Shown: positions 1-64,000 of the stretch, piece after piece
Position numbering within the stretch: position 1 is the stretch's first letter
How the letters are laid out: the number at the start of each line of letters is the position of its first letter
Assembly: GCA_964570935.1 (NCBI GenBank)
Contig: CAZMZP010000050.1
Coordinates: 891-64,890 of the forward strand
Reading direction: 5' to 3'
DNA: 64,000 nt
DNA from: an uncultured bacterium
Lineage (GTDB): Bacteria; Eisenbacteria; RBG-16-71-46; JAFGJU01
The notes under the pieces: generated by a model
The model's database searches: none
The model's input: the letters and a program-made list of their open reading frames with translations, nothing else
Told to the model about the DNA's origin: nothing
Position numbers and translations under genes: made by a program

Positions 1-127
1 TCTCCAGCCCCGTTTCATAATCCGTCATCCACTGTATGCTCTCCTGGCCCTGAAGGACGCCAGGCAGCAGGCCCAGAAGGACCAGGCCGAGGACCGAAAA
101 CCATGCGACTCTCAAGTGAACCTCCGT

Positions 128-1057
128 CTATTTGCGCTCCGTCTCCAACCCGTCCAAGTATCTGACCGCGGACACGGCGGCCGTCGCTCCGTCTCCAACT
201 GCCGTGGAGATCTGTCTCAGGCTCTTCTTCCTGACGTCTCCGGCCGCGAATACGCCGGGCACCGACGTCAGCATCTCTTCGTCCGTTATGATGTAGCCCG
301 CGCCGTCCCTGTCCACCTGTCCTGCCAGGAATTCGGAATTCGGCAGAAGCCCGACGTACAGGAACACGCCTGCCACTTCCAACCTGTCCGCAGCGCCAGT
401 CTCGACGCTGCGCACTTCCACCGCTTCGACCGACTCCGTCCCTGCTATCCGCGTCACCACGGAGCCCAGCACCGGCACAATCTTCTTCTCGCCCAGAGCC
501 CGGTCCGCGAGCACCTTCACGCCCCTGAACTCGCGCCTCCTGTGCACCAGGTACACCCGGCTACACAGCCGCGCCAGGAAAACCGCCTCCTCCAGCGCCG
601 AATCCCCCCCGCCTATGACCGCCACGGCCTCGTCCCTGAAGAAGGCACCGTCACAAGTGGCGCAATACGACACTCCCTTTCCCCGCAGCTCTCTCTCTCC
701 GGCCACCCCCAGCTCGCGCGGCCTCGCCCCCGAGGCCACGATGACGGCCCCGGCGTCGAACTGGCCTCCAGCGGTCTTCACCACGACCCGCCCTCCGCCA
801 GGGGTCAGGTTCTCGGCCTCGTCCTGCACAATCTGCGTGCCGAACTGCCTGGCCTGGGCCTCCATCCTCCTCGTAAGCTCGAACCCGGACACGGGCTCCT
901 CGAACCCCGGATAGTTCTCGACTCTGGCGGTCAGTGCGGCCTGTCCGCCCGGAGCAAGACGCTCCAGACAGCCGGCTTGCCATCCCGCTCTGGATGCGTA
1001 CAACCCGGCGGTCAGGCCCGCGGGACCCGCGCCTATGATCAGCACGTCAAATCGCAT
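128..1057 (-). CDS. trxB: thioredoxin-disulfide reductase
   Basis: 309 aa; FAD/NAD(P) dinucleotide-binding motifs (DVLIIGAGPAG, AVIGGGDSA) and redox-active CATC motif; immediately downstream of a thioredoxin gene. Confidence 0.9.
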   Translation of the reverse strand: MRFDVLIIGAGPAGLTAGLYASRAGWQAGCLERLAPGGQAALTARVENYPGFEEPVSGFELTRRMEAQARQFGTQIVQDEAENLTPGGGRVVVKTAGGQFDAGAVIVASGARPRELGVAGERELRGKGVSYCATCDGAFFRDEAVAVIGGGDSALEEAVFLARLCSRVYLVHRRREFRGVKVLADRALGEKKIVPVLGSVVTRIAGTESVEAVEVRSVETGAADRLEVAGVFLYVGLLPNSEFLAGQVDRDGAGYIITDEEMLTSVPGVFAAGDVRKKSLRQISTAVGDGATAAVSAVRYLDGLETERK

Positions 1058-1120
1058 AACACCGAGAACTCTCAGGGGGAGGACATCAAGAGCCCGAAGG
1101 ACGTCGTGTCCGGCGCGCGA

Positions 1121-1464
1121 TCAGGGCTTGAGGACCAGGTCGAGTCTCTTCAGGAGCTCCGACTTCGGCACGGCCCCAATGACCTGATTCACGACGCTTC
1201 CGCCCTTGAAGATAAGCAATGAGGGAATGCTTCTTATTCCATACCTGGAGGCCAGGGACTGGCTTTCGTCAACGTTCAGCTTGCAGACCTTCACCTTGCC
1301 GGCGTAATCACGCGCTATGTCGTCCACGATGGGGGCGATCATTCGACAGGGGCGCACCACTCCGCCCAGAAGTCTACCAGCACCGGAACAGCAGATTTCA
1401 AGACCTCGCTGTCGAAGTTCGCGTCCGTCACTGGCAGTGGTTTTGCCGCTTGCGTATCACCCAT
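1121..1464 (-). pseudogene. trxA: thioredoxin interrupted by an apparent 1-nt deletion inside the CGPC active-site codons
   Basis: ATG at 1464 opens [41 protein letters not shown] (stop 1339-1341); a different frame continues from 1360 as ..[52 protein letters not shown].. to stop at 1121; adding one G in the GGGGCGC run (plus strand ~1348-1354) restores WAEWCGPCRMIAP, a canonical full-length Trx. Confidence 0.7.
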
Positions 1465-1513
1465 GTTCTCCTCCGAGTTCGTCCAACTGCTTGTCCGGCA
1501 AAAGGCAAAGTCA

Positions 1514-2569
1514 CTATTCAGAATACTGACGATACCGCACGGCTCTCCGGCCTGTCAACTCGTTTATTGCCGTGTCCAGCCCCAGCGCCGGTTCCAGCGC
1601 TCCGCTCTTGATTCCCTTCTCGGTGTCGTACAGAACAGAAATCGCCCGGCACAACCCCTCCCTGTCGAACCGCCTCCTGATGGCTTCCACGTCCCTGCTC
1701 TCGGGCCAACGGAGCTCTCCTCTGGGTCTGGAGTCCCCGCCCGTCCCCTGCCCTTCCTCCTCCGAACCCCTCAGCGCGTGTCTGAAGGCCCTGTTCAGGA
1801 ACCACAGCAGGACCGTAGCCTGGCTGCCTGCCTGCAGACACCTGGCCGCAGTCACGTGAGCCGCCGCGCCGTCGCCCGCCGCGACCACGCGCCGCAGTTC
1901 GACAGCCGAACCCAGAGAAGCCGCGCCCCCGACGGCGGCCACGTCCGCGTCGGTTATTTCCTTCCGACCGCCGGTGACGGCGGAGGCCTTCTCGATCACG
2001 TTCCAGACTTCGTACGCCGAATGTCCGTACGTTTCACTCAACTGCCGCAGCAGCCCCTCACTCATGCTCCTGCCCCGGTCCCGGAGCCAGCTCATGGCCC
2101 ACGCCCGGCAATCGCCAATGTTTCCCGACCAGAACACGAACGCTCCGACTTCAGCGCTCGCCGCCGCCATCGACCTGGCCAGCGCCTCCACTCCGCGTCT
2201 CCTGCCTTCGTCCCCCGTGCCCGCGGTCATGGCCACGAGGCAGGTGCTCTTCGACGGACGCCGCGCGTACGCCGCAAGTCCGGCCATGTCGGCCTGGCCC
2301 AGAAGCTCGACGCCTATGAGGGCCACCACTCTTCTGTCCGCGAACAGCGGAGTGCTCAGGCACGCCGCCTCCACGTCCTTCCAGGAGGTGTCCGCGCCCA
2401 GGAACGACTGGCAGTTGAACTGCCTCGCCTCCGCCGGCACGAGCGCCTCCGTGAGTCTCCTCAGGGCCTCCCGCTTCAAAAACTCGTCGTTCCCGGTGAA
2501 CACGTACACGGAGGAGAACCCGCTCCTCATGCCCTGCAAAAGATCACCATATCTGCGGTCACCCTTCAC
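1514..2569 (-). CDS. holA: DNA polymerase III delta subunit
   Basis: 351 aa; N-terminal [23 protein letters not shown] clamp-loader delta signature; conserved lptE-holA neighbourhood. Confidence 0.8.
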
Positions 2570-2579
2570 GGTCGGACCC

Positions 2580-3083
2580 TCACCACCCTTCTACCGTCCG
2601 CGTGAGGACGTCGTTCGCGAGAAAAGCTATCGCGGGCTGCCTGCCCTCCTGCTCCGTCTGCGCCTTCTGGCCGGCCATGTCCAGGGCGAAGTAGCGGGCG
2701 CTGCTCACCAGGGACTCGTCTTTCCAGATTATCCTGCCGTTCGACACGTCCTTGAATTCCACCGCCACCTTGATGGTGATCTCGTATTCCTGCGCCACCT
2801 CACCGGCTGAATACGAGAACACCCTCCGCTGGTACCCCGTCACCGTCCCGACCAGCACTGAGGTCGCGGTACGTTCCCCCACTACCCGCAGCCGGTTGTC
2901 GGCCACGAACTTCTCTATGACCGCGTTGGTGATTTCCTCCTCGATACGGTATTCGAGGGTCTCGTTCTTGAACACGGGTATGGCGATGGACTTGATGTGG
3001 CCTGGCAGTGTGGAGGAAGCCGTGTAACCGCACGAAAGCAGCAACGGAAGGAGAGACAACAGCGGAAGAACAACCAGTAACAC
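2580..3083 (-). CDS. lptE: LPS-assembly lipoprotein LptE-like
   Basis: Lipoprotein signal with lipobox LLSC|G; start taken as GTG at 3083 because the upstream ORF-track extension overlaps the regulator gene; LptE-like body; sits upstream of holA as in the conserved leuS-lptE-holA arrangement. Confidence 0.6.
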   Translation of the reverse strand: MLLVVLPLLSLLPLLLSCGYTASSTLPGHIKSIAIPVFKNETLEYRIEEEITNAVIEKFVADNRLRVVGERTATSVLVGTVTGYQRRVFSYSAGEVAQEYEITIKVAVEFKDVSNGRIIWKDESLVSSARYFALDMAGQKAQTEQEGRQPAIAFLANDVLTRTVEGW

Positions 3084-3106
3084 CCGGACGGCGGCCGCCC
3101 CGCGCT

Positions 3107-4564
3107 CTACGCCACGCGCGCGGGCTCCTCGCTTTCTCCGGGCACGTGCGCCTCGTCCCCGGTCTCCTTGAGACCGTACAGCTTCATCCTGTAGCGCAGC
3201 TTGTCCCGTTTTATCCCCAAAAGCTCGGCGGCCTTCGTTTGGTTCCATCCGCAGATTTCCGAAGCCCTGATGATGAGCGCCTTCTCTATCTCTTCCACGG
3301 CGGACTCCAAAGCGAGGCCCTCTCTCGGAATCTCGCCGCCTGAGAGCACGCTCTGGATGAGGTCGACACACGAAAGGGCGCCGGCGGTCACCCGACCCCC
3401 GGTCAGCTGAACATGTCTGGCCTCGAGCGTCTCGCCGGACTCGAGCAGTATAATTCTCTCGAACAGGTTTTTCAACTGCCTAATGTTCCCGGGCCATTCG
3501 TACTCCGTCAGCGCGCGCTCCGCGTCGGGCGACATCCGCCTGAAGTTCTTGTGGAACACCTTGTTGAAGTGGCCCATGAAATGAACCGCCAGCGGCAGTA
3601 TGTCTTCCCTGCGCTCGCGCAGCGGCGGTACGCAGATGGGCAATACTTTGAGCCGATAGTACAGGTCTTCCCTGAACGCTCCCTCTCTCACGGACTTCTC
3701 GAGGTCTCTGTTGGTGGCGGAAATGATCCTGACGCTCACGGTCAAGTCCTTCGTGCCGCCGACGCGTCTGAACGTCATCCTCTCCAGCACTTTCAGGAGC
3801 TTGACCTGCACCTGCAGGCCCATCTCGCCCACCTCGTCCAGGAAGAGCGTGCCGCCGTTTGCCACTTCGAGCAGTCCCTGCTTCTGGAATCGCGCGTCGG
3901 TGAACGCGCCCTTCTCGTGCCCGAAGAGCTCGCTCTCCAGAAGCTCCGTCGGTATCGCTGCGCAGTTTATGTCCAGAAACGGCTTGTCCCATCTGGAGCT
4001 CATCTCGTGTATGTAGTGCGCCACGAGCTCCTTACCCGTCCCGCTCTCGCCTTCTATCAGCACGCTCGTGGTGTCGCTCTTCGCCACCTGTTCCGATATT
4101 TCGTACACGCGCCTTATGCTCTGGCTTTGCCCCATGACGTATTCACGCGAAAACCTGTCCCGCGCCGTCTTCCGCCTGTGCTGGAGCTCTCTCTCCAGGG
4201 AGTGCCTCTCCATCTCCCTCTTGACGATAAGAGCGATCTGCTTCAGGTTCACCGGCTTCACGACAAAATCGCAGGCGCCCAGTCTCATCGCGTTCACGGC
4301 CGATTCTACGTCGCCGTAGGCGGTCATGATTATGACGCAGGCCGGGTTTCCCTCTTCCCGCATCCGCTCCAGGACCCTGAGTCCGGTCGTGTCGGGCAGC
4401 CTCAGGTCCATCAGCACCATGTCCGGGTTTTCTTCCATGGCCAGCCTGAACCCCTCTTCCCCCGTCTGGCCGCACGTCACGGAGTAGCCCTCTTCGGCAA
4501 GAGCCTTGCTGAGAAAGTGCCTCGTCGTTTCCTGGTCTTCAACTATCAGAACCGTTTCAGCCAC
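3107..4564 (-). CDS. sigma-54-dependent response regulator (NtrC family enhancer-binding protein)
   Basis: 485 aa; receiver domain (LIVEDQ..., MDLRLPD), AAA+ sigma-54 interaction domain (GESGTGKE, ESELFGHEKGAFTDA GAFTGA-type motif), C-terminal Fis-type HTH. Confidence 0.9.
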   Translation of the reverse strand: MAETVLIVEDQETTRHFLSKALAEEGYSVTCGQTGEEGFRLAMEENPDMVLMDLRLPDTTGLRVLERMREEGNPACVIIMTAYGDVESAVNAMRLGACDFVVKPVNLKQIALIVKREMERHSLERELQHRRKTARDRFSREYVMGQSQSIRRVYEISEQVAKSDTTSVLIEGESGTGKELVAHYIHEMSSRWDKPFLDINCAAIPTELLESELFGHEKGAFTDARFQKQGLLEVANGGTLFLDEVGEMGLQVQVKLLKVLERMTFRRVGGTKDLTVSVRIISATNRDLEKSVREGAFREDLYYRLKVLPICVPPLRERREDILPLAVHFMGHFNKVFHKNFRRMSPDAERALTEYEWPGNIRQLKNLFERIILLESGETLEARHVQLTGGRVTAGALSCVDLIQSVLSGGEIPREGLALESAVEEIEKALIIRASEICGWNQTKAAELLGIKRDKLRYRMKLYGLKETGDEAHVPGESEEPARVA

Positions 4565-6518
4565 GTTTCCTGACCCCCTCGTTTCGTCCGGTCGAGCTCG
4601 TGTTCCCTTCTGCGGCAGCCGGCAGCCTCACGGTGAAGGCGGCTCCCTTTCCCGGCTCGCTCGTTACCGACAGTTCGCCTCCGTGAGCCCGCACTATCTC
4701 GTGAGTGATGTACAGACCCAACCCGGTACCGCCCGGCTTCGTCGTGAAGAAGGGCTCGAAGATCCTGTCCAGGTTCTCGGGCTGAATCCCGGGGCCGGAA
4801 TCGCCCACCGTGATTTCCACTCCGCCGCAGGACTCCGGCTCGGCTTCCTCTACGCTCGCCATGTCGATCTTGATCTCGCCGCCCTGCGGCGTCGCTTCCA
4901 CCGCGTTCCTTATCAGATTGATGAACACCTGCTGCATCTGGTCCGCGTCCATCTGCACGGGTTGCGGCTTACCGGTCACCGACATGTCCAGACTCAGTGC
5001 CTTGTCCGACGCCGAGGTCCCCAGCGACCTGAGCGCCCTCTCCACCACGTCTTCAACGCAGGCCTCGGCCAGAACGAGCTCTTGCGGATGAGTGACGCTG
5101 AGAAGGTCCTGTATGATCCGCTCGAGCCGCGCGACCTCCCTCAGCAGGAATTTCACGTTGTCCGCTTCGGGCCCGGTGTCCCCGAACTGCCTGCTCATGT
5201 ACTGAATTCCCGCGGCTATGCCGGAGAGCGGGTTTCTCACCTCGTGCGCCACGCTGGCAGCGAACCTGCCCAGCGCGGCCAGCCGGTCCAGCTGCCGCAC
5301 CTTCTCTTCCAGCTTCCTGGCCGGCCTGAGGTCCGTGAACGTCACGATCACGCCCCGGACGTTGTCCCTTTCGTCCCTGAGGAGGCGTGATGTCATCCTG
5401 ACGGGCACCGTGCCCTTCGACCGCTTGCTGACCACCGTGTCCACCGCGGTCTGTTCCTCCCCGTGGAGCAGTGCTCTCGTCACTGGCGATTGCTCCTCCG
5501 TCTCGGGAGGGATGAGAAAACCGCTCTTGGCGCCGGCCACTTCCTCGGCGCTGAAGCCCGTCACCGCCTCGGCGGCCTCATTGAAGGCCTGCAGCCGGCC
5601 GCAGAGGTCGAAGGCCACGAGACACTCCCCCATCGAGTCCAGTAGTCTCTGCCTGAACTCCTCACCCACCCGGAGAGCTCCGTACAGCCGGTTGCTCTCC
5701 AGCACTCCGGACACGTTGAATCCAACGGACTCGAGCATGGAGAGGTCTCCGGGCGACATCTCGTCCGCGCCCTTCCGCGCCGCCGTCACCATCCCCAGCA
5801 GGGGGAACACGTCGCACTTTACGCAGGATTCCCTTCTCCTGGACGGGTCGAATCCCTTCTCGTGGAAGCACAGCGTCGAGGAAGCCTCCCAGCAGAACCC
5901 CGGCCTTTCCAGGTACGCTCCGCACTCCTGTTTTATGCATTTCTTGGCTTCACGGCACGAGAGCCACTGTCGAGACGACACGAGCGGCACCACGGCCATC
6001 GCGTGGCCGGGGCCGGAAACATCTATCTCGAGCCGACGGCCGACTTCTTCCGACGGCATCACGGAAGTCTGCATGTGCCACAGTGACTCCCCGAGCTTGC
6101 CCTCGAGGTCGGACGGCCGCACCACGACTTCAGAGGTCCGGACCTCGTCCTCCCCGTAGACCGTGTGCCGTCCCTGCATAAGCCCCGTTTCCCTGTTCAT
6201 CAGCCAGAGCCCCACGTCGTCCATTCCGAGAACTCTGTGCATGTAAGAGGAGACGGTCTGAAGGGCCTCTTCCGGCTTCACGTTCGACAGCATGCTCTCT
6301 GCTATCTCGCGGACGACCGAAAGCTTGGTGTCGGTCTCTATCAGCCGGCGATGGGTGGTCTCCAGGGCGTCTATCAAATCCTGGCAGACCCTGCTGAGAG
6401 TTGTCTCGTCGTCCAGGGAGCTGTAGTCGGACGGGTTGAGAGTCGTGAAGGATCGGAGGTCCTCCACTCTCTTGAGGAGAGGACGGTTGTCTCTGCGGAT
6501 TTCCTGACGCTTCGGCAC
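4557..6518 (-). CDS. cytoplasmic sensor histidine kinase (GAF - Cys-rich insert - PAS - HisKA - HATPase)
   Basis: 653 aa; H-box HEVRNPLSGI, G2 box GTGLGLYITHEIV; no transmembrane segment; 8-nt overlap with the downstream NtrC-type regulator gene suggests a cognate pair. Confidence 0.9.
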   Translation of the reverse strand: MPKRQEIRRDNRPLLKRVEDLRSFTTLNPSDYSSLDDETTLSRVCQDLIDALETTHRRLIETDTKLSVVREIAESMLSNVKPEEALQTVSSYMHRVLGMDDVGLWLMNRETGLMQGRHTVYGEDEVRTSEVVVRPSDLEGKLGESLWHMQTSVMPSEEVGRRLEIDVSGPGHAMAVVPLVSSRQWLSCREAKKCIKQECGAYLERPGFCWEASSTLCFHEKGFDPSRRRESCVKCDVFPLLGMVTAARKGADEMSPGDLSMLESVGFNVSGVLESNRLYGALRVGEEFRQRLLDSMGECLVAFDLCGRLQAFNEAAEAVTGFSAEEVAGAKSGFLIPPETEEQSPVTRALLHGEEQTAVDTVVSKRSKGTVPVRMTSRLLRDERDNVRGVIVTFTDLRPARKLEEKVRQLDRLAALGRFAASVAHEVRNPLSGIAAGIQYMSRQFGDTGPEADNVKFLLREVARLERIIQDLLSVTHPQELVLAEACVEDVVERALRSLGTSASDKALSLDMSVTGKPQPVQMDADQMQQVFINLIRNAVEATPQGGEIKIDMASVEEAEPESCGGVEITVGDSGPGIQPENLDRIFEPFFTTKPGGTGLGLYITHEIVRAHGGELSVTSEPGKGAAFTVRLPAAAEGNTSSTGRNEGVRKRG

Positions 6519-6561
6519 CTGAATACCCTGCGTTTTTGGGGTACGGAGAGAGCGACTCGGG

Positions 6562-7326
6562 CTACGCCCCAGTCATTTTCTTCGCGAGCACGACGAGGGT
6601 CTTGAGCAGGATCTTGAGGTCCGAGACTACTCTCAGGTTGCGCAGGTAGCGGAGGTCCAAGTCCAGTTTCCTGTGGATTTCCTCCTCCGTAATGTCGTCC
6701 AGTGCAGATACCTGCGCCAGTCCCGTGATCCCAGGTCGCACCCTGAGCCTCGCAGTGTACTCAGGTAACTTATCGGCAAATTTCTTGACAAAATGAGGTC
6801 TTTCGGGCCGCGGCCCCACCAGACTCATCTCGCCCTTGAACACGTTCCAGAGCTGCGGCAGTTCGTCCACGCGCAGCAATCTCAGGATGCCTCCCACACG
6901 GGTGACTCGCGGGTCGTGCGGCGACGCCCACGTGGGGCCCGTCAGGTCCTCGGCGTTCCGAAGCATGGTCCGGAACTTATGTATCCGGAAGAGTCTGCCG
7001 GGGCTCAGGATGTTTCGCCTCTCGCCCTTCCGCAAGTCGACTCGGACGTCCAACGGCTCACGCCTTCGCGTTCCCCAGCGCCTCTCCTGCCCTATCCTGA
7101 TCTGGGTGTAGAACACCGGCCCGGGCGAATCGATCTTGATTAGCAGCGCGACCAGCAGAAGGAAAGGCAGCAGAAGCGCCAGCCCCACGCCGGAAATGAG
7201 GACGTCCAGCCCGCGTTTCAGGAAAACGGTGTTGACCGGGATCTCGACACGCGGGAACTCCCTCAGCTCCAGGCGGGGTTTGCGAGTCTCGGCCCGCTCC
7301 CCCGTTGTCAGCTCTCTGTGTTCCAC
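6562..7326 (-). CDS. small monotopic phosphoglycosyl (sugar) transferase, PglC/WbaP C-terminal-domain type
   Basis: 254 aa; one N-terminal TM helix; bacterial sugar transferase motifs KFRTM, SLVGPRPE, RPGITGLAQV. Confidence 0.85.
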   Translation of the reverse strand: MEHRELTTGERAETRKPRLELREFPRVEIPVNTVFLKRGLDVLISGVGLALLLPFLLLVALLIKIDSPGPVFYTQIRIGQERRWGTRRREPLDVRVDLRKGERRNILSPGRLFRIHKFRTMLRNAEDLTGPTWASPHDPRVTRVGGILRLLRVDELPQLWNVFKGEMSLVGPRPERPHFVKKFADKLPEYTARLRVRPGITGLAQVSALDDITEEEIHRKLDLDLRYLRNLRVVSDLKILLKTLVVLAKKMTGA

Positions 7327-7475
7327 TCTTCCGCCCTTCGCACGTTGTCAGCCCCAAAAAAGCTCCGCTCGTTCTGCAACCGGGGATGCGCTCGGAGATT
7401 CGCGCCCGGCAGCCGACACGAGCGGCATCGCAGGACATTCTGCTTTATGAAACGGTCAGCACACCCCTGCCGGCC

Positions 7476-8330
7476 CTATCTGACCCTGACGAAAAACAGG
7501 AACACAATCGCGGCCAGGAAGACGGCGAAGACTATCATCGTCAGGTGCCTGCCGTACTGCTGCACGAGCGGCCGCAACGCCGTCGGAATACTGCTAGGCC
7601 GCTCCACTGCCTTGGTACGGATGAACTTCTTCTTGGGTTGCGCCCCCGCAGGGTCCTGCTGCGGACCCTGCGACGCGGGAACAGTCTCCACCACGAGTCC
7701 CGTCATGCTCGAGTCCGGCGCGCTGCTTCTGGCCGACGCCGGGCCGGTAGTACCCTCGCCCAAAACGAGTCCCAGTCCCTGCTGGGCCGTCTCCCTGGCC
7801 TGCTCCACGGTTATACCCAGCAGGCCGGCGATCAGCACCCCGACCGCAATCACTATCACGAGGCCGATCAGGAAGCGAAGCAGACTCCCGCCGACGCTCG
7901 CGCGCGGCGTGACCATCTGCCCCTCTCCGGTCCGCTCCCCCCGGATAAGGAACCCGTATCGTCTGTCCTTGAGCGCGCCCTCCAGTTTGTTCAGGAATAT
8001 GAAGATCCTGTGCCACTGCGCGATTATCTCTTCGATCTCTTCCCTCGAAAACGGCTCCGGCGTGGCCAACGTGGTGAACGAGTTCAACATCTCGGTTATG
8101 TCACGCACGGCGGCAAGCGCCTCCGGGTCTATGCTCCTGCCTCGCTCGATGACAGTAAGCACCGGCAGGAGGTGCGCGATCTTGGCCTTCAACGCCAGGA
8201 ACTGCTCCTCCTGGGCGCTCTGTACACCTTCTTTACCCAGGCTGGTCTTCAGAAACTCCCCGAACACCACCCAGGTCTCGATGAGCTTTCTCAGTCTCCG
8301 CCTGCCGTTCATTCCGTTAGCCACGTCCAC
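7476..8330 (-). CDS. hypothetical membrane protein (N-terminal soluble domain, TM helix, Gly/Pro/Ser/Gln-rich linker, C-terminal TM helix)
   Basis: 284 aa ORF with protein-like composition, unlike the overlapping plus-strand ORFs; co-directional and directly downstream of tadC. Confidence 0.5.
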   Translation of the reverse strand: MDVANGMNGRRRLRKLIETWVVFGEFLKTSLGKEGVQSAQEEQFLALKAKIAHLLPVLTVIERGRSIDPEALAAVRDITEMLNSFTTLATPEPFSREEIEEIIAQWHRIFIFLNKLEGALKDRRYGFLIRGERTGEGQMVTPRASVGGSLLRFLIGLVIVIAVGVLIAGLLGITVEQARETAQQGLGLVLGEGTTGPASARSSAPDSSMTGLVVETVPASQGPQQDPAGAQPKKKFIRTKAVERPSSIPTALRPLVQQYGRHLTMIVFAVFLAAIVFLFFVRVR

Positions 8331-8412
8331 ACGGCCTCCTTCACAGCGATCTTGCCCGGCTCGGCCGGGCTGGATGCTGCCCGGCCAGGTACCAAAACGT
8401 GTATCGGTCGGC

Positions 8413-8769
8413 CTACCAGTATATCTTGACCATCAGGACATTCTTCTTGGGGACCACCACCTGATCCTCCACCTTCTGCCCCGTCCGCTTGGTCCCGTAG
8501 CCCTGCGAAAGGGCTATTTCGTAGTCAGATATCTTCACCAGTCTGCCGCAGTACTTGGGGCCGCTCCATGTGTAGACCTCGATGTACGAGGTGGAGGCGG
8601 CGTTGCTTCCCCACGGTTTCAGGAAAAACACTTCTTTCCAGACGTAGACCTCCGGCTCGACGTCCGCCGCAAGGACGTACGGTCTGTACACTCCGGCGGC
8701 CAGAGCCGGTACCGCGACGCACAGAAGCATGGAGACCATCAGACCCATCATCAGAACGCGTGTCTTCAT
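8413..8769 (-). CDS. hypothetical small secreted protein
   Basis: 118 aa; cleavable signal peptide (MKTRVLMMGLMVSMLLCVAVPALAAG); beta-rich mature part; 40 nt downstream of tadC. Confidence 0.5.
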   Translation of the reverse strand: MKTRVLMMGLMVSMLLCVAVPALAAGVYRPYVLAADVEPEVYVWKEVFFLKPWGSNAASTSYIEVYTWSGPKYCGRLVKISDYEIALSQGYGTKRTGQKVEDQVVVPKKNVLMVKIYW

Positions 8770-8809
8770 CGAAAATCCCTCCTACCGAACTCGAGATGCG
8801 TCCATACGC

Positions 8810-9772
8810 CTAGGCTTTTACGGTAAGGCCGGCCAGGGTCCTCACTATGGTCACTACCGCCGGCCCGAGGATGACAACAAACAACGACGGAAATATGCAC
8901 AGCACCAGTGGGAACACCAGCTTCACCGGCGTTTTCGCCGCCGCCTCCTCCGCCCTCTGTCTTCTTCTCGTCCGCACCGTGTCGGCGTGCGTGCGCAGGG
9001 CCTGTGCCACGCTGGTGCCCAGCTTGTCGGTCTGCACGAGCATCGCCACCAGGGAGCTCAGTTCCTCCGCTCCCGTCCTTGTCGTCAGGTCCCGGAGCGC
9101 CTGCGCCCTGGGCTTACCCGCCTTGACCTCCTGCGTCACCTGCGCGAATTCACTGCTGAGAACGCTGCTCGTCAGCTTCATCTCGCTGGACACCCTGGCA
9201 ACGGCGGCGTCCAACCCCAGGCCCGCCTCCACGCACACGACCATTAGGTCCAGCGCGTCGGGCAGATGCCGGGTGATCTCCGCCTGCCGGCGCGAGGCCG
9301 CGTGCCGCAGCCAGTAGTCCGGCAGCAGGTATCCCCCGACGCCCACCAGGAGGCCCAGCAGCAGGATCAGGCCCGGTGAATGTCCGAGCCACGCGCCCAC
9401 CGGGATGTACAGCGCGAAAAGTATCATCGCCAGGAATATCTTGGCGCCCCGGTAGACCCTCAGGGCGTTGCTCTTGCGGTACCCGGCGTACGTAAGCAGC
9501 CTCTGTATCCTCGGCTCCGCTTTCTGTGCCTTTCCCGGCGCGAACCCTCCGACGAACTCCTTCACGGAGTCCGCGGCCGTGGACGACGCCTTCCTGGCCT
9601 TACCCAGCCACCTGCCGCGACGCCCCCCGGCCACCGGGACGACGTCGGTCAGACGGTCTATTCTCCTCTGCAGAGGGTCGGGTGCCCTGAACGCGAAGTG
9701 CAGCAGCAGGGCCGCGCACAAGCTCAGACTCAAGAAAACTAGCGCCATGATCACGGGCAAAGGTAGAAGCAT
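8810..9772 (-). CDS. tadC: Flp pilus assembly inner-membrane protein TadC (type II secretion system F family)
   Basis: 320 aa polytopic GspF-like protein; follows tadB with a 3-nt gap. Confidence 0.8.
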   Translation of the reverse strand: MLLPLPVIMALVFLSLSLCAALLLHFAFRAPDPLQRRIDRLTDVVPVAGGRRGRWLGKARKASSTAADSVKEFVGGFAPGKAQKAEPRIQRLLTYAGYRKSNALRVYRGAKIFLAMILFALYIPVGAWLGHSPGLILLLGLLVGVGGYLLPDYWLRHAASRRQAEITRHLPDALDLMVVCVEAGLGLDAAVARVSSEMKLTSSVLSSEFAQVTQEVKAGKPRAQALRDLTTRTGAEELSSLVAMLVQTDKLGTSVAQALRTHADTVRTRRRQRAEEAAAKTPVKLVFPLVLCIFPSLFVVILGPAVVTIVRTLAGLTVKA

Positions 9773-9775
9773 GTC

Positions 9776-10747
9776 CTAGACCTCTATGTTCACGATTTTA
9801 CGTATCCAGACGTACCCGATTACCATCAAGGTTCCAGCCACGCCCAGCATCAGCCGTCCGGTCGAGTCCTTGAAAAGGAACATGATGTAGCTCGGGTTGA
9901 TGAGCATGATGATGAGCCCCACTGTCACCGGCAGCAGCGCCAGCACTATCCCGGACAGCCGTGCGTCGGCGGTCAGAGACCGCATCTGGCCCAGGATCTT
10001 GAACCGCTCCCTGATTGTGTAGCTGATCTTCTCGAGGATCTCCGCCACGTTGCCGCCGGTCTCTCTCTGGATCACCATGGCAATGACGAAGAACCTCACG
10101 TCCATGCTGTCTATCCTGTCGGCCAGGTTCATCAGGGCCTCTTTGAAGCTGAGCCCCAGATTCTGTTCGTCGAAAGTCTCTTTGAACTCGGACGACACAG
10201 GGTCGGGCATCTCGTCCGCCACGAGCTGTATCGCGCCGGTGAATGCGTGGCCGGCCCTCAGAGCGCTGGTCATCAGGTCGAGGGCGTCCGGGAACTGGCT
10301 CACGAAAGACCTCACTCTCTTCCTCTTCCTCCGCACGACGTTGAGCGTCGGCAGGCAGCCCAGGGCGCCGCCGCCGACTATTGCGGATATCACGCTCCGG
10401 CCGATGAAGTAGCCGAGCCCGGAACCCGCAGCCACGAAGACCAGCGTGAACAGCAGGAGCTCGCCCACGCGCATGGGCGACTCAGCCTGCCTGAGCAGTC
10501 TGTCCAGCTTGTGCGCCAGCTTGACCTTGGACAATCCCTTGTGCAAAGCCGGGATCTGGCTCATGAGCTCGTCCCGCAGGATGCTGGCGGAGACCAAGGC
10601 CTCCCTGCCGTGTTCCTTGCTCAGGGCGCTCAGCCGTTTCCTCATCCATGCCGCGCGAGTCTCCGGCGAACCCCTCCCCGCGAGCCCCAATGAGAGAAAC
10701 AGGAATGCGACTGCGAGGAGTACCAGTACGGATACTACGATGAGCAA
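9776..10747 (-). CDS. tadB: Flp pilus assembly inner-membrane protein TadB (type II secretion system F family)
   Basis: 323 aa GspF-like platform protein directly downstream of the CpaF ATPase gene. Confidence 0.8.
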   Translation of the reverse strand: MLIVVSVLVLLAVAFLFLSLGLAGRGSPETRAAWMRKRLSALSKEHGREALVSASILRDELMSQIPALHKGLSKVKLAHKLDRLLRQAESPMRVGELLLFTLVFVAAGSGLGYFIGRSVISAIVGGGALGCLPTLNVVRRKRKRVRSFVSQFPDALDLMTSALRAGHAFTGAIQLVADEMPDPVSSEFKETFDEQNLGLSFKEALMNLADRIDSMDVRFFVIAMVIQRETGGNVAEILEKISYTIRERFKILGQMRSLTADARLSGIVLALLPVTVGLIIMLINPSYIMFLFKDSTGRLMLGVAGTLMVIGYVWIRKIVNIEV

Positions 10748-10783
10748 GTGCGTCTCCTCTCCCTGAAGATTACTCCGTGACCC

Positions 10784-12133
10784 CTAGACGTCGTCAAAGA
10801 TGCCCGGAGGAAGGTGAACTCCGGCCACGAAGAGCCTCTCGGCGAACTTGGGCCTTATGCCGGTGGGCTTGAACCTCCCCAGGACCGTGCCGTCCTCGGA
10901 CACTCCCAGACGTTCGAACACGAAGATGTCCTGCATGGTGACGACGTTGCCTTCCATGCCTACAATCTCAGCCACGTTCGTCACTCTTCTTCTTCCGTCA
11001 GTCAAACGGGCTATCTGGACTACCACGTTGAGCGCCGAAGCGATCTGCTCGCGGATGGCCTTCTCCGGGAGCTCCAGCCCGGCCATCAGAACCATGGTCT
11101 CGATACGACTCAGCGAATCGCGAGGCGTGTTCGCATGGACGGTCGTCATCGAACCGTCGTGGCCGGTGTTCATGGCCTGGAGCATGTCCAGTGCCTCGTC
11201 GCCTCTGACCTCTCCCACGATTATCCTGTCAGGCCGCATACGCAGGGCGTTCCTGACGAGGTCTCTCTGGGTGATGCGTCCCCTGCCCTCTATGTTCGGC
11301 GGCCGCGTCTCGAGCCTTACCACGTGCTCCTGCTGGAGCTGGAGCTCAGCCGCGTCCTCTATGGTCACCACTCTCTCCTCTCCGGGCACGAACCCGGACA
11401 ACACGTTCAGCAGAGTCGTCTTGCCCGCGCCGGTTCCGCCGGAGATGAGGATGTTGAGCTTCGCCTTGACGGCGCCCTTCAAGAGCTCCAGCATGGCCGG
11501 AGTCATGCTCTCGAAGGTCAACAGGTCGTTAGCGGTGAGCGGATTCGCCCCGAACCTTCGAATCGACAGCACCGGGCCGTCGATAGACAGCGGCGGGATG
11601 ATGGCATTCACTCGAGACCCGTCCGGGAGTCTCGCGTCCACCATTGGGGAGGACTCGTCCACTCTCCTTCCGACCGCGGCCACTATCCTGTCTATGATCT
11701 GCCTGACGTGGTTGTCGTCCTTGAACTTGACTCCCGTCAGCTCCAGCTTTCCGAACCTCTCGACGTACACCTGGTCGTGGCCGTTGACCAGGATGTCGGA
11801 GAGGGTCGGGTCCGCCAGAAGCGGCTCAATGGGGCCCAGCCCCAGAGTCTCGTGGACGACTTCCTCTGTGAGCTTCTCCCGGTCGGCCCTGCTCAGCGGA
11901 AGGGTCTCGCCCGCTATGATCGCCTCGAGCGCGAGCCGGACCTGCCCGCGGAGCTGGTCCTGCGGGATGGTGTCGATGGTCGCGAGGTCGAGCTTCTCGA
12001 TGAGCTTGTGATGCACTCTCGACTTCAGCTCCTGGTAGGCGTCCCTGGTCTCGGGCTCCGCCCCCCTGTACCCGAAGCGTTCCATCTTCACCTTCGGCGT
12101 CTGCTGACGCCCGAGTCTTTCGAAGAGTGCCAT
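10784..12133 (-). CDS. cpaF: Flp pilus assembly ATPase CpaF/TadA
   Basis: 449 aa; Walker [14 protein letters not shown]; type II/IV secretion NTPase motifs. Confidence 0.9.
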
Positions 12134-12136
12134 TCT

Positions 12137-13324
12137 CTACCTCCTCAGGAGCTTCGCCAGCGAGCGTTTCTTGGGGGCTTCCGCCTCGATCTCTTCCTCG
12201 GGGCCCATCCTGCACATTGCGTACGCCAGCTCGCGCAAATTCACCGTCACTGGCGACTGCGGCGCGGATTCGATCAGAGGCACCCCCGAATTGATGGAGT
12301 TGCTGACGCTCGCGTAGTCGTTCGGTATGCGCCAGAAAACGGGATACTCAAAGCTCTTCTCGAATTTCTCCACGACCACCGACTTGTTCGGTACGAACCG
12401 GTTGAGCAGGAGCTTCACTTTGTCACGGCCGTAGCCCAACCTCTGGAATATCTCTATGCACCTCTTCGAGTTTCTTATCGCCGGCAGCTCCAGGGCCGAC
12501 ACCAGGAAGATCGCGTCGGACAGGTCGAGGGTCTCCACGCATCTTTCGTCGAACGTGTGCGACGTGTCGACGATCACGTACTCGAACATCGAACGCAGCA
12601 ACCGCAGCACCTGGCCTATCTGTTCCGCCGTGATGGCCTCCGCCTCCTCGGCCTGCTGAGGCTCCGCCATGACGTACGCGCCGGACGAATGCTGGACCAT
12701 GTGCCCCCTGAGAAGAGTCTGGTCCAGTTTCTCGTAGCTCCGCGCCACGTCGGCGATGGTGTAGGTGGGCTGCACGTTGAGGAACATGGCCGCGTCGCCG
12801 AACTGGAGGTCAAGGTCCACGACCGCGGCCGACTTGCCGCAGGCCTTGGCCAGCATGACCGCCAGGTTCACCGCGAGCATCGTCGTGCCCAGCCCGCCCT
12901 TGTTGCTGAATATCGTGATTATCTCGCCCGCCACCGTGCCCTGCGTCTGGACCTTTCTCATCACCTTTCGGATGGCGGCGACGACCTCGTCCTGGTCCAG
13001 CGGGCGTTTGAGGAACTCTTGTATGCCGGACCGCATGGCCTTGAGTATCACGTCCGGCTTCGTCTCAGACGAGACGGCGAAGATAGACGCCTGCGGGTAC
13101 ACCTCCACGATCTTGGCCGCGGTCGCCAGGTGGTCCTCCGCGGGAGACGAGATTTCCAGGAACACGATGTGCGGCCTGAACTGCCTGACCAGGTTGACTC
13201 CGACGCGCAGGTCGTCCGACTCCGCGCGCACCTGAGCTCCGGGCAGCTCCCGCAGAATGTTCTTGAGCGAGTAGTGAACGTCCTTGTCGCTGTCGATTAT
13301 GACAATAGAGATTTCGTCCAGCAT
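12137..13324 (-). CDS. cpaE: Flp pilus assembly protein CpaE/TadZ (pseudo-receiver + MinD/ParA-like ATPase)
   Basis: 395 aa; N-terminal receiver-like fold with Glu (FLEIS) at the phospho-acceptor position; deviant Walker A SNKGGLGTT. Confidence 0.8.
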   Translation of the reverse strand: MLDEISIVIIDSDKDVHYSLKNILRELPGAQVRAESDDLRVGVNLVRQFRPHIVFLEISSPAEDHLATAAKIVEVYPQASIFAVSSETKPDVILKAMRSGIQEFLKRPLDQDEVVAAIRKVMRKVQTQGTVAGEIITIFSNKGGLGTTMLAVNLAVMLAKACGKSAAVVDLDLQFGDAAMFLNVQPTYTIADVARSYEKLDQTLLRGHMVQHSSGAYVMAEPQQAEEAEAITAEQIGQVLRLLRSMFEYVIVDTSHTFDERCVETLDLSDAIFLVSALELPAIRNSKRCIEIFQRLGYGRDKVKLLLNRFVPNKSVVVEKFEKSFEYPVFWRIPNDYASVSNSINSGVPLIESAPQSPVTVNLRELAYAMCRMGPEEEIEAEAPKKRSLAKLLRR

Positions 13325-13330
13325 ACTTGT

Positions 13331-14626
13331 CTATTCCACCATCTGGTATGACCACGTGAAGCTCTGGTTGCCGTCGCCGGGCTGGCTTCCCTTGACACAC
13401 GAAATGGGCGCCCGCGTAAGCCTGGCGGTTACGACGCTGTGCCTGTCAACCCCCTCTATGAAGAATGCCACTATCTTTGTCACGACGATAGTGTTCCCCC
13501 TCTCCTCCGTGAGTCTTCCGGACTCCGGCCACATTCTGGGGTCGAAGACAGGGACAAATATTATCCTGGGGCTCTCTCCTATGTTTCCGCCATCAGAGGA
13601 GTGGTCCACGTTGTCTACTTCTTCACTCCAGAACGCGTCGGGATCCTGCTCCAGGATGTCCTTGGTGCCCTGGACCGTGGGTCCGACCATGTTGCCCGGC
13701 TCGCTCTCCAGGGTGAACTCCTCATTTGGATCGATGACCGTCGGGTTGCACTTACTGATGTTTTCTCTATAAGCGGCGGCGCCGCGGCGGGCCTCGCCAT
13801 ATTCCTCAGGCCACGGCAGGACGATGGGATTGAAGAAGCTAGCAGCAGGTCTGGTTTCCTGTGCGCCGAGCTTAAGAAAGACCTGCATTCCCACATTTCC
13901 GTCCGGCGGCAAACTGGGGATGTAACCGGCCTCGTTCGCCTGCGACAACGCTCTGTCGTAGTGCTCGCTGTCGTAGACCCCGTTCCCGTTCCCGTCCGTG
14001 AACGTTTCGCCCGGATCGTAGAGTCTATTGCCGTTGGAGTCGGTGAACTTCTCGCCGTTCCACCTACCGTTGTTCTGCCACGACGATTTTCCGGTCGAGT
14101 ATCCGGGAATAGGGGTCGTGTCGTCCCAAAGATCAGGTATGGTCCAGGGCTTGACGCAGCATGCAGTCGAGCTCGGGGTCACGAGGAGGACCGCCCTGGC
14201 CGACACGTCGGCGAAGGGAATCCGCAAGATCTTGGCGAAGAAGAGCGGCAGGCCGTTGTCTCTTGACCGCAACTTGCGGGCATACACGGTGAGTCTCTTG
14301 TCGGCGATTATGATGTCTTCTGCCGGCACTATGTACACTGACTCGTCGTTGCCGGCCTTGTGCCTCCCAGCCATCTCGATCACTCTGTTGGCGACTTCGC
14401 TCGACTTGGTCGGCTCCTCCAGGATCATGGCGCCCGCCGCGGCCAGGACGCAGGCGTCAGCCGCGTTCTGGAGCTGCTGCTTGGTGACCATGATGTAGCC
14501 TATGTCCACGGCGAAGGCCGCAAGGGCCAGCATGGCTATGATGAGAAAACCTATGAGGGGCAACACGGCCCCCCGCTGCGAAAACAATAGAGTCACACCT
14601 TTACCAGACTGTCTCATTGCGCTCAC
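13331..14626 (-). CDS. TadG-like pilus-associated protein (Tad N-terminal pseudopilin-like domain)
   Basis: 431 aa; N-terminal TM plus VDIGYIMVTKQQLQNAADA motif typical of the TadE/TadG N-terminal domain; large extracytoplasmic C-terminal region. Confidence 0.7.
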   Translation of the reverse strand: MSAMRQSGKGVTLLFSQRGAVLPLIGFLIIAMLALAAFAVDIGYIMVTKQQLQNAADACVLAAAGAMILEEPTKSSEVANRVIEMAGRHKAGNDESVYIVPAEDIIIADKRLTVYARKLRSRDNGLPLFFAKILRIPFADVSARAVLLVTPSSTACCVKPWTIPDLWDDTTPIPGYSTGKSSWQNNGRWNGEKFTDSNGNRLYDPGETFTDGNGNGVYDSEHYDRALSQANEAGYIPSLPPDGNVGMQVFLKLGAQETRPAASFFNPIVLPWPEEYGEARRGAAAYRENISKCNPTVIDPNEEFTLESEPGNMVGPTVQGTKDILEQDPDAFWSEEVDNVDHSSDGGNIGESPRIIFVPVFDPRMWPESGRLTEERGNTIVVTKIVAFFIEGVDRHSVVTARLTRAPISCVKGSQPGDGNQSFTWSYQMVE

Positions 14627-15811
14627 CTACTCCTCTCCAGATGCCCTCCCGGTGCCCGGCCAGGCAGGCACATCTGATGCGCTGTACGAGCCCACGATCT
14701 TCGGCGTCACCAACAGCACCAGCTCGGTCTCGTTCTGCATGAAACTCGTGCTCTTGAACAGCAAACCGAGAATAGGGATGTCGCCGAGGATCGGGAACTT
14801 CGAAACACCCTTTGAATCCTCTCTCGTAATCAAACCGGCCACGACGAGCGTCTGGCCGTCCTTGAGCTCTACCGTGCTCTGGGCTCTTCTCGTACGAAGG
14901 GCCGGTATCGCATACCCGCCCAACACTATTCCGTTGTCCCAGTCGAGAGTGCTCACTTCGGGCTCCACCTTGAGGCTCACCACGCCCGAATCCACGACCG
15001 TGGGCGTAAACTTGAGCTGAACTCCGAATTCCTTCCACTCTATTGTCACGCTGTTTCCGCCGCCGCCGGTCTGGAGTATGGGAACCGGTATCTCGCCGCC
15101 GGCCAGAAACTCCGCCTGATGTCCGCTTATCGCAACGAGGGTGGGCTCGGCCAGCGTGTTGACGACACCCTTCTTCTCCAGTGCCTTCAAAGCCGCTTCG
15201 ACGCCGTATGACGGGTGCGCCAGAGAAAGGTACGTGGTCACGCCCGAACTCAGGGTGAGAGGGATGGTAGGCGGTGTCACCTGGCCGGCGAAGCTTCCCA
15301 CGACGGCCTCCTGGAAGTCCTCACCGAAGATTCTAGGATTGAGGTCCGTGCTCACGAAGTCGACGCCCAACTCCTTCATGGCCGTCCTGTTCACCTCGGC
15401 GAACCGGACTTTGAGCATCACCTGCTGAAACGACGTGTCGGTATGAACGACCAGGTTGTAGAAAGTGGGCCTTTCCTCGCTGTCCCATACGACCAGGCTG
15501 GTCGTGCCCGGAGCCTTTCCGTTCACCAGGAGCTGCTTGGGAGAGGCCACCATGACGTCGGCTATGGCCGGGTCCGTCACCGAAACGCGCGTGATGTTCT
15601 CAGTGAACGTGATGACCTGTGATTTACCTACGATGACCTCCATCTTGAGGAGTGCGCCCGCGGGGACGACCGCGGCCGAAACGTCGCGAGCCAGACACGG
15701 TGTCAAAAGCAGCAGGCTGGACACAACCAGCCAGGCAAGACGTCTTCTGCTAAGCATGATCGCTGTTCTCCTCCATTCCCCGGCTTCCCTGGGAGGAAAG
15801 CTGCGGGTCAA
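14627..15811 (-). CDS. cpaC: Flp pilus secretin CpaC/RcpA
   Basis: 394 aa; signal peptide; secretin domain (TLVAISGHQAEFLAGGEIPVP, ETELVLLVTPKIV). Confidence 0.85.
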   Translation of the reverse strand: MTRSFPPREAGEWRRTAIMLSRRRLAWLVVSSLLLLTPCLARDVSAAVVPAGALLKMEVIVGKSQVITFTENITRVSVTDPAIADVMVASPKQLLVNGKAPGTTSLVVWDSEERPTFYNLVVHTDTSFQQVMLKVRFAEVNRTAMKELGVDFVSTDLNPRIFGEDFQEAVVGSFAGQVTPPTIPLTLSSGVTTYLSLAHPSYGVEAALKALEKKGVVNTLAEPTLVAISGHQAEFLAGGEIPVPILQTGGGGNSVTIEWKEFGVQLKFTPTVVDSGVVSLKVEPEVSTLDWDNGIVLGGYAIPALRTRRAQSTVELKDGQTLVVAGLITREDSKGVSKFPILGDIPILGLLFKSTSFMQNETELVLLVTPKIVGSYSASDVPAWPGTGRASGEE

Positions 15812-15845
15812 AACCGCACAAGATCAGCGCATGAACTGAGTATGT

Positions 15846-16727
15846 CTATCTCGATTGAGACTTGTCTTCAAATTTCTCCTCTGTCCTCTTCGAGCCCCGG
15901 ATCACCTCGACACCGATGGTCTTCTTCTCCGGCTTCGCGGCGGGCTTCACTTCCGCCGTGGTCCTCGCGGACGGCCTCGGCCGCGTGACTCTCACCGGCG
16001 CCGCCACTCTCTGAACCGGCTCGCTCTTAGAAAGCATCTCGGCGATGGTAGTGCCCTTCGTGCCTGCTGAATCCGAGTCCGCGGGGTTCCTCAGGATCAG
16101 GTTGATCTCGCCCTCGTGAGCGCACAGAGCAAGTTTCTCCGCCTCGCTCGGGGTCACCAGGAGCGTCACCGCGGTCGACTTGAGGGGTCTTCCCTCGGTG
16201 TCCTCGATCTTCTGGTCGACGGCCAGCACAGTCAGGTTTTGAAGTACTACCTTTCCCACCTGCTCTCTGCTCAGCTCAGGTCTTATCGTCACTACTAAAT
16301 CGATCTTGGTCTCGGGCAGCACGAAGCCGGCTACCCCGGACCAGACGTTGACGGGCACGGTCATGGCCCTCATTCCCTCGGGTATCAGTATGGCCAGCCC
16401 CCTGTTCATGCCGATGGGAACCAGCTTTGTCTCGAGGAGGGCTTCGCCCGCCACGACCGGCGACTTGACGACTCTGCCGTACAGATCCTGAGGCGACGTG
16501 GAGGCTCCCGCGGGGACTATCTCAACCGGCCAGCCGACGGCCTCGACGTTCGTCTCGTCCAGGACGCTGCCGAAGGGAAGGTCCTTGATGGCCACCACTA
16601 CCGGCTGCTCTGCGATCTTCTTCTCACGGATCATCTTGTCGTACTGGGCAAGGTAGCGATAAATCGCGACCGCTGCCAGGAGCCCGAAAACGACGGCAAG
16701 AATCACAACAACCCTGATTCTGGTCAC
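15846..16727 (-). CDS. cpaB: Flp pilus assembly protein CpaB/RcpC
   Basis: 293 aa; N-terminal TM anchor; SAF/CpaB-type domain; Ala/Pro/Lys-rich C-terminal tail. Confidence 0.8.
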   Translation of the reverse strand: MTRIRVVVILAVVFGLLAAVAIYRYLAQYDKMIREKKIAEQPVVVAIKDLPFGSVLDETNVEAVGWPVEIVPAGASTSPQDLYGRVVKSPVVAGEALLETKLVPIGMNRGLAILIPEGMRAMTVPVNVWSGVAGFVLPETKIDLVVTIRPELSREQVGKVVLQNLTVLAVDQKIEDTEGRPLKSTAVTLLVTPSEAEKLALCAHEGEINLILRNPADSDSAGTKGTTIAEMLSKSEPVQRVAAPVRVTRPRPSARTTAEVKPAAKPEKKTIGVEVIRGSKRTEEKFEDKSQSR

Positions 16728-16749
16728 TTGAAAAACCTCCGTCTCAAGT

Positions 16750-17163
16750 TCAGATTTCCCGACGCATGCTGCAGGAAGCTCTCAGGGGCAGTTCGTCCAA
16801 TCTCGGGAATAGATGCGCAAAAGAGGTGTGGAACGCAACGATGACGTTGACTGTGACGGGCACCCCTATGGACGGAGTGCCTTCAAGAACCACGTTCACC
16901 TGGATGTCGTCGTCAGGGATGTGGGAATCGTAGAGGACCTCCCTGACCTTCGTCTCCACGGTACCCAGGTTGTCTTCCACGTCGGGAACTATTGCTGCGT
17001 AGCGGGCCCCGACTCTCGCGGCGCCGTTGGCGACGCCCAGAAGCATCCACGCTCTGGAGAACTCAGCCATCGCGATGATCACCAGAAAAAGCATCATCGC
17101 GACTAGAGCGAACTCGACTACTGCCGCGCCTTTGTTAGATTGTATTCTTCGCACATGTCTCAT
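16750..17163 (-). CDS. tadE: TadE-like minor pilin/pseudopilin
   Basis: Start taken at MRHVRRIQSNKGAAVVEFALV (TadE N-terminal motif); the ORF-track extension to 17256 has no support. Confidence 0.65.
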   Translation of the reverse strand: MRHVRRIQSNKGAAVVEFALVAMMLFLVIIAMAEFSRAWMLLGVANGAARVGARYAAIVPDVEDNLGTVETKVREVLYDSHIPDDDIQVNVVLEGTPSIGVPVTVNVIVAFHTSFAHLFPRLDELPLRASCSMRREI

Positions 17164-17281
17164 CACATAACCAGCTTTCCTGATGTTGCAGCGCAGACCA
17201 CAGTGTCCCCCGGACGGGTTTCGGTCCTCTCGAACGGCCCGCCCGAGGGAATTCAACTGGGTTCGGACTGTGGTCTCAGCC

Positions 17282-17452
17282 TTACGGCGTTGCGCCGAGT
17301 GCAGTCGCGATGGCCTCGAACACGCGGATAAGCTCGTCTCTGAGCAGGATTATCGCGGCGATGACGGCGATCGCAACCAGGGCTATGAGCAGCGCGTACT
17401 CGGTTATCGCAGCACCCTTGTTACCCTTGAACAGATTCTTCAGGAACCTCAT
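17282..17452 (-). CDS. flp: Flp family type IVb pilin
   Basis: 56-aa ORF absent from the ORF track: MRFLKNLFKGNKGAAITEYALLIALVAIAVIAAIILLRDELIRVFEAIATALGATP; conserved G/xxxxEY processing motif and hydrophobic core; strong SD AAAGGAGGA 8 nt upstream; heads the tad operon. Confidence 0.75.
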   Translation of the reverse strand: MRFLKNLFKGNKGAAITEYALLIALVAIAVIAAIILLRDELIRVFEAIATALGATP

Positions 17453-17552
17453 TTCTCCTGTCCTCCTTTCACACGGCCTCTAACACTTAACTAATCGGCA
17501 GCAAAACCTTCACTCCTTACGTCTTTTTCTGACAACACCTCCTTGTGCGAAC

Positions 17553-17575
17553 CGCAATCACGCCTTGGGATTGCG
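17553..17575 (-). promoter_or_regulatory. perfect inverted repeat CGCAATC-N9-GATTGCG in the flp leader
   Basis: 7-bp perfect palindrome arms seen directly; shares the GCAATC/GATTGC half-site with the palindrome at 62185-62204. Confidence 0.3.
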
Positions 17576-17682
17576 TTCCCGTGGTTGCCGCCCGCACACT
17601 ATTGTAGCGGGCGAACCGCTGTCAAGTTAATTATGCCCTCCTTCGGTTTGCCGTGGCGCGACTGTCTTCGCGGGACCCAAAA

Positions 17683-17698
17683 AGCAAACCCTATGCCA
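17683..17698 (-). promoter_or_regulatory. candidate sigma-54 (-24/-12) promoter upstream of flp
   Basis: Minus strand reads TGGCATAGGGTTTGCT versus consensus TGGCACG-N4-TTGCW; GG and GC elements correctly spaced; about 230 nt upstream of the flp ATG. Confidence 0.35.
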
Positions 17699-17943
17699 CG
17701 GCCGCGCTTTCCAGAGCCGATTTTCTAACTGATTTGAGGGTAATGTGTTGCAGGCAACGGACGGCCGCCATTGATCTCTCAAAAACCCGCCTCAGCCTCT
17801 GTTTAGCGCGGCATTTCTGTCGCACTAGAGGACAATTATGCCCTGGCGGCTCTTGATGTGCTCGCGGAATTCGAGCGGTTTCGGCGGTCGTATCTTCTTC
17901 AAGGTCAGCGAATCACACCACCACGAGCCGCCGGGCGCGGTTC

Positions 17944-18801
17944 CTACGGCAGCAGGCCGGCCTGGCGCAGGAGCTCGCGAAGGGGCGCGAACTTGAACTC
18001 TCTCAGTAGGGTGTCCAGGCGGGCGTGTGTGCGACCCAGAAAGGCGTAGTGGTTCGGCCTCTTCAGCCACGACGTCACACGGGGCTGCCCCGGGTCCAGC
18101 TCCCAGGGGTGAACGCTCACGACCGCGGGCAGGCCGCCGGCGTTCAGACGACGCACCAGGAGCGCGGTCACGGCCACCGGGAGGAGACGTAAGTATGCGC
18201 CTGAGCCGAACGGCAGGTCCAGGCGGGCCACCCGACAGGTCGACATCGGGAACTCCACCAGGGTACCCGTCGCGATCCGCCGTCTGTGCGGGCTCACGCG
18301 CTCGCCCGGGATTCCGTAGACCTTGCGCCGTATGGGGTAGATGCTGGAGTCGTACAGGTGCCCGGTCTCGCCCAGGATGTCTAGGGCCCAGAGCGTGCCG
18401 GACACGACCGAGTAATTGGAGGCCCTGAAACCCACGACCGGGGCGCCGATGATGTCCTCCAGCACTGCCTTGGTTCTTGTGACCTCCGTTCTGAAATCGT
18501 CCTGACTCATGCGGTAAACAGGCCTGTGCGACCAGCCGTGCGAGGCCACCTCGTGCCCGGCCCGGAATATGTCCCTAACGAGCCCGGGGTGTCTATCGGC
18601 GTTCCAGCCTAGGACAAAAAAGGTGCCGCGCGCGCCGCGCGCGGCAAGCAAGTCGAGCAACCTACGAGTGTTGTCTTCCAACCGGGGCTCGTAGGAGCTC
18701 CACGAGGAGTAAGGGATGATGGACTCGAAGGACCTGACCTGGAAGTAGTCCTCGACGTCCACAGAGAATGCGTTGATGACGGATGGCTTGGTGACGGGCA
18801 C
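17944..18801 (-). CDS. polysaccharide deacetylase family protein (resembles the exosortase/PEP-CTERM-locus subfamily)
   Basis: 285 aa; N-terminal FSVDVEDYFQV and NodB-type motifs (HGWSHR); cytoplasmic (no signal peptide). Confidence 0.85.
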   Translation of the reverse strand: MPVTKPSVINAFSVDVEDYFQVRSFESIIPYSSWSSYEPRLEDNTRRLLDLLAARGARGTFFVLGWNADRHPGLVRDIFRAGHEVASHGWSHRPVYRMSQDDFRTEVTRTKAVLEDIIGAPVVGFRASNYSVVSGTLWALDILGETGHLYDSSIYPIRRKVYGIPGERVSPHRRRIATGTLVEFPMSTCRVARLDLPFGSGAYLRLLPVAVTALLVRRLNAGGLPAVVSVHPWELDPGQPRVTSWLKRPNHYAFLGRTHARLDTLLREFKFAPLRELLRQAGLLP

Positions 18802-18815
18802 GGTAGCTCCCTACG

Positions 18816-19778
18816 CTAGCCGGACGCCCTCTGCTGCTTGAACCAGCTGAGGGTTCTCTCGAGCCCCGCTTCGAAGCTGACCTTCACCTTGAAGCCGAGC
18901 TCCGTCTCCGCCTTCTTCGTCGAGCCCTCGGAGTGCTTGACTTCGGCCGGCCGCGCTTCGTGGTAGAGCGGCGGGAGTCCGTCGCCGGTCAGCCTGGACA
19001 GGATTGCGGCAAGCTCGTTGATCGTCCGCCTGCTGCCCCTGGCCACGTTGTACACGCGGCCCTGTAACCCAGGCTTGTGGCAGGCGATCAGGTTCGCCTC
19101 CACCAGGTCCTCCACGAACGTGAAGTCCCTGCTCTGTTCGCCGTCCCCGAAAATCTCCGGCGGCAGTCCCGAAAGAAGGCGAGACATGAAAAGAGGTATT
19201 ACCGCGGCGTACTGCGAGCCTGCGTCCTGCCTCGGACCGAAAACGTTGAAGTACCTCAGGCACACGGTCTCGAGGCCGTACACGGGTGTGAAAAGCCGGC
19301 AGTACTGTTCGCCGGTCAACTTGCTCAGGGCGTACGGTGAGCGCGGGCTGGGCGCCAGGTCCTCGTGGTTGGGAAGGGCCGCGGTCTCCCCGTAGACAGA
19401 CGAGGAGCTGGCGTAGACGACCCTCCTCACACCCGCCTTCCCGGCCTGCACCAGCAGCCTCAGGGTGCCCTCGATGTTCACGCTGTTCGTCGAAAGCGGA
19501 TCCTCCACCGAGCGGAGGACGGAGCAAAGGGCCGCTTCGTGGAAGACGTACTTTATGCCGCGGAGCGCCTCCGCCAGCGCCGCGTCGTCCCTGATGTCAC
19601 CCCGCACGAGCTCCGGCCGAGTCCCGCGGCCGGCCGCAGCCGCGGCCGATTCGAGGTTCGCTTCGCGGCCGGTGGAGAAGTTGTCGATGACTCTGACCGA
19701 CAGGCCTTCCCGCAGCAGCCTCTCCACGATGTTCGAGCCTATGAAGCCGGCTCCGCCCGTGACAAGGTATTCGCTCAT
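18816..19778 (-). CDS. UDP-GlcNAc(A) C4-epimerase, TviC/WbpP family (NAD-dependent epimerase/dehydratase)
   Basis: 320 aa; GGAGFIGS Rossmann motif, IDNFSTG, YxxxK (YALSK), LRYFNVFGPRQ, GDGEQSRDFTFV; strong resemblance to TviC/WbpP. Confidence 0.85.
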   Translation of the reverse strand: MSEYLVTGGAGFIGSNIVERLLREGLSVRVIDNFSTGREANLESAAAAAGRGTRPELVRGDIRDDAALAEALRGIKYVFHEAALCSVLRSVEDPLSTNSVNIEGTLRLLVQAGKAGVRRVVYASSSSVYGETAALPNHEDLAPSPRSPYALSKLTGEQYCRLFTPVYGLETVCLRYFNVFGPRQDAGSQYAAVIPLFMSRLLSGLPPEIFGDGEQSRDFTFVEDLVEANLIACHKPGLQGRVYNVARGSRRTINELAAILSRLTGDGLPPLYHEARPAEVKHSEGSTKKAETELGFKVKVSFEAGLERTLSWFKQQRASG

Positions 19779-19812
19779 GTCCTCACGCCGTGTCCAGGGA
19801 AGCGCATTTCCG

Positions 19813-21198
19813 TCACAGCCTCCATATCTTTCCGGACCTCATGCCCTTGAGGGCGTTTCTGGAGTCAAATATCAGCTTCGCCCGGGAGGCGATCATGCCG
19901 TAGTCGAACGCGGTGTGCGCGGTGGTGATGACTACGCAGTCCGCTTTCTCCAGCAGCGTCGCAGTCAGAGGCTTCGACTTTATGTGGAAGCGCTCCGTCT
20001 TGAGCTCGTCTATGTGAGGGTCCGAATACCACACTTCCGCCCCCAGTGAGGTCAGCATCTGGTAGATGTCCAGGGCGGGAGATTCGCGGGAGTCGTCCAC
20101 GTCCGCCTTGTAGGCCACGCCCAGAAGCAGGATACGAGAGCCGTTGACGCTCTTCTTGACCGAGTTCAGCGCCTCGCTCACCTTTCCCACCACGTGGTAC
20201 GGCATGCTGCCGTTCACCTGGCCGGCTAGTTCGATGAAGCGAGCCTCGAACCCGCTCAGCTTGGCCTTCCACGACAGGTAGAAAGGGTCTATCGGGATGC
20301 AGTGCCCTCCCAGACCCGGTCCCGGATAAAACGGCATGAAACCGAAGGGCTTGCTGGACGCCGCTTGGATCACCTCCCACACGTCGATCTTCATCTTGTC
20401 GCACATGAGGGCCATTTCGTTGACCAGGCCTATGTTCACGCTTCTGAACGTGTTTTCGAGCAGCTTCACCATCTCCGCCACCCTGGTGGACGACACCGGT
20501 ACCACGGTCGAGAGAGTGGCCTTGTAGACTTCGGCCGCTACCCGGGTGCAGCTCTCGGTGACGCCGCCGACGACTTTAGGTATGTTGCTCGTCGTGAAGC
20601 TCCTGTTGCCGGGGTCCACTCTCTCTGGAGAGAAGCCCAGGAAAAAGTCTCTCCCGACCGTCAGTCCCGTCTCCTCCAGCATCGGGAGAATCAGCTCGTC
20701 TGTCGTGCCCGGATACGTCGTGCTCTCCAGCAGCACGAGCTGACCGGGATGCAGGTACTTCGCGATTTCACCGGCCGCGCTGACTATGCTGGAAACGTCC
20801 GGGTCGCGCGTCTTCCTGAGAGGAGTGGGAACACAGATGCTGACGCAGTCGGTATCCTGTAAAACCGAAAAATCCGTCGTCGCCGACAACCGGCCCGACC
20901 CGACCTCCCGCTTGAGCTCCGCCGCCGGAACGTCCTGTATGTAGGACTTGCCGGCGTTGACTCTGCCGACCTTTCCGGCGTCAGTGTCTATGCCTGTCAC
21001 CCTGAAGCCGGCCTTCGCGAACTCGACCGCCAGAGGCAGTCCGACGTATCCGAGGCCTATGACGGCCATGCGGGCCTTCTTCTGCACAACCTTCGTCCTG
21101 AGGCCATCGAACGTGCGTTCCTCCGGCGGAACGGCCTTAGGGTTTCTTGCCACCCTTTTCATCGTCCCTTTCCTTGTACCCGTAGTAATGGTAGTCAT
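19813..21198 (-). CDS. UDP-N-acetyl-D-glucosamine 6-dehydrogenase, TviB/WbpO family
   Basis: IGLGYVGLPLAVEF NAD-binding motif, catalytic GGHC, FFLGFSPERVDPGN; start uncertain (an ATG at 21069 would remove the overlap with the upstream gene). Confidence 0.85.
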   Translation of the reverse strand: MTTITTGTRKGTMKRVARNPKAVPPEERTFDGLRTKVVQKKARMAVIGLGYVGLPLAVEFAKAGFRVTGIDTDAGKVGRVNAGKSYIQDVPAAELKREVGSGRLSATTDFSVLQDTDCVSICVPTPLRKTRDPDVSSIVSAAGEIAKYLHPGQLVLLESTTYPGTTDELILPMLEETGLTVGRDFFLGFSPERVDPGNRSFTTSNIPKVVGGVTESCTRVAAEVYKATLSTVVPVSSTRVAEMVKLLENTFRSVNIGLVNEMALMCDKMKIDVWEVIQAASSKPFGFMPFYPGPGLGGHCIPIDPFYLSWKAKLSGFEARFIELAGQVNGSMPYHVVGKVSEALNSVKKSVNGSRILLLGVAYKADVDDSRESPALDIYQMLTSLGAEVWYSDPHIDELKTERFHIKSKPLTATLLEKADCVVITTAHTAFDYGMIASRAKLIFDSRNALKGMRSGKIWRL

Positions 21199-21907
21199 AG
21201 TAATAAGGAAGCACCTCCTCCACGTTGTTTATGACCGCCCCGAGCAGGTTCGCGCCGCCCTCACTGAGCAGCTCTCCCGCCCTGGCCACCACCTCCACCG
21301 GTGTCTTTCCCGCCATGACCACCAGTAGCACTCCGTCGCAGTTCGCGGATATGAAGAAAGCGTCGGCCACCGGCAGCACCGGGGCCGAATCTATTATCAC
21401 AAGGTCGAAGTTCGCCCTGAGCTCGGCCACGGTTGCCTTGAACGTGGACGACTCGAACAGCGCTGTGGGAACGCCTATCACTCGTCCGCTGGTGATCAAT
21501 TTCAGATTCGGCAGCTCCGTGCTCTTTATGACCGAGCTCAGAGGCACCAGTGTCCCGAGCACGTCGGACATTCCAGTGCGCTGGCTCACGCCGAACACCT
21601 CGTGCAGTCTCGGCCTTCTCAAGTCGCAGTCCACCACAATTACCTTCTTGTCCGAGTGGGCCGCCGCGCTCTGGGCCAGAAAAGCGGACGTAGTCGTCTT
21701 GCCCTCGCCTCTTCTGGCGCTGGTCACCAGCACCACGCTCAGCTTCTTCTGCGCGTTGAGCCGCGTCAGCTTCGAGTAGAGGCGGTGGAACTCCGTGGCC
21801 ACCGGTGAGTCGCCGTCGAGCTCGCTCATCGGAAGCCTGCCCACGCTTCTGACTCCCGGACGCGGGCGGGGTCGATCAGTGTCGTTCAAGATTTCCAGCT
21901 TCCTCAT
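21137..21907 (-). CDS. polysaccharide tyrosine autokinase, cytoplasmic ATPase component of a split BY-kinase (CapB-like)
   Basis: Start MRKLEILN at 21907 (ATGA overlap with upstream stop); Walker A ARRGEGKTT; C-terminal tyrosine cluster YYYDYHYYGY. Confidence 0.8.
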   Translation of the reverse strand: MRKLEILNDTDRPRPRPGVRSVGRLPMSELDGDSPVATEFHRLYSKLTRLNAQKKLSVVLVTSARRGEGKTTTSAFLAQSAAAHSDKKVIVVDCDLRRPRLHEVFGVSQRTGMSDVLGTLVPLSSVIKSTELPNLKLITSGRVIGVPTALFESSTFKATVAELRANFDLVIIDSAPVLPVADAFFISANCDGVLLVVMAGKTPVEVVARAGELLSEGGANLLGAVINNVEEVLPYYYDYHYYGYKERDDEKGGKKP

Positions 21908-23559
21908 TGCGTCGTGGCCGTCCCTTCGCTCCGGCCGGTCACGCCGGCCGCTTCGATACCCTGGTCGGCCCTGCCGGTGGCGCTCATGATGGGCCCGTGA
22001 GCCAGATGCGCAGTGACGGCGATCAGCACCGCCGCCAGCAGGGAGACGTATGGCCACTTTCTCCTTTGTACGGGATGCCAGAACTCGCTGCCCGGCATCC
22101 TGGGTATGGTCCCCAGCACCGGCAGCCCGAGCCCCTTCGACAGGTGGTCCACCGACCTCACGGTGTTGTCCATGTACTCCGCCAGAACCGCGAATGAAAG
22201 CCCCAGAAAAGGCCCCAGTATGAAAGCCAACAGCAGTATCCTCTGCTTTCTCGGACCGGCCGGTCCGAACGGCCTCGCCGGCGGCTCTATGATCTCTATT
22301 CTGACGCCCAGGTTCGTCGACTGCGCCGCCTCGGAAATCTGCGCTGACGTCATCTGCGACCTGAGAGACTGAAGCACGTTCCTGTTCTCGGCGACCTCCT
22401 CCTCCAGCCTCGCCAGTTCCACCTCGTCCTGCGGTCTGCTCACCAGCGAACGCCCGTAGCTGGAGACCTGACCGGACAGTGCGGTCCTTCTCGCCTTCAA
22501 CGAATTCGCGACGTGCTCGTCGTACACTACCTCCGTGACCAGCGACTGGAGTGCGGCGGGCGAACCAGTCAGAGTCGTGGCCGCGACTTCCTCTATTCTG
22601 GCAAGCAAAGCATCACGTGACTGCCCGATTCTGTCCTTCGCCGCCGTCGTGGACCCCGCCTCCACGAGCGCCGGCGCAGCCAACTCCTCTTCCCTGACGA
22701 GCTGAGAATACGCCGACCTTATCGAATTGCTCCTGACCAGAGTCGTGGGGTCGATCTCGTTCGGGTAGTTTCTCCTGATGTTATCCCTGGCCGCGGCGGC
22801 CCTTGATGACAGGGCACCTGCCTCCTGGTCCGCCTCCCTGATAAGGCTCCTGCCCCTCTCGATGCTCCTGTCGTAACCACCCCCGTCGCTCGCGGCCATG
22901 CGGGTCTTCACGCGCTTCAACTGTGACTCGCTGTCCCTCAGTTTCTGCTCGTAGGCCGGGAGCTGGTCCTGGCTGAACGAGCCGGCGGCCCGTATGTCAA
23001 CCAGCTGGCCCTTCGTCACGAACTCGACGAAGGACTTCGTGATGCCGTCCGCGAGCAGATAGACCATGTCGCGGTCCGGATGCGTGAAAGTTATCTTGAA
23101 TAGGTCGGGGTCGGTCTCCTCGACCTTTATGTTCTTTCTCAGCCTCTCGGCTATGATTCGCGCTTTCAGCTCTTCGGCGCTCGCTCCACCGGCGTTCGTC
23201 GCTTCCAGCTTGCGCGCCGCCTTCCCCGTCAAGTCAAGGTCCAGCTTGCGGGCCACCTCCTGCAGGAAAACCCTCCCCTTCAACCTCGCCTCGATCTGTC
23301 CCAGCCTCTCATCGTCCCTCGTCCTGTACTCCGGCTTCTGGACCATCATCTTTTCCATGTCGCCGGCAAACGGCATCTTCTGCTCGTAAAGCACCACGCT
23401 GGTGGCCTCGTACTGGGAAGGCACGAAACTGAGAGCCACGACTGCCGCGCACGGCACGATGACGACCGGCAGCAGGACGAGCTCCGCCCTCCTCTTCACT
23501 GCTCTGAGGTACCGCAGGGCTTCCGCCCCTGGTGATGATGCTTCGTACGAACCGGGCAT
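21904..23559 (-). CDS. polysaccharide chain-length determinant / co-polymerase (Wzz/PCP family), membrane activator half of the split BY-kinase
   Basis: 551 aa; two TM segments flanking a long coiled-coil periplasmic region; translationally coupled to the CapB-like ATPase. Confidence 0.75.
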   Translation of the reverse strand: MPGSYEASSPGAEALRYLRAVKRRAELVLLPVVIVPCAAVVALSFVPSQYEATSVVLYEQKMPFAGDMEKMMVQKPEYRTRDDERLGQIEARLKGRVFLQEVARKLDLDLTGKAARKLEATNAGGASAEELKARIIAERLRKNIKVEETDPDLFKITFTHPDRDMVYLLADGITKSFVEFVTKGQLVDIRAAGSFSQDQLPAYEQKLRDSESQLKRVKTRMAASDGGGYDRSIERGRSLIREADQEAGALSSRAAAARDNIRRNYPNEIDPTTLVRSNSIRSAYSQLVREEELAAPALVEAGSTTAAKDRIGQSRDALLARIEEVAATTLTGSPAALQSLVTEVVYDEHVANSLKARRTALSGQVSSYGRSLVSRPQDEVELARLEEEVAENRNVLQSLRSQMTSAQISEAAQSTNLGVRIEIIEPPARPFGPAGPRKQRILLLAFILGPFLGLSFAVLAEYMDNTVRSVDHLSKGLGLPVLGTIPRMPGSEFWHPVQRRKWPYVSLLAAVLIAVTAHLAHGPIMSATGRADQGIEAAGVTGRSEGTATTQ

Positions 23560-23598
23560 GATGTCCTTTCGCGAGCTGCGCCGGACAGCCGTCCGGGC

Positions 23599-24714
23599 CT
23601 ACTCCAACAGCTCTTCGCACACGTCGTGCGTGCTGCCGCAGGCAGGCCGGGCTGCGCGCGCCTCTTCCGTGGCCCGCCGTCCGGCGCCCACGACCCTGTT
23701 CCTGCCGGCCCTCTTTGCGCTGAACAGCGCGCCGTCCGCCGACTCCAGCAGAGCTCCGATGGTCTTGCCGTCTTCGGGATAGGTCGCGGCGCCTATGCTG
23801 CAGCTTATCTCGCCGCAACGCACCTCGGGGAAAATCTGAGTGACCACCGCAGACCGGATCCTCTCCGCAAGCACGAGGGCCCCTTCCTTCGGCGTCTGCG
23901 GCAGTATTATCAGAAACTCGTCTCCCCCGTACTTGGCCACGGTGTCGATGCTTCTTGCCGTCACCTTGATGACGGCCGCCAGCTGCTTCAACACCGTGCT
24001 GCCCTTGAGATGTCCAAACTTGTCATTATAATCTTTCAGGTGGTCCACGTCCAGCATTAGAACGGAGAAGAACTGGCGGAACCGCGACGCCCTGTCCAGC
24101 TCCTTGTGCAGAGCGTCCTTGAGGAACCGAAAATTGAACACCTGCGTGAGCTCGTCGGTGACGGCCTGTTCCTGCACCTGCGCGTACAGCTTGGCGCTTT
24201 CGATCGCCATTGCGGTCTGATTGGCCAGCACGCTCAGAACGCCCAGTTCGGCTTCGCTGAACGTGGCGGTGCCCAGCTTGTTCACCGCTATCAGGACTCC
24301 CAGCACATTCTCCCGCGCCTTCAGCGGCGCGCAGATGCAGCCGCCGGTGCTGGGTGCTCGCGGCCCCTCGAGCTCCGGCCTCGGCTCGTCCGACACCCGG
24401 GGTATCAGGACGGCCTTACCCTCCATCATCACCCACCACGCAATGCCCCTCTCCCCGGTGCGCTCGTAGCGCTCCATCGGCGCTTCCGCCCCGTCCGCCC
24501 TTCTCCGCTTCGCGTACTTCACGACGACCCCGTTTTCCAAGGTGATCAGGAAGACCGCTTCGGCCCCCAGCACCTCCAGGGCGCAGGAAAGCACCTTGGA
24601 AAAGGTCATTCTCCTGTCCAAGCCGGCAGTAATCAGACCCGTGATTTCCACCAGGGTGTTAAGGAATTTTTCTTCACGAAGCACAGAACTCATCCTTCGT
24701 GCCCCTAACCGCAT
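23599..24714 (-). CDS. GAF domain diguanylate cyclase (GGDEF)
   Basis: 371 aa; N-terminal GAF; intact GGDEF (KYGGDEFLIIL) with RxxD I-site (RSID) 5 residues upstream. Confidence 0.85.
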   Translation of the reverse strand: MRLGARRMSSVLREEKFLNTLVEITGLITAGLDRRMTFSKVLSCALEVLGAEAVFLITLENGVVVKYAKRRRADGAEAPMERYERTGERGIAWWVMMEGKAVLIPRVSDEPRPELEGPRAPSTGGCICAPLKARENVLGVLIAVNKLGTATFSEAELGVLSVLANQTAMAIESAKLYAQVQEQAVTDELTQVFNFRFLKDALHKELDRASRFRQFFSVLMLDVDHLKDYNDKFGHLKGSTVLKQLAAVIKVTARSIDTVAKYGGDEFLIILPQTPKEGALVLAERIRSAVVTQIFPEVRCGEISCSIGAATYPEDGKTIGALLESADGALFSAKRAGRNRVVGAGRRATEEARAARPACGSTHDVCEELLE

Positions 24715-24769
24715 GAAAATGCACCGTTCCGCACTGAACCGACGTTGAGAAAAGCAAGTTCTATGCCAG

Positions 24770-25099
24770 TTACTCTGGAGAGGACTTCGTGAGGATTTCC
24801 CGTAAGAGGGGTCGCACCACCCTGAGCAGAACGACCAGGATTACGGCGACCATGGCGGCCGGCACAAACCACAGGTCGCCGAGGTCAATGTGTCCGACGC
24901 GTAGCATCCCGAAGAACTTGAACAGGGCGTATACCAGCGCCACCACCAGCACAACCGCAAGACCCAGCGAGACGCTCTTGCTGGCTGTCTGAGCCCTGCG
25001 GCGGCGGGACTCCGCCAACCCGGGCCACGCGGCTGCACCCCCCGTCCCGCGGCGAGCCGACGGCCTGGGAAAGTTGCGGCGCCTGTCCTCCAGTCTCAT
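24770..25099 (-). CDS. hypothetical small membrane protein (two TM helices)
   Basis: ORF only; start uncertain (an internal Met would give about 45 aa); co-directional between the M28 peptidase and the cyclase. Confidence 0.3.
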   Translation of the reverse strand: MRLEDRRRNFPRPSARRGTGGAAAWPGLAESRRRRAQTASKSVSLGLAVVLVVALVYALFKFFGMLRVGHIDLGDLWFVPAAMVAVILVVLLRVVRPLLREILTKSSPE

Positions 25100-25114
25100 G
25101 TCACACTCCGCGCG

Positions 25115-27307
25115 TCAGCGCACAACGGCGAACCTGCCCAGACTCACTTTTTCGCTTCCGCCGTCGTACACCCGGAGCCGGTACGCGTAAACTCCGGCAG
25201 CCAGCCCCGCGTCCGACGTGATCGCGACCAGGTCTATCTCGTTGTCGCCGCCCGTTTCCAGCGCCACGACCCCGCACGACCCGTCCCTGCAACCCCCTAC
25301 TCGTCTCCCGGCCAAATCGTACAGGTCCAGCCGTATGCCGCCGGCTTCCTTCGTCAGGAAGAACCTCAGTTTCCCTCCGGCGCCGCCGGGTCTCATCGGG
25401 TTCGGAAACACAAACGAGTACCGCACGGACAGAGACGTCGAGGCCACGACCAGCCTCGTCCATGCCTTGTTGTTCGACAGGTTGGTCTCTCCGGCTCCCG
25501 CGTCCACCACGATGTAGATGGCGTGCTCGCCCACGTCACTTTCCCCCAGCAGCCAGTAAAACGGCTCCACCACCGGGCTCGCCCCCGACGGGACCTCCCC
25601 CTCCATCAACCGCTCTCCCACCAGTGCGCCGCCGGCGGCCGGGTCGCCGTCATACACCCGGACGTAGACTGAAAGGGACTCCGCGGCAGAGCCGCCCACG
25701 TTATGGAAGCTGGGCACTATCGTCAGCACTTGTCCGCTTACCGCCCTCTTGACCGGCAGGGCCGAGCCCTCGACTCTGAATTCGAGGTCGCCGGACTGCA
25801 CTTCCAGATCCCACGGGTCGCTCGTCGCGGCGAAATAAGCCAGGCTGGCCGCGCCCACCGAAGCGACCTTCGTGCACAGGTCGAAGTCCAACTTGTCTTC
25901 CGTGTCGTATATCGTGTGATAGTACGGGTACAGAGGCGGCAGAGAGGAGTGTTCAAAGAAGTGGACGGCGTCGTATCCTTTCACCCAGAACGACGAGTGG
26001 TCGCTCGCGTCGTGCACGCCGTCTATCGTCACCAATCCGACGCGCAACCCGATGCTGTCGTACAGAGCCTCCGACACCGCTGCCACGTGGTCCGACAGCC
26101 ATGCCGACGAGTTGTTCGTGCGGAGGAAAGTGCTGTCGGCCGAGCCACGGAACCCGTGCATGTCGAAGTTCAGCACGCCTATGATGTTGGACCCAAGAGT
26201 GTCGTTCTGCCCGGCGTAGGCCTTACTCCCGTACAGGCCCTGTTCTTCCGCGCAGAACAGCACGTACTCTATGTCGAAATCGAACTCGAGGCCGCTGAGC
26301 GCCCTGGCGCATTCCAGCACGCTGGCTATCCCGGTGCCGTTGTCGTCCGCGCCCGGCGCCGGGTCAATGTCTCCGCGCCAGTACTGGCCCGGCTCCGAGT
26401 AGGTCGTCCTGTTGCCGGTGTCATCGTAGTGCGCGCATACGACGAACTTCCCGCTGCCCGGCATCTTCCCTGGAACAAGTCCCACCACGTTGTACAGTAG
26501 GGTGTCCACACCGAAGATCCGGACGGGGAACCCGTGAAGGGAATCTTTTCCCCCTCCTCCCATCGCAGTCTTCAGCCTCTCGCGGAGCATGTGCGGAATC
26601 CATGCCGCTTCGCGCCGGAACGTGTAGCGGCTTCTGAGCTCGCTCGTGGAGTCGTCCACGCTTACCCAGTGCACGATCGCCCTCACGGAGTCGGCGCTCA
26701 CTGTGCCCGCCGCCTGCCTCATTAACTCCAGCTTCTCGGACGAGATCGCGGACCGGCCGGCCGCTCGCGCCGCCAGGGTCGCGGGTATTCTCTGCAACAG
26801 AAGCGCACGCGATTCCACTCTCTCAGGCAGCGGCACCATCGAGAACACGAACCGCGCCAGGCGCTCCTCCTGACCCTCGCGCATCCCCAGCAGGTACACC
26901 CCCTCCTGCCGCAGCCGCGTGAGCCTGCCGCACCCGGCGATCGAATCCAGTGCCGCCCCCGCGCTCGGCACCACCAGCCACTGTCCTACGCCCGGCTCCA
27001 GAGTGTCCACCACGTCGAGACCCGGAAAGCGCGCCCGCAGCTGCGGCAAGACCGATTCCGGCACCTGAACTATGGCCGAGCCGCCGTGGGAGTACCTGAC
27101 CGCGCCGCCAAAGGCGGCCACGCTCTCAAGGCCGGCCTCGTCCCGCCACTCGACCATCACCAGCAGCCCCGGCCGTCCGCCGTCCGCTCCCGCCGCCGCT
27201 GCGACCCAGGCCGCCGCGAGCACGGCCGCGACGCAGAACGAACGCCACAGCGCGCTGCGCCCCGGCGCTCGCATCGAGGGACTGACGCTCATCGTGGACC
27301 CATCCAT
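25115..27307 (-). CDS. secreted M28 family metallopeptidase with C-terminal sorting-type beta-sandwich domain
   Basis: 730 aa; signal peptide; M28 motifs (HYDDTG..., LFCAEEQGLYGSKAY); C-terminal about 90 aa (..AGVYAYRLRVYDGGSEKVSLGRFAVVR) resembles a FlgD-Ig/T9SS-type C-terminal sorting domain. Confidence 0.8.
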   Translation of the reverse strand: MDGSTMSVSPSMRAPGRSALWRSFCVAAVLAAAWVAAAAGADGGRPGLLVMVEWRDEAGLESVAAFGGAVRYSHGGSAIVQVPESVLPQLRARFPGLDVVDTLEPGVGQWLVVPSAGAALDSIAGCGRLTRLRQEGVYLLGMREGQEERLARFVFSMVPLPERVESRALLLQRIPATLAARAAGRSAISSEKLELMRQAAGTVSADSVRAIVHWVSVDDSTSELRSRYTFRREAAWIPHMLRERLKTAMGGGGKDSLHGFPVRIFGVDTLLYNVVGLVPGKMPGSGKFVVCAHYDDTGNRTTYSEPGQYWRGDIDPAPGADDNGTGIASVLECARALSGLEFDFDIEYVLFCAEEQGLYGSKAYAGQNDTLGSNIIGVLNFDMHGFRGSADSTFLRTNNSSAWLSDHVAAVSEALYDSIGLRVGLVTIDGVHDASDHSSFWVKGYDAVHFFEHSSLPPLYPYYHTIYDTEDKLDFDLCTKVASVGAASLAYFAATSDPWDLEVQSGDLEFRVEGSALPVKRAVSGQVLTIVPSFHNVGGSAAESLSVYVRVYDGDPAAGGALVGERLMEGEVPSGASPVVEPFYWLLGESDVGEHAIYIVVDAGAGETNLSNNKAWTRLVVASTSLSVRYSFVFPNPMRPGGAGGKLRFFLTKEAGGIRLDLYDLAGRRVGGCRDGSCGVVALETGGDNEIDLVAITSDAGLAAGVYAYRLRVYDGGSEKVSLGRFAVVR

Positions 27308-27312
27308 TCATA

Positions 27313-27389
27313 TGGCGCGCCCGAAAGGACTCGAACCTTCGGCCTGCAGATCCGGAGTCTGCCGCTCTATCCAACTGAGCTACGGGCGC
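27313..27389 (-). tRNA. tRNA-Arg (anticodon CCG)
   Basis: Reverse complement GCGCCCGTAGCTCAGTTGGATAGAGCGGCAGACTCCGGATCTGCAGGCCGAAGGTTCGAGTCCTTTCGGGCGCGCCA; cloverleaf with CCG anticodon loop and encoded CCA; near-identical to E. coli tRNA-Arg(CCG) acceptor and D arms. Confidence 0.9.
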
Positions 27390-27411
27390 GCCTATTGTCT
27401 TGAGATCCGCC

Positions 27412-29169
27412 TCAGGCCCTGTCTCCGGCCTGGGCCGAGGCGTATTCCAACATCTCCCTGGCCTGCCTGAGCGTCACCTGAGAGGCATTGTCTCCTGCCA
27501 GCATGCGGGCAAGCTCCTCCACTCTGTCCTTCTTGCCCAGAGCCCTGGCAGTGCCGAACGTCCTTCCCGCGTCCACTTCCTTGGACACGAAGAAATGAAC
27601 GTCACCCAGTGACGCTATCATGGGTATGTGTGTAATGCATATTATCTGTTTTGCGGCTGAGAGCGCCTTCAATTTTTCGCCCACCACCCTGGCCACTTTT
27701 CCGCCGATGCCGGCGTCCACTTCGTCGAACACCATCAGCTCCACGTCGTCAGCCTTGACCAGCACCGTTTTCAAGGCCAGCATTATCCGGGACACCTCTC
27801 CGCCGGAGGCGATTCGCACCAGCGGCCGCAGTTCCTCTCCCACGTTGGGCGAAATCAGGAACTCCACGTCGCCGGCGCCCCTCGAGGTCACTTTGACGTT
27901 CTTCCCCTCGATTTGGACGTCGCCGGTGTCGTCCCGTTCCAGTTCAATCCGGACCACAAACTGCGTGCCTTTCATGCCCAACCCGGCCAGCTCCTTCCGG
28001 ACGTCCCTTTCCAACCTGGCGGCGGACGTCCTCCTTTTCTCCAGCAGGCTCACCGAAAGCCTCTCCAGCTCACGGGCGTCGCGCGCTATGTCCGCCTCCA
28101 GCGCCTCCGTGGTCTCGGATCCCGAGTCCAGTGCGGAAAGCCGGGCGCGCAAGCTCTCTCCCTCCCTGAGCACGTCGGCCACACCGCCGTTGTGTTTCTT
28201 CCTGAGCCTCCCTATCAACGAGAGTCTCGTCTCCACCTCGTCCAGCCTGCCGGGCGAGAACTCCAGCGAGCGCAGGTACTGAGCCAAAGCCCGCCCCGCC
28301 TCGGCAACGACGATCTCCGCGTCTGCCAGCTCCGATACCAGCTCCGACAGCTTCGGGTCTATCTCGGAGGCGGCCCTTATCGCCCTCGTCGCTCTGGAAA
28401 GCCTGCCGGCGCACGAGAGCTCGTCTTCGCACAGGAGGTCGCCGGCCTCCTTCACGTTCGAGGAGAGTTTCTCGAAGTTCTGCAGCACCTTCCTCTCCTC
28501 CTCCAGCTTCTCCTCCTCACCCTCCGTCAGTCTTGCGGCGTCTATCTCCGCCAGCTGGAACCTCATGTAGTCCGCCTGCGACTCGGCCTCCCGCGTCTGC
28601 GCCAGGAAAGACTCCAGTCGTGACTTCGCCTCCCGGAGACGCACGCAACCCTCCCACACCTTCTGCCTCAGCTCTCTGTGCCCGCCGTAGGAGTCCAGGA
28701 ACTCAACGTGCGTGCTCCTGTCCAGAAGCGACTGGTGTTCGTGCTGGCCGTGGAAGTCGACCAGGAAATCCCCGACTCTCTTGAGAACGCTCACAGGAAC
28801 CGGCTCGCCGTTGATGTGCGCGCGAGTGCGTCCGTCCGCCGACACCTCGCGCTTCACCACGACCTCGCCGCCGGCGTCCCGCACGCCCGCGGCCTCCAGC
28901 ATGCGCGCGACCCCGCTCTTTCGGCCGGTCTCGAACACGCCGGTCACCGCGGCCGACTTTTCGCCGCTCCTCACCATCTCGCCGCCGGCCTTCTCGCCCA
29001 CGAGCATGCCTATGGCTCCGACGATGATCGACTTCCCAGCGCCAGTCTCGCCCGTGAGCACGTTCAGCCCCGGGCCGAACTCGAGCGACAGCTCCTTCAC
29101 GACTGCCAGTCCGCTTATAGTGAGCTCCCTCAGCACCGCTGGCGTTCCCCTAGCGCTTGGCCAGACCAC
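27412..29169 (-). CDS. recN: DNA repair protein RecN
   Basis: SMC-like; Walker A GETGAGKS near the N-terminus, long coiled coil, C-terminal ABC signature region; true start possibly GTG at about 29136. Confidence 0.9.
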   Translation of the reverse strand: MVWPSARGTPAVLRELTISGLAVVKELSLEFGPGLNVLTGETGAGKSIIVGAIGMLVGEKAGGEMVRSGEKSAAVTGVFETGRKSGVARMLEAAGVRDAGGEVVVKREVSADGRTRAHINGEPVPVSVLKRVGDFLVDFHGQHEHQSLLDRSTHVEFLDSYGGHRELRQKVWEGCVRLREAKSRLESFLAQTREAESQADYMRFQLAEIDAARLTEGEEEKLEEERKVLQNFEKLSSNVKEAGDLLCEDELSCAGRLSRATRAIRAASEIDPKLSELVSELADAEIVVAEAGRALAQYLRSLEFSPGRLDEVETRLSLIGRLRKKHNGGVADVLREGESLRARLSALDSGSETTEALEADIARDARELERLSVSLLEKRRTSAARLERDVRKELAGLGMKGTQFVVRIELERDDTGDVQIEGKNVKVTSRGAGDVEFLISPNVGEELRPLVRIASGGEVSRIMLALKTVLVKADDVELMVFDEVDAGIGGKVARVVGEKLKALSAAKQIICITHIPMIASLGDVHFFVSKEVDAGRTFGTARALGKKDRVEELARMLAGDNASQVTLRQAREMLEYASAQAGDRA

Positions 29170-30013
29170 CCCAGCCCAGCTTTGTCCTCAGTACCTCGTA
29201 GAAAGACTTCTTCCCCGAACAGACGAGCAGCGTCGTCTCCGGGGCCCGCCTGAACACTATTCTCTCGTCGTGGCTCAGCTCCCGGCCTTCCTGACCGTCT
29301 ATGGTCAGCGCCACGTCGGTCTTTCCTGACAGCACCTCCACGGTCAGCTCCTCGTCCTTCGAGAATATGAGCGGCCTCACCGCCAGCGTGTGCGGGCAGA
29401 TGGGAGTGGCGATGAGAGCCTGTATCGTGGGCTTTACGATAGGCCCTCCGGCCGACAGCGAGTACGCAGTCGAGCCCGTCGGCGTGGACACTATCAGGCC
29501 GTCGGCCAGGAAAGTCCCGACATACTGGCCGGAGATGCACAGGTCGAGCTGCATCGCTCTCGAAAATGCCGACTTGTTTATGACGGCGTCGTTCAGGCAC
29601 ACGTAGCGGGAGTTGACGGAGCCCGAGCTTCCCTCGACCACCGCCTCTATCATCATCCTCTCCTCCACCTGGCAGTCGCCTCTCTGCATCCGCTCCAGCG
29701 CCGGTATGACTTCGGCAGCGGACAACTCAGTCAGGAACCCGAGACCACCCAGGTTCACTCCCAGGACCGGAATCCGCAGCCGGCACGCGTGCCTCGCCAC
29801 CGAGAGAAGCGTTCCGTCCCCTCCCAGCGCCACGAGCAAGTCGCAGTCCGGCGGCAGGTCCGCCAGCCCGAAGCCCGTCCTGCCTTCCAGCGCGGCTATC
29901 TCCTTCTCGAACGACACCGCCACGCCCCGCTTCTCCAGCCACGCCGCTATCTCTCCGGCCACGAGGCCCGAATTCTCCTTGCGCACGTTCGCGACCAGAC
30001 CTACGTGTTTCAT
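29150..30013 (-). CDS. nadK: NAD kinase
   Basis: Start MKHVGLVAN at 30013 (ATGA overlap with the dxs stop); GGDGTLL and NLGGLGFLT motifs. Confidence 0.85.
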   Translation of the reverse strand: MKHVGLVANVRKENSGLVAGEIAAWLEKRGVAVSFEKEIAALEGRTGFGLADLPPDCDLLVALGGDGTLLSVARHACRLRIPVLGVNLGGLGFLTELSAAEVIPALERMQRGDCQVEERMMIEAVVEGSSGSVNSRYVCLNDAVINKSAFSRAMQLDLCISGQYVGTFLADGLIVSTPTGSTAYSLSAGGPIVKPTIQALIATPICPHTLAVRPLIFSKDEELTVEVLSGKTDVALTIDGQEGRELSHDERIVFRRAPETTLLVCSGKKSFYEVLRTKLGWGGLAKR

Positions 30014-31932
30014 GTGTCTCTTTCGGCCTCCAACCAGGTTGACACCGCGCCGGCTATGCCCTCGCCGGTCAGCCCGAGGCGCGCCAGCAGCGCCGGCCTG
30101 CCCGCGTGCTCGACGAAGGCGTCGGGTATCCCCAGCCGTTTCGCCTTTACGCAGGTGCGCTCCCGCTCCAGGCATTCAAGCACGCCCGAACCGAAACCGC
30201 CGGCCAGCGACCCCTCTTCAACAGTCACGATTCTACCGCATTCCTCCGCCGCGCGGCTGATGGCCGCCGCGTCCAGCGGCTTTGCGAATCTCGCGTTGAT
30301 GACGGTCGCCTCAACACCCCTCTCGGAAAGGAGACGCGCCGCCTCCATGCACGGGTTCACCATGGAACCGATCGCGCAGAGCGCCACGTCCTTGCCCCGC
30401 CGCAACACCTCCGCCCGGCCGACCGGAATCTCCGCTACGGCCGCCCGCGTGTCGCTGCCCGCCCCCTCCGACCGGGGGAACCGGATGGCCACCGGCCCGA
30501 CGCAGGACCTGACAGCTGTGTACAGCATGTCCCGCAGCTCCCGTTCGTCCTTGGGCGCCATGACCGTCAGACCCGGAATGGCCCTCAGGTAGACCAGGTC
30601 GAGGCAGCCGTGGTGCGTCGGCCCGTCCGGTCCGACGACGCCCGCACGGTCCACCACAAACAGAACTTTCAAGTTCTGCAGAGCCACGTCGTGCACCAGA
30701 TGGTCGAAACCCCTCTGGAGGAAAGTCGAATAGATGGCCACTACCGGCACAAGGCCTCTGGTCGCAAGGCCGGCCGCGAACGTGACCGCGTGCCCTTCCG
30801 CCATGCCCACGTCGAAGAACCGGCCGGGGAACTTCTCGGCGAACTGCGCCAAGCCCGTGTTGTCCTTCATCGCGGCCGTGACGGCGACCACGTTGTCGAA
30901 CCGGGTGCCGATTTCCACCATCGAGCTGCCGAACACGTCCGTGTATGTCGGGAACGCGGACTTCCTCTCCTCCGTCCCCGTGACCTTGTCGAAGGCGCCT
31001 ATTCCGTGGAACTGGCAGGCGTTCTGTTCGGCGAACCGGTAGCCCTTGCCCTTCGTCGTGAGCGTGTGGAGTATTACAGGCACTCGCACTTCCTTCAGCT
31101 GCCTCAGGACCGAGACCAGGTCCGGCAGCGCGTGGCCGTCTATCGGACCGTAGTACTTGAACCCCAGTTCCTCGAAAATGGTGCCCGGAACGATGAGACC
31201 CTTTACACTCTCGGTCACTCTGCCTGCCAGGTACCTCGCGTGGCGGCCCAAGTAAGGAATACGACCCAGAAACTCCCAGAGATTGGCCTCGAACTTCCGG
31301 TAAGTCGGCGCGGTTATCAGTCGGGTCATGTACTTTGCCAGCGCTCCCACGTTGTGGGAGATGGACATCTTGTTATCGTTGATTATGACTATCAGGCGCT
31401 TGCCCAGACCGCCGGCCTGGTTGAGCCCCTCGAACGACAGCCCGCCGGTGAGAGCCCCGTCCCCTATCACGGCCACCACGTGGAAGTCCTGGCCCATGGC
31501 GTCCCTGGCGCAGCTCATGCCCAGCGCGGCGGAGATGGACGTGCTGCCGTGGCCGGTGCCGAAGGCGTCGTGCTCGCTCTCCGAGGGCCTAGGGAACCCG
31601 CTCAACCCGCCGTCCTGCCGGAGCGTCTGGAACCTGTCCCGCCTCCCGGTCAGGAGCTTGTGGGCGTAGGCCTGATGTCCAACGTCCCACACTATCCGGT
31701 CTCTCGGAGAGTCAAACACGTAGTGTATGGCAACGGCCAGCTCGACGGCCCCGAGGCTCGGGGCGAGGTGGCCGCCGGTGCACGAAACAACGGAGATGAT
31801 CTTCTCCCGTATCTCGGACGCGAGCTCGGTCAGCTCCGGAATTGTGAGACGCTTCAAGTCGTCCGGTCCGCCGACCCGGTCCAGAATCTTGCTCAACTGC
31901 CGTCCCTCCCCGTCACGCGCCCCGCGCCGCAC
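30010..31932 (-). CDS. dxs: 1-deoxy-D-xylulose-5-phosphate synthase
   Basis: 640 aa; TPP-binding and transketolase-like domains (GHQAYAHKLLTGRR, GDGALTGG). Confidence 0.9.
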   Translation of the reverse strand: MRRGARDGEGRQLSKILDRVGGPDDLKRLTIPELTELASEIREKIISVVSCTGGHLAPSLGAVELAVAIHYVFDSPRDRIVWDVGHQAYAHKLLTGRRDRFQTLRQDGGLSGFPRPSESEHDAFGTGHGSTSISAALGMSCARDAMGQDFHVVAVIGDGALTGGLSFEGLNQAGGLGKRLIVIINDNKMSISHNVGALAKYMTRLITAPTYRKFEANLWEFLGRIPYLGRHARYLAGRVTESVKGLIVPGTIFEELGFKYYGPIDGHALPDLVSVLRQLKEVRVPVILHTLTTKGKGYRFAEQNACQFHGIGAFDKVTGTEERKSAFPTYTDVFGSSMVEIGTRFDNVVAVTAAMKDNTGLAQFAEKFPGRFFDVGMAEGHAVTFAAGLATRGLVPVVAIYSTFLQRGFDHLVHDVALQNLKVLFVVDRAGVVGPDGPTHHGCLDLVYLRAIPGLTVMAPKDERELRDMLYTAVRSCVGPVAIRFPRSEGAGSDTRAAVAEIPVGRAEVLRRGKDVALCAIGSMVNPCMEAARLLSERGVEATVINARFAKPLDAAAISRAAEECGRIVTVEEGSLAGGFGSGVLECLERERTCVKAKRLGIPDAFVEHAGRPALLARLGLTGEGIAGAVSTWLEAERDT

Positions 31933-31941
31933 CCAGCCGCA

Positions 31942-32376
31942 TCAAAACCACGCAAGCGCGTACAGTATGCCTATGGCGGCGCCCACGAACACCTCGAACG
32001 GAGTGTGGCCCAGAAGCTCCAGCAGCTTCTCCTCCCTGGCCTTCTTCAGATGTTCGTGAACGAGCCGGTTCAGGATGGTGGCCTGCCTGCCCGCCGCGCG
32101 CCTCAGACCTGCCGCGTCGAACATCACGATGAAGCTGAAAAAGGCGGTCACCTGAAAAATCAGCGAACCGTAACCCTGCACGTTGCCAACGGCCGTCGAA
32201 AGCGCGCACACCGCCGCCGAGTGGGAGCTCGGCATCCCGCCGGTCTGGACGAATCTCTTGAAATTGAGATCCTTCTCCTTGAGCCAGAAGGCCACGCCCT
32301 TGACGACCTGCACGAGAAGCCCGCAGCTGCACGCCACCAGGACCGGGCTGTCTTGCATCATCTCGCTCACATTCAT
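31942..32376 (-). CDS. divergent PAP2 family protein (DUF212)
   Basis: 144 aa membrane protein with GGMPSSHSA phosphatase-like motif. Confidence 0.75.
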   Translation of the reverse strand: MNVSEMMQDSPVLVACSCGLLVQVVKGVAFWLKEKDLNFKRFVQTGGMPSSHSAAVCALSTAVGNVQGYGSLIFQVTAFFSFIVMFDAAGLRRAAGRQATILNRLVHEHLKKAREEKLLELLGHTPFEVFVGAAIGILYALAWF

Positions 32377-33290
32377 CTGGTAACTCTCTCCTGCAGCACC
32401 GCCCGCCCCACCACGTAGTCGGCGAGCTCACAAAAATACACTCCGTGTCCGCCGAAATGGGCCGCTTCCAGTTTGGCCTCCTCTGCCAGGCCGCGCGCCT
32501 TTCTCAGAGACTCGGCCGGTCCCGCCACCAGGGGGTAGGTGGCCTTCGACCTCTCCGCGTCCCGGGCTCTCGTCTTTCCCAGCTCCCGCGCGCTGGCGCT
32601 CAAGTCCCTGATGTCGTCCACGATCTGGAACGCGAGACCCAGACGCTCGCCGTAGGCAGTCAGCGCCTTCATCCTGCGCGGTCCCGCCCCCGCCAGAAGC
32701 CCCCCCACCCTCAGAGAGCAGACTATCAGCGCTCCCGTCTTCCGCGTGTGGATGTAACGCACCGTGCTCAGCGGGACGCGCCTTCCTTCCGACTCGATGT
32801 CCACCACCTGGCCCCCGACCACGCCCCTGGTTCCGGCGGCTCGCGCGATCTCGTGGATCACAGCGGTAACCGCGGCCGGCGGCACCCTGCGCGAAACGCC
32901 CAGGGACGACACCAGCTCGAACGCCAGAGAAAGGAGAGCGTCTCCTGCCAGAAGCGCCACGGCCTCACCGAACTTCACGTGCACGGTCGGACGCCCCCTT
33001 CTCAGCTCGTCGTCGTCCATGCACGGCAGGTCGTCGTGGATCAGAGTGAAGTTGTGGATCAATTCTATCGCGGCGCCGGCGGGGTACACGTCTGCCCCGC
33101 GCCCGCCGCACGCCCTGTGCGCCAGGACACACAGCACCGGCCTTATCCTCTTGCCGTCCGACAGTACCGCATAACGCATGGCGCTGTGCACCGACGAGGG
33201 TCTCGTCCTCGCCGCGGGAAGCACGTCGCGCAGGACGGATTCGACCCGTCCCCTCTCGCGCCGCAAGAAACCATCGAGAAGAGAAGTCAC
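32373..33290 (-). CDS. ispA: polyprenyl (farnesyl/geranylgeranyl) diphosphate synthase
   Basis: GTG start at 33290 behind AGGAGA; FARM DDLPCMDDDELRRG and SARM FQIVDDIRD motifs; xseB-ispA-dxs synteny as in E. coli. Confidence 0.85.
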   Translation of the reverse strand: MTSLLDGFLRRERGRVESVLRDVLPAARTRPSSVHSAMRYAVLSDGKRIRPVLCVLAHRACGGRGADVYPAGAAIELIHNFTLIHDDLPCMDDDELRRGRPTVHVKFGEAVALLAGDALLSLAFELVSSLGVSRRVPPAAVTAVIHEIARAAGTRGVVGGQVVDIESEGRRVPLSTVRYIHTRKTGALIVCSLRVGGLLAGAGPRRMKALTAYGERLGLAFQIVDDIRDLSASARELGKTRARDAERSKATYPLVAGPAESLRKARGLAEEAKLEAAHFGGHGVYFCELADYVVGRAVLQERVTR

Positions 33291-33298
33291 TCTTTCTC

Positions 33299-33562
33299 CT
33301 ACCTCGCGGACGCGTCTTCGTCCGAGAAGGTGAGGGGTTCCAGCTTGAATCCCTCGCCGCCGGGCATCAGCTTCTGCAGTTTCGCCTCGGCCGCCTCCAG
33401 CAGTGACGTGCACTCCTGGATCAGCTTCGTGCCCTCCTCAAAATACGCGATCGAGTCCTCCAGCGAGAGGTTACCCCTCTCCAGGCCGTTGACCAGCTCT
33501 TCCAGCCGGGCAAGGGCCTGCTCGAAGGTCTTTCCGCCGGGCTTGTCACGCGAGTCTTTCAT
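33299..33562 (-). CDS. xseB: exodeoxyribonuclease VII small subunit
   Basis: 87 aa coiled-coil protein; adjacent to xseA. Confidence 0.8.
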   Translation of the reverse strand: MKDSRDKPGGKTFEQALARLEELVNGLERGNLSLEDSIAYFEEGTKLIQECTSLLEAAEAKLQKLMPGGEGFKLEPLTFSDEDASAR

Positions 33563-34781
33563 TCTCGGACACCCCCTCCACGCTGCAACGCAGCGAGCCG
33601 CGATAAAGCTCCACGCTGACCCTCTGCCGGACGAGAGTCGCGGAAGCCTCTCTCAACACGGCACCCGTGGCCTCGTGCCTGCAGACCGCGTAGCCCCTGC
33701 GAAGCACTTCGGCCGGGTCAAGCGCGCGAAGCCTCCCGGAGTACGATTCCACGAGCTGCTTCCTTTCGCTCAGTATCCTGGAGCTCGACGTATGGAGTCT
33801 CCTGGATACTTCGTCAATCCTCTGCGCCCGCTGTCTCACAATGTCCGGAGCCCGGGCGAACGCGTAACGGCTCCTGGTCCTCTCTATCTCCCGCCTGAAA
33901 CCCGATATCCTGTTCCTGACCGCGGCCGCCAGCCCCCTGGCCAGGGCCTGGACCTCTCTGGACACCTCTTGTCTGTCCCTGACCACCATCTGGGCCGCTC
34001 CGGACGGAGTCGGAGCCCTGACGTCGGCCACGAGGTCGGAAATCGTGAAGTCGATTTCGTGCCCGACCGCGGACACGACGGGGATGCGGGACCGGTGTAT
34101 GGCGCGCGCCACGGCCTCTTCGTTGAACGCCCACAGGTCCTCCAGTGAACCGCCTCCTCTGCCTACTATGAGCACGTCCACTTCCCCGAACTTGTTGAAC
34201 TCGTCTATGGCCTGGGCGACCTCCTGCGCCGCCCCTTCTCCCTGCACTTTCACCGGCCGCAGTATGATCTCCACGCACGGCTGTCTCTTGCGTATGATGC
34301 GCACTATGTCCCTGATGGCGGCGCCGGTGGGCGACGTCACGACGCCGACCCTCCCCGGAAACTGCGGGAGCGGCCTCTTCCGCGACTCATCGAACAGGCC
34401 CTCCCTGGACAGCTTTCTCTTCAGCTCCTCCAGCGCGAGCTGGAGCGAACCCAGCCCGGCCGGAAGCATCTCGAAGACGCACAACTGGTACTGCCCGCTT
34501 CTCTCGTAGACCGTTATCTCCCCGCGCGCCTCGACGGAAATTCCGTTTTCCACGGTGAACGAGAGCTTGCTGTTGGCCTGCCGGAACATCACGCACCTGA
34601 GCTGCGAGGCCTCGTCCTTCAGCGAGAAATACATGTGGCCCGACGTGTGCAGCGTAAAGTTCGAGACCTCGCCCTTGACCCACACCACCGGGATGCCGCC
34701 CTCGAGCACCTCTCTGACGAGACGCGTTATCTCTGAAACGGAGTACGGACCCGCGGGGAGTGGTTTACGCGAAGCTTCCAC
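33546..34781 (-). CDS. xseA: exodeoxyribonuclease VII large subunit
   Basis: 411 aa; OB-fold N-terminus and ExoVII catalytic region. Confidence 0.85.
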   Translation of the reverse strand: MEASRKPLPAGPYSVSEITRLVREVLEGGIPVVWVKGEVSNFTLHTSGHMYFSLKDEASQLRCVMFRQANSKLSFTVENGISVEARGEITVYERSGQYQLCVFEMLPAGLGSLQLALEELKRKLSREGLFDESRKRPLPQFPGRVGVVTSPTGAAIRDIVRIIRKRQPCVEIILRPVKVQGEGAAQEVAQAIDEFNKFGEVDVLIVGRGGGSLEDLWAFNEEAVARAIHRSRIPVVSAVGHEIDFTISDLVADVRAPTPSGAAQMVVRDRQEVSREVQALARGLAAAVRNRISGFRREIERTRSRYAFARAPDIVRQRAQRIDEVSRRLHTSSSRILSERKQLVESYSGRLRALDPAEVLRRGYAVCRHEATGAVLREASATLVRQRVSVELYRGSLRCSVEGVSENERLA

Positions 34782-35667
34782 GCTGACCTCCTGTCAAGGC
34801 CCTGCAGGCCTGAAGGGTGTTCTTGAGGAGCATCGCCACTGTCATGGGTCCCACACCGCCCGGGACTGGTGTGATGGCTGACGCCACTTCCCTCACCTCG
34901 TCGAACAGGACGTCACCCACCAGCCTCGTTCCGCTGGGAGAGGACTGATCCGGCACGCGGTTCGTGCCGACGTCGACCACCACGGCGCCCGGGGAGACCA
35001 TGGAACCCCTAACGAATCCGGCGCTCCCGATCGCGGCAACCAGTATGTCGGCCGACCTGGTTATGTCCGAGAGGTTGCGGGAAAACGAGTGGCAGAGGGT
35101 TACGGTCGCGTTCAGGCCCTTCCTCTTGAGGCTCAGGTAGTTGGCCAGCGGCTTCCCCACGATGTTGCTCCTGCCCAGCACGACAACGTGCGCGCCCTCC
35201 ACGTCCACCGCGTTCCTGGCCAACAGCTCGCAGATGCCGGCCGGCGTGGCCGGAAGGAAAACCGGCTCGCCCATCACCAGCCTGCCCACGTTCAACGGAT
35301 GAAACCCGTCCACGTCCTTGCGTGGGTCCATGAGTTCCAGGATCCGGAGCGGGTCCAGGCGGACGGGCAGAGGCAGCTGAACGATAACGCCATGTACATT
35401 AATGTCTTGAGCAATCTCTCTGAGGAGTGCCTTTAAGCTCTCTTCGCCCGTCTCTTGAGGCAGGGCGACGATGCTGGAGTGCATTCCGACCTCGTCCGAG
35501 GCCTTGGCCTTCGCCCTCATGTACACGACAGACCCCGGGTCCTCGCCGACCCGTATCATCGTGAGCGCCGGCCGCACCCCGCGTTCAGCCAGGCCCCGCA
35601 CCTGTTCCTTTATGTCATTCCTGATCTGTGCTGCTACTGGCTTGCCTTCCAGCAGTCTCGCGGTCAT
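34765..35667 (-). CDS. folD: bifunctional methylenetetrahydrofolate dehydrogenase / methenyl-THF cyclohydrolase
   Basis: 300 aa; FolD motifs (YMRAKAKASDEVG, GRSNIVGKP, PVPGGVGPMT). Confidence 0.9.
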   Translation of the reverse strand: MTARLLEGKPVAAQIRNDIKEQVRGLAERGVRPALTMIRVGEDPGSVVYMRAKAKASDEVGMHSSIVALPQETGEESLKALLREIAQDINVHGVIVQLPLPVRLDPLRILELMDPRKDVDGFHPLNVGRLVMGEPVFLPATPAGICELLARNAVDVEGAHVVVLGRSNIVGKPLANYLSLKRKGLNATVTLCHSFSRNLSDITRSADILVAAIGSAGFVRGSMVSPGAVVVDVGTNRVPDQSSPSGTRLVGDVLFDEVREVASAITPVPGGVGPMTVAMLLKNTLQACRALTGGQRGSFA

Positions 35668-35714
35668 TGTAGTGTCTCCAGTCCGAACCGCACCGCGGCC
35701 AGCCCGGCTTCCGG

Positions 35715-36536
35715 CTAGGAGGCGTTCCCGTCGGCCTCGTCCTCGGACCCGCGTCGGGCGTCCACCGGGACTGAGAGCCGCGTGATGGACTTGCAGACCC
35801 CGGTCGAAGGCTCGACGTCCAGAACGACTCCGTTCAGTCTCACGTCGTTCCTGGCCGGCGTGAACCTGACGGTCACCTGCGTCAGGAAGCGCTTTATCGC
35901 CGCCTCCTTCTCTATGCCAATCACCGAGTCGAAGCCGCCAGTCATCCCCGCGTCGGTGATGTAGCCGGTGCCGCCGGGCAGAACCCTTTCGTCCGCGGTC
36001 TGCACGTGAGTGTGAGTGCCCACAACGGCGCTAACACGCCCGTCCAGGTACCATCCCATCGCCACCTTCTCGCTGGTGGCCTCCGCGTGCATGTCCACTA
36101 GTATGATCTTGGTGCTGGCGCGCAGCTCTCCCACGGCCAGGTCCGCCCGTCTGAACGGACAGTCCACCTCTCGTATGAAAACCCGCCCTAACAGGTTCAG
36201 GACTCCGACGGCGTGTCCGTCGGCCGACAGAAAGACGCCCTGGCCCGAGCCAGGCACTGGAGGCGGGTAGTTGGCGGGCCTGAGGATCCTGGGTTCGTGC
36301 ACCACCAGGTCCATGGCCTCCTTCCTGTCCCAGAGGTGGTTTCCCGAGGTGATAACGTCCACACCCGCGGCGAAGATCTCCTCAGCGGTCCCGGGGGTGA
36401 GCCCGAACCCGGCCGCGGCGTTCTCACCGTTGGCCACGCAGAAGCTGTAACCCCATTCTTTCTTAAGGCTCGGCAGGATCCTGAGAGCGCCCCTTCCGGG
36501 CGAACCCACGATGTCGGAAATGAACAGAATTCTCAT
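35715..36536 (-). CDS. YmdB-like metallophosphoesterase (TIGR00282 family; 2',3'-cyclic nucleotide phosphodiesterase)
   Basis: 273 aa; MRILFIGDIVG, GNH, GTHTHV motifs; conserved position next to rny. Confidence 0.8.
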   Translation of the reverse strand: MRILFISDIVGSPGRGALRILPSLKKEWGYSFCVANGENAAAGFGLTPGTAEEIFAAGVDVITSGNHLWDRKEAMDLVVHEPRILRPANYPPPVPGSGQGVFLSADGHAVGVLNLLGRVFIREVDCPFRRADLAVGELRASTKIILVDMHAEATSEKVAMGWYLDGRVSAVVGTHTHVQTADERVLPGGTGYITDAGMTGGFDSVIGIEKEAAIKRFLTQVTVRFTPARNDVRLNGVVLDVEPSTGVCKSITRLSVPVDARRGSEDEADGNAS

Positions 36537-36573
36537 CGGAGCCTTCTACGGCGCCTCGACGCGGACTCGATCC

Positions 36574-38142
36574 CTACTTCGCGTAGTCAACCGCCCTCGT
36601 CTCACGGATGACGATTATCTTTATCTGTCCAGGGTATTCGAGCTCGCGCTCGATCTTTCTGGCTATGTCCGAGGCCAGCATCGACGCCTTCGCGTCGTCG
36701 ACCTCCTTGTGCTCCACCATGATCCGGATCTCGCGCCCGGCCTGGATGGCGTAGGATTTCACGACTCCCGGGAAGGAGTCGGCTATGTGTTCGAGTTTCT
36801 CCAGACGCTTGACGTAGGTCTCCAGCGTCTCCCTTCTCGCCCCCGGCCTGGCTCCGGACACGGCGTCGGCCGCCTGCACCAGCACCCCCATCAACGAATC
36901 CGGATTCGGGTCGTCGTGATGGCCGCCGACGGCCTCCACCACGATCGGCGCCTCGCCGTACTTGATGACTATCTCCCGGCCTATCTGAGCGTGAGTGCCT
37001 TCCACCTCGTGGTCAGCTGCCTTGCCTATGTCGTGCAGCAGGCCCGCCCTCTTGGCCACCGTGGCGTCCAGGCCCAGCTCGGACGCCATCACTGCGGCCA
37101 GGAATGCCACTTCCTTGCTGTGCTCCAGCACGTTCTGGCCGTAACTCGTGCGGTACCTCAGGCGCCCCAGGAGCCTGACCAGCTCCCCGTGGAGCCCGTG
37201 GATGCCGACTTCGAGACAGGTACGCTCGCCTGTCTCTCGTATCTGCTCGTCCATCTCCTTCTGGATCTTCGTCACCACTTCTTCGATCCTTCCAGGATGG
37301 ATGCGCCCGTCGTTGATGAGCTTCTCGAGCGAGAGTCTCGCGACCTCTCGCCGGATGGGGTCGAAGCCCGACAGGATCACCGCCTCCGGAGTGTCGTCGA
37401 TTATGACGTCGATGCCCGTGACGGTCTCGAAGGCCCTGATGTTCCGTCCTTCCCTGCCGATTATCCGCCCCTTCATCTCGTCGTTCGGCAGCGACACCAC
37501 GGACACAGTGGACTCGACCACGTGCTCCGCGGCGCACCTCTGGATGGCCAGCGTCAGGATCTTTCTCACTTCCTTGTCCGCTTCCTTGACCGCGTTCTCC
37601 TTTATCTCGCTCAGCAGGCGCGCTGCCTCGTGCCTGGCCTCGCCTTCAAGGTTGGACATCAGAAGCTGCTTCGCCTCTTCGGAGCTCAAGCCCGCGATCT
37701 TCTCCAGCCGCGAATTCTGCTCCCTGATCAGCTCGGCCAGCTCCCTGTTCCGCTCCTCTATGGCCTTTTCCTTGGCCAGGGTGTCCCGTTCCAGGCGCCT
37801 TACGTCTCGTTCCTTCCTCTCCAGCACGTCAGCGCGCCGGTTGAGACTGCCTTCCTTTTCGCCCAGGCGCCTCTCCAGCGCCTGGAGCTGCTGGCGCTGC
37901 GACTGGCTCTCTTTTTCAAAACTTGCCTTGGCCTTGTACCATTCGTCCTTGGCCTCCAGCACGGCGCTCTTCTTCCTGGTCTCCGCTTCCTTCTGCGCCT
38001 CGCGAACTATCTTCTCGGCCAGCTTCTCTGCGTTAAGGACCTTGGTCTCCGATACCTTCTTGTACGTGTACCAGCCGATGAAAAACGTGCCGATGGCGAC
38101 GAGCACGCCTAACACAATGAAGAACATCACGGCGAAGTTCAT
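36574..38142 (-). CDS. rny: ribonuclease Y
   Basis: 522 aa; N-terminal TM anchor, coiled coil, KH domain, HD domain (LLHDIGKA). Confidence 0.9.
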
Positions 38143-38466
38143 CTATGACCACCACCTCTAAAGCAGACCTGAAATGAAAATCCCCACCGGTCTGCCGTGT
38201 GACAGAGACTTTTGAACCTGGACATGCCCAGGTGGGCGCCAGACTCCTGGTCGTCGCGCCCCCGCCGGTGCGGGTCCCGCTGTTACCCGAAGAACAGGCT
38301 CCCTCAGAACAACTGTTGGCTCAAAAACGCCCACATCAACACGTGCACGGTAGGGATTTTCAGTTTACGGCTTTAGCCCTACTTCTGTTCGATTCCGGCA
38401 GATCTACTTGCTCTTGCGATTCCTCCTTCCCTGAAGCTCTGCCTAGAATTGGCGGAAGCTGGTCTG

Positions 38467-38763
38467 TCATTCATCTGCCAGGACTATCTCCAGCTTGGAG
38501 ACGATCCCGGCCGCTCGCTCACGGACTTGCGAGAGCGCGAGTTCCCTCTCTCTTCTCTCCTTGAACAACTCGTCTGCAAGGTTCAGCGAGGCCAGAATGG
38601 CCACCTTTCCGAGCGTCGCCACGGACAGCTTCTCGTTGATCTCCCTCATCTTGCTGTCCACGTAGCGCGCGACCTCGGCTATGTAGTCAGGATCGGCCTG
38701 CCCCCGGATCTTGTACTCTCCCCCGAATATCTGAACCTTGATGACGTTCTGGTCTTCGTTCAT
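38467..38763 (-). CDS. zapA: cell division protein ZapA
   Basis: 98 aa; ZapA-like (IFGGEYKIRG...; C-terminal coiled coil). Confidence 0.75.
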   Translation of the reverse strand: MNEDQNVIKVQIFGGEYKIRGQADPDYIAEVARYVDSKMREINEKLSVATLGKVAILASLNLADELFKERRERELALSQVRERAAGIVSKLEIVLADE

Positions 38764-38844
38764 GGCTTCTCTCTGTCAATCCATGGGCTCTGAATTATGC
38801 CAGCTTCTCTTCCCTACCGCGTGAGCTCTCACCGTTCCGGCCGG

Positions 38845-39129
38845 TCACCCGTCCAGCCACTCGAACTGCGTCAGTATGGCCTCGAGCCGGGTCTCCACAC
38901 GCTTTCTGAGCTCGACGAGCGAATCGCGCTCGTTCTCGAGCTGCGCTATGCGAGACTTCAGCTCCTTGTGTGTCCCGTCACTGCCGGACTCGGCCGCCTT
39001 CAGCTCCCGAAGGCGCTGGTTGAGTTCCTGATTGCTTGACCTAAGCTTAGAGTTCTCCTCCTTAAGTCTCTTGATTGCCGAAGCAACACGTTCAACTTTT
39101 CTTTCCAGCTCTGTGAAGATGTTTTCCAT
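38845..39129 (-). CDS. zapB: cell division protein ZapB-like coiled-coil protein
   Basis: 94 aa, entirely coiled coil, directly upstream of zapA. Confidence 0.55.
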   Translation of the reverse strand: MENIFTELERKVERVASAIKRLKEENSKLRSSNQELNQRLRELKAAESGSDGTHKELKSRIAQLENERDSLVELRKRVETRLEAILTQFEWLDG

Positions 39130-39169
39130 ACGATTGACTCTGACCGTTGCCCGGCGCCCGAGGCTCGTG

Positions 39170-41572
39170 CTACTCGGCCTCAGGGGATTTGCCCCTTATC
39201 ATTGCTCCGTTCGCGATCAATCCCTTGATGATCCGGCCCATCGCTTCGTCGACCTCGGAGTCGGACAACGTCCTCTCGTCCGACTGAAAGCTGAGCGAGT
39301 AGGCCAGGCTCTTTCTTCCCCCTTCGATGGCTTCTCCCCTGTAAAGATCGAAGAGATGGAGCCGCCTCAGGTAGGAGCCACCCAGCTCCCTGATGAGCCC
39401 GGCTACCTGCGCCTGGGGAAGCGCCTCGTCTACGACCGCTGCCAGGTCTCTCTTGACAGGCGGGAACCTTGAAGGGTCGACAAACGCCTGCCGGCCGGAG
39501 GAAACAGCGCGCAAGGCCTCTGCGTCAAGCTCGAAAACGTACACATCACGCTCTATTTCAAACGCGCGCAGAAGCCGTCTGTCGGCCTTTCCGAAAAAGC
39601 CTAACGACTTGCCGTTACAGCAGATAGAGCCCGACGCTTCCGTGTCTGCCACGGGGCCATCATAACAAAGCACTTCGTAGTTGTCAACTTTCAATTTGGC
39701 CAGGAAGCCCTCCGCAACGCCCCTGGCGTCGAAGAGGTCGCACCCAGCCGGCGCCGGTTCCTGCCAGCTGGCAGGCCTCTTGAACCCCACGAGCGCTCCG
39801 GCGGCGCAGACCTTCTCAACCGGCCCGCCGTCCGCTCCCACGCCGAAAGACTTCCCTACCTCGAACAAGCGCAGGTTCTCGGCGCCTCGTCTCAGATTCT
39901 GGCTCACGGCGCCCAGCAGGCTCGCCAGCAGCGAAGGCCTGAGCACGGATTCTTCCTGTGAGGCCGGGTTCGAAAGTGTGACCAGCTCCGACGCTTCCTT
40001 CCCGAACAACGCGGCCTTCTTCGGGTCCACCAGTGTTCTCGTCAACGCTTCGGTCAGACCCAGGCTGACCAGAAACTCCCTGCACCAGTCCAGAAACAAC
40101 TCGGCGTCTTCGTCCACGCCCGGGACCCAGCTCAGGTTGGCGGACCGCTCCGCGAACCTTTCGTAGCCGAAGCTCCTGGCCACTTCCTCAGTCACGTCGA
40201 CTTCCTCGGACACGTCGTGTCTGTACGACGGCACTCCCACTTCCACGCACCCGGCGCCGGCGTGCCAACCGAAGCCCAGGCGTCTCAGGCTCAGCCTCAT
40301 GAAATCCTCGGAGACCGCGCCGCCCAGAAGAGCCGACACCCTCGGCGGCTCTATCCTCACCCGCTTCTCCGGCAGTCTTCCGGGATAATGGTCAACCACG
40401 CTGCCCGGCTTTCCTTCCGCCAGCGAGGTCATCAAGGACGCCACGTACTCCACGCACCAGCGCGCCATGCCGGGGTCCGCTCCGCGGGAGAACCTGAGCG
40501 AGGCCTCCGTCTCCAGGCCCAGTCGCTTCGACCCGCTCTTGACCACCGCGGGCGTGAAGTAGGCGCTCTCCAGGAACACGCGGCTCGAAGAATCGGTGAC
40601 CTCGGTGGCCTGCCCGCCCATCAATCCGGCCAGGGCCACGGGCTCTTCCGAATCCGTGATTAAGAGCACGTCCGGTCCCATCAGTCTCTTGACGCCGTCC
40701 AGAGTCACGAGGGTCTCGCCGGGTCTGCCCCTCCTCACAAGAATAGACCTCCGCTTCAGCCGGTCCAGGTCGAACGCGTGCACGGGCTGTCCGAACGCCG
40801 CCAGACAGTAGTTCGTGGCGTCTACCACGCTGCCCAGCGAACGGAACCCGGCAATCTCCAGCCGGCTCCTGAGCCACGCGGGCGAGGCCTTCGCCGTGAG
40901 CCCGGTCACGACCGCGCCGCAGTACCTCGGACAATCGGACGCGTCCTCCACGGCCACCGTGACGGTTTCGTCCTGCCTTATCTGACCCGCCGGAAGGCCC
41001 GGCGCAGGCAGCGTCAGTCCGGCCCCGGTCAAGGCCGCCACCTCCCTGGCTATTCCCAGCACCGAGAGGCAGTCCGGCCTGTTGTGGCCCACTTCTATCT
41101 CTATGACGGTCTCGGAGCCGCCCAGTTCCTCGTCCAGCCTTCTTCCGGGGACGCTCTCCTCGGCCAGAGCCAGTATGCCGGACGCGTCGTCGCTCAGGCC
41201 GAGCTCGGTCCCCGAGCACAGCATTCCCTCCGAGGCCTCCCCCCTAATCACGGCACTCTCTATCTTTGTTCCGTTCGGCAGACGGGCGCCTACGCAGGCG
41301 ACCGGGACCTTCATCCCGGCCTTCACGTTCGTGGCGCCGCATACGACCGACAGTACGCTGTCTCCGATGGACACTCTACAAAGCACGAGCCTGTCCGCCT
41401 TCGGGTGCTTGCGCACCTCCAGGACATGTGCCACCAGAACCCCGGGAAACCGGGGTCCCTGTTCCTCCACTCCTCTGACGGGGAAGCCGAGCATCGAAAG
41501 CCGCTCCGCCAGACAGGCGGGCTCCATGTCTACGGCCACGAACTCGCGCAGCCAGTTGTAACCGAACTTCAT
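39170..41572 (-). CDS. pheT: phenylalanine--tRNA ligase beta subunit
   Basis: Start MKFGYNWLREFV at 41572 (ATGA overlap with the pheS stop); the ORF-track N-terminal extension is rejected. Confidence 0.9.
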   Translation of the reverse strand: MKFGYNWLREFVAVDMEPACLAERLSMLGFPVRGVEEQGPRFPGVLVAHVLEVRKHPKADRLVLCRVSIGDSVLSVVCGATNVKAGMKVPVACVGARLPNGTKIESAVIRGEASEGMLCSGTELGLSDDASGILALAEESVPGRRLDEELGGSETVIEIEVGHNRPDCLSVLGIAREVAALTGAGLTLPAPGLPAGQIRQDETVTVAVEDASDCPRYCGAVVTGLTAKASPAWLRSRLEIAGFRSLGSVVDATNYCLAAFGQPVHAFDLDRLKRRSILVRRGRPGETLVTLDGVKRLMGPDVLLITDSEEPVALAGLMGGQATEVTDSSSRVFLESAYFTPAVVKSGSKRLGLETEASLRFSRGADPGMARWCVEYVASLMTSLAEGKPGSVVDHYPGRLPEKRVRIEPPRVSALLGGAVSEDFMRLSLRRLGFGWHAGAGCVEVGVPSYRHDVSEEVDVTEEVARSFGYERFAERSANLSWVPGVDEDAELFLDWCREFLVSLGLTEALTRTLVDPKKAALFGKEASELVTLSNPASQEESVLRPSLLASLLGAVSQNLRRGAENLRLFEVGKSFGVGADGGPVEKVCAAGALVGFKRPASWQEPAPAGCDLFDARGVAEGFLAKLKVDNYEVLCYDGPVADTEASGSICCNGKSLGFFGKADRRLLRAFEIERDVYVFELDAEALRAVSSGRQAFVDPSRFPPVKRDLAAVVDEALPQAQVAGLIRELGGSYLRRLHLFDLYRGEAIEGGRKSLAYSLSFQSDERTLSDSEVDEAMGRIIKGLIANGAMIRGKSPEAE

Positions 41573-42609
41573 CCGAACTGCTCCAGAAACCTCAGGTCGC
41601 TCTCCAGGAAGTAGCGAATGTCGCGAATCCCGTACTTGAGCATCGCGAGTCTGTCTATTCCCACGCCGAACGCGAAACCGGTCAGCGCGCCCGCGTCGTA
41701 TCCGACGCTTCGAAACACCGCTGGGTGAACCATGCCCGCGCCCAGTATCTCCAGCCAGCCGGTCCCCCCGCACACTCTGCAGCTGCCGGACTCAGGCGGA
41801 CACTGCCCTCCGCCGCAGCCGATGCACGTGATGTCAACTTCGGCGCTGGGCTCCGTGAACGGGAAGTAGCCCGGCCTGAACCGAACGCCTGTGCCCTGTC
41901 CGAAGAAGCGGCGCATGAAGTACGCCAGCGTGCCCTTCAGGTCCGGGAACGTGACGCCCCTGTCCACGTACAGACACTCGAGCTGGTGAAACTCGGGGGA
42001 GTGCACCGCGTCCCAGGCGTCCTTCCTGTAGACTCTTCCCGGGAATATCATCCTGATGGGAGGAGGCGTGCGCTCCATCACCCTGATCTGAACCGGCGAA
42101 GTGTGAGTTCGCAGCACGAGCCCGCCGGTCACGAAGAACGTGTCGCCCTGCTCCCTGGAAGGATGCCCCTCGGGTATGTTGAGAGCGCCAAAGTTGTGAT
42201 ACACGTCCTCCACGTCGGGCCCGGTGGCCACAGAGAATCCCATGCCGATGAAGATGCTCTTGAGTTCCTCGGTGACGAGCGAAATGAGGTGCTTCCTGCC
42301 GGTCCATTGACCGACACCCGGGAGGGACACGTCCAGTGCGCCGGCCTTCTTCCGGGGCGAGGCCTCCTCCAGTGTCTGCGCTCTCTCCGTGATCAACCCG
42401 GCCAGGGCTGTCTTGGCCTCGTTGGCGGACTTTCCGACACTGCCGCGCTCAGCAGCGTCCAGGGACGAGATGCTCCTGAGAACGCCCGTCAGTACGCCTT
42501 TCCGGCCCAGGTACTTCACCCTGACGGCGTCCAGCGCCTGAAGAGTTCCGGCCTCCGCGACCTCCCTGGCGGCCGCGTCCCTGATTCCCTTTACGGACTT
42601 CTCGTCCAT
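41569..42609 (-). CDS. pheS: phenylalanine--tRNA ligase alpha subunit
   Basis: 346 aa; class II aaRS motifs (FRPGYFPFTEPS, GAGMVHP). Confidence 0.9.
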   Translation of the reverse strand: MDEKSVKGIRDAAAREVAEAGTLQALDAVRVKYLGRKGVLTGVLRSISSLDAAERGSVGKSANEAKTALAGLITERAQTLEEASPRKKAGALDVSLPGVGQWTGRKHLISLVTEELKSIFIGMGFSVATGPDVEDVYHNFGALNIPEGHPSREQGDTFFVTGGLVLRTHTSPVQIRVMERTPPPIRMIFPGRVYRKDAWDAVHSPEFHQLECLYVDRGVTFPDLKGTLAYFMRRFFGQGTGVRFRPGYFPFTEPSAEVDITCIGCGGGQCPPESGSCRVCGGTGWLEILGAGMVHPAVFRSVGYDAGALTGFAFGVGIDRLAMLKYGIRDIRYFLESDLRFLEQFG

Positions 42610-42653
42610 CGTTCATTCACCTTGCGTGCATGCTGCCGGCAACGATCGGCCGA

Positions 42654-43013
42654 CTAGACGGCCATGACCTTCTTCGCCAGCTCCGCCAGTTTGGCGAAGC
42701 CCTCTCTGTCGTTGAGGGCTATGTCGGCGAGCACCTTCCTGTTTATCTGCACGTCGGCCTTCTTCAGGCCCGAGATGAACGTGCTGTACGACAGCCCGTT
42801 CAGTCTGGCAGCCGCGTTGATGCGCGATATCCAGAGTCCTCTGAAGTCCCTCTTCTTGGCCCTCCGGTCCCGGTACGCGTACTGCAGGCTCCTGGCCAAC
42901 GTTTCCGTGGCCGTCCTGTGGAGTCTGTGCCTGCCGCCGCGAAACCCCTTTGTGGCCGTCCTCACTTTCTTGCGCCTGGCCAGGCCAGGCACCACTGACT
43001 TAGCTCTCGGCAT
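42654..43013 (-). CDS. rplT: 50S ribosomal protein L20
   Basis: MPRAKSVV...YAYRDRRAKKRDFRGLWISRINAAAR; canonical infC-rpmI-rplT cluster. Confidence 0.9.
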   Translation of the reverse strand: MPRAKSVVPGLARRKKVRTATKGFRGGRHRLHRTATETLARSLQYAYRDRRAKKRDFRGLWISRINAAARLNGLSYSTFISGLKKADVQINRKVLADIALNDREGFAKLAELAKKVMAV

Positions 43014-43077
43014 TGACCTCACCTCTCATGTTGTGACACCCGCGCCCGGAACGCCCGCCGGCGCGGGGAAACCGCCG

Positions 43078-43269
43078 TCAAGGAAGCAGACGTCGAATCC
43101 TCCGCACGTCCTCTTCTCCCACCACCGCGGGCCTGGTTATCCTGCGCTTTCTCTTCCGCGCCTTGGAGGTCAAGATGTGGGCGGCGAACGCTTGCCTCCT
43201 CATTATCTTGCCGGTACCGGTCTTCTTGAATCTTTTCTTGGCGCCCCTGTTCGTCTTTAGCTTAGGCAT
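43078..43269 (-). CDS. rpmI: 50S ribosomal protein L35
   Basis: 63 aa [27 protein letters not shown]. Confidence 0.9.
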
Positions 43270-43338
43270 TCTTTACTTACCTCCATGCACTTCGCGGCCG
43301 GCGGACCTTCACCCGCCCGAGTCAGACACCGGCAGAGC

Positions 43339-43890
43339 TCACGCCTCTCCGGCCGGCCGTGGCTTCTGCGCCCTCGACACCATCAGCATTACCAGATTCT
43401 TTCCCTCGGAGCGCGTCGATCCCTCCACCTGCCCCACCGTTTCCATGTCGGCGACCACTCTCCGGAGCAGCTTGTGACCGAGGTCGGCGTGGGTCATCTC
43501 CCTGCCACGAAAAGTCACGGTGAACTTCACCTTGTCGTGCGCCTCCAGGAACTTTCTGGCGTGGTCCATCTTGAACTGGTAGTCGTGCTCTTCGATCTTC
43601 GGCCGGAGCTTGACCTCTTTAAGATGGATGATGTGCTGTTTCTTTCTGGCCTTTCTGGCGCGCTTGCTCTGCTCGTACTTGAACTTCCCGAAGTCCATCA
43701 CCCGGCAGACGGGCGGCCTGGAATTCGGAGACACTTCCACGAGGTCCAGGTTGTGTCCCTGGGCGATGGCCAGAGCTTCCTTCGGCGTCATAACGCCGAG
43801 CTGGGTCCCGTCGGGGCCGATCACCCTGACCGAAGGGACACGGATCCTCTCATTCACTCGCACTCTCTTCTCAATCACGGTCGTTACCAC
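43339..43890 (-). CDS. infC: translation initiation factor IF-3
   Basis: 183 aa; IF-3 N- and C-domains (VRVIGPDGTQLGV, KVKFTVTFRGREM); start codon may be non-ATG. Confidence 0.85.
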   Translation of the reverse strand: MVTTVIEKRVRVNERIRVPSVRVIGPDGTQLGVMTPKEALAIAQGHNLDLVEVSPNSRPPVCRVMDFGKFKYEQSKRARKARKKQHIIHLKEVKLRPKIEEHDYQFKMDHARKFLEAHDKVKFTVTFRGREMTHADLGHKLLRRVVADMETVGQVEGSTRSEGKNLVMLMVSRAQKPRPAGEA

Positions 43891-44052
43891 CCCCTGTTAG
43901 GATCGAGAAGCAAAAAGGCGGAACGGTCACAAGGACCTCCGCCAGCTGCAGCAGCAGGACTCGAATCGCGCAGTGCCTTTGACATTTACCCTGGTAACCT
44001 CCGTTCCAAGGTGAGAAGCCGGCGGCTTCTGCTTCAACCATTTCCATCAATG

Positions 44053-45963
44053 CTACAGTTTCCTCGCTATCTCATCAAGTAAATTCTTAGCGAGCTCTTC
44101 CACTTCCATGACGCCCAACTGGCCTTTCTTCTTGCTCCGCACGGACACCTTTCTGTCGACCACCTCGCGCTTCCCGACGACCAGCATGTACGGCACTTTC
44201 TGGAGCTCGGCGTCGCGTATCTTGCTGCCTATGGTCTCGTCCCGGAAATCGGCCTCCGCCCTCAGTCCCGCGTCCCTCAGCGCCTGCACGACTTCTCCCG
44301 CCCACCCCACGTTGTCCGCGCTGACGGTGGCCACGAGCGCCTGGACAGGAGCCAGCCACAGAGGGAACTCTCCCGCGTAGTGCTCTATCAGAGTTGCCGT
44401 GAAGCGCTCGAGCGCCCCCAGCAGCGTCCTGTGGATCATGACCACGGGGTGCTCCTTCCCGTCCGGCCCAATGTACGTCACTCCGAACCTGCCGGGAAGG
44501 TTGAAATCGAACTGTATGGTGGTGCCCTGCCAGCCCCTTCCCAGTGAGTCCAGGAGCTGCATGTCGATCTTCGGCCCGTAGAAAACGGCCTCGCCCTCGG
44601 CCCGCGTGTATGCCAGTTTGTGCCGCTCCAACGCCTGCCTCAGCGCGTCCTCGGCCTCCTGCCACTGGGCGTCCTCACCCGCGTAATTGTCCTTGTGCCC
44701 GGGGTCCCGCACGCTGAGCTGAATCTTGAACTCTTTGAACCCGAACGCGGCCAGCATGCGCAGCGCGAAGTCCAGCACCCGGTCCATCTCCTCCGGCAGC
44801 TGCTCTCTCGCGCAGAAGATGTGAGCGTCGTCCTGCGTGAAGCCCCTCACGCGGAACATGCCGTGGAGCACGCCCGAACGCTCGTGTCTGTACACGGTGC
44901 CCAGCTCGGCGAACCTCATCGGAAGCTCCCTGTAGCTTCTGCGCTTCGACTGGTAGATGAGTATGTGACCCGGACAGTTCATGGGCTTGAGCACGTAGGG
45001 CTGTTCGTCCACTTCGAGGAGGTACATTTCCTTCTTGTAGTAGTCCAGATGCCCCGAACGCTGCCACAGCTCCGCCCGCCCTATGTGCGGGGTGTATATC
45101 AGCTGATAACCGGCCCGCTGGTGCTCTCTTCTCCAGAACTCCTCGATGACGTTACGGATTATGGCGCCCTTGGGATGCCACAGCACGAGCCCGGAGCCCA
45201 GCGTGTCGTCTATGCTGAAAAGGTCCAAGGCCGCGCCCAGCTTGCGGTGGTCGCGCCTCTCGGCTTCCTTCACCCTGGCCAGGTAGCTGTCCAGCTCCGC
45301 CTGCGTGGGATAGGAGACTCCGTATATCCTCTGGAGCATCGGGTTCGTGTCCAGACCCTTCCAGTAAGCGCCGGCAACCGAAAGCAGCTTGACGGCGCCC
45401 AGTCGCCCGGTGGACGGAACGTGCGGCCCGCGGCACAGGTCCGCGAACTCGCCAGTCCTATACACGGATATGTGTTCGTCCTCCAGCGCCGACGCCAGCT
45501 CCACCTTGTAGGGCTCCCGGGAGTGTTCGAACAGACTCACCGCGTCCTGCCGCGACAGATCTTCTCTCTTGAACTCCAAGTCGGCCTCTATGATTTCCCT
45601 CATCGCGGCCTCGATCCTGGCCAGGTCGTCTTCGGTGAACGAGGTCGGTCTGTGGAAGTCGTAGTAGAACCCCTCTGCAATGGCGGGTCCTATTCCGAGC
45701 GCGCTCTCCGGGAAGAGCTTCTTGACGGCGGCGGCCATGACGTGGGACGTGCTGTGCCAGTAGACTTCCCTGCCGCCCTCGCTGTCGAACCCCACGAGCC
45801 TGACGGCCGAGGGCTTTTCGATCCGGTAGTCCAGGTCCACAAGCCGGCCCTCGACCTCGACCGCGAAATACTGCTTTCCTTTCGCAGCCAGCTCGAGCAG
45901 ATTCCTCGCAGTCACGCCCTGTTCCACTTCCAGCGCACCTATCCCGTCAATCGACAGCTGCAC
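44053..45963 (-). CDS. thrS: threonine--tRNA ligase
   Basis: TGS, editing and class II catalytic domains; start set to GTG at 45963 behind AAGGAGGAAGAA rather than the ORF-track 46050. Confidence 0.9.
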   Translation of the reverse strand: MQLSIDGIGALEVEQGVTARNLLELAAKGKQYFAVEVEGRLVDLDYRIEKPSAVRLVGFDSEGGREVYWHSTSHVMAAAVKKLFPESALGIGPAIAEGFYYDFHRPTSFTEDDLARIEAAMREIIEADLEFKREDLSRQDAVSLFEHSREPYKVELASALEDEHISVYRTGEFADLCRGPHVPSTGRLGAVKLLSVAGAYWKGLDTNPMLQRIYGVSYPTQAELDSYLARVKEAERRDHRKLGAALDLFSIDDTLGSGLVLWHPKGAIIRNVIEEFWRREHQRAGYQLIYTPHIGRAELWQRSGHLDYYKKEMYLLEVDEQPYVLKPMNCPGHILIYQSKRRSYRELPMRFAELGTVYRHERSGVLHGMFRVRGFTQDDAHIFCAREQLPEEMDRVLDFALRMLAAFGFKEFKIQLSVRDPGHKDNYAGEDAQWQEAEDALRQALERHKLAYTRAEGEAVFYGPKIDMQLLDSLGRGWQGTTIQFDFNLPGRFGVTYIGPDGKEHPVVMIHRTLLGALERFTATLIEHYAGEFPLWLAPVQALVATVSADNVGWAGEVVQALRDAGLRAEADFRDETIGSKIRDAELQKVPYMLVVGKREVVDRKVSVRSKKKGQLGVMEVEELAKNLLDEIARKL

Positions 45964-46062
45964 TTCTTCCTCCTTGAGATGCCGCTTCGCCGGCCGGGCC
46001 CGCCCCCGGTCCCATCCGGCCGGCCTCCGTGCGACCCTTTGCGTCCGCACGGCCTAAATCAA

Positions 46063-46139
46063 TGGTGGGCGATACTGGACTTGAACCAGTGACCCCCTGC
46101 ATGTCAAGCAGGTACTCTAACCACCTGAGCTAATCGCCC
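46063..46139 (-). tRNA. tRNA-Val (anticodon GAC)
   Basis: Reverse complement GGGCGATTAGCTCAGGTGGTTAGAGTACCTGCTTGACATGCAGGGGGTCACTGGTTCAAGTCCAGTATCGCCCACCA; cloverleaf with GAC anticodon loop and encoded CCA. Confidence 0.9.
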
Positions 46140-46305
46140 ACCGTAACATTATCTTTTTCTAATGACCCCGGACCTCGCGCCCGCCCCACGGAGGCCGCCC
46201 GAGTCCGCGCCGGGCCGCGTCCGCCCCGCTTCCACACCACACTAGACCAGGGACGTCGACTTGTCAATAAAGGCGGCCAAAACGCGATAGCGGAAAGGAA
46301 GTATG

Positions 46306-46379
46306 TGCCCCCGGGGCGACTCGAACACCCGGCAAACGGTTTAGGAAACCGCTGCTCTATCCACCTGAGCTACGGGGGC
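46306..46379 (-). tRNA. tRNA-Arg (anticodon CCT)
   Basis: Reverse complement GCCCCCGTAGCTCAGGTGGATAGAGCAGCGGTTTCCTAAACCGTTTGCCGGGTGTTCGAGTCGCCCCGGGGGCA; CCA not encoded. Confidence 0.85.
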
Positions 46380-46457
46380 ATTCATCGACGTATCGTAACG
46401 CCTCGCCGACAGCGAGGCAACCTAAATACGGCGCGGAGCTCGCGCTCCCCGCCGGGC

Positions 46458-46985
46458 TCATTCGCTCTCGTACTTTATGAGCGACACGACGTCGTAGTCC
46501 TTGAGGCGCTCCCTGCCCTTCAGGAACTCCAGCTCGATGAGGAACAGAAGTCCCACCACCTTGCCGTCCAGCTTCTCGACTAACTTGGCGGCCGCGAGGG
46601 CCGTGCCTCCCGTGGCCAAGAGGTCGTCCAGTATGACCACCCTCTGCCCGGGCTGAATGCTGTCCAGATGGACCTCGATGGCGTCTTTTCCGTACTCCAG
46701 CTCGTACTCTTCCTTCACGGTCTTAGCCGGCAGCTTGCCCGGCTTCCTGGCCGGCACAAGCGGCAGACCGAGGCGGTAAGACACGGCGCCGCCCAGCACG
46801 AAACCCCTGGACTCCACGGCCAGGATGACGTCCGGCCGCCTCTTCTCGCACTCCCTGGACAGGGCGTTGATCACCTTTATGAATCCCGGACCCGCCTTGA
46901 GGAGTGTCGTTATGTCTCTGAAGACGATCCCCTTCTTCGGGAAATCGGGAATACACCTTATCAGGTCCTTGAGGTCATCCGCCAT
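46458..46985 (-). CDS. apt: adenine phosphoribosyltransferase
   Basis: Start MADDLKDLIR at 46985; PRPP-binding motif VILDDLLATGGT; the upstream 190 codons of the track ORF overlap the sigma-factor gene and are rejected. Confidence 0.9.
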   Translation of the reverse strand: MADDLKDLIRCIPDFPKKGIVFRDITTLLKAGPGFIKVINALSRECEKRRPDVILAVESRGFVLGGAVSYRLGLPLVPARKPGKLPAKTVKEEYELEYGKDAIEVHLDSIQPGQRVVILDDLLATGGTALAAAKLVEKLDGKVVGLLFLIELEFLKGRERLKDYDVVSLIKYESE

Positions 46986-46999
46986 TCCGCGCCTCCGTC

Positions 47000-48091
47000 T
47001 CAGTGCCGGGTTTCCCCGCCCGATTCCGTCCGCCGTTCGCCGGCCTCCATCATCTTCCTCAGCCTGGCCAGCGCGCGCTTCTCCACCTGGCGCACTCGTT
47101 CCCTGCTGACACCCAGAAGAGCGCCAACTTCGGCCAGCGTGTGCATTCTTCCGTCCTGGAAGCCGTACCTTATCCTGAGTATCTTGTCTTCCCGGCCGGG
47201 GAGCTGGCTCATCAGCTTCAGCAGTCTCTCGCGCTCCAGCTGCAGCTCGACCATCTCCTCCGGGCTCGCGACCGCCAGCAGAGGCTCGAACTGCGACATC
47301 TCTCCGTAAGACTCCACGGCCGAATCGTAGTCCTTCGATTCTCTCCCGCCCACCCAGGTTCGGATGCGCTCGATCCTCTTCTCCGGCACGCCCATGTGAA
47401 GCGCTATCTCTTCGACCAGCGGCTGGCGACCCAGCTTCCTGCTCAGCACCGACTCGATGGAAAGGAACTTGGTGATGAGCTGAAGGACGTGGATCGGCAC
47501 GCGTACCGTGCGGGAGTAGTTGGCCACGCCCCTGACGACCGACTGGCGTATCCACCAGGATGCGTACGTGCTGAAACGTCTCTTGCGGTCGGGGTCAAAC
47601 CTGTCCACGGCCGCGATCAGGCCCAGGTTGCCCTCTTCTATCAGGTCCAATAGCTCAACGCCCCTGTCCTTGTAGGCCTTCGCAATCTTCACCACCAGTC
47701 TCAGGTTGGACAGTATCATGCTCCTGCGCGCGCTTTCGTCGCCCGCCCTGACGGCGCGAGCCAGCCGCGCCTCCTTCACCGGCGTCAGGAGCGGATACCT
47801 GCCGATCTCCTTCAGGTACATGCTCACCGGCTCCAGCCCGCCGCCGTTGCGCGCGGCCCTGGACCTCTTCCGCGCCGCAGCGGCCTCGGCCTCTTCGTAG
47901 TCCGGCAGACCCACCCGGACTCCTTCGGCTTCTGCTCTGTCCAGGAACCAGTCGAAGGCCTCCATGTCGAAATCCGGCCTGTGCATCACGCGCTCGATCT
48001 GCTCGTCCGGAACGATCCCCGCAGGCCTGCATTCCTGCAGGAGGTGCTCCAGTTTCAGCGCGAACTTGCTCTTGGCCACCCGCTTTCCCAT
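47000..48091 (-). CDS. RNA polymerase sigma factor, sigma-70 family (RpoD-like)
   Basis: 363 aa; regions 1.2 (YLKEIGRYPLL), 2 (LDLIEEGNLGLIAAVDRFDP, FSTYASWWIRQ), 3 and 4.2 (TLAEVGALLGVSRERVRQVEKRAL). Confidence 0.85.
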   Translation of the reverse strand: MGKRVAKSKFALKLEHLLQECRPAGIVPDEQIERVMHRPDFDMEAFDWFLDRAEAEGVRVGLPDYEEAEAAAARKRSRAARNGGGLEPVSMYLKEIGRYPLLTPVKEARLARAVRAGDESARRSMILSNLRLVVKIAKAYKDRGVELLDLIEEGNLGLIAAVDRFDPDRKRRFSTYASWWIRQSVVRGVANYSRTVRVPIHVLQLITKFLSIESVLSRKLGRQPLVEEIALHMGVPEKRIERIRTWVGGRESKDYDSAVESYGEMSQFEPLLAVASPEEMVELQLERERLLKLMSQLPGREDKILRIRYGFQDGRMHTLAEVGALLGVSRERVRQVEKRALARLRKMMEAGERRTESGGETRH

Positions 48092-48093
48092 GT

Positions 48094-48372
48094 CTAGAAC
48101 CTGACCTCAAACCCGTCGAACTCGCCAGAGAAGGCCTCCCACTGCACGTCCACGCCGGTCACTCTCGCGGCGCGGGGCCCCTGCTTGAGCAGCGCGACCA
48201 GGCCCTCGATGCCTGGACGGTCTCCCTCCACTTCCAGCTCCACGGCGCCGTCCAAGGCGTTTCGGACGTAGCCACCCAGGCGCAGGGTCCTGCCCTGCGC
48301 CAGGGCGAACGAGCGATAGCCCACGCCCTGCACTTCACCCGAGACTATTATCCTGGCTCGTGCCTTATCCAA
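48094..48372 (-). CDS. acyP: acylphosphatase
   Basis: TTG start at 48372 behind GGGGGAGA; [11 protein letters not shown] and GYVRN motifs; the track extension overlapping the tRNA is rejected. Confidence 0.75.
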
Positions 48373-48487
48373 CTCCGGGTCTCCCCCGCGGGCGGTCGCG
48401 CTCTCGGCCGTCCGGCTCGGGACCAGAACTGAACCGGTGCAGGGCAACAGCTCCGGCCCTGCACCGTCCAGCTCAAAAATAAGAAGA

Positions 48488-48564
<77 letters not shown>

Positions 48565-48639
48565 AACCATGTCCCGTAGTAACCTTCCTACTATCCTATC
48601 ACAGTTAGGCCGAAAATTCTTCGAGTTCCGTCACTGCCC

Positions 48640-49389
48640 TCAAGGCGCCAGGTCCCAGCTCTCCATCTCCACGATCTTCTTGTAGTCCGTGAAGTCCAGG
48701 TGCAGCGGTGTTACCGATATCATTTCAGAGCTGACTGCGTTGAAATCCGTGTTCTCGGGCGAAGTCGCGTAAGTGGGCTCGTTCCCGCCTATCCAGTAGT
48801 AGCTCTTTCCGCGCGGGTCCGTCTTCTTCACTATCATGTCCCTGTACACGCGCCTGCCCAGCCCCGTGACCTTCACTCCCTTGATCCTGGCCGCCGGCAC
48901 GTTCGGCACGTTGACGTTCAGCAGCGCCGGCGACGCCGTCCCCCTGTCCACGAGAGTCCTGACCAGCTTGAGGGTAAAGGAGCAGGCCGTCTCGAAGTCG
49001 TACGGCGCCTTTCCGACGAGCGATACCGCTATCGACGGAGCGCCCTGCAGCGTGCCTTCTATCGCGGCCGCCACGGTCCCCGAGTAGCTAACGTCCTCGC
49101 CGAGGTTGGGGCCGTGGTTCACGCCGGCCACCACCATCTGCGGTCTCTCCTGGAGGAGACCGTTGAACGCCAGCAGCACGCAGTCGGTGGGAGTGCCGTC
49201 CACGCTCATGAAAGAGTCTCCCATTTCCCTGACTCTCAGCGGGTGCTCCAGAGTCAGGGAGTGACTGGTGGCGCTCTGCTCCCTGTCCGGCGCGATCGCC
49301 ACGACCCGCCCGACGGAGCTGAGCGCCTCCCTCAACGCCTGGAACCCGGCGGCATGCACGCCGTCATCGTTGGTCACGAGTATCAGCAA
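48640..49389 (-). CDS. surE: 5'/3'-nucleotidase SurE
   Basis: 249 aa; [12 protein letters not shown]-terminal signature. Confidence 0.9.
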
Positions 49390-50065
49390 CTCTTCTCCCC
49401 TCCCTCCTCAAGGACAGAACGAGTCTCCAGAAACACACGGCGTCCTTGAGCGGCTTGATCGAGCTCTTCTCCTCTCCGTAGACGGTCGGGATCGGAATGC
49501 TGTCTATGGCGAAGCCCATGCGCGCGGCCTTCACGAGTATCTCCGATTCCAGGTCGTATCGCGAGCACTCCAGCCGAACGGCCTCGAGCACGCGAGAGCT
49601 GATGTACCTGAATCCGGACTGGCTGTCCTCTATTCGCTGGCCTGCCGCCCGCGAAACCACCCACGAGGTGAACCGGTTGACGCAGACTCTGATCACCGGC
49701 ATCGTACTGACGTCGCGCATCCTGGACCCCACCACGATGTCCGCACCGGTCTCCTCCGCTTTCAGCAAGAACGAGGGGACGAGCCCCGGGTCGTGCTGGC
49801 CGTCACCGTCCAGCGTCACCACGCCAGAGTACCCGTGCGCCAGGGCCCACGCGAACCCCGTTTTCAGGGCCTCTCCCTTTCCCATGTTCGTGTCGTGCCT
49901 CAGGACGTTGTAGCCCAGCCGCGCGGCCTCCGTGGGGTACGCGTCGGGCGATCCGTCGTCGACGACGAGCACGTTTTCCTTTCCGACCGCGCCGGCCGCC
50001 CCTTCAAGCACCTCGAGCAGCCTCGGCCCGGTCATGTACGCGGGCACGATCACTACCACTTTCAT
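49364..50065 (-). CDS. family 2 glycosyltransferase (polyprenol-phosphate sugar transferase-like)
   Basis: Start MKVVVIVPAY at 50065; DxD-containing GT-A fold (VVDDGSPD, DGDGQHD). Confidence 0.8.
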   Translation of the reverse strand: MKVVVIVPAYMTGPRLLEVLEGAAGAVGKENVLVVDDGSPDAYPTEAARLGYNVLRHDTNMGKGEALKTGFAWALAHGYSGVVTLDGDGQHDPGLVPSFLLKAEETGADIVVGSRMRDVSTMPVIRVCVNRFTSWVVSRAAGQRIEDSQSGFRYISSRVLEAVRLECSRYDLESEILVKAARMGFAIDSIPIPTVYGEEKSSIKPLKDAVCFWRLVLSLRREGRRVADTRDQR

Positions 50066-50967
50066 GCGCGGCCGTCCTGCCAAATCGGCTCGAATACGAA
50101 CCACTGGTCCGGGTACTGCCTCACGTATTTCTCCATAACTCGCAGGCTGCGCGACAGCACGTCCTCGAAGGCCCCGGCTCCGCTCCCGGGCCGGATGGGG
50201 TCCTCAACGCACAGCCTGAACCGCGACCCTTTTTCTCTTATCACGAACGTGGGCACCACGGCCGCGCCCGTTCTGAGCGCGAGCGCCACGTGGCCGTACG
50301 GCACCACGGCCGTAGAACCGAAGAACTCTCTCCGGATCCCCCGCCCCAGCACGTTTCTATCCCCCAGTATCGCGATGCATTCGTTTCTTCTCAACGCGGC
50401 CAGGAGTCCGGCGGTCGCGTGGCCGATGGACACCACGTTGATGCCCTTTCGCCGCCGTCTCTTCACGAAGAACCGGTCTATAAGCGCGTTCCTGTGAGGA
50501 AGGGCCGCGACCGACAGACGAAGCCCGCTCCGCGCCAGCATGGCGCCGCCCACCTCCCAGTTCCCGACGTGCGCGCCCAGCAGTATAACGCCATTTCCCG
50601 ACTTGAGCTCTCCCCGTATCACCGCCAGCGCGTTTCCGTCGGCCATTCCGGTCAGGGACTTCCGCGACAGGATGGGGAATCTCAGAAAATCAGTGATGGA
50701 GAGGGCGAAGTTCCTGAAAGTGCGCTTGGCCACTCTCGTCATCTCGGCCTCGCTCACGGACGTCCCCAGTACGTGCCTCAGGTTGGCCATCACCGCCCTG
50801 CGGGACCTGGTGTTCAGCGCGAAGTTGAGGTCGGCAAGACCGGAGGCCAGCATGTAGCTGACAGACACGTGAGCGACGAGGGCGAGCGCGCCGCCGACTT
50901 CGTACAGAAAATACCCGAACACGCCCAGAACGCGGTCAAAGATCCACTGACGCGGGCTGCCTGTCAA
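50062..50967 (-). CDS. lysophospholipid/lipid A biosynthesis acyltransferase (LpxL/HtrB family)
   Basis: TTG start at 50967 behind GGAGGAA; HX4D-type acyltransferase region (AHVGNWEVGG); the track N-terminal extension runs through a tRNA and is rejected. Confidence 0.7.
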   Translation of the reverse strand: MTGSPRQWIFDRVLGVFGYFLYEVGGALALVAHVSVSYMLASGLADLNFALNTRSRRAVMANLRHVLGTSVSEAEMTRVAKRTFRNFALSITDFLRFPILSRKSLTGMADGNALAVIRGELKSGNGVILLGAHVGNWEVGGAMLARSGLRLSVAALPHRNALIDRFFVKRRRRKGINVVSIGHATAGLLAALRRNECIAILGDRNVLGRGIRREFFGSTAVVPYGHVALALRTGAAVVPTFVIREKGSRFRLCVEDPIRPGSGAGAFEDVLSRSLRVMEKYVRQYPDQWFVFEPIWQDGRA

Positions 50968-50998
50968 CGTCGTGGGTTCCTCCAGCGTAGATAAATAG

Positions 50999-51075
50999 TG
51001 GTCGGGGCGACTGGATTCGAACCAGCGACCACTAGCCCCCCATGCTAGTGCGCTACCTGGCTGCGCCACGCCCCG
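50999..51075 (-). tRNA. tRNA-Pro (anticodon GGG)
   Basis: Reverse complement CGGGGCGTGGCGCAGCCAGGTAGCGCACTAGCATGGGGGGCTAGTGGTCGCTGGTTCGAATCCAGTCGCCCCGACCA. Confidence 0.85.
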
Positions 51076-51182
51076 ACCATCTGGATTCTCACAGGGTCAC
51101 CTTGCTGCGTGCATCATAACCGATTCCGAAAAGGCCCGCAAGGCCTGCGGCGCCGACGGACCCGGCTTCCCGGCCGCCGCGC

Positions 51183-51554
51183 TCACCTCTTCGCGCGGAC
51201 CATGGAGAGCACTTCTTCGAGCTCCTTCCTCACCTGCTTCAACAGCTGAGTCGCTCCCTCCTTCTCGCCTCCGGCCGCGGAAGGGCCGGGAGACGTCCTC
51301 CTGTCGTCGAGCAGTTTCTTCCTGGCCCCAGAGATGGTGTAGCCCTGCTCGTACAGCATTTTTCGGATGGTCATTATGAGCGCGATGTCCTTCGGCCTGT
51401 ACATCCTGTTTCCGGCGCGGTTCTTTTTCGGTCTCAGCATCTTGAACTGCGTTTCCCAGTACCGCAGAACGTGCGGCTCCACGCCGGCCATCGCGCTGAC
51501 CTCGCTTATGGAATGATACGCGCGCCCTTTGTCTTCTTCCGCCAAGCGGAGCAC
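51183..51554 (-). CDS. MerR family transcriptional regulator
   Basis: GTG start at 51554 behind GGAAAGGGG, 9 nt after the gpsA stop; MerR HTH ([22 protein letters not shown]); the track N-terminal extension overlaps gpsA and is rejected. Confidence 0.7.
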
Positions 51555-51562
51555 CCCCTTTC

Positions 51563-52564
51563 CTACTGTGCTTCTGCCTTGAGTTCTCTCGTCATGAGCT
51601 CGTCTATCGCCAGGTGAGGGTCCTTGCCCTCGAACAGCACGGCGTAGACCTGCTCCGTTATGGGCATATCGACTTCGTGGCGCCTGGCCAGGTGGAGCGC
51701 ACTCTTCGTCGTTCTGACCCCTTCCGCCACCATCACCATGCCCGACAGGACCGCTTCCAGAGTCTTGCCACTTCCGACTTGCTCGCCGACGTACCGATTG
51801 CGACTGTGCCGGCTGAGGCACGTAACGACGAGGTCCCCCACGCCGGCAAGGCCGAAGAACGTCTCGCGTCTCGCGCCCAGGGCCAGCCCGAGTCTTGTGA
51901 TCTCGGCGAGTCCCCTGGTGATAAGCGCGGCCTTGGTGTTGTCCCCGTACCCTATCCCGTCGCAGATGCCGGCCGCGATCGCGACCACGTTCTTGACGGA
52001 GACGCCCAGCTCCACACCCACCATGTCTTCGTTCGTGTACACGCGGAAGGTGCCCGTCGAGAAGAGCTGCTGGACCTGCTTGGCCGACGCCGCGCTCGCG
52101 GACGCCGACACGACTGCGGTGGGGTGGCCCCGGCTCACTTCCTCGGCGTGACTGGGCCCGGCGAGCACGGCTATCCTGTCCGCGGCCGAGGCGGAAAGCT
52201 CGTCCACCAGGACTTCCGACATGCGCATCAGCGAGCCGTCTTCGATGCCCTTGGTTGCGCTGACGATGAGCGCTCCGGACGTGTCCAGTCCGGCCAGTTT
52301 CCTCGCCACTCCCCGGAGAGTGTGGGAGGGGACGGCAAACACAAGCATGTCCGCGCCGTTGACCGCGTCGGCCATCTCAGGCGTGAACCGCACCGTAGCC
52401 GGGAGGGCGGCCCCGGGCAGGAATTTCTCGTTCACTCCCTCGCTCTTCACGCGCTCGCACTGCTCTACGTCGTACTCCCAGACGACCACGTCGCCGCCCC
52501 TGGAGCTCAACACCATCGAGAGCGCGGTTCCCCAGCCCCCGCCTCCCAGAATCCCGAATTTCAT
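51563..52564 (-). CDS. gpsA: NAD(P)H-dependent glycerol-3-phosphate dehydrogenase
   Basis: Start MKFGILGGGGWGTAL at 52564 behind GGAGG; GpsA N- and C-domains. Confidence 0.9.
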   Translation of the reverse strand: MKFGILGGGGWGTALSMVLSSRGGDVVVWEYDVEQCERVKSEGVNEKFLPGAALPATVRFTPEMADAVNGADMLVFAVPSHTLRGVARKLAGLDTSGALIVSATKGIEDGSLMRMSEVLVDELSASAADRIAVLAGPSHAEEVSRGHPTAVVSASASAASAKQVQQLFSTGTFRVYTNEDMVGVELGVSVKNVVAIAAGICDGIGYGDNTKAALITRGLAEITRLGLALGARRETFFGLAGVGDLVVTCLSRHSRNRYVGEQVGSGKTLEAVLSGMVMVAEGVRTTKSALHLARRHEVDMPITEQVYAVLFEGKDPHLAIDELMTRELKAEAQ

Positions 52565-52571
52565 GGTTGAA

Positions 52572-53213
52572 TCAACCTCCGCGTAACTTGAACTTGCGTT
52601 CCTCGCCACGTAGTATTCGCGATATATTGCCCCTGTGCCGCGCCACCACAACGGCGGCCACCAGCGTCGAGACCCAGAACACTTTCGGCCAGTCCCCGGG
52701 ACCACCCGGGGCGGTAACGTACACGGCCGCCGGCAGCGAGACCGCGGCCAGAATCGAACCAAGCGATATGAACCTGAACAGCGACACCACAACCACCCAG
52801 ACAGCGACACAGATCCCGAACGCCGCCGGTGCGACCGCCGCGAACACCCCGGCCGCCGTGGCCACGCCCTTGCCTCCCCTGAACGAAGCGAACACGGTCC
52901 AGATGTGTCCGGCCACGGCCGCCAGTCCCGCGAGCAGCATCAGGTCCGTCCTTCCCACGCCCCCGGACTCGCGCCACAGCAGACCCGCCGCGCCGACGCC
53001 GGCGGCGCCCTTGCCGGCGTCCAGGAACAGGACCGCAAGCCCCGGGCCGGGGCCCAGAGTCCTGAACGTGTTCGCCGCGCCCAGGTTGCCGCTCCCGTGC
53101 TTCCTCAAGTCTATTCCCCTTGTCAGTCTCCCGGCCAGGAGGCTGAATGGAATCGCGCCCAGCAGATACGCCAGCGCCACACTCAGAATCACCCGCTCCA
53201 AGCCTTGCCTCAC
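52572..53213 (-). CDS. plsY: glycerol-3-phosphate acyltransferase PlsY
   Basis: 213 aa polytopic; GSGNLGAAN and HIWTVF motifs; plsY-gpsA pairing. Confidence 0.85.
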   Translation of the reverse strand: MRQGLERVILSVALAYLLGAIPFSLLAGRLTRGIDLRKHGSGNLGAANTFRTLGPGPGLAVLFLDAGKGAAGVGAAGLLWRESGGVGRTDLMLLAGLAAVAGHIWTVFASFRGGKGVATAAGVFAAVAPAAFGICVAVWVVVVSLFRFISLGSILAAVSLPAAVYVTAPGGPGDWPKVFWVSTLVAAVVVARHRGNISRILRGEERKFKLRGG

Positions 53214-54532
53214 TTGCGGAGGGCGGTCCGCACCTTGATGCTGACCGGCGTGCCCCGAAACCCGAACTGCTCCCTGAGACTATTCATCAAGTAGTGGACG
53301 TAGGACTTCCTGAACGCGCTCCTGTCGTTCACGAAAAGTGCGAAGGTCGGCGGCACCACGGACACCTGACTTGCCCTTTTCAGCGCGGGCGCATGACCCG
53401 ACTGTCCCACGGGCGGCCTTCTTCTCGTCATCGCGTCCCTGAGCGCCTCCGTGAGCTCCTGCTCGCTGAGGGTCCGCCTGCTCTGCTCGGCCGCCTCCAG
53501 GGCCAGCCTTGGCAGCCGCGACACCCTCAGGCCAGTGAGGGCCGACGCGAACACCACCTGCGCGTAGGACAGGAACGGAAGTCGGCGCCTGAATTCCTTC
53601 TCGATGTCGATTGCGGTGTACTGGTCCTTGTCGACAAGGTCCCACTTGTTGAACACCACGATCGAAGGCTTCCCGGAATGATGCGCTATCGCGGCTATCC
53701 TGGTGTCCTGCGAGCTCAACCCCGCGGAGGCGTCCAGCACGAGGAGCACGACGCCGGCTCTCTCGATGCTCTTGAGCGCCCTCACCACGCTGTACACCTC
53801 CAGCGCGTCCGAGATGCTCCTCTTTCTCCTCAGTCCGGCCGTGTCGATCAGTATGAACTCGCGGCCGTTGAACTTGAAAAACGAATCCACCGAGTCCCTG
53901 GTCGTGCCCGGCGCCGCGTGGACAATCATCCGCTCCTCGTCGAGAAGCCTGTTGATGATGGAGGACTTCCCCACGTTGGGTTTGCCCACGACCGCCACGC
54001 TTATGGCGTCGATCGGTTCCTCCGCCGGCTCAGCCTCGCCCAGCGACTCGACGACCCTGTCCAGCAGCGCGTCCGCGCCCCTGCCGTGCACGGCGGAAAC
54101 GGGTATCGGGTCCCCGATGCCAAGTCCGTGAAACTCGTGTATCAGGGCCTCGCGGCTCTCGTTGTCTATCTTGTTCACGACGAGGAGCGACGTCTTGCCC
54201 CTCTGTCTGAGTATCTGCGCTATCTCGGCGTCCAAGGGGTTCACACCGTCCTCCCCGTCCACCACGAACACCACGAGAGAAGCCTCCTCCACGGCCAGAG
54301 ATGCCTGTTCCCTGACGAGCACCTCCATGTCTCCGCGCGCCTCGGGCAGGTACCCGCCGGTGTCCACGACCCAGAACGACCTGCGCTCCCAGGTGACTGC
54401 GGCTATCTTCCTGTCGCGCGTGACCCCGGGCTCGCCGTGCACAACGGCCAGCTTCCGTCCGACCAGCCTATTGAAAAGTGTGGATTTCCCCACGTTCGGA
54501 CGGCCTATTATCGCCACGATCGGGCTTCCCAT
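53210..54532 (-). CDS. der: ribosome biogenesis GTPase Der (EngA)
   Basis: Two tandem GTPase domains (GRPNVGKSTLFNRL, GKPNVGKSSIINRL) and KH-like C-terminus; ATG 54532 behind GAGGGA. Confidence 0.9.
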   Translation of the reverse strand: MGSPIVAIIGRPNVGKSTLFNRLVGRKLAVVHGEPGVTRDRKIAAVTWERRSFWVVDTGGYLPEARGDMEVLVREQASLAVEEASLVVFVVDGEDGVNPLDAEIAQILRQRGKTSLLVVNKIDNESREALIHEFHGLGIGDPIPVSAVHGRGADALLDRVVESLGEAEPAEEPIDAISVAVVGKPNVGKSSIINRLLDEERMIVHAAPGTTRDSVDSFFKFNGREFILIDTAGLRRKRSISDALEVYSVVRALKSIERAGVVLLVLDASAGLSSQDTRIAAIAHHSGKPSIVVFNKWDLVDKDQYTAIDIEKEFRRRLPFLSYAQVVFASALTGLRVSRLPRLALEAAEQSRRTLSEQELTEALRDAMTRRRPPVGQSGHAPALKRASQVSVVPPTFALFVNDRSAFRKSYVHYLMNSLREQFGFRGTPVSIKVRTALRK

Positions 54533-55763
54533 ACCGCAGTCCCTCAATAATAATCTTGTGACCGGAAGCCTCTTCCAGCTCCCGGGGCGTCATGTCGTCC
54601 AGGAAAAGTCCATCCGGGTTGAGGCATTCCTCGGACACGACCGCAACCTCTTCCGGACCGAGCCGTCTCATCGCCCGCAGCACGTCCCTGCCGCCCAGAA
54701 GTCCCACAACTGTGACAGAGCGGCCCAGCAGCCAGTTCTGCACTCCGAGCACCCTGACCCCCTCGCCCGCCAGCGCCGCCCTCAGCACGGGCTCCGCCAG
54801 CTTCCCCGTCAGGACGGCCGCCGGCCTTCCTCGCGCCCGGCGCCTGATGCGCCCCCGCAGCCGGGCCGCCTCCTCCAAGAGCACCCTCACCAGCCCCACT
54901 CCGTTCTCAATCTGACAGAATCCCTCGTACTCGACCGCGTCGGGCACGTCCCGTCCCGCCAGCAGGTACATCTCGTCCGCCGCGAACACGAACCTGGTGC
55001 CCAGCTGTCGCAAAGCTCGAACCTGCCACGCGGCCAGCCAGTCGAGCAGCCGGGCGGCGTCCCGGCCGGTGACCGGCCTGAGCGACGGAAGTCCACGCCT
55101 GTGCCCGGTGAGGCCGACCGGCACCACGGCCACGCTTTTCACGCTCGGGAAGAAACCGGCCAGGTCGTCCACGGTCCTGCTCAGGTGCGGTCCGTCGTTG
55201 ATTCCGGGGCACAACACAACCTGCGCGTGCACTTCTATTCCGCCCTGTTTGAGCGCTTCCAGCTTGGGAAGAATCTCTGCCGGACCGGAAAGACCCAGCA
55301 TTCGCGCCCTCACACCCGGGTCGGTGGAGTGCACCGACACGTAGAGCGGGCTCAAGCGTTGTTCGATTATCCGCTCCAGCTCGGGTCGTCTCAGGTTCGT
55401 CATCGTTATGTAGTTGCCGTGGAGGAACGAGAATCTGTAGTCCTCGTCCTTCACGTGGAGAGACGGTCGAAGCCCGCCCGGCAGCTGGTCCACGAAGCAG
55501 AAGACGCACTTGTTCGGACAGGTCCTGGGCGCGAGCTCCTCAAACCTGATCCCGAACACCCCCTGCCCGTTTCTGCGTACTCTCACGGAAAACTGGCCGG
55601 AGTTCCTCTTAGCGCCCAGTTTGATGGAGTCGGCCACGGAGTGGAACATGAAGTCGATAACGTCCCTCACACTGTCCGGGCCGACCGACAGGATGACGTC
55701 CCCGCTCTTCAGGCCTGCCCTGTCAGCGGGACTGTTTTTCTTCACCGCCTGGATTTTCAGCAT
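54468..55763 (-). CDS. PDZ domain / DUF512 protein (conserved partner of der)
   Basis: Start MLKIQAV at 55763 (the track start overlaps tRNA-Gly); PDZ (NSPADRAGLKSGDVIL) then DUF512 with a CxxC-containing region (CPNKCVFCF). Confidence 0.7.
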   Translation of the reverse strand: MLKIQAVKKNSPADRAGLKSGDVILSVGPDSVRDVIDFMFHSVADSIKLGAKRNSGQFSVRVRRNGQGVFGIRFEELAPRTCPNKCVFCFVDQLPGGLRPSLHVKDEDYRFSFLHGNYITMTNLRRPELERIIEQRLSPLYVSVHSTDPGVRARMLGLSGPAEILPKLEALKQGGIEVHAQVVLCPGINDGPHLSRTVDDLAGFFPSVKSVAVVPVGLTGHRRGLPSLRPVTGRDAARLLDWLAAWQVRALRQLGTRFVFAADEMYLLAGRDVPDAVEYEGFCQIENGVGLVRVLLEEAARLRGRIRRRARGRPAAVLTGKLAEPVLRAALAGEGVRVLGVQNWLLGRSVTVVGLLGGRDVLRAMRRLGPEEVAVVSEECLNPDGLFLDDMTPRELEEASGHKIIIEGLRYGKPDRGDNRPSERGEIHTFQ

Positions 55764-55802
55764 GGCTTTGAGGGATGACACCCGGGGTGCAGAGAAAACG
55801 AG

Positions 55803-55877
55803 TGGAGCGGGCAACGGGATTTGAACCCGCGACTCTCAGCTTGGGAAGCTGATACTCTACCACTGAGCTATGCCCGC
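55803..55877 (-). tRNA. tRNA-Gly (anticodon CCC)
   Basis: Reverse complement GCGGGCATAGCTCAGTGGTAGAGTATCAGCTTCCCAAGCTGAGAGTCGCGGGTTCAAATCCCGTTGCCCGCTCCA. Confidence 0.9.
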
Positions 55878-56031
55878 CCACAGGTTATCTGACTCGTAAC
55901 CGGAAAGAACTTAAAGAATTGCAGGGTCTATGTCAAGTAGAATTTGAGGTTGAGTCGCGGCCACCTTGATGCTTCGCATGAAGTTCGCTGCCTGCCGCCA
56001 TGCCGCGCCGCCTTCCGCCAACGGGCCCTCG

Positions 56032-57000
56032 TCACGACAGCCCGGCCGCCGCGAGCCCGGTCTCAATCCGTCGCGAAATCTCCTCCGGCTCCTCCCCGTC
56101 CTTTATGTCCAACCAGACGTCTACAGGAGTCTTCCCGAACCACGTGAGCTGTCTTTTCGCGAACTGCCTCGTCGCGATCCTGGCCTTCTCGCGGGCCGCC
56201 GCCAAGGTCAGCTGCCCCCTCACGTACCCGACCATTTCCCGGTACCCCACTGTCCTGAATGAGGGCCATGCTTCGCTGAAACCGTCCGCTACAAGCCCGG
56301 CAACCTCGTCAGCGAGGCCGCCCGTCACCATCGCGTCGAATCGCTTCTCGATGAGGCGGTACAGGCACTCGCGGTCGCGCCTGAGTCCGACAGTCACCAG
56401 CCTGAGAGGGCTCTTCATCGCGGAGCTCTTCTGAAGCTCCGAGATCCGCGCGCCCGTGGCCTCGAACACCTCCAGGGCCCGGATGACTCTCTCGATGTTC
56501 CTCGGGTGGATCCTGGACGCGGCCTCGGGGTCCACCGCGCTCAGTCTCTGATGCAGGTGCTCTCTGCCGCGCGCGTCTGCCAGCTGCCTCAGCCTGGCCC
56601 GGATTCCTTCGTCACGCTCCGGCCCCTCGAAAAGGCCCTTCTCCAGGGCCCTGAGGTAAAGCCCGGAACCGCCCACAACGAGGGGAGCTCGTCCCCCGGC
56701 CGCGATGTGCCGCATCGCCGCCAGAGCTTCCCTCCTGAAGCGGCCGCAACTATACACTTCCCACGGCTCCACCACGTCTATGAGGTGATGGCGAACGCGG
56801 GCGGTCTCGGCCGGCCCGGGTTTGGCCGTGCCTATGTTGAGGCGCTTGTACACCTGGCGGGAATCGGCGGATACTATCTCCCAGCCCCGCGCCTCGGCCA
56901 GCAGGACCGACGCGGCTGTCTTGCCTACTGCCGTAGGACCGACGACCGCCGCCACCCGGAGTCCTGCGTCGGCACCCGTTTCTTTCTCCCCGCCGCGCAT
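56032..57000 (-). CDS. miaA: tRNA dimethylallyltransferase
   Basis: Start MRGGEKE at 57000 overlapping the mutL stop; P-loop GPTAVGKT; IPP-transferase fold. Confidence 0.85.
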   Translation of the reverse strand: MRGGEKETGADAGLRVAAVVGPTAVGKTAASVLLAEARGWEIVSADSRQVYKRLNIGTAKPGPAETARVRHHLIDVVEPWEVYSCGRFRREALAAMRHIAAGGRAPLVVGGSGLYLRALEKGLFEGPERDEGIRARLRQLADARGREHLHQRLSAVDPEAASRIHPRNIERVIRALEVFEATGARISELQKSSAMKSPLRLVTVGLRRDRECLYRLIEKRFDAMVTGGLADEVAGLVADGFSEAWPSFRTVGYREMVGYVRGQLTLAAAREKARIATRQFAKRQLTWFGKTPVDVWLDIKDGEEPEEISRRIETGLAAAGLS

Positions 57001-57001
57001 C

Positions 57002-58732
57002 CTAGGCCCGGCCCAGCCTGCGCTCGAGCTCTTCCAGCGAGACTCTGACGAAAGTGAGCCTGCCGTGCGGGTCTCCCTGAGGCATGCTCGTGCTGAACAG
57101 CCCGTCAACCAGGTGGTTCATCTCCTCGAGAGTGAGCGCGTCTCCCGCCTTGACGGCGGCGTGGCAGGCAAAAGACCTGGCCAGCCGCTCTTCAGCGGTC
57201 GCGGCTCCGCCCGATTCCTTGGTCATGCCGTCCAGTATGTCGTGCAGCAGCTGTCCCTCTCTCCACGCGCGGAGTCCGGCCGGAACGCCCCTCACCACTA
57301 TCCTGTCCTTTCCTGACGCCTTGATGTCGAAGCCCAGCTTTCGCATCTGCGCTTCGGTGTCCAGCAGCACTTCGAACTCGTCCGCGGTCAGGTCCACTAC
57401 CATCGGAAACAGCAGCTGCTGGCTCGGGCCGTTTCCGCCCGCCAGCATTCGCCGCGCCTCGTCGTAAAGCACCCGCTCGTGCGCCGCGTGCTGGTCCACT
57501 ATCACCAGCCCGCCCTTGATCTGCGCCAGGATGTAAGTCCTGTGGAGCTGCCACAGGGGCACCATACCCGCCAACCCTGCTGCCCCGGCCGGAGCCGTCC
57601 CCCGCACGTCTGAATCACCCAGCAGCGAGAGCTGCGTTGAATCCGCCTCATATTCTGTTGCAACATCGGCAACTACACCACTCAACTCAGGTTCAACCTC
57701 AGCCCGCGTCCAAAGCGCGCCTCCCGCCCCTGCGAACGTATCTCTGGATGCCCGGGCAAGCGTGTCCTTCACGACGCCGGTGAGGAAACTCCTCACGAAA
57801 CCTTCCTCCGCGAACTTGACCTCACGCTTCGTGGGATGCACGTTCACGTCCACGGCGTCCAGCGGCACCTCCAGCATGACGAGACACATCGGGTATCTGT
57901 CGCGCGGCAGGATCTCGGAGTACGCCTCTCGTACGGCGAACGTGAGCGTGGGCGACCCGACCCAACGCCGGTTGACCCAGAAGAGCTGGTGCTCGCCGTT
58001 CGCGCGCGACAGCTCCGCCCCGCCCGCGTACCCGCCCACGCGCACTCCTTTGCTCTCCGCGTCCAGGCTCAGGAGCTGCTCCGCCGTCTGCAGCCCGTAC
58101 AGAGCCGCGACCCTGTCGAACAGCGCCGGCGCCGGCGGCAGGTTGAGGAGCTCCCTGTCGTTCTGTCTCAGGATGAAATGGATCTTCTCGAAGGCGAGGG
58201 CGTAGGACGTAATTACTCTTATCACCTGCCGGAGCTCGGTCGTCCTCGACCTCAGGAACTTGCGTCTGACCGGCGTGTTGAAGAACAAGTCTCGGACGCT
58301 GACCGTCGTGCCGGGAGCCCTCCCCGACTCGCTGACCTCCTCCATTTCTCCCCCCACGCACGTGACCAGCGACCCGGCCAGGCTCTCACTCGACCTCGTC
58401 AGCAGTGTCAGCCGCGAGACCTGGGCGATGCTGGGCAGGGCCTCGCCCCTGAAGCCCAGTGTCCGTATGGCCATTAGGTCCGGCTCGTTCGACAGCTTGC
58501 TCGTGGAGTATCTCTCCAGCGAGAGCAGGGCGTCCTCCATGCTCATCCCTACGCCGTCGTCAGACACGGCTATCTCGCTGTATATGGGCTCCCCCAGCTG
58601 AACCGTGATCCGGCCGGCGCCCGCATCAATGGAGTTCTCGACGAGTTCCTTGACCACACTCGAAGGGCGCTCCACAACTTCGCCGGCGGCGATCTTCCTG
58701 ACCAGGTCCTCAGGGAGTTTCTTGATCTTCAC
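57002..58732 (-). CDS. mutL: DNA mismatch repair protein MutL
   Basis: 576 aa; GHKL ATPase N-terminus (AAGEVVERPSSVVKELVENSIDAGA), C-terminal dimerisation domain; mutL-miaA synteny. Confidence 0.9.
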   Translation of the reverse strand: MKIKKLPEDLVRKIAAGEVVERPSSVVKELVENSIDAGAGRITVQLGEPIYSEIAVSDDGVGMSMEDALLSLERYSTSKLSNEPDLMAIRTLGFRGEALPSIAQVSRLTLLTRSSESLAGSLVTCVGGEMEEVSESGRAPGTTVSVRDLFFNTPVRRKFLRSRTTELRQVIRVITSYALAFEKIHFILRQNDRELLNLPPAPALFDRVAALYGLQTAEQLLSLDAESKGVRVGGYAGGAELSRANGEHQLFWVNRRWVGSPTLTFAVREAYSEILPRDRYPMCLVMLEVPLDAVDVNVHPTKREVKFAEEGFVRSFLTGVVKDTLARASRDTFAGAGGALWTRAEVEPELSGVVADVATEYEADSTQLSLLGDSDVRGTAPAGAAGLAGMVPLWQLHRTYILAQIKGGLVIVDQHAAHERVLYDEARRMLAGGNGPSQQLLFPMVVDLTADEFEVLLDTEAQMRKLGFDIKASGKDRIVVRGVPAGLRAWREGQLLHDILDGMTKESGGAATAEERLARSFACHAAVKAGDALTLEEMNHLVDGLFSTSMPQGDPHGRLTFVRVSLEELERRLGRA

Positions 58733-58800
58733 TCGGATCCCCCGGCTCGCAGGGCGCGAGCCCTCGCGTCCAACACCCGCACGCCCGCCTTCCTGCGCGC

Positions 58801-59562
58801 TCAGCGTATGGTCACTGTCGCGGTCTGGTCAAACGGGTTCGTTCTGATGGCAAGCGAGAAGAGATACGCATAGTTCGCCTTGAGATACTTCATGTAAGAG
58901 AGCCATTCCAGGGCCAGCCGAGTGTAAAGTCTCTTAACGTCCCCGTCCAAGTGGCTGCAGTCACCCTCGGTCAGGCACGACACGTCTTCCCTCTGCGCCA
59001 GCTCTTCCGTCAGATGGAACACGGCTCGCAGAAGCTCGGTGAAGCTCTCGTGTTCGAGCACACTCGGATTCTGCAGAAGCCCAAGCAGGAACTCACGCTT
59101 CTCGAGCAGAAAGCCCCTCAGATGGCTCAGGTCAACGCGCGCCACGTCGACGTTGTAGTCGTAGCTCCTCAGACGCCCCGCGACCTCGGTGAACTCCCTG
59201 TCCGACCACGAGCCCGACACGATCAGGTGTCCTCTTATCACGTTCAGGTTCGGGTCGAAGTCAGACAGATAGGTCAGCAACCCGGTTCCCACTTCGCTGA
59301 AGAACGCCCCTATGACCATGCTGAGCTTCTCAAGCCTCTGGCTCTTCTCGCGCTGCCTGAGCAGGGCGTGGATTATCAGGGTCACCAGCAGCACTTCCAC
59401 GAACACAAACGCGAAGTCCTGGAAGATGTAGTAGAAGATGCTCCGCGCGTCCCTGAAGATGAGATACTGTATCCCATACACCAGCGCGGAGAGCGCCACC
59501 AGCACGACGCCGAGATAACCCTGCCAGCTCAAACGTTTCATCGCGGTCCGCATCCGCATCAC
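58801..59562 (-). CDS. hypothetical membrane protein (two N-terminal TM helices + cytoplasmic domain)
   Basis: 253 aa ORF with protein-like composition; downstream of the GAF/degenerate-GGDEF gene. Confidence 0.4.
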   Translation of the reverse strand: MMRMRTAMKRLSWQGYLGVVLVALSALVYGIQYLIFRDARSIFYYIFQDFAFVFVEVLLVTLIIHALLRQREKSQRLEKLSMVIGAFFSEVGTGLLTYLSDFDPNLNVIRGHLIVSGSWSDREFTEVAGRLRSYDYNVDVARVDLSHLRGFLLEKREFLLGLLQNPSVLEHESFTELLRAVFHLTEELAQREDVSCLTEGDCSHLDGDVKRLYTRLALEWLSYMKYLKANYAYLFSLAIRTNPFDQTATVTIR

Positions 59563-59703
59563 GATACCCCCGAACCGGTGTCACATACCTGGACTCCGGG
59601 CCCGGTAATCGTATTACGCCTGTGCAGCGCAGGTCAAGTGAATTGAGGCGGCGGAATGATGACGACGAACGTGATGATGTGAACGCGGGTCGAGAAGGCG
59701 GGC

Positions 59704-61995
59704 CTACGATGCGGTCTGTCCGTCCACGCTTCCGGTGATGAGGAGAGAGGCTTTTCTCAGGTCGCAGATGTCCTTGGGCCAGTATACCTGGACTGCCTTG
59801 AACTGGAGCTCCGGCGCCGGAGAGACGTATCTCACCGCGCCCAGCCGCCGCAGAAGGTCGTCTACTCTCCGGAGTATGGCGCCCCCCTCTCTGGGGGTCT
59901 GGGGGGAAATCACTACGAAGGTCGCCTCGCCGGTTCTGCCGACGATGTCCACCTCCCGGATGGTCTTCCTGAGTCCGCCGGAGAACTCCTCCAGGAACGC
60001 GGCTCTCCACTGGTCTCCGAGCCTCTGGAAGGCCCCGGTGAGTCCTTCGACTTCAAACACAGTGATGCAGAACCCTATCCCGTACCGGTCGTACCGCTTG
60101 GATTCCTCGTTTATTCTGGTGAGCAGCGTCTGCGCGCCGAGCAGGCCCGTTTCCCGGTCGGTCTCTCCGTACTGCTGGGCCTGCATGGACACGAACGCCC
60201 GTTCCAGGCCGTGAGCCGAGTATCCGCAGAAAGACCTGAAGAGCTCGCTCTCGGTCTCGTTGAACGACGGCGCGCCGCCCTCCTTCAGCCGGAGCAGGAC
60301 GCAGGCGCCCAGGCACCTCGTGCCGGCTCTCAACGGCCCCGCCAAGAACGACGTGACTCCCAGTCTTTCAAGTTCGAGGTTCAGGGTCTCGTCGGCCGCC
60401 TCACCCGAGATGCAGTTCATGTCCTTGACGCATTCGGCCATGAGAAGCTCCTTGGCTTTGGTCAGCCTCTCCGTCTCCTCCATGCCCTCGGTGCCGCCCA
60501 GTTTGTCCACCGACCAGCTTCTGCCGTCCTCGCACGCCACCAGACACGCGTCCGCCTTGAGGATCCTGACTCCCTCACTGGCTATGATCCTGACCACTTC
60601 CTCGACCTTCTGCGCGGACATCAGAGACGAGGCCACCCGGTTCAGCTCCGACAGCGCTTCCGCCTGTTCCCGCAGGCCGAGCATCGAGACTTCCCTGCCC
60701 AGCTCCTTTCCTATGAACCGCGCCACTCTGTCGAAGGCGCCCAGATAAGCTTCCAACTCGACGTTGCTGACGCGCACTGAGTCGAACACCAGCAGACCGT
60801 GCCAGCGGTCGGCCTTCATCGGGACGCATATGATGCCGAGCTCTTCGCCCTCCATCGAGGGCGCGACAATCCCGCCGGGAAGCAGCACCTGCGCCTTCCC
60901 GGACGTCAGGGCTCGGCCCAGGAATCCCTTTCCGCCGAATATGACTCCGGGAAGCGCCGGGTCGGCCACCTTGACCGACGTCGCGTACAGGACCAACCGT
61001 CCGTCCCTCCACTTGTCCGGCAGGTAGACGTAGCAGTCCCCTTCCACCCTCTCGGCCAGTGACGCGGCCAGGAACTGCACCTTCTCCGGGAACGAAACCT
61101 CCCTGATGAGCGCGTCCTCGGCGGCCTCTCTCAGAGTGAATTCGAGCGTCTTGTTCGTCACCGCGCTGTACTGCAGCGCCCTTTGCAGCGTCTCCGTCAC
61201 TCGCTCGGCCAGCTTCTCCAGCAGATGGAGGTCCTTGGCGTGGAATCTCTGCGGGTCTCTGATGCTGCTCACGTTGAGCACGCCGATGGTGCGGCCGCCC
61301 GCGACCAGAGGAACACACATCGCCGCTTTGACTTCACTCCTATCCCTTCCGGGCTTGAGAAGCTCGTTACCGGGTTCACCGGAAATGAGCATTGGTTTTC
61401 CGTCCCTGGCCACCCTGCCCGCAATCCCCTCTCCCATACTCTGCCGGGTGGAGACCACGGTCTCTCTACTCAGCCCCTGCGCGACCGCAATGCGCAGGTC
61501 CTTGCCCTTCTCGTCCAGCAGCATTATGGACCCGCACTGAGCTCCCGTGCATTCGATGGCAAGCTCCAGGATCCATCTCAGCAGCTTCTGCCTGTCTAGG
61601 GCAAGACTCAGGCTGTCGGCCAGTTTGCCCAGTACGTTGGATTCCTCCTCCCCCAGCGCCGGCTCGCAAACGGCCTGCGGCTCGGCCGCCGGTTTGGCCC
61701 CCAGGGCTTCTGCGGGTGTCAGAACCATGACGCCCGGGCCCAGCACTTCAACCAGAAGGGGTCTCGAATCGGGGTCGCCCAGGACCACTGCGTCCAGTTC
61801 CACCGAACCCAGCGCGGGCACGCTTGTCGTGGTAGGAAGCCTCATTATCTCACCGACCTTCAAAGCCACGGACGCCGCGTCCTGATCAGCAATCAGAACC
61901 AGCTCCCAGCGGCCGTCCTTGACGAGTGCCGGGATGAGGTCGAGGTCGGCCTCTTTGAGGCCGACTATGGCGAGTCTCTTTTTGTTATTGTCCAT
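59704..61995 (-). CDS. multi-GAF protein with degenerate GGDEF domain retaining the RxxD I-site (candidate c-di-GMP receptor)
   Basis: Start MDNNKKRLAIVG at 61995; the track start at 62049 would bury a sigma-54 promoter in the CDS; three GAF domains; C-terminal GGDEF-like domain with REVDIVGRTGEATF (compare PleD RESDVVARYGGEEF). Confidence 0.75.
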   Translation of the reverse strand: MDNNKKRLAIVGLKEADLDLIPALVKDGRWELVLIADQDAASVALKVGEIMRLPTTTSVPALGSVELDAVVLGDPDSRPLLVEVLGPGVMVLTPAEALGAKPAAEPQAVCEPALGEEESNVLGKLADSLSLALDRQKLLRWILELAIECTGAQCGSIMLLDEKGKDLRIAVAQGLSRETVVSTRQSMGEGIAGRVARDGKPMLISGEPGNELLKPGRDRSEVKAAMCVPLVAGGRTIGVLNVSSIRDPQRFHAKDLHLLEKLAERVTETLQRALQYSAVTNKTLEFTLREAAEDALIREVSFPEKVQFLAASLAERVEGDCYVYLPDKWRDGRLVLYATSVKVADPALPGVIFGGKGFLGRALTSGKAQVLLPGGIVAPSMEGEELGIICVPMKADRWHGLLVFDSVRVSNVELEAYLGAFDRVARFIGKELGREVSMLGLREQAEALSELNRVASSLMSAQKVEEVVRIIASEGVRILKADACLVACEDGRSWSVDKLGGTEGMEETERLTKAKELLMAECVKDMNCISGEAADETLNLELERLGVTSFLAGPLRAGTRCLGACVLLRLKEGGAPSFNETESELFRSFCGYSAHGLERAFVSMQAQQYGETDRETGLLGAQTLLTRINEESKRYDRYGIGFCITVFEVEGLTGAFQRLGDQWRAAFLEEFSGGLRKTIREVDIVGRTGEATFVVISPQTPREGGAILRRVDDLLRRLGAVRYVSPAPELQFKAVQVYWPKDICDLRKASLLITGSVDGQTAS

Positions 61996-62037
61996 TACCA
62001 AGCGCCCAAGAGGGACTTTGACACAAGCTCCCCACTG

Positions 62038-62053
62038 AGCAACACCCATGCCA
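62038..62053 (-). promoter_or_regulatory. candidate sigma-54 (-24/-12) promoter
   Basis: Minus strand reads TGGCATGGGTGTTGCT versus consensus TGGCACGG-N4-TTGCW: one mismatch, exact spacing; 44 nt upstream of the ATG at 61995. Confidence 0.45.
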
Positions 62054-62184
62054 AATCCCGGACAGACGTGCCGCGGATTGCCCCCGACTCGTACACCATA
62101 ACTCGCTCGCTTCCAGCTTGATACGGGAGTAGGCGGGAACTCGGCCGGCCTCCGGCAGTCCGGCTGTCGAGAGCAGGTTTGCAG

Positions 62185-62204
62185 AATGCAATCCCGATTG
62201 CATT
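62185..62204 (-). promoter_or_regulatory. perfect palindrome AATGCAATC-CC-GATTGCATT, candidate enhancer/UAS
   Basis: 9-bp perfect inverted repeat; about 135-150 bp upstream of the -24 element, the typical distance for an enhancer-binding-protein site. Confidence 0.35.
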
Positions 62205-62307
62205 TTGACTATCCCGGCGGAAGCCGGGAGTGCCCGGGTGCGGCGGCCTCTCGTCCAGTCCGCTCGAGGCCCGCCGCGGCCGCCGGGTGGACTCCGCCGG
62301 GGCCGCC

Positions 62308-64000
62308 TCAGCGCCGGATCAGCAGGCTCCCTGTCCCGACGTTACCCGCGCCGTCTATCGCACGCAGTCCGACCGTGTGTTCGCCGGTCGTCAGAGTGTC
62401 CAGCATTATCGAGAAGTCTTCGGTGCGCGAATCCAGCAATCCGTCCGCCGCCTGCGCCAGTGTCCAGCCGCCGCTGTCCAACGAGTAGTGCAGTTCCGTG
62501 ACTGCGCTCAACGCGTCGGACAGAGTGCCGGTGACCGTCGTACCCTGCGCCGTGTCTTCGCTCTTCAGGCGCGACACGACTGGAGCGGTGTTGTCCACGT
62601 CGAACGGAACGCCGACTGCTTCCGAAGTGAGCGCCTCCGAAGGCAGGTTTTTCGGCAGGTCGGTTACCTCCACACGAAGCAGGTATGAGCCGTCAGGCCA
62701 GTCAGACGTGTTCCACACGAACACCGTCTCCTCGATTGCGAGGTCGATGAGTTTCCACTTCTCTTCCTCGGGGCGCCTGTAGCTGACCGTAAACTCCAGC
62801 TTGTCGCCGTTCGGGTCCGAGGCTTCCCACGTCGCCGTTCTGAGCGTTCTCGCCCACGCCGCTTCCTCGACGGCCCTTTCCACATCGTCCTTGACCACTG
62901 AATACTCGACCCTGAGGCCTCCGGGAAGCGTCTGCGACACCCTTTCCGGCATTCTGTCGATGCCGCCGTCCGCGAACTGGACGCCCTGCGGGTAGACCCT
63001 GACGCCGGTCACCACGGGCGCCAAGTTCTTCTTCGCGAACGCCAGGCTTATCTTCCTCAGGCCGGGCGTCGACGCCCCCGCGCCCGACGTCAACCTGGCC
63101 TTCCACTGCACGAACCTCCCCGGCGGGATGTCCGCGACGGCGCCGCTCCTGGCCACGTCTTCGCTCCAGTCGCTCCAGGTCCGATTCGGCGTTTCCGAAT
63201 TGCCGCTCCTCAACTGCAGTTGCAGCGAGGCGCCGCGAGGCACGTCCGCGTTCCACGACAGCGCTCCCCAGCGCGAGACACCGCCCGTGTCGAACGCCTT
63301 CGAAACGAGCGTGCCGGATCGCGAAGCCTTCGGTCCGGCGGAGAACACGCGGGCGTTGTTGCCGGTGCTGAAGACCAGTCGGCCTTCGCTGTTCATCATG
63401 TCCAGCACCTGCGAGTCGGCCACCCTGTCCACGAGCTCGGTTTGACTTTGGCTCAGGCAAAGGATGCGTCCCTCGTCGCCCGTGCCCATCAGCAGGCTGT
63501 CGCCGGCGGCGGCCCAGAGACAGTAGACCGTCGAGCGCCCGGAGGTCCAAACCTTGGACGCGGTGCCGTCGTCCGTAATACGGTAGACGCTCGAACCCTG
63601 CTTTCGTTCATCCTGGTCTTCGCCGGACTGAGAAGGCGCGTCATCCAGGGCAGGTCCGGCCACGGTCCTGGTGCGCGCAATGGCCGCGGCATACGTGACT
63701 CCGCCGTCCACGCAGGCAACGTCCCTCACCTCCTGCTCGTCGCAGTCGAACAGCACTCGACCCTTACCGTTCGCGTCGATGGCGAGCACGAGCCCGGTGC
63801 CCTCCGTGCCGACGACCAGCCGGCCCTTCGCGTACTGGGCGCACATCACGTGTCTCTCGCCCGTCTCGTAGAACACCTCGCCCTTCCCGTTCGGACGGAT
63901 CTTGTAGACCTTCCCTCCGTCGCCGGTCCCGGCGTAAAGGTTCCCGCTATCGTCGAACGCGAGGCACCAGACGTAACTTTCACCGGTTTCGAAGAACACA
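62308..64000 (-). CDS. secreted beta-propeller / fibronectin-III-like repeat protein (5'-partial, continues beyond window)
   Basis: ORF open to the window edge; repeated blade-like segments (VFYETGE.HV.C...GTGDGG); C-terminal Ig/FN3-like segments. Confidence 0.6.
   Translation of the reverse strand, partial: VFFETGESYVWCLAFDDSGNLYAGTGDGGKVYKIRPNGKGEVFYETGERHVMCAQYAKGRLVVGTEGTGLVLAIDANGKGRVLFDCDEQEVRDVACVDGGVTYAAAIARTRTVAGPALDDAPSQSGEDQDERKQGSSVYRITDDGTASKVWTSGRSTVYCLWAAAGDSLLMGTGDEGRILCLSQSQTELVDRVADSQVLDMMNSEGRLVFSTGNNARVFSAGPKASRSGTLVSKAFDTGGVSRWGALSWNADVPRGASLQLQLRSGNSETPNRTWSDWSEDVARSGAVADIPPGRFVQWKARLTSGAGASTPGLRKISLAFAKKNLAPVVTGVRVYPQGVQFADGGIDRMPERVSQTLPGGLRVEYSVVKDDVERAVEEAAWARTLRTATWEASDPNGDKLEFTVSYRRPEEEKWKLIDLAIEETVFVWNTSDWPDGSYLLRVEVTDLPKNLPSEALTSEAVGVPFDVDNTAPVVSRLKSEDTAQGTTVTGTLSDALSAVTELHYSLDSGGWTLAQAADGLLDSRTEDFSIMLDTLTTGEHTVGLRAIDGAGNVGTGSLLIRR

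Follow-up and report, generated by a model that had tools for sequence, protein, structure and literature searches.

The canonical bacterial thioredoxin 1 (TrxA, for example that of E. coli) has the active site WCGPC, in which the first variable residue of the CxPC motif is thought to tune the redox potential. A second motif, CAPC, is found in the Trx domain of thioredoxin-fold proteins such as YbbN/CnoX of Xylella fastidiosa and Pseudomonas aeruginosa, which also have a TPR domain. The CAPC proteins of this type reduced DTNB and supported peroxiredoxin (PMC10998233), and CAPC can therefore be considered a redox-active variant.

The gene described here comes from a metagenome-assembled genome of Candidatus Eisenbacteria, and in the public record it is broken by a 1-nt deletion inside its active-site codons. 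When the missing base is put back, the encoded protein is like TrxA in its length of 114 aa, in its WCxPC active site, in having the conserved RSIP segment (which we take to hold the cis-proline), and in its trxB neighbour. It differs from canonical TrxA in that the intact allele has WCAPC. It thus has the same CAPC dithiol motif as YbbN/CnoX, but is a single-domain thioredoxin. We argue below that the loss of one C is probably a consensus or assembly error, or else a minority variant that was picked by the assembler.

Organization of the locus

The window (the whole stretch of DNA that was analysed, 64,000 nucleotides) contains about 55 genes, and a GC3 frame plot combined with Pfam matches places essentially every one of them (1-64000) on the minus strand. 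On the plus strand, runs of C exceed runs of G by 2- to 7-fold, depending on the run length. The features that matter for the thioredoxin gene are as follows.

128..1057, minus strand: trxB, intact, encoding a thioredoxin-disulfide reductase of 309 aa (359.1 bits with TIGR01292, cut-off 343.45)
1121..1464, minus strand: thioredoxin (trxA-type) gene, 344 nt, one base short of the 345 nt (114 codons and stop) of the intact gene
1121..1342, minus strand: C-terminal fragment in the -1 frame, 73 aa to ...LKP, with ATG at 1342-1340 and stop at 1123-1121
1339..1464, minus strand: N-terminal fragment ORF, with ATG at 1464, 41 aa to ...WAEWCAPVE, and TGA stop at 1341-1339
1349..1352, unstranded: indel site, GGGG on the plus strand and CCCC on the coding strand, with five in the intact allele
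1468..1474, minus strand: Shine-Dalgarno-like GGAGGAG, read from the sequence, 3 nt before the thioredoxin ATG
1514..2569, minus strand: holA, DNA polymerase III delta subunit, upstream neighbour of the thioredoxin gene
1529..1558, minus strand: candidate promoter ahead of the thioredoxin gene, within the 3' end of holA, with TTGACA and TATCGT separated by 18 nt

The first frame of the thioredoxin gene (1464..1121) ends in ...WAEWCAPVE*, and the remainder of the protein is encoded in the -1 (= +2) frame. At the break the coding strand reads TGG TGC GCC CCT GTC GAA TGA. The 41-aa N-terminal fragment contains only the first of the two active-site Cys residues, and as the window stands there is no CxxC dithiol active site: the sequence is WCAPV-E-stop, with the second Cys codon out of frame. 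The premature stop and the ATG of Met42 share bases in the sequence ATGA (1339-1342, minus strand).

The two fragments match consecutive positions of the Pfam Thioredoxin profile PF00085, namely 3-32 (E = 1.1e-8) and 32-101 (E = 7.9e-18) of 103, so that the resemblance to thioredoxin is not due to chance. The coding sequence of the domain in the window changes frame at profile position 32. The reading frames and the split matches bear out the original prediction, made from the sequence, that the halves of a thioredoxin lie in different frames with a 1-nt frameshift inside the active-site codons. Its further statement that the downstream trxB looks intact agrees with the TIGR01292 match, which is above the cut-off. 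The gene has the genomic partner expected of a thioredoxin, since trxB starts 63 nt downstream on the same strand.

The expression signals of the thioredoxin gene (ribosome-binding site and start codon) are intact. The sigma-70-like candidate promoter agrees with the consensus at 10 of 12 positions, where 0.1 sites would be expected by chance, and is a consensus match only; from its position within the 3' end of holA, it may be an own promoter for trx-trxB.

Elsewhere in the window, a Tad/Flp-type pilus cluster was seen at 8810-17349 (minus strand), consisting of two T2SSF proteins, a T2SSE ATPase, and response-regulator/ParA-like, TadG-like, secretin, RcpC/CpaB and TadE-like proteins. Between the TadE-like gene and a polysaccharide deacetylase gene, at 17200-17980, the frame plot indicates no stable coding frame; this region could hold small genes such as that for a Flp pilin, or be non-coding. 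A large GAF-domain protein is encoded at 59704-62208 (minus strand). Its match to GGDEF is weak and partial (profile positions 3-110 of 161, 25.8 bits), and this part of the protein may be a degenerate diguanylate cyclase domain.

The repaired protein

Insertion of one base at the junction gives a protein of 114 aa. This protein matches PF00085 over positions 3-101 of 103 with 114.2 bits (cut-off 23.5, E = 3.4e-33), and matches TIGR01068 with 129.7 bits against a cut-off of 96.8, as a full-length thioredoxin should. It also matches thioredoxins of the PDB, for example the reconstructed ancestral protein 2yj7, at E = 4e-41. On sequence grounds the assignment to the thioredoxin family is unambiguous.

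An intact allele in independent sequence

HolA was used as an anchor for retrieving independent contigs and relatives. An exact look-up of the HolA protein retrieved a contig of 1,685 bp (L001) from the Logan assembly of run ERR4334728, which on blastn and alignment matches window 2736-1053 with a single gap and no mismatches. The only difference is in the run of C residues, which is CCCCC (C5) in L001 and CCCC (C4) in the window. The thioredoxin gene in L001 is uninterrupted and encodes 114 aa (WAEWCAPCRMIAP), with TGC GCC CCC TGT giving WCAPC, so that the CxxC feature would be present. Because L001 is one C longer in this run, the base that is missing in the window belongs to the C5 homopolymer, and the natural active site is CAPC. 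Beyond the missing C, nothing else in the thioredoxin gene is changed relative to the intact allele.

The result from L001 bears on the original prediction in two ways. The proposal there was that an extra G would restore a perfect 114-aa protein with WCGPC; the frame is indeed restored by one base, but the natural allele has an extra C and hence WCAPC. It had also named, as the finding that would overturn a broken gene, an independent sequence with an extra base and an intact ORF, and this is in substance what L001 is. The indel is absent from independent sequence of the same population, and the length of the homopolymer is the sole difference, as would be looked for in an artefact.

Over the 9,322 bp of the window for which runs ERR4334727 and ERR4334728 provide independent Logan contigs (five in all), there are 3 mismatches, and the thioredoxin indel is the sole indel. 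These runs serve as an independent comparison, and need not be the source reads of the genome.

In a collection of 15 billion proteins the intact protein is present, while the broken allele is present only as the 73-aa fragment of the NCBI record itself; neither the 41-aa fragment nor a 79-aa fragment is found in that collection. No match across the break was obtained when the metagenome collection was scanned for the exact pattern with either 4 or 5 bases in the run. A gene-position index contained no exact match to TrxB, to a sigma-54 regulator, or to the 73-aa and 79-aa fragments. In the public NCBI record, whose contig of 81,387 bp includes the window, the 73-aa C-terminal fragment (MIAPIVDD...) has been annotated as a protein, apparently in error.

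Relatives and the CxPC motif

All the relatives examined (61-96% identity) have an uninterrupted thioredoxin gene, encoding about 107-136 aa, in the same gene order, and a frameshift was seen in none of them. The nearest GTDB species representative is another metagenome-assembled genome of Candidatus Eisenbacteria (L002), with a HolA that is 69% identical. Its genes are in the order LptE-holA-trx-trxB, and its 114-aa thioredoxin is intact, with WCMPC. The order holA-trx-trxB is common to this genome and to L004-L013. A relative with CGPC is represented by 10 contigs; the gene is in frame in all of them (GGG CCC TGT), and has the same neighbourhood.

CAPC is the commonest motif in the closest relatives: it is the majority form within the 90%-identity cluster that contains the intact protein, where CGPC and CMPC each occur in some members. 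The best 120 homologues have CGPC in 93 cases, CAPC in 24, CMPC in 2 and GGPC in 1. CAPC was present in 6 of 80 metagenome loci among the matches listed by a protein-guided scan, which are generic thioredoxins with identities of 50-65%.

The first variable residue of CxPC (window 1347-1358, minus strand) differs, as CAPC, CGPC or CMPC, even among very close relatives whose proteins are 87-96% identical (L001, L002, L004-L013, P0001-P0007 and P0123-P0133). This position appears to evolve unusually fast in this lineage.

In relatives (L004-L007), trxB is followed by a thioredoxin-fold/TPR (DsbH-like) protein of 247-276 aa, and then by leuS. A second thioredoxin-fold gene is probably located just past the low-coordinate end of the window.

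Soundness of the assembly

The 54 other minus-strand stop-to-stop ORFs of the window, which include one alternative frame of an already covered region, were scanned with Pfam. Matches were obtained for 47 of them and none for the remaining 7, and the domain matches are mostly full length. No family is split across two frames among these 54 ORFs, and no other thioredoxin (PF00085) was found among them. An ENA contig of 16.4 kb that is 97.5% identical (L014) has no net indel against the window. Since there are no split families and no net indel against this contig, the assembly is generally sound, and the thioredoxin indel is an isolated one-base event.

Several candidates for further indels were considered and rejected. 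The gaps in the alignment with L014 are compensating pairs or lie in non-coding sequence. ORF overlaps of 100-370 nt had suggested further frameshifts at plsY/gpsA, ymdB/folD, xseA/xseB/ispA, pheS/pheT and GNVR/BY-kinase, but each of the ORFs has its own domain match, mostly full length; long overlaps of this kind are the usual off-frame extensions in a genome of 63% G+C. The GNVR (Wzz-like) and BY-kinase-like P-loop ORFs (21137-23598, minus strand), which are in different frames and share a large stop-to-stop overlap, were looked at as a possible second frameshift. The ATG of the kinase at 21907 overlaps the upstream TGA as ATGA, and they form a normal coupled pair.

Origin of the deletion

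The original prediction listed a pseudogene, a homopolymer error and a recoding site as three readings, and chose none of them. The intact allele in L001 favours a homopolymer error or minor variant, while recoding finds no support from the heptamer, the fold, Rfam or the relatives.

We regard the gene as an ordinary cytoplasmic trxA-type thioredoxin gene with WCAPC, in the conserved order holA-trx-trxB. In the record it is one C short in the C5 homopolymer, with GCC CCT GT in place of GCC CCC TGT, so that the frame shifts after Cys-Ala-Pro and a new stop follows three codons on. We propose that the C was lost through a consensus or assembly error, or through the choice of a minority variant by the assembler. 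The population would then carry an intact and functional thioredoxin gene, with no regulation or recoding involved, and the deletion would be an artefact or a rare variant that is not fixed in the organism.

This explanation is favoured because the intact allele occurs in essentially identical DNA, because the broken allele is found in this one record only, and because the gene is a conserved housekeeping gene beside an intact reductase. Random errors should affect housekeeping genes as often as any others, whereas fixed null mutations should rarely do so. Two points count against it. The comparisons, over about 25 kb, revealed no further indel, which implies a low general rate of indel errors and makes a single error uncommon a priori. 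Moreover, five C residues are few for the classic type of homopolymer error in Illumina reads.

The main alternative, which we consider rather unlikely, is a genuine and very recent null allele, i.e. an incipient pseudogene. A replication slip in the C5 run would have lost one C in the lineage that was binned, and the cell would live without this thioredoxin by means of paralogues or other reductants encoded elsewhere. The frameshift is after all unambiguous in the record, the assembly is otherwise clean with errors rare in the window, and short homopolymers are natural hotspots for indels. The assemblies that carry the two alleles also differ at 3 other sites in 9.3 kb, and so need not be from the same clone. 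Against this, the gene is intact, conserved and in the same order in every relative examined, the trxB directly downstream is intact, and an intact allele exists in near-identical DNA. The 54 other ORFs of the window offer no back-up PF00085 gene. There is also no second lesion or decay in the other 343 nt, although at 3 differences in 9.3 kb none would be expected, and this observation implies only that any null allele is recent.

A programmed recoding site, or a split thioredoxin, is very improbable. In the first version, the peptidyl-tRNA(Pro) would slip by -1 from CCU to CCC, restoring WCAPC-RMIAP. The geometry allows such a slip of a single tRNA, and its product would be exactly the intact protein. 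However, the zero-frame codons TGC GCC CCT GTC contain no X XXY YYZ heptamer, and the tRNA on the Ala codon GCC would find no matching codon in the -1 frame (CGC), which leaves only the single-tRNA slip as conceivable. A stimulatory structure is also lacking: the 93 nt from the site onward have a predicted folding energy of -22.5 kcal/mol, where shuffled sequences average -24.96 (z = +0.78) and 156 of 200 of them fold as well, and the first 23 nt are unpaired in the predicted fold. There is no relevant Rfam match. Nor is the frameshift conserved, all relatives and the near-identical allele having the gene in a single frame, and transcriptional slippage would require a run much longer than 4 C.

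In the second version, translation would stop at the TGA and reinitiate at the overlapping ATG (ATGA), giving fragments of 41 and 73 aa that associate non-covalently. The fragments of E. coli thioredoxin cleaved at Met37 reportedly associate in this way, and in the alignment, the ATG overlapped here by the premature TGA falls at the position of the Met in KMIAP of the E. coli protein. Set against this, the second active-site Cys codon is destroyed (CAPV), so that the resolving cysteine is in neither fragment and no dithiol active site could form; and there is no Shine-Dalgarno sequence before the internal ATG. That the allele with four G is real and expressed, through low-level -1 slippage of tRNA-Pro on CCC-CU or through ATGA reinitiation to give two fragments that reassemble as a monothiol (CAPV) thioredoxin-like complex, is hardly credible.

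If the artefact reading is true, the 73-aa fragment in the record stands where the organism makes a normal 114-aa thioredoxin. In this lineage, where the active site is WCAPC, repair of the gene to the canonical WCGPC would bring in a wrong residue. The locus is of small biological weight, and its practical lesson is one for annotation. A real deletion, on the other hand, would make the gene another young pseudogene, and even modest interest would then depend on the organism having no other thioredoxin.

Comparison with known frameshifts

Programmed -1 frameshifting, as in dnaX and IS elements, is similar in that a -1 shift would be needed here too, and the Pro-tRNA could re-pair from CCU to CCC. 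The heptamer, the stimulatory structure, the conservation and an evidently useful alternative product are all absent from this locus. Phase-variable loci have a long homopolymer tract, typically of 7 nt or more, with frequent on/off variants in length. The tract in the thioredoxin gene is only 4 or 5 nt and is not conserved, the relatives having GGG CCC or ATG CCG at this point.

The locus resembles the homopolymer frameshifts of draft and metagenome-assembled genomes, whether these are assembly or sequencing indels or young pseudogenes. It has the same change in length by a single base with no further lesion, and the allele found in near-identical DNA is intact. There is no novelty in this, as the family, the minor active-site variant and the class of defect are all known. 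The locus does not differ in kind from other homopolymer frameshifts in draft genomes; it is notable only in that the indel falls inside the codons of the active site.

Follow-up and report, generated by a model that had tools for sequence, protein, structure and literature searches.

A divergent two-CW-like seven-cysteine module nested in the GAF domain of a soluble histidine kinase, a candidate metal-thiolate input

The 64,000-nucleotide stretch of DNA analysed here (the window; contig CAZMZP010000050.1, positions 891 to 64,890, from an uncultured member of the Eisenbacteria) encodes a histidine kinase with seven closely spaced cysteines in its sensor region, which raises the question of what this segment is and what it may contribute to signalling. 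The gene (4557..6518; all features given here are on the reverse strand) encodes a soluble sensor kinase of 653 aa that consists of an N-terminal helical region, a GAF domain with the nested Cys module, a PAS domain, HisKA and HATPase_c, in this order. The original prediction that the kinase has no membrane segment is borne out by the hydropathy profile, in which the highest 19-residue Kyte-Doolittle mean is 0.98. The N-terminal region (aa 1-75; 6294..6518), delineated from the AlphaFold2 (AF2) model and profile matches, is predicted with low confidence to form helices at 12-24, 37-62 and 67-77, and is common to the orthologues and to related kinases, given that profile matches span positions 4-150. 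Downstream of the GAF domain, Pfam identifies PAS (aa 287-396; 5331..5660; PF00989, 51 bits), the HisKA (DHp) phospho-acceptor domain (aa 416-475; 5094..5273; PF00512, 41.6 bits), with the H-box SVAHEVRNPL, and the HATPase_c catalytic domain (aa 524-635; 4614..4949; PF02518, 107.5 bits). Assignment of the kinase as PrsK was rejected because the match to TIGR02916 reaches 108.3 bits against a cut-off of 300 and covers the catalytic half only. A sequence search of the PDB with the 285-aa sensor region as the query returned no match, and public assemblies held no record identical to the kinase.

The cluster itself is real: the translation of the ORF agrees with the residues originally quoted, and residues 185-240 correspond exactly to nucleotides 5799-5966. 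The cysteines, numbered C1 to C7 hereafter, are C188 (5955-5957), C194 (5937-5939), C199 (5922-5924), C209 (5892-5894), C217 (5868-5870), C232 (5823-5825) and C235 (5814-5816), with the spacing C-x5-C-x4-C-x9-C-x7-C-x14-C-x2-C across residues 188-235. Thus, 7 of the 12 cysteines of the kinase fall within 48 residues. [quoted passage not shown]

All seven cysteines, with identical spacing, are found in the window and in 12 orthologous loci, and W210 (5889-5891) and H219 (5862-5864) are likewise invariant in this set. The identity among these sequences is 48-86% over the N-terminal 285 aa; the orthologous loci that carry a name come from Candidatus Eisenbacteria MAGs. The mean pairwise identity within the Cys insert is 0.76, compared with 0.51 and 0.60 in the flanking parts of the GAF core; within the kinase, only HisKA (0.84) is more conserved than the insert. 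The Eisenbacteria clade is also characterized by an invariant C-x-H-E-[KQ]-G-F motif.

The segment does not lie between the GAF and PAS domains, as originally proposed, but is nested within a β-hairpin of the GAF domain. In Pfam, GAF aligns to residues 82-264, a range that encloses the Cys segment and is split by it; the scores are below the gathering thresholds (15.4 bits against 22.4 for PF01590 and 17.0 against 27 for PF13492). Combined with the AF2 model and the Foldseek comparison, this weak match places the interrupted GAF domain at about aa 80-275 (5694..6281). In the AF2 model, where the GAF core has a pLDDT of 70-88, the Cys segment sits between strands 173-179 and 242-248, so that the modelled insertion site is the hairpin joining the last two GAF β-strands. 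The modelled sensor region has the central antiparallel sheet and flanking helices of the GAF fold, and all 50 of the 50 Foldseek PDB matches listed contain GAF, 24 of these at E<=0.001 (best E 1.8e-5, probability 1.00). When the whole sensor region was modelled for three sequences, the insert itself had a pLDDT below 50; modelled from 48 module sequences, the module is compact and confident (mean pLDDT 83.7), consisting mostly of loops and short helices and closed by the two GAF strands.

The original prediction did not recognise a standard domain in this segment. This is only partly borne out, since profile comparison identifies it as a divergent homologue of the two-CW domain of NCBIfam (NF045718). 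In direct comparison with this model, which sets its curated cut-off at 35 bits, the matches reach 16.2 bits (E 0.01) and 16.5 bits (E 0.0085) and cover only model positions 41-75 of 80. The relationship emerges from profile-profile alignment: with hhalign, the Eisenbacteria modules match stand-alone two-CW modules with a probability of 98.5% and an E-value of 1.9e-15 over 53 columns, and the printed alignment is gap-free. A profile built from the orthologues only retrieves 112 proteins at E<=1e-3, among them P0063, P0083, P0098 and P0113, all of which pass NF045718 (36.7-43.0 bits); P0098 is a stand-alone two-CW protein of 131 aa. The same Cys pattern is present in 46 of the 113 proteins in the profile-search collection, the spacing is the same in the canonical two-CW members P0033, P0063 and P0098, and NF045718 is matched by 36 of 48 modules whereas no other family is matched by any. 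The two-CW module is already catalogued in NCBIfam but unstudied, and our searches found no Pfam model, solved structure, fold match or published characterisation for it; the module of the Eisenbacteria kinase is a divergent form.

The Eisenbacteria module and NF045718 have in common the seven-Cys framework, its spacing, the second CW and the xCxxCxVF ending, and both occur in similar kinds of signalling proteins. The family is named after two Cys-Trp dipeptides, of which the Eisenbacteria module has only the second (C209-W210); the first is replaced by C188-R in the window and by C-R or C-K in each of the 12 orthologous loci, and C-R also stands at this position in several canonical nested members. 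The CPAY of NF045718 becomes C[GSRT]AY, with loss of the proline, and the Eisenbacteria module is nested in GAF whereas the NF045718 two-CW stands alone. This clade, which scores below the cut-off and has neither the CPAY proline nor the first CW, may behave unlike the canonical members. Because it falls below that cut-off, automatic annotation of this clade stops at 'GAF domain-containing' or 'PAS domain S-box protein'.

Among the proteins collected, the module is found alone or nested in GAF, in kinases and in GGDEF, MCP, CheW and PP2C proteins. In some of these it is the only recognisable N-terminal domain before the output domain: P0083 consists of the module followed by GGDEF, and P0099 of two modules followed by HisKA/HATPase. 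These architectures count as sequence-level evidence for a sensory role of the module. P0093 combines a nested module with Fer4, a [FeFe]-hydrogenase-like domain and a PF04060 FeS domain. Both CW motifs are retained in the GAF-nested relatives from other phyla, most of which are either large HAMP-GAF-GAF-PAS kinases with a membrane anchor or PP2C phosphatases. In P0033, P0038, P0044 and P0055, as well as in the GAF-PP2C proteins P0114 and P0117 of Fibrobacter and Chitinispirillaceae, the insertion point is the same as in Eisenbacteria, between the ..(V/I)PL.. and ..VFP(V/L)LGVL.. strands of the GAF-like fold. Related GAF-PAS kinases of about 650 aa (P0004, P0006, P0009, P0016) share with the kinase described here the architecture, the N-terminal helix and the insertion site.

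The pattern of Cys loss across the family suggests how the module might be organized. The canonical seven cysteines are present in 52 of the 60 complete modules. C5 is missing in the other eight, and every one of these has a substitute Cys elsewhere, for a total of at least seven, against a base rate of extra cysteines of 13/52 in the canonical modules; in the Fibrobacter-type clade, C5 is relocated to a position after C7. In the kinases P0004, P0006, P0007, P0009 and P0016, C1, C4 and C5 are lost together, and only Cx3C...CxxC, that is, C2, C3, C6 and C7, is kept. We read the substitutions and the joint losses as evidence for thiolates acting as ligands, and these loss patterns suggest a division into two sub-sites, a Cys4 site (C2, C3, C6, C7) and a Cys3 site (C1, C4, C5, joined in the Eisenbacteria clade by His219). 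The four-Cys kinases P0004, P0006, P0009 and P0016 lack C1, C4, C5, the CW tryptophan and His219 and, by implication, the putative second, reactive sub-site.

The explanation that we consider best, and probable on balance, is a two-CW-type module in the GAF hairpin that holds two thiolate metal sub-sites and serves as an input to the kinase. Most likely, it would serve the kinase and its sigma-54 regulator as a metal-thiolate input that reports redox or metal status; here we infer metal binding, the identity of the metal, the redox nature of the signal and the target genes. Sub-site I would be a Cys4 knuckle pair, C194/C199 with C232/C235, that likely acts as the fold scaffold with Zn or Fe. 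Sub-site II would comprise C188, C209 and C217, probably together with His219 in this clade, adjoin the CW tryptophan and act as the reactive centre, in the form of an Fe-S cluster or of a Zn/Fe thiolate site. If sub-site II were oxidised or nitrosylated, or lost or gained metal, the hairpin could change shape, and this change could pass through the C-terminal helix of GAF (aa 256-275) and PAS to the DHp helices, altering autophosphorylation and, as a result, how active the sigma-54 response regulator of the overlapping gene is.

With regard to the cofactor, we judge at least one Fe-S cluster and zinc alone about equally probable, with some other cofactor about half as probable as either. The classical Fe-S motifs CxxCxxCxxxCP and CxxxCxxC and the c-type heme motif CxxCH are all absent from the kinase sequence, and Pfam finds no family in the module at E<=1 and no Fer4. 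Ferredoxin-type, radical-SAM, c-type heme and zinc-ribbon assignments were rejected given the lack of the corresponding motifs and of any family or fold match.

The cognate response regulator is encoded at 3107..4564 and consists, according to Pfam, of a receiver, a sigma-54 AAA+ activator domain and a Fis-type HTH. The kinase gene overlaps the gene of this NtrC-type regulator and lies beside Tad pilus and EPS genes; the start of the regulator overlaps the kinase stop by 8 nt, and the gene order of the pair is the same in the orthologous loci L001 and L002. The NCBIfam matches of the regulator, AtoC, NtrC and PEP-CTERM-regulator-like, are all below their cut-offs, and its identification as PrsR was rejected (TIGR02915, 378.2 bits against a cut-off of 502.6). 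The neighbours also include LptE and HolA genes. Gene neighbourhood is what makes the pilus and EPS genes candidate targets of the pair; the -24/-12 sigma-54 matches in the 64-kb window number 5 against 3.8 expected, which is not above chance. A putative sigma-54 promoter lies upstream of the Flp pilin gene (17684-17698). A more ambitious proposal, which we regard as tentative and rather doubtful as a whole, is that two-CW represents a new class of cytoplasmic redox sensor, with two coupled metal centres on seven thiolates, that works alone or as an allosteric trigger in the GAF hairpin, and that in Eisenbacteria a one-CW, His-bearing variant places sigma-54-driven genes for Tad pili, exopolysaccharide and c-di-GMP under the influence of the redox or iron-sulfur status of the cell. 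The centres could be, for example, a Cys4 site and a three-Cys Fe-S cluster in which one iron is open or His-ligated.

Several other readings of the module have to be weighed. The most substantial, although we consider it unlikely, is a structural double zinc finger in which the seven cysteines and one more ligand bind two Zn and make the GAF hairpin or a dimer interface rigid, with the signal read in the GAF pocket or in PAS. The PAS domain does offer an alternative input, and two-zinc modules such as RING and LIM are of comparable size, at about 50 residues and 7-8 ligands. The module is also folded confidently by AF2, which has no cofactor information, and the related kinases retain at the same place only Cx2-4C...CxxC knuckle pairs typical of structural zinc; these four-Cys degenerate relatives resemble ordinary structural zinc knuckles, and the whole module could be structural. 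Against this stand P0083 and P0099, which have no candidate input domain other than the stand-alone module, the higher conservation of the insert compared with the GAF core that it would stabilise, and the lack of resemblance to any solved zinc-binding fold; the original prediction had allowed for a known structural zinc ribbon, and no match to a known zinc ribbon or any other solved fold was found. Moreover, Zn-thiolate sites can sense redox, as in PexR (PMC12754779), so that zinc would not mean the absence of sensing.

Another possibility, which we view as quite improbable, is that the Cys3 sub-site binds a soft metal or metalloid, such as Cu(I), Cd, Hg or As(III), and the kinase responds to metal rather than to redox. 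Trigonal S3 sites are used by metal sensors of the ArsR and MerR types, and C1, C4 and C5 indeed form a three-Cys sub-site separable from the Cys4 scaffold. However, no metal resistance or efflux genes were found among the ORFs scanned beside the kinase, and the presence of the module in many kinds of chemotaxis and c-di-GMP proteins fits a general cellular cue better than a soft metal. It is very improbable, in our assessment, that the module is a metal-free thiol/disulfide switch in which oxidative stress drives Cys pairs to form disulfides and thereby alters the GAF conformation. A cytoplasmic, Cys-dense protein with a CxxC pair (C232-x2-C235) would suit such a switch, but an odd, fixed count of seven thiols is kept, even via relocation, the Cx2-5C spacing and knuckle-like retention are typical of metal ligation, and the searches revealed neither a thioredoxin-like fold nor any other redox-disulfide fold. 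Finally, a chance Cys-rich stretch or annotation artefact devoid of function can be given practically no credence: it is ruled out by the clustering odds, the invariance of all seven cysteines in the window and 12 loci, and homology to two-CW, of which the cluster representatives examined contain at least 60 complete modules.

The two-CW module, the favoured identity of the segment, is spread across histidine kinases, chemoreceptors, diguanylate cyclases, CheW fusions and PP2C phosphatases. What is new here is that it can nest in a GAF hairpin, that patterns of Cys loss and relocation appear to separate a Cys4 scaffold from a Cys3 site, and that a clade from an uncultured phylum falls below the curated two-CW cut-off. 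Should the module indeed sense redox through a metal or Fe-S centre, it would provide the input signal for many orphan sensors of the lineages in which it occurs and represent a new way of arming GAF domains.

Metal centres in GAF domains are known from several signalling proteins and offer a precedent for the favoured reading. In CSK/Hik2, a [3Fe-4S] GAF sensor gates the kinase (PMC6949291); an Fe3S4 cluster has been reported in the GAF domain of the sigma-54 activator VnfA (summarised in PMC9542535); and PexR has a Zn/Fe site in GAF (PMC12754779). We detected no sequence relationship between these proteins and the kinase, and none of them has a nested seven-Cys mini-domain: their centres have one to four ligands, which belong to the GAF core, the pocket or the N-terminal end of the domain. 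What they would share with the kinase described here is the principle of a Cys-ligated metal centre in a GAF domain through which redox or ROS controls the output of a histidine kinase or sigma-54 activator.

The sensor kinase encoded at 4557-6518 (minus strand) of the window is a 653-aa ORF product that contains the sequence quoted in the original prediction, and the cysteine cluster claimed for it is real: seven of its 12 cysteines, at residues 188, 194, 199, 209, 217, 232 and 235 (C-x5-C-x4-C-x9-C-x7-C-x14-C-x2-C; hereafter C1 to C7), fall within 48 residues, a density with a chance of about 1.6e-7 per position at the Cys frequency of the remaining sequence, and positions 5799-5966 map exactly to residues 185-240. 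The kinase lacks a membrane segment, as had been proposed, because its 19-residue hydropathy mean peaks at only 0.98. Pfam assigns PAS (aa 287-396), HisKA (416-475) and HATPase_c (524-635) domains to this minus-strand product, along with a weak GAF match (82-264) whose alignment spans the cysteine segment. In the AF2 model of residues 1-285, the GAF core has a pLDDT of 70-88, and residues 182-239 (pLDDT below 50) form a loop that leaves the core between strands 173-179 and 242-248; the top Foldseek PDB matches to this model are all GAF domains. The segment is thus an insertion in the hairpin between the two final strands of the GAF sheet, not a GAF-PAS linker, so that its original placement between GAF and PAS was wrong.

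A word-indexed search recovered two relatives (P0001 and P0002, the latter from a Candidatus Eisenbacteria MAG), and scans of genome and metagenome contigs yielded 13 further loci (L001-L013). The three genome-derived loci, among them the complete chromosome L002, all come from Eisenbacteria (Eiseniibacteriota) MAGs, and the sugar transferase, kinase, sigma-54 regulator and LptE-like genes keep their order in both L001 and L002. Conservation of the cysteine pattern, on which the original prediction hinged, is complete: in the window and the 12 of these loci that span the segment, all seven cysteines, W210 and H219 are kept without exception, and their spacing does not vary, at orthologue identities down to about 50% over the N-terminal 285 aa. 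The insert averages a pairwise identity of 0.76, compared with 0.51 and 0.60 in the flanking GAF core, 0.64 in PAS and 0.84 in HisKA.

A profile of the sensor region, built from Eisenbacteria sequences only and run as an exhaustive HMM search against 1.84 billion cluster representatives, produced 112 matches at E<=1e-3, and 46 of 113 collected proteins share the cysteine framework, with the consensus CWExxxCxxxxCPAYxxxxxxRCWxxxxTxC-x14-CxxCxVF. Four of the relatives pass the 35-bit cut-off of NCBIfam NF045718, the two-CW domain (P0063, 36.7 bits; P0083, 41.9; P0098, 39.0; P0113, 43.0), and 36 of 48 aligned modules match this family, and no second one, at E<=0.01. The kinase module itself scores 16.2-16.5 bits, below the cut-off and in its C-terminal half only; Pfam contains no model for it, and a profile search of PDB sequences with the module gave no match. 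When the module was compared profile to profile with its GAF flanks trimmed off, the Eisenbacteria set matched stand-alone two-CW modules at a probability of 98.5% (E 1.9e-15; 53 aligned columns, gapless in the printed alignment). Taken together, these sequence comparisons show that the segment is homologous to the two-CW domain, though divergent. Unlike the canonical form, the Eisenbacteria clade has lost the first CW, which reads C-R or C-K, and carries C[GSRT]AY in place of CPAY; its C-x-H-E-[KQ]-G-F motif, invariant in the clade, is a gain. The claim that the segment is no standard domain therefore stands for Pfam and for the family threshold but not for homology: what the kinase carries is a new variant, scoring under the threshold, of a domain that is catalogued but uncharacterised. 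We found no paper describing the two-CW domain and no description of its GAF-nested arrangement in the literature.

The 44 seven-Cys proteins carry HisKA/HATPase_c (27), GAF (about 22), HAMP (19) and PAS (18) domains and, more rarely, GGDEF (5), CheW (2) and an MCP signalling domain (1). The module occurs in two settings, either stand-alone directly before the output (a module followed by GGDEF in P0083, two modules followed by a kinase in P0099, and the 131-aa P0098) or nested in a GAF-like fold between the ..(V/I)PL.. and ..VFP(V/L)LGVL.. strands, as in the kinase. In Fibrobacter and Chitinispirillaceae MAGs, the GAF-nested module is found on PP2C/SpoIIE phosphatases. In the 929-aa P0093, from the exhaustive search, a GAF-nested two-CW module (aa 560-607) accompanies Fer4, an [FeFe]-hydrogenase large-subunit-like domain, a PF04060 FeS domain and a kinase core; this protein looks like a sensory-hydrogenase-type kinase. 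The window holds a single copy of the module, in the kinase.

An AF2 model of the module built from the 48-sequence module alignment is confident (mean pLDDT 83.7; five of five models at least 78) and consists of two closing strands and long loops, with short helical stretches at C1 and ahead of C6/C7. Only the Pro of the preceding strand, C3, C6 and C7 are invariant in the 31-sequence GAF-nested alignment, and C2 is nearly so. Among kinases that fall outside the seven-Cys group, the closest (P0004, P0006, P0007, P0009 and P0016) share the architecture of the window kinase and retain just Cx3C...CxxC (C2, C3, C6, C7), having jointly lost C1, C4 and C5. This pattern points to a putative Cys4 scaffold site (C2, C3, C6, C7) and a separable Cys3 site (C1, C4, C5), in which both CW tryptophans fall. 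These five proteins and P0030 have the same N-terminal helix, GAF, PAS, kinase layout with a degenerate insert of four to five cysteines around the Cx3C...CxxC core; this insert may represent the nested module in reduced or ancestral form.

The canonical seven cysteines are present in 52 of 60 complete modules; of these 52, only 13 carry an extra one. All eight C5-less modules (P0102, P0114, P0117, P0118, P0060, P0103, P0088 and P0034), several from Fibrobacter or Chitinispirillaceae PP2C phosphatases, have a substitute, mostly at C7+2 or C7+5 (CxxCxC or CxxCxxxxC), otherwise beside C1 (CC) or between C6 and C7, so that the thiol count remains at least seven. A constant thiolate number with one member relocated is how ligand sets of metal centres behave and would be unexpected of a mere spacer.

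The response regulator gene (3107-4564, minus; receiver, sigma-54 AAA+ and Fis-HTH) overlaps the kinase stop by 8 nt at its start. In its sigma-54 contact loop, GAFTDA replaces the usual GAFTGA, as in both orthologous regulators (L001, 9352-10902; L002, 9415-10845). LptE-like and HolA-like genes lie downstream of the kinase. Upstream, on the same strand, are a polyprenyl glycosylphosphotransferase, two conserved unknowns, a Tad cluster (TadC/B/A, CpaE-like ATPase, TadG-like, secretin, RcpC/CpaB, TadE and Flp pilin), an XrtA-system polysaccharide deacetylase and further EPS genes. The two unknowns, between the sugar transferase and tadC, match no Pfam or NCBIfam model; one (7476-8330, minus; 284 aa) has a hydrophobic C-terminal tail and is near-identical in L001 (5687-6541), and the other (8413-8769, minus; 118 aa) has a signal-peptide-like start. 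The EPS genes may belong to a PEP-CTERM-type system because the deacetylase (17944-18801, minus) passes TIGR03006 (311 bits against an equivalog cut-off of 276; XrtA/PEP-CTERM system); the kinase and regulator score under the cut-offs of the PrsK and PrsR models. A sigma-54-like -24/-12 element, TGGCATAGGGTTTGC (17684-17698, minus), lies in the intergenic region about 230 nt upstream of the ORF of the 56-aa Flp-type pilin (MRFLKNLFKGNKGAAITEY...; 17282-17452, minus), which fits an NtrC-type activator controlling the Tad pilus. Two further elements share its TGGCAT-N5-TTGC pattern: one is 40 nt ahead of a diguanylate cyclase gene of GAF-GGDEF type (element 24754-24768, minus; gene 23599-24714), and the other lies where a GAF/GGDEF-like gene is annotated to start (element 62039-62053, minus; gene 59704-62049). 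These three genes are, on weak evidence, likely targets of the regulator; the window contains five matches to sigma-54-type elements against 3.8 by chance, no excess, and other activators could use them.

The original interpretation of the cluster as a metal or redox input is partly supported. In the working that we propose, the insert would be a metal-thiolate module with the Cys3 site, together with His219, as its reactive centre. When oxidised or nitrosylated, or on exchange of its metal, this site would distort the GAF hairpin, and the GAF C-terminal helix and PAS would carry the change on to the DHp helices, tuning phosphotransfer to the sigma-54 regulator. An Fe-S cofactor and zinc are both plausible, each at somewhat under even chances. 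The main rival, a purely structural zinc role for the whole module, appears unlikely. As a candidate for a new metal/redox input module, the two-CW-type insert, which has relatives outside the source genome, is well defined and testable. There is precedent for GAF sensors that depend on a metal to gate kinases or sigma-54 activators, among them CSK/Hik2 with its [3Fe-4S] cluster (PMC6949291), VnfA (PMC9542535) and PexR, whose Zn/Fe site senses H2O2 (PMC12754779); in these proteins, however, the ligands are in the GAF core, whereas in the window kinase the cysteines belong to a nested domain.

What the first reader, a model, noticed from the sequence alone, without database searches (positions are those of the whole stretch)
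7476..8769. Two uncharacterised envelope proteins fused to the 3' end of the tad operon, between tadC and a priming sugar transferase
Directly after tadC, in the same orientation and with short gaps, lie a 118-aa signal-peptide protein and a 284-aa protein. The latter has a soluble N-domain, a TM helix, a Gly/Pro/Ser/Gln-rich linker and a C-terminal TM helix. They occupy the slot where classical tad loci carry accessory components (TadD, RcpB, TadF/G). I could not assign them to any tad family, so they may be novel pilus or secretin accessory proteins, or something that links the pilus to the exopolysaccharide pathway downstream.
Basis: inference. Interest (0 to 1): 0.5.

Follow-up and report, generated by a model that had tools for sequence, protein, structure and literature searches.

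The report
New pilus-machine accessory proteins ending tad operon
The two unassigned genes after tadC are real, conserved last genes of a Tad pilus operon in an uncultured Eisenbacteria genome, and the larger one belongs to an unannotated membrane-protein family that sat inside a type IV pilus gene cluster in all 17 loci examined.

Summary
ORF118 (8413-8769, minus strand) is a signal-peptide protein. ORF284 (7476-8330, minus strand) has a soluble N-domain, a TM helix, a disordered loop and a C-terminal TM helix. Both follow tadC, have Shine-Dalgarno sites and coding-type GC3, and are under purifying selection.

Neither matches any Pfam, NCBIfam or PDB sequence family. The pair follows tadC in all 8 distinct related Eisenbacteria loci, while the genes downstream of it vary. 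A hairpin plus one of only two T6 runs on that strand in 64 kb ends the operon before the sugar transferase.

A profile search found about 85 more clusters related to ORF284. All 9 contexts read are type IV filament loci: six pilQ-pilT-X, one pilQ-X and two pilB-pilC-X-dprA. The part shared by all is a cytoplasmic four-helix bundle plus the first TM helix.

I therefore read ORF284 as a new inner-membrane accessory of the pilus motor, acting on the ATPase or platform. This partner assignment is inference. ORF118 is a periplasmic small beta-barrel found only in the Tad-linked clade. A link to exopolysaccharide synthesis is not supported. The biochemical role remains untested.

The parts
17684..17698 (-). 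Sigma-54 type -24/-12 element TGGCATAGGGTTTGC, about 245 nt upstream of flp; probable operon promoter
   Evidence: The motif TGGCA[CT]N5TTGC sits at -245 to -266 in the window and in 4 of 5 relatives. Function is inferred.
17282..17452 (-). Flp pilin (56 aa, G/AAITEYALL processing-type motif)
   Evidence: The orthologous 56-58 aa genes in relatives hit PF04964 Flp_Fap.
16750..17256 (-). TadE-like pseudopilin
   Evidence: sequence. Orthologues in L001, L005 and L006 hit PF07811.
15846..16727 (-). CpaB/RcpC
   Evidence: Orthologues hit PF08666 and PF16976.
14627..15811 (-). Tad secretin (CpaC/RcpA)
   Evidence: PF00263 at 3.3e-47 and PF13629 at 8.8e-22.
13331..14626 (-). TadG-like protein
   Evidence: PF13400 at 7.1e-11.
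12137..13324 (-). TadZ/CpaE (receiver domain plus MinD/ParA-type ATPase)
10784..12133 (-). TadA/CpaF ATPase
   Evidence: TIGR03819 at 1.4e-106. Orthologues hit PF00437.
9776..10747 (-). TadB platform protein
   Evidence: PF00482 at 3.4e-17.
8810..9772 (-). TadC platform protein
   Evidence: PF00482 at 9e-22.
8695..8769 (-). ORF118 signal peptide (aa 1-25, cleavage-type site ALA|AG)
   Evidence: dN/dS is 0.5-0.8, typical of signal peptides. Cys17 is not conserved, so this is not a lipobox.
8416..8694 (-). ORF118 mature protein (93 aa). A conserved aromatic-rich N-part is followed by a 5-stranded small beta-barrel (aa 62-117). Predicted periplasmic.
7941..8330 (-). ORF284 cytoplasmic N-domain (aa 1-130): up-down four-helix bundle carrying the family signature W20, E41-x2-F44-L45, W106-H107, L113, G118
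7815..7895 (-). ORF284 TM helix 1 (aa 146-172)
7587..7814 (-). ORF284 predicted periplasmic loop (aa 173-248): P/S/G/A/T-rich, disordered, variable in length and sequence
   Evidence: pLDDT below 50 for aa 191-249. dN/dS is 0.3-0.5. Loop length is 89-109 aa in Tad-linked members and 34-146 aa in other members.
7479..7586 (-). ORF284 conserved juxtamembrane helix plus TM helix 2 (aa 249-284; P-x-ALRPL-x-RQYG-x-HLTM...FF-x-R)
   Evidence: dN/dS is 0.03-0.08. P254, G260 and R282 are nearly invariant across the wider family.
7356..7425 (-). Terminator-like element: long imperfect GC-rich hairpin followed by TTTTTT; probable end of the tad transcription unit
   Evidence: Fold. It is one of only two T6-or-longer runs on this strand in 64 kb. 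A hairpin with T5-7 sits at the same place in L001, L005, L006 and L008. The default scan missed it because the loop is long.

Best explanation
ORF118 and ORF284 are the last two cistrons of the flp-tad operon of a Candidatus Eisenbacteria genome. The operon probably runs from a sigma-54 type promoter upstream of flp to a hairpin/T6 terminator after ORF284.

ORF284 belongs to a protein family that is not in Pfam, NCBIfam or the PDB. The family's constant core is a cytoplasmic four-helix bundle of about 140 aa followed by a TM helix. In every context I could read, it is encoded inside a type IV filament gene cluster: Tad, PilMNOPQ-PilT type, or PilB-PilC-DprA type.

The strongly constrained parts of ORF284 are cytoplasmic or intramembrane: the bundle, and the C-terminal juxtamembrane helix with TM2. 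The periplasmic loop evolves fast. The only components shared by all three locus types are the motor parts, namely the T2SSE-family ATPase, the T2SSF-family platform, and the pilins with their peptidase.

The most likely mechanism is therefore as follows. ORF284 is an inner-membrane accessory subunit. Its four-helix bundle docks on the ATPase/platform subcomplex at the cytoplasmic face. Its TM helices pack against the platform or pilin TM segments. In this way it tethers, positions or tunes the motor.

ORF118 is a secreted small beta-barrel protein confined to the Tad-linked clade. It probably works in the periplasm with the longer loop of the Tad-type ORF284, or with CpaB or the secretin.

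Shown: gene reality, operon position, family membership, exclusive association with type IV filament loci, fold classes and the pattern of constraint. Inferred: topology, the binding partners and the effect on the motor.
For: - Gene reality: GC3 and Shine-Dalgarno sites and dN/dS.
- No known family. The Foldseek PDB search found nothing at E<=0.001.
- Synteny with tadC: 8 of 8 distinct Eisenbacteria loci keep the pair while the downstream genes vary.
- Wider family: the exhaustive profile search gave 86 clusters at E<=1e-3 and 46 at E<=1e-10, with the same architecture.
- Contexts of remote members: pilM-N-O-P-secretin-PilT-X in L011, L015, L016 and L017. PilT was confirmed at 389-396 bits against a TIGR01420 cutoff of 319. 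PilQ-PilT-X in L013 and L014. Secretin-X in L012. PilB-PilC-X-DprA in L018 and L019.
- Structure: AlphaFold2 shows a four-helix bundle, a TM helix, a disordered loop and a second TM helix.
- Operon end: terminator-like element.
- Promoter: conserved sigma-54 element upstream of flp.
- ORF118 distribution: detected only in Tad-linked loci, 11 hits there and 0 in the other 9 loci.
Against: - There is no direct evidence of any physical interaction.
- Gene neighbourhood differs between subfamilies: after TadC/ORF118, after PilT, after the secretin alone in L012, and after PilC. Synteny alone therefore does not single out the ATPase or platform as partner.
- The basic stretch KKKFIRTK falls in the loop predicted to be periplasmic, which fits the positive-inside rule poorly. 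The topology is not certain.
- The most distant subfamily (L018, L019) matched at only E of about 4e-5 to 5e-4 in the library search.
Confidence: 0.6

Rival explanations
1. ORF284 is a regulator rather than a structural or tethering subunit. In this reading it is a membrane-anchored switch or inhibitor. It would gate the motor ATPase (extension against retraction), or relay an envelope or pilus signal, for example to the neighbouring PAS histidine kinase and sigma-54 response regulator. ORF118 would be its periplasmic co-sensor.
For: - In T4aP-type loci the gene sits directly after the retraction ATPase PilT.
- A histidine kinase and a sigma-54 regulator are syntenic with the Tad-type locus in all relatives.
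- The gene is last in the operon, so low stoichiometry is plausible.
Against: - The bundle hits are generic, with no Pfam signalling domain such as HAMP, PilZ or MshEN.
- The kinase/regulator pair is absent from the loci of remote homologues.
- The fast-evolving, length-variable, disordered periplasmic loop is an unlikely ligand sensor.
Confidence: 0.22
2. The pair is a secretin or periplasmic assembly module. ORF118 would act as a non-lipoprotein pilotin or secretin-ring partner. The ORF284 loop would span the periplasm to link the inner membrane to the CpaB/secretin complex.
For: - No TadD, RcpB or CpaD homologue was detected in the window operon.
- ORF118 is secreted and has a fold class (Sm-like barrel) that often forms rings.
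- In L012 the homologue follows a secretin gene alone.
- In T4aP-type loci the order is secretin-PilT-X.
Against: - The conserved parts of ORF284 are cytoplasmic or intramembrane, while the periplasmic loop has dN/dS of 0.3-0.5 and is predicted disordered.
- The PilB-PilC-X-DprA loci show no secretin within 10 kb.
- ORF118 has no conserved lipobox Cys.
- ORF118 is absent from the secretin-containing T4aP-type loci.
Confidence: 0.13
3. The two proteins couple the pilus to the exopolysaccharide pathway encoded around the operon: the XrtA-type deacetylase upstream, and the priming sugar transferase downstream.
For: - The tad operon is nested between an XrtA-system polysaccharide deacetylase (TIGR03006, 311 bits against a cutoff of 276) and a PF02397 transferase.
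- This nesting is conserved in relatives.
Against: - A terminator-like element separates ORF284 from the transferase.
- Relatives carry 2-5 unrelated or further tad genes in between.
- None of 9 remote-homologue loci has a polysaccharide-synthesis cluster next to the gene. The only sugar-related gene is one epimerase-family gene about 8 kb away on the opposite strand in L011.
- Neither protein resembles a Wzx, Wzy, PCP or OPX component.
Confidence: 0.03
4. The ORFs are lineage-specific hitch-hikers or mis-called ORFs with no role in the pilus.
For: - There is no annotation anywhere. Sources call them 'hypothetical protein'.
- Close homologues are confined to a few Eisenbacteria lineages; only 3 GTDB species representatives were found.
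Against: - Strong purifying selection and coding-type GC3.
- The position after tadC is invariant in 8 of 8 loci.
- All 17 distinct family contexts lie in type IV filament loci.
Confidence: 0.02

Closest known systems
ATPase-tethering or alignment inner-membrane proteins of type IV filament machines: GspL/GspM of the T2SS, PilM-PilN-PilO of T4aP, and TadZ of Tad (established knowledge; component lists in PMC6668835)
   Same: ORF284 is encoded in the machine's operon. It is anchored in the inner membrane with a folded cytoplasmic domain facing the motor. It is dedicated to type IV filament systems.
   Different: There is no sequence or specific fold similarity. The cytoplasmic domain is a four-helix bundle, not an actin-like (GspL, PilM) or MinD-like (TadZ) fold. 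The periplasmic part is a disordered loop that returns through a second TM helix, not a ferredoxin-like domain. PilMNOP and TadZ co-occur with the new family in the same loci, so it is an addition to them and not a replacement.
Classical Tad accessory genes downstream of tadC: TadD (TPR lipoprotein pilotin) and the TadE/F/G pseudopilins; also RcpB, which lies next to rcpA rather than after tadC
   Same: ORF118 and ORF284 take the gene slot immediately 3' of tadC, in the same orientation and the same operon. ORF118 is exported, as those proteins are.
   Different: There are no TPR repeats, no conserved lipobox, and no TadE or Tad (PF07811, PF13400) prepilin-like N-terminus. Genuine TadE and TadG genes exist elsewhere in the same operon. 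In L003 and L007 they follow ORF28x.
Sm/Hfq-like small beta-barrels. From my own knowledge, cyanobacterial Hfq binds the pilus ATPase PilB; this was not tested here.
   Different: ORF118 carries a signal peptide and is therefore predicted to be extracytoplasmic. Sequence identity is 11-20%. The fold is very common, so this is a resemblance of fold class only.
Four-helix-bundle sensor domains (4HB_MCP type) of chemoreceptors and histidine kinases
   Different: Those domains are periplasmic and sit between two TM helices. The ORF284 bundle is N-terminal, has no preceding signal or TM segment, and has no Pfam match. De novo designed bundles score equally well, so the match is generic.

Membership tests
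Tad (Flp) pilus operon, as a co-transcribed component | Same strand as the core tad genes, contiguous with them, with short gaps and its own ribosome-binding sites | tested here: met
   Gaps are 40 nt and 82 nt, with GGAGGG and AAGGAGG Shine-Dalgarno sites. No sigma-70 or sigma-54 consensus lies in the gaps.
Tad (Flp) pilus operon, as a co-transcribed component | Linkage to tad core genes conserved in related genomes | tested here: met
   The order tadB-tadC-ORF118-ORF28x is kept in 8 of 8 distinct loci, at ORF28x identities of 53-79% for the loci where it was measured, while downstream genes differ.
Tad (Flp) pilus operon, as a co-transcribed component | Transcription unit ends after the genes | tested here: inconclusive
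   A hairpin with a T6 run lies 115 nt after the ORF284 stop. It is one of two such T-runs in 64 kb, and similar elements occur in 4 relatives. No RNA data are available.
TadD / pilotin | Lipoprotein signal (conserved lipobox Cys) plus TPR repeats | tested here: not met
   Cys17 of ORF118 is not conserved. There is no TPR hit. The model is all-beta.
TadE/TadF/TadG pseudopilins | N-terminal prepilin-like hydrophobic segment matching PF07811 or PF13400 | tested here: not met
   ORF118 and ORF284 give no hit, whereas the operon's TadG-like gene hits PF13400 at 7e-11.
RcpB / CpaD | Sequence similarity to RcpB or to CpaD (PF09476) | tested here: inconclusive
   No Pfam or NCBIfam hit at E<=0.1. I could not confirm that an RcpB model is in these libraries, and I had no reference sequence to compare.
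PilN/PilO/GspL/GspM alignment proteins | Bitopic protein with a folded periplasmic ferredoxin-like domain after a single TM helix | tested here: not met
PilP / GspC HR-domain proteins | Beta-sandwich HR domain, usually on a lipoprotein or TM anchor | tested here: not met
Hfq/Sm RNA-binding proteins | Cytoplasmic location and Sm1/Sm2 sequence motifs | tested here: not met
   A signal peptide predicts export. Only fold-class similarity is seen, at 11-20% identity, with no Pfam LSM or Hfq hit.
New family defined here (ORF284-like accessory protein of type IV filament loci) | N-terminal bundle of about 140 aa with W20, E41-x2-F-L, W106(H), L113 and G118, followed by a TM helix at about aa 145-175 | tested here: met
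   W20 and W106 are invariant, and E41, F44, L45, L113 and G118 are present in at least 90% of 67 aligned members. All 29 close homologues and most remote ones share the TM layout.
New family defined here (ORF284-like accessory protein of type IV filament loci) | Encoded within a type IV filament gene cluster | tested here: met
   All 17 distinct loci read meet this.

The most novel reading that the evidence does not exclude
The ORF284 family is an unrecognised component of type IV filament motors that binds the hexameric ATPases directly (TadA, PilT or PilB). It would control which direction or activity state the motor adopts. If so, it would offer a handle on how single-ATPase Tad machines switch between extension and retraction. 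ORF118 would be a Tad-specific periplasmic ring or plug partner.
Probability: 0.15. Interest if true: 0.7.

Novelty: new variant of a known kind. Interest (0 to 1): 0.5.

Why it matters
Type IV filament machines (Tad, T4aP, T2SS, competence pili) are thought to have a well-catalogued parts list (PMC6668835). Here a protein family missing from Pfam, NCBIfam and the PDB turns up as a dedicated gene in three different kinds of such loci.

If its cytoplasmic four-helix bundle really docks on the ATPase or platform, it adds a new element to models of how these motors are held and controlled at the membrane.

On the practical side, the result gives annotators a name and a signature for about 85 clusters of 'hypothetical proteins'. 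It also shows that the Eisenbacteria tad operon ends before the neighbouring polysaccharide genes. Because the family is so far seen mainly in uncultured lineages, its immediate experimental reach is limited.

Tried and rejected
- Pfam and NCBIfam scans of both proteins, of 10 remote homologues, and of all 67 members of alignment A6 gave nothing consistent.
- PDB sequence-profile searches found nothing below E=0.38.
- The afdb50 fold library was not available.
- A profile search for distant ORF118 relatives returned only the same 118-aa family.
A narrower alignment returned only two short loci. The genome-contig scan found just 3 species representatives.
- A conserved RNA structure in the ORF118-ORF284 spacer is rejected. 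Hairpins exist, but z-scores range from -2.3 to +1.0 and the sequence is not conserved.
- A possible paralogue at 24770-25099 is rejected. The hit was a TM-segment artefact (hhalign probability 24%).
- The 280-aa gene that follows ORF28x in L001 is not a paralogue.
- Literature searches found no description of such a protein.
- The sigma-54 motif count over the whole window is not above chance (50 observed against 55 expected). Only the conserved position upstream of flp is meaningful.
Full report
**1. What is in the sequence**

All genes in this part of the window lie on the minus strand. Read 5' to 3' on that strand, the order is as follows:

| Gene | Coordinates | Main evidence |
|---|---|---|
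| Flp pilin | 17282-17452 | G/AAITEYALL-type motif |
| TadE-like | 16750-17256 | sequence; orthologues hit PF07811 |
| CpaB/RcpC | 15846-16727 | orthologues hit PF08666, PF16976 |
| Secretin | 14627-15811 | PF00263, 3e-47 |
| TadG-like | 13331-14626 | PF13400 |
| TadZ/CpaE | 12137-13324 | receiver plus MinD/ParA-type ATPase |
| TadA/CpaF | 10784-12133 | TIGR03819, 1.4e-106 |
| TadB | 9776-10747 | PF00482 |
| TadC | 8810-9772 | PF00482 |
| ORF118 | 8413-8769 | this finding |
| ORF284 | 7476-8330 | this finding |
| Small PF02397 sugar transferase | 6562-7326 | PF02397 |
| PAS histidine kinase | 4557-6518 | |
| Sigma-54-dependent response regulator | 3107-4564 | |

The gaps are 40, 82 and 149 nt. 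Both ORFs have strong Shine-Dalgarno sequences. The GTG start of ORF284 aligns with ATG in four of five relatives and TTG in L006.

**2. Are the ORFs real?**

The genome is 63% GC and produces long spurious ORFs in several frames. One example is a 502-aa ORF on the opposite strand across this region. Three observations show that the two ORFs are genuine genes:

- Their codon-position GC profile matches real genes here, with GC3 of 0.80-0.81 and GC2 of 0.38-0.44.
- ORF284 has 28 further cluster-level homologues at 53-93% identity. ORF118 has 26, down to about 50% identity.
- Pairwise dN/dS against five relatives is low for the ORF284 N-domain (0.03-0.09), its C-terminal segment (0.03-0.08) and mature ORF118 (0.08-0.15). 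It is relaxed in the ORF284 loop (0.3-0.5) and the ORF118 signal peptide (0.5-0.8).

dS is saturated for the more distant pairs. The closest pair, against L008, is the most reliable.

**3. Anatomy**

ORF284 has four parts:

- A confidently modelled up-down four-helix bundle at aa 3-121 (pLDDT mostly 74-95, above 90 over much of the bundle).
- A TM helix at aa 146-172.
- A disordered Pro/Ser/Gly/Ala/Thr-rich segment at aa 191-249.
- A long C-terminal helix at aa 253-283. Its last 19 residues are hydrophobic and are followed by RVR.

**4. Not a known family**

- Neither protein hits Pfam or NCBIfam above noise.
- Ten remote homologues, and then all 67 members of a family alignment, also give no consistent Pfam hit.
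- Profile searches of all PDB sequences give nothing below E=0.38.
- Every named homologue is labelled 'hypothetical protein', from Candidatus Eisenbacteria or from Latescibacteria DG_63.
- Three literature searches found no description.

**5. Synteny in close relatives**

In eight distinct loci the order is always tadB-tadC-ORF118-ORF28x. The ORF118-to-ORF28x spacer is about 82-95 nt where measured. The loci are the window, L001/L009 (a 2.69-Mb Eiseniibacteriota chromosome), L003, L005, L006, L007, L008 and L010.

What follows the pair varies:

- The sugar transferase follows directly in the window, L006 and L008.
- TadE, a TadG-VWA protein and two further genes follow in L003 and L007.
- Five other genes follow in L001 and L005, including a TPR protein. 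In L005 one carries a weak PEP-CTERM match, and in L001 one carries a weak PEGA match.

The pair therefore travels with the tad core and not with the transferase.

Downstream of ORF284, a long GC-rich hairpin (7365-7425) is followed by TTTTTT (7356-7361). Only two T6-or-longer runs occur on this strand in the whole 64 kb. Comparable hairpins with T5-7 runs sit at the same place in L001, L005, L006 and L008. This is good, though indirect, evidence that the tad transcription unit ends after ORF284.

At the other end of the operon, a sigma-54 -24/-12 element (TGGCA[CT]N5TTGC) lies 245-266 nt upstream of flp. It is present in the window and in four of five relatives.

**6. The decisive result: a wider family in other pilus loci**

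An exhaustive HMM search with the ORF284 alignment was run against 1.84 billion cluster representatives. It found 86 proteins at E<=1e-3 and 46 at E<=1e-10. Most are 240-250 aa long and have the same layout.

Across 67 aligned members, W20 and W106 are invariant. E41, F44, L45, L113, G118, P254, G260 and R282 are nearly so. ORF284 against a PilT-linked member (L017) gives 24-32% identity, with tblastn E around 1e-17.

All nine are type IV filament loci:

| Locus | Gene order around the homologue (X) |
|---|---|
| L015, L016, L017 | pilB-pilC-pilins-pilM-N-O-P-secretin-PilT-X |
| L011 | pilM-N-O-P-secretin-PilT-X |
| L013, L014 | PilQ-PilT-X |
| L012 | secretin-X |
| L018, L019 | PilB-PilC-X-DprA |

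The PilT assignment is supported by TIGR01420 scores of 389-396 bits against a cutoff of 319. With the eight Tad loci, this makes 17 of 17 distinct loci.

PilQ identity of 47-67% to the named Eisenbacteria locus L017 suggests that the PilT-linked subfamily is also mostly from Eisenbacteria. L018 has 35% GC and must come from another lineage.

Architecture by subfamily:

| Subfamily | After the bundle and TM1 |
|---|---|
| All members | Bundle plus TM1 is universal |
| Tad-linked | Loop of 89-109 aa, then TM2 |
| PilT-linked | Loop of 34-65 aa (or 116-146 aa), then TM2 |
| PilB-PilC-DprA-linked | Extracytoplasmic domain of 160-185 aa, no TM2 |

ORF118 relatives occur only in the Tad-linked loci.

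**7. Mechanism**

The following points are shown:

- The family is dedicated to type IV filament loci.
- Its universally conserved module is the cytoplasmic bundle plus TM1.
- In ORF284, the second strongly constrained module is the C-terminal juxtamembrane helix plus TM2.
- The periplasmic loop is disordered, variable in length and fast-evolving.

From this I infer that the functional partners are cytoplasmic or intramembrane. The only such parts common to Tad, T4aP-type and PilB-PilC-DprA-type loci are the T2SSE-family ATPase, the T2SSF-family platform, and the pilins with their peptidase.

My best reading is that ORF284 is an inner-membrane accessory that docks on the ATPase/platform subcomplex and tethers or tunes it. 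It would work somewhat like GspL, PilM-PilN or TadZ. It is not a member of those families, and it co-occurs with PilMNOP and TadZ rather than replacing them.

I put about 0.85 on 'dedicated pilus-machine accessory'. I put about 0.35-0.4 on the specific motor-docking mechanism, which gives the blended confidence of 0.6.

ORF118 is most simply a periplasmic partner. It could bind the longer, Tad-specific ORF284 loop, which keeps a few conserved positions (L190, G191, R238, P249). It could instead bind CpaB or the secretin. This rests only on co-occurrence.

**8. Rivals**

- **Regulatory switch or sensor.** This remains plausible, given the gene's adjacency to PilT and the generic signalling-type fold.
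- **Secretin-assembly role.** This is weak for ORF284 but open for ORF118.
- **Exopolysaccharide link.** This is not supported, for three reasons: the terminator, the variable insertions, and the absence of an adjacent polysaccharide-synthesis cluster at remote homologues. The only sugar-related gene in those loci is an epimerase-family gene about 8 kb away in L011.
- **Hitch-hiker ORFs.** This is effectively excluded by selection and synteny.

**9. Novelty and limits**

The Tad machine is a known kind of system. What is new is an unannotated accessory family shared between Tad and other type IV filament loci, plus a clade-specific secreted partner.

- The most distant subfamily rests on E of about 1e-4 to 1e-5 in the library search. 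It is reinforced by hmmsearch E of 1e-20 and 5e-16 against the fetched loci (a few hundred kb of sequence) with the broader profile.
- Taxonomy of most metagenomic members is unknown.

Noticed in passing
window 17684-17698 (-); L001, L003, L005 and L007, about 245-266 nt upstream of flp: A canonical sigma-54 -24/-12 element (TGGCA[CT]N5TTGC) sits at a conserved distance upstream of flp in the window and 4 of 5 relatives. A PAS histidine kinase (4557-6518) and a sigma-54-dependent response regulator (3107-4564) are syntenic at the other end of the locus in the relatives whose contigs reach that far. The flp-tad operon is probably sigma-54-dependent, controlled by this pair, and has a long 5' leader of about 230 nt.
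   Followed up: partly
window 24754-24768 (-): A second sigma-54-like element (TGGCATAGAACTTGC) lies about 40 nt upstream of a GGDEF diguanylate cyclase gene (23599-24714). This hints that c-di-GMP synthesis and the pilus share a sigma-54 regulon.
   Followed up: no
window 17944-23559 and 6562-7326: The tad operon is nested inside an XrtA/PEP-CTERM-type polysaccharide locus. Upstream lie a TIGR03006 XrtA-system deacetylase (above cutoff), a TviC-like epimerase, an NDP-sugar dehydrogenase and an XrtA-type chain-length-determinant-like protein (below cutoff). Downstream lies a small PF02397 transferase. The deacetylase-tad-transferase nesting recurs in the relatives whose contigs reach that far (L003, L005, L006, L007; the epimerase only in L003 and L007).
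   Followed up: partly
window 7356-7425 (-); L001, L005, L006 and L008 downstream of ORF28x: A long-loop hairpin followed by a T6 run was missed by the default terminator scan. It is one of only two T6-or-longer runs on this strand in 64 kb. The other (18616-18621) lies inside the deacetylase gene.
   Followed up: yes
window 7327-17943: No prepilin peptidase (TadV/CpaA, PF01478) gene is in or next to the tad operon here or in the five relatives. A Peptidase_A24 gene lies near the T4aP-type locus of another Eisenbacteria genome (L017 13637-14425). One peptidase may serve both systems.
   Followed up: no
L001/L005 10969-16790; L003/L007 about 11000-15700: The segment between ORF28x and the sugar transferase is a variable cassette. 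In L003 and L007 it holds TadE, a TadG-VWA protein and two proteins of 384 and 425 aa. In L001 and L005 it holds a 280-aa protein, a 496-aa TPR protein, a 233-aa protein (weak PEP-CTERM match in L005), a 339-378 aa protein (weak PEGA match in L001, faint DUF5683) and a 425-aa protein. In the window, L006 and L008 it is empty. The position of TadG also differs: between the secretin and TadZ in the window, L001, L005, L006 and L008, and downstream in L003 and L007.
   Followed up: partly
L018 10001-12290; L019 10001-12565: The most distant family members sit between pilB-pilC and dprA. They carry an extracytoplasmic domain of 160-185 aa instead of a second TM helix. This suggests a competence-pilus-linked subfamily in other phyla; L018 has 35% GC.
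   Followed up: partly
L011 5802-8537; L017 10784-13480: In two T4aP-type loci the ORF284 homologue is followed by a protein of about 900 aa with Big_1/invasin repeats. It may be an adhesin linked to the pilus.
   Followed up: no
window 8331-8412 (-) and the equivalent spacers in relatives: Each ORF118-ORF28x spacer (about 82-95 nt where measured) can form a GC-rich hairpin. The sequences are not conserved, and folding z-scores range from -2.3 to +1.0, so there is no convincing conserved RNA element.
   Followed up: yes
window 7318-8826 (+) and 7305-8429 (+): Long ORFs of 502 and 374 aa on the opposite strand overlap both genes. They are by-products of the high GC content, not genes. They do not show the GC3-over-GC2 excess of real genes and were displaced by the minus-strand ORFs in the composition-based gene call.
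   Followed up: yes

Follow-up and report, generated by a model that had tools for sequence, protein, structure and literature searches.

A conserved predicted sigma-54 promoter, followed by a sigma-70-type promoter, upstream of the flp pilin gene in a tad locus of Candidatus Eisenbacteria

The Flp pilin gene found in this 64-kb stretch of Candidatus Eisenbacteria DNA (64,000 nucleotides, referred to here as the window) is very probably preceded by a real sigma-54 promoter, designated P1, that matches the full -24/-12 consensus. The promoter region as a whole is most likely composed of tandem promoters, with the sigma-54 promoter P1 in the distal position and a sigma-70 promoter, P2, in the proximal position. 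Considering the evidence as a whole, we hold with good confidence that P1 is a functional sigma-54 promoter serving flp and probably the tad operon as well. The features on which this reading is based are listed below in order of their coordinates within the window.

3107-4564, minus strand: NtrC/AtoC-type enhancer-binding protein (EBP), a response regulator with REC, AAA+ (complete Sigma54_activat domain, E 1e-69) and HTH_8 domains
4557-6518, minus strand: PAS histidine kinase with a weak N-terminal GAF domain followed by PAS, HisKA and HATPase; the gene overlaps the EBP gene by 8 nt
8810-17256, minus strand: tad/cpa assembly genes (tadE-like, cpaB, cpaC secretin, tadG-like, REC-cpaE, cpaF ATPase, tadB and tadC)
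17195-17276, minus strand: nested hairpin straight after the flp stop codon, -53.6 kcal/mol, z = -3.07, with no U-tract
17282-17452, minus strand: flp pilin gene, 56 aa, with a Flp_Fap match and its own Shine-Dalgarno (SD) sequence, GGAGG, at 17462-17466
17536-17544, minus strand: extended SD-like box, AAGGAGGTG (GGAGGTGAT in relatives)
17553-17575, minus strand: leader hairpin, CGCAATC ... GATTGCG, conserved among loci
17596-17625, minus strand: P2, a sigma-70-type promoter with TTGACA at 17625-17620, an 18-nt spacer and TAGTGT at 17601-17596
17629-17639, minus strand: second copy of AGGGCATAATT, abutting the -35 hexamer of P2
17683-17698, minus strand: P1, a sigma-54 -24/-12 element, TGGCAT-AGGGT-TTGCT
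17806-17846, minus strand: conserved upstream block and candidate UAS, GGGCATAAT (G[GT]GCAnAAT in relatives)
17944-18801, minus strand: XrtA-type polysaccharide deacetylase gene (TIGR03006, 311 bits against a cut-off of 276)
24753-24768, minus strand: sigma-54 element TGGCATAGAACTTGCT, ahead of the GAF-GGDEF gene at 23599-24714
62038-62053, minus strand: sigma-54 element TGGCATGGGTGTTGCT, ahead of the GAF-GAF-GGDEF-like gene at 59704-62049

On the minus strand, positions 17698-17683 spell TGGCATAGGGTTTGCT, which matches every specified position of the sigma-54 pattern TGGCAY-N5-TTGCW. The GG and GC doublets are exactly 10 nt apart, which is the canonical -24/-12 spacing. The element falls within the 491 bp that separate flp from the deacetylase gene and is on the same strand as flp; this gap is argued to be non-coding because the alignment contains indels and conservation is confined to blocks. 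A scan of the 64-kb window with the strict pattern returned three matches against 0.07 expected, and none of 100 shuffles reached three. The three matches (17683-17698, 24753-24768 and 62038-62053) are all on the minus strand, and each is intergenic and sense-oriented toward a minus-strand downstream gene. The loose pattern TGG-N9-TGCW is found 25 times in the window against 13.5 expected, an enrichment of only about two-fold, and the signal therefore resides in the full boxes. The original prediction had described a sigma-54-type motif on the minus strand of a leader of approximately 490 bp, with GG and GC at the exact -24/-12 spacing, and had named a second site at 62038-62053. These observations are all borne out, the first with a full consensus match and the last by the strict pattern scan, and the scan adds a third site (24753-24768) that was absent from the original finding. 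The interpretation of the motif as a sigma-54 promoter is in turn supported by the consensus match, by its rarity in the window and by its conservation in 14/14 loci. Under the rule that places the start 12 nt past the C of the -12 box, transcription from P1 is predicted to begin near 17672.

Orthologous loci were drawn from collections of genomes and metagenomes and from exact look-ups of proteins, and the resulting comparison set is composed of 14 distinct flp loci of Candidatus Eisenbacteria with CpaB proteins 63-100% identical to that of the window. The related contigs come from sediment and wetland samples. The P1 element is present in all 14 distinct loci, which is every locus that reaches far enough upstream, and it begins 244-266 nt before the flp ATG. 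It is conserved even where CpaB is just 63-67% identical. Across the 14 loci TGGCA and TGC are 100% identical and the T preceding TGC is 93% identical, with spacers that read AGGGT, AACGA, ACACC, AGCGA, GCAGT, GACCT, AACCC, AGGGC and ACGGC. Mean identity is 92% at the specified sigma-54 positions, 66% in the spacer and 56% in the flanks. Across the 480 nt ahead of flp, identity of 92% or above over four or more consecutive bases is confined to TGGCA, TTGC, AATT, CTTGACA, TAGT and TTGCGG. When the final base of the sigma-54 pattern is left free, its matches in the fetched loci of 11-21 kb fall only at the orthologous flp and GAF-GGDEF positions. An apparent absence of P1 from two loci was rejected, with variants of the element present in both: TTGCG in L017, which has G at the final W position, and ATGCC in L027, which has ATGC for TTGC. 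Conservation that is specific to the boxes is the footprint expected of a working -24/-12 promoter and would otherwise be hard to explain. The named homologues of both CpaB and the EBP are almost all proteins from MAGs of Candidatus Eisenbacteria / Eiseniibacteriota.

P2 is located approximately 60 nt past the -12 element of P1. Its -35 hexamer is TTGACA in 13 of the 14 loci and TTGACT in the remaining one, the spacer is 17-18 nt throughout the set, and the flp ATG follows the -10 hexamer at 141-147 nt in the 14 loci. Positions T1, A2 and T6 of the predicted -10 hexamer are invariant and positions 3-5 are variable (TAGTGT, TAGTCT, TAGATT, TACTGT), a pattern of variation that is that of a sigma-70 -10 box. 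The arrangement TTGACA-N16-18-TAnnnT occurs five times in the window against 0.21 expected, a 24-fold enrichment, and canonical sigma-70 promoters are therefore evidently in use in this organism. The other four matches are at 46239-46267, 55908-55936, 39659-39687 and 1529-1558, all on the minus strand, and one of them shares the TAGTGT -10 hexamer of the flp P2. These four could help to define the housekeeping promoter consensus of the phylum. Consensus rules place the predicted start of P2 near 17589. A leader of roughly 230 nt had been remarked on in the original prediction as unusually long; the leader is indeed long, about 220 nt from the predicted start at 17672, but it is better read as tandem promoters followed by a conserved leader of about 140 nt, because the conserved P2 lies inside it.

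Dual sigma-54/sigma-70 promoters are known from glnAp1/glnAp2 of E. coli and P1/P3 of Neisseria pilE. As in these systems, the flp gene would have both a sigma-70 and a sigma-54 promoter, so that basal and signal-dependent expression are both possible. Unlike in them, the sigma-54 promoter occupies the distal position, with about 60 nt between it and the sigma-70 -35 hexamer, and this order of promoters, whose function is predicted, is kept throughout an entire uncultured lineage.

The conserved block further upstream keeps a fixed position of -140 to -145, counted from the T in TGGCA, and is followed by an A-run and GCCRC. This spacing from P1 falls in the range of roughly 80-200 nt that is normal for an activator site, and the block is a candidate UAS. 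Enumeration of dyads in 12 loci did not find a dyad common to all within the upstream block; a CAAA-N9-TTTG dyad is found in five of the 12 against a shuffle maximum of three. The 11-mer AGGGCATAATT at 17834-17844 within the block is identical to the copy at 17629-17639, and the two are 205 nt apart. In the related loci a similar box, G[GT]GCnGAAT, is found 12 nt before the CTTGACA of P2. Position 2 of the box is either G or T (GGGC versus GTGC) and changes at both sites together, lineage by lineage, as would be expected if one co-evolving protein bound them both. The paired variation hints, as a minority possibility, at one protein acting on both promoters. In a fuller version of this idea, one regulator, possibly the EBP of the locus, would bind G[GT]GCnnAAT both about 143 nt upstream of P1 and against the P2 -35 hexamer and would switch flp from a basal sigma-70 mode to an induced sigma-54 mode, with a decoy SD in the leader stabilising the pilin mRNA. 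This combination is speculative and is considered unlikely.

The assembly genes that follow flp are in turn followed, beyond tadC, by two genes without an assigned function, a sugar-phosphate transferase gene, the PAS histidine kinase gene and the EBP gene. The EBP is the only one encoded in the 64-kb window, and domain matches confirm the NtrC-family EBP that had been predicted at 3107-4564. The kinase had been described as a cytoplasmic GAF-PAS kinase with a gene overlapping that of the EBP. The overlap is present and the protein is probably cytoplasmic, because it has no hydrophobic segment (no 19-residue Kyte-Doolittle mean above 1.6), but the GAF assignment stands only as a sub-threshold match of 18 bits against a cut-off of 22.4. 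The weak GAF-like region also contains a Cys-rich insert (5814-5957, minus strand; kinase residues 188-235) of 48 residues with eight Cys (CREAKKCIKQEC...CVKC), which may represent a metal site, an Fe-S site or a redox sensor. The loop of the EBP reads GAFTDA rather than GAFTGA (3893-3910, minus strand; residues 219-224). This form is common to 120 of the 120 closest homologues, which come from several phyla, and is therefore a subfamily trait and not a defect. The EBP scores under every NCBIfam equivalog cut-off. PrsK-PrsR was considered owing to the neighbouring XrtA-type polysaccharide genes, and this identity was rejected, with the EBP scoring 378 bits against 502.6 for TIGR02915 and the kinase 108 against 300 for TIGR02916.

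The orthologue group of the EBP has 79-90% identity, after which identity drops to approximately 62%. Its members are encoded on contigs of 20607, 46942, 20613 and 166029 nt, and CpaB is listed on contigs of the same sizes. The gene order tadC, intervening genes, Bac_transf, kinase and EBP is found in a relative (L029) with a CpaB 64% identical to that of the window; L029 and L026 are overlapping ranges of one contig. In L027 the kinase gene likewise follows Bac_transf. Since synteny with the tad locus is kept in distant relatives (CpaB approximately 64%), the kinase-EBP pair is the best candidate for the regulator of P1, acting as its activator. The original prediction had named the pair as one possible route of sigma-54 control and was right not to commit itself to this EBP as the cognate one. 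No promoter or terminator above chance was found between the tad genes and the kinase-EBP genes, so co-transcription of the two, and hence positive feedback, is possible.

In the mechanism proposed here, sigma-54 RNA polymerase would bind TGGCAT-N5-TTGCT and wait there as a closed complex, and transcription would start near 17672 only once an ATP-hydrolysing EBP at the conserved block, some 140 nt further upstream, contacts the polymerase through a DNA loop. The likeliest activator would be the PAS kinase and NtrC-type regulator pair of the locus (3107-6518). P2 would supply a second, activator-independent start near 17589. Transcripts from P1 and P2 would share the conserved leader of about 140 nt, which is composed of a small hairpin, the extended SD-like box and a strong SD, and the hairpin after flp would probably set the pilin-to-machinery ratio. 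P1 and the two sigma-54 promoters located before GAF-GGDEF genes together suggest one sigma-54-driven surface/biofilm programme.

The match at P1 might instead be a chance occurrence in GC-rich non-coding DNA that has no function, as short degenerate motifs do arise by chance and the loose pattern is itself found more often than expected. The strict pattern, however, is over-represented by a much wider ratio (three matches against 0.07), and P1 occupies the same position in 14/14 loci, where conservation picks out the -24 and -12 boxes. A chance origin is considered extremely improbable, and the comparative data effectively refute it. The conserved P2 could also by itself account for flp expression. 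It is near-consensus, as well conserved as P1 and nearer to flp, and a search that covered the 64-kb window and 250 kb of related loci found no ORF with an RpoN box. The gene may then be transcribed essentially from P2, with the sigma-54 element bound but silent or marginal, either poised or vestigial; the sigma-54-type promoter of Neisseria pilE has reportedly been proposed to be such a poised or vestigial site. Had the site no function, however, TGGCA and TGC would not have stayed invariant, nor the T before TGC nearly so, while the spacer and flanks drifted in relatives as divergent as these. The same genomes also conserve two more sigma-54 sites with short leaders, neither of them accompanied by a comparable sigma-70 motif, and the locus has retained an intact EBP. 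We infer the presence of rpoN from the abundance of EBPs in Eisenbacteria MAGs and from the conserved promoters. Transcription essentially from P2 is on this evidence judged quite improbable.

A further reading accepts P1 as a real promoter and assigns its activation to an EBP encoded elsewhere, in which case the 3107-6518 pair would control other targets such as the polysaccharide or GGDEF genes. Many paralogous EBPs with 56-62% identity are encoded in Eisenbacteria MAGs, and activators can be unlinked to their targets. The EBP of the locus is 13 kb from P1 and adjoins the sugar transferase gene, and the dyad search did not provide a binding-site link between this EBP and P1. Set against these points, the pair stays with the tad locus although the intervening genes differ between L029 and the window, and it includes the sole EBP in 64 kb. 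Known pilins also usually have locus-encoded sigma-54 regulators (PilR, and DVU2114; PMC3333781). Activation from elsewhere is possible, if somewhat doubtful. The two other sigma-54 promoters in the window likewise require an activator.

With P1 taken as the functional sigma-54 promoter and P2 as the proximal one, both transcripts would carry the same leader into flp. The pilin assignment of the flp ORF is based on a Flp_Fap match with an E value of 3.7e-5, below the Pfam cut-off. As a structure, the leader hairpin is weakly supported because there is little covariation. The single-sequence fold of the leader has a z of -1.0 against shuffles, and the alignment fold yields the small hairpin only, with almost no covariation. 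A riboswitch or other known RNA in the leader, such as a c-di-GMP element, was rejected, since an Rfam scan of 17250-17960 with E values up to 10 gave only noise (E 1.3 or worse) and the leader folds no better than its shuffles. The GGAGGTG box is found in 14/14 loci at about 85-95 nt before the flp ATG and may act as an mRNA stabiliser or as a standby site for ribosomes. STAB-SD is a 5' mRNA stabiliser in the cryIIIA leader of Bacillus thuringiensis, and the flp leader is similar to it in having a strong SD-like sequence far upstream of the start codon that serves no ORF; the resemblance is one of sequence only (GGAGGTG at that distance from the ATG). A 14-codon frame (17535-17491, minus strand) with a TTG start is located just past the SD-like box and ends in TAG, and this frame is open with the same TAG in the window and in the three closest relatives (L007, L009 and L010). 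An upstream ORF behind the SD-like box was rejected as a conserved feature, the frame being broken in L027 and absent in distant loci. On the other side of the gene, a GC-rich hairpin comparable to that at 17195-17276 follows flp in 12/12 related loci that were folded, and its sequence differs between lineages. This hairpin is likely an attenuator or mRNA stabiliser that would set the ratio of pilin to machinery.

Control of the type IVa pilin gene pilA by PilS-PilR and sigma-54 in Pseudomonas aeruginosa, Myxococcus xanthus and Geobacter sulfurreducens is cited in PMC3333781. The flp locus is similar to these systems in that the pilin gene is on a -24/-12 promoter and an NtrC-type regulator (REC, AAA+ and Fis-type HTH) and a kinase are encoded near the pilus genes. 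It differs in its target, which is a 56-aa Flp of the Tad/Cpa type and not a type IVa pilin, and in its kinase, which is soluble and has PAS, whereas PilS is a multi-pass membrane protein. The position of the EBP under all NCBIfam equivalog cut-offs and the additional conserved sigma-70-type promoter downstream are further differences. The closest functional precedent is DVU2114, a sigma-54-dependent response regulator of Desulfovibrio vulgaris that binds upstream of Flp/Cpa-type pilin genes in DAP-chip (PMC3333781). A sigma-54 activator and a Flp/Cpa-type pilin gene followed by cpa/tad genes are common to that case and the present one. D. vulgaris belongs to another phylum, and the likeness drawn here is one of function. 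The DVU2114 gene is beside the pilin genes, whereas the regulator here is encoded at the far end of the operon, and a tandem sigma-70 promoter is not described in the available passage on the D. vulgaris case (PMC3333781). Judged from its sequence features, the flp locus is predicted to work like the PilS-PilR and DVU2114 systems but is not PilS-PilR.

Control of pilins by sigma-54 is already known, with the Flp type included through the D. vulgaris case, and the current understanding of sigma-54 and Tad pili is left unchanged by the P1 finding. What appears to be new is the phylum, the conserved tandem order of a sigma-54 and then a sigma-70 promoter, and the repeated box. To our knowledge, Candidatus Eisenbacteria has no cultured representative and no experimental genetics. 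A footprinted promoter architecture is among the few regulatory statements possible for this group. If the reading is true, canonical -24/-12 sigma-54 promoters and canonical sigma-70 promoters operate in this phylum, and one sigma-54-linked surface/biofilm programme would take in the Flp pilus and two diguanylate cyclase-type genes, with the XrtA-type polysaccharide genes as possible further members. Sigma-54 is generally linked to pili, flagella and the cell exterior (PMC3162934), and a shared programme of this kind fits the proposal that the bacterial exterior is under sigma-54 control (PMC3162934). In practice, reporter and DAP-seq tests and the annotation of the sigma-54 regulon in related MAGs can draw on the defined sequences of P1, P2 and the upstream box.

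Outside of this lineage, the distant tad loci (from Acidobacteria and others: L004-L006 and L019-L025) were searched for Flp, and a pilin was recognised in L020 only. L020 is a tad locus on a 690-kb metagenome contig with a CpaB 37% identical to that of the window. It contains TGGCACAAGACATGCT, of the form TGGCAC-N5-ATGCT, at approximately 2436 on the plus strand, 321 nt before a flp-like ORF at 2757. Sigma-54 promoters with long leaders may therefore be present ahead of flp beyond this lineage, with one locus being too few to generalise.

The sigma-54 element at 24753-24768 is located straight after the stop codon of a 109-aa membrane-like ORF and approximately 40-60 nt before the GAF-GGDEF gene, and it is conserved in L026 and L031 at 75 nt before the orthologous gene. 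For the element at 62038-62053, a perfect palindrome, ATGCAATCGGGATTGCAT, is found 150 nt upstream (62186-62203, minus strand) and is a textbook-looking candidate activator site. The TGCAA half-site of ATGCAATCGGGATTGCAT resembles the GTGCAAAAT box found upstream of flp in relatives.

A conserved gene order is shared between the window (17944-24714, minus strand) and L026, L027, L030 and L031. It is composed of GAF-GGDEF, chain-length determinant, tyrosine kinase and UDP-sugar dehydrogenase genes, and continues with an epimerase gene, the XrtA-type deacetylase gene, flp and the tad genes, the sugar transferase gene, the kinase gene and the EBP gene. The pilus and an XrtA/PEP-CTERM-type polysaccharide system thus appear to form one block. 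Within this block, L030 also encodes the exosortase EpsH and EpsI.
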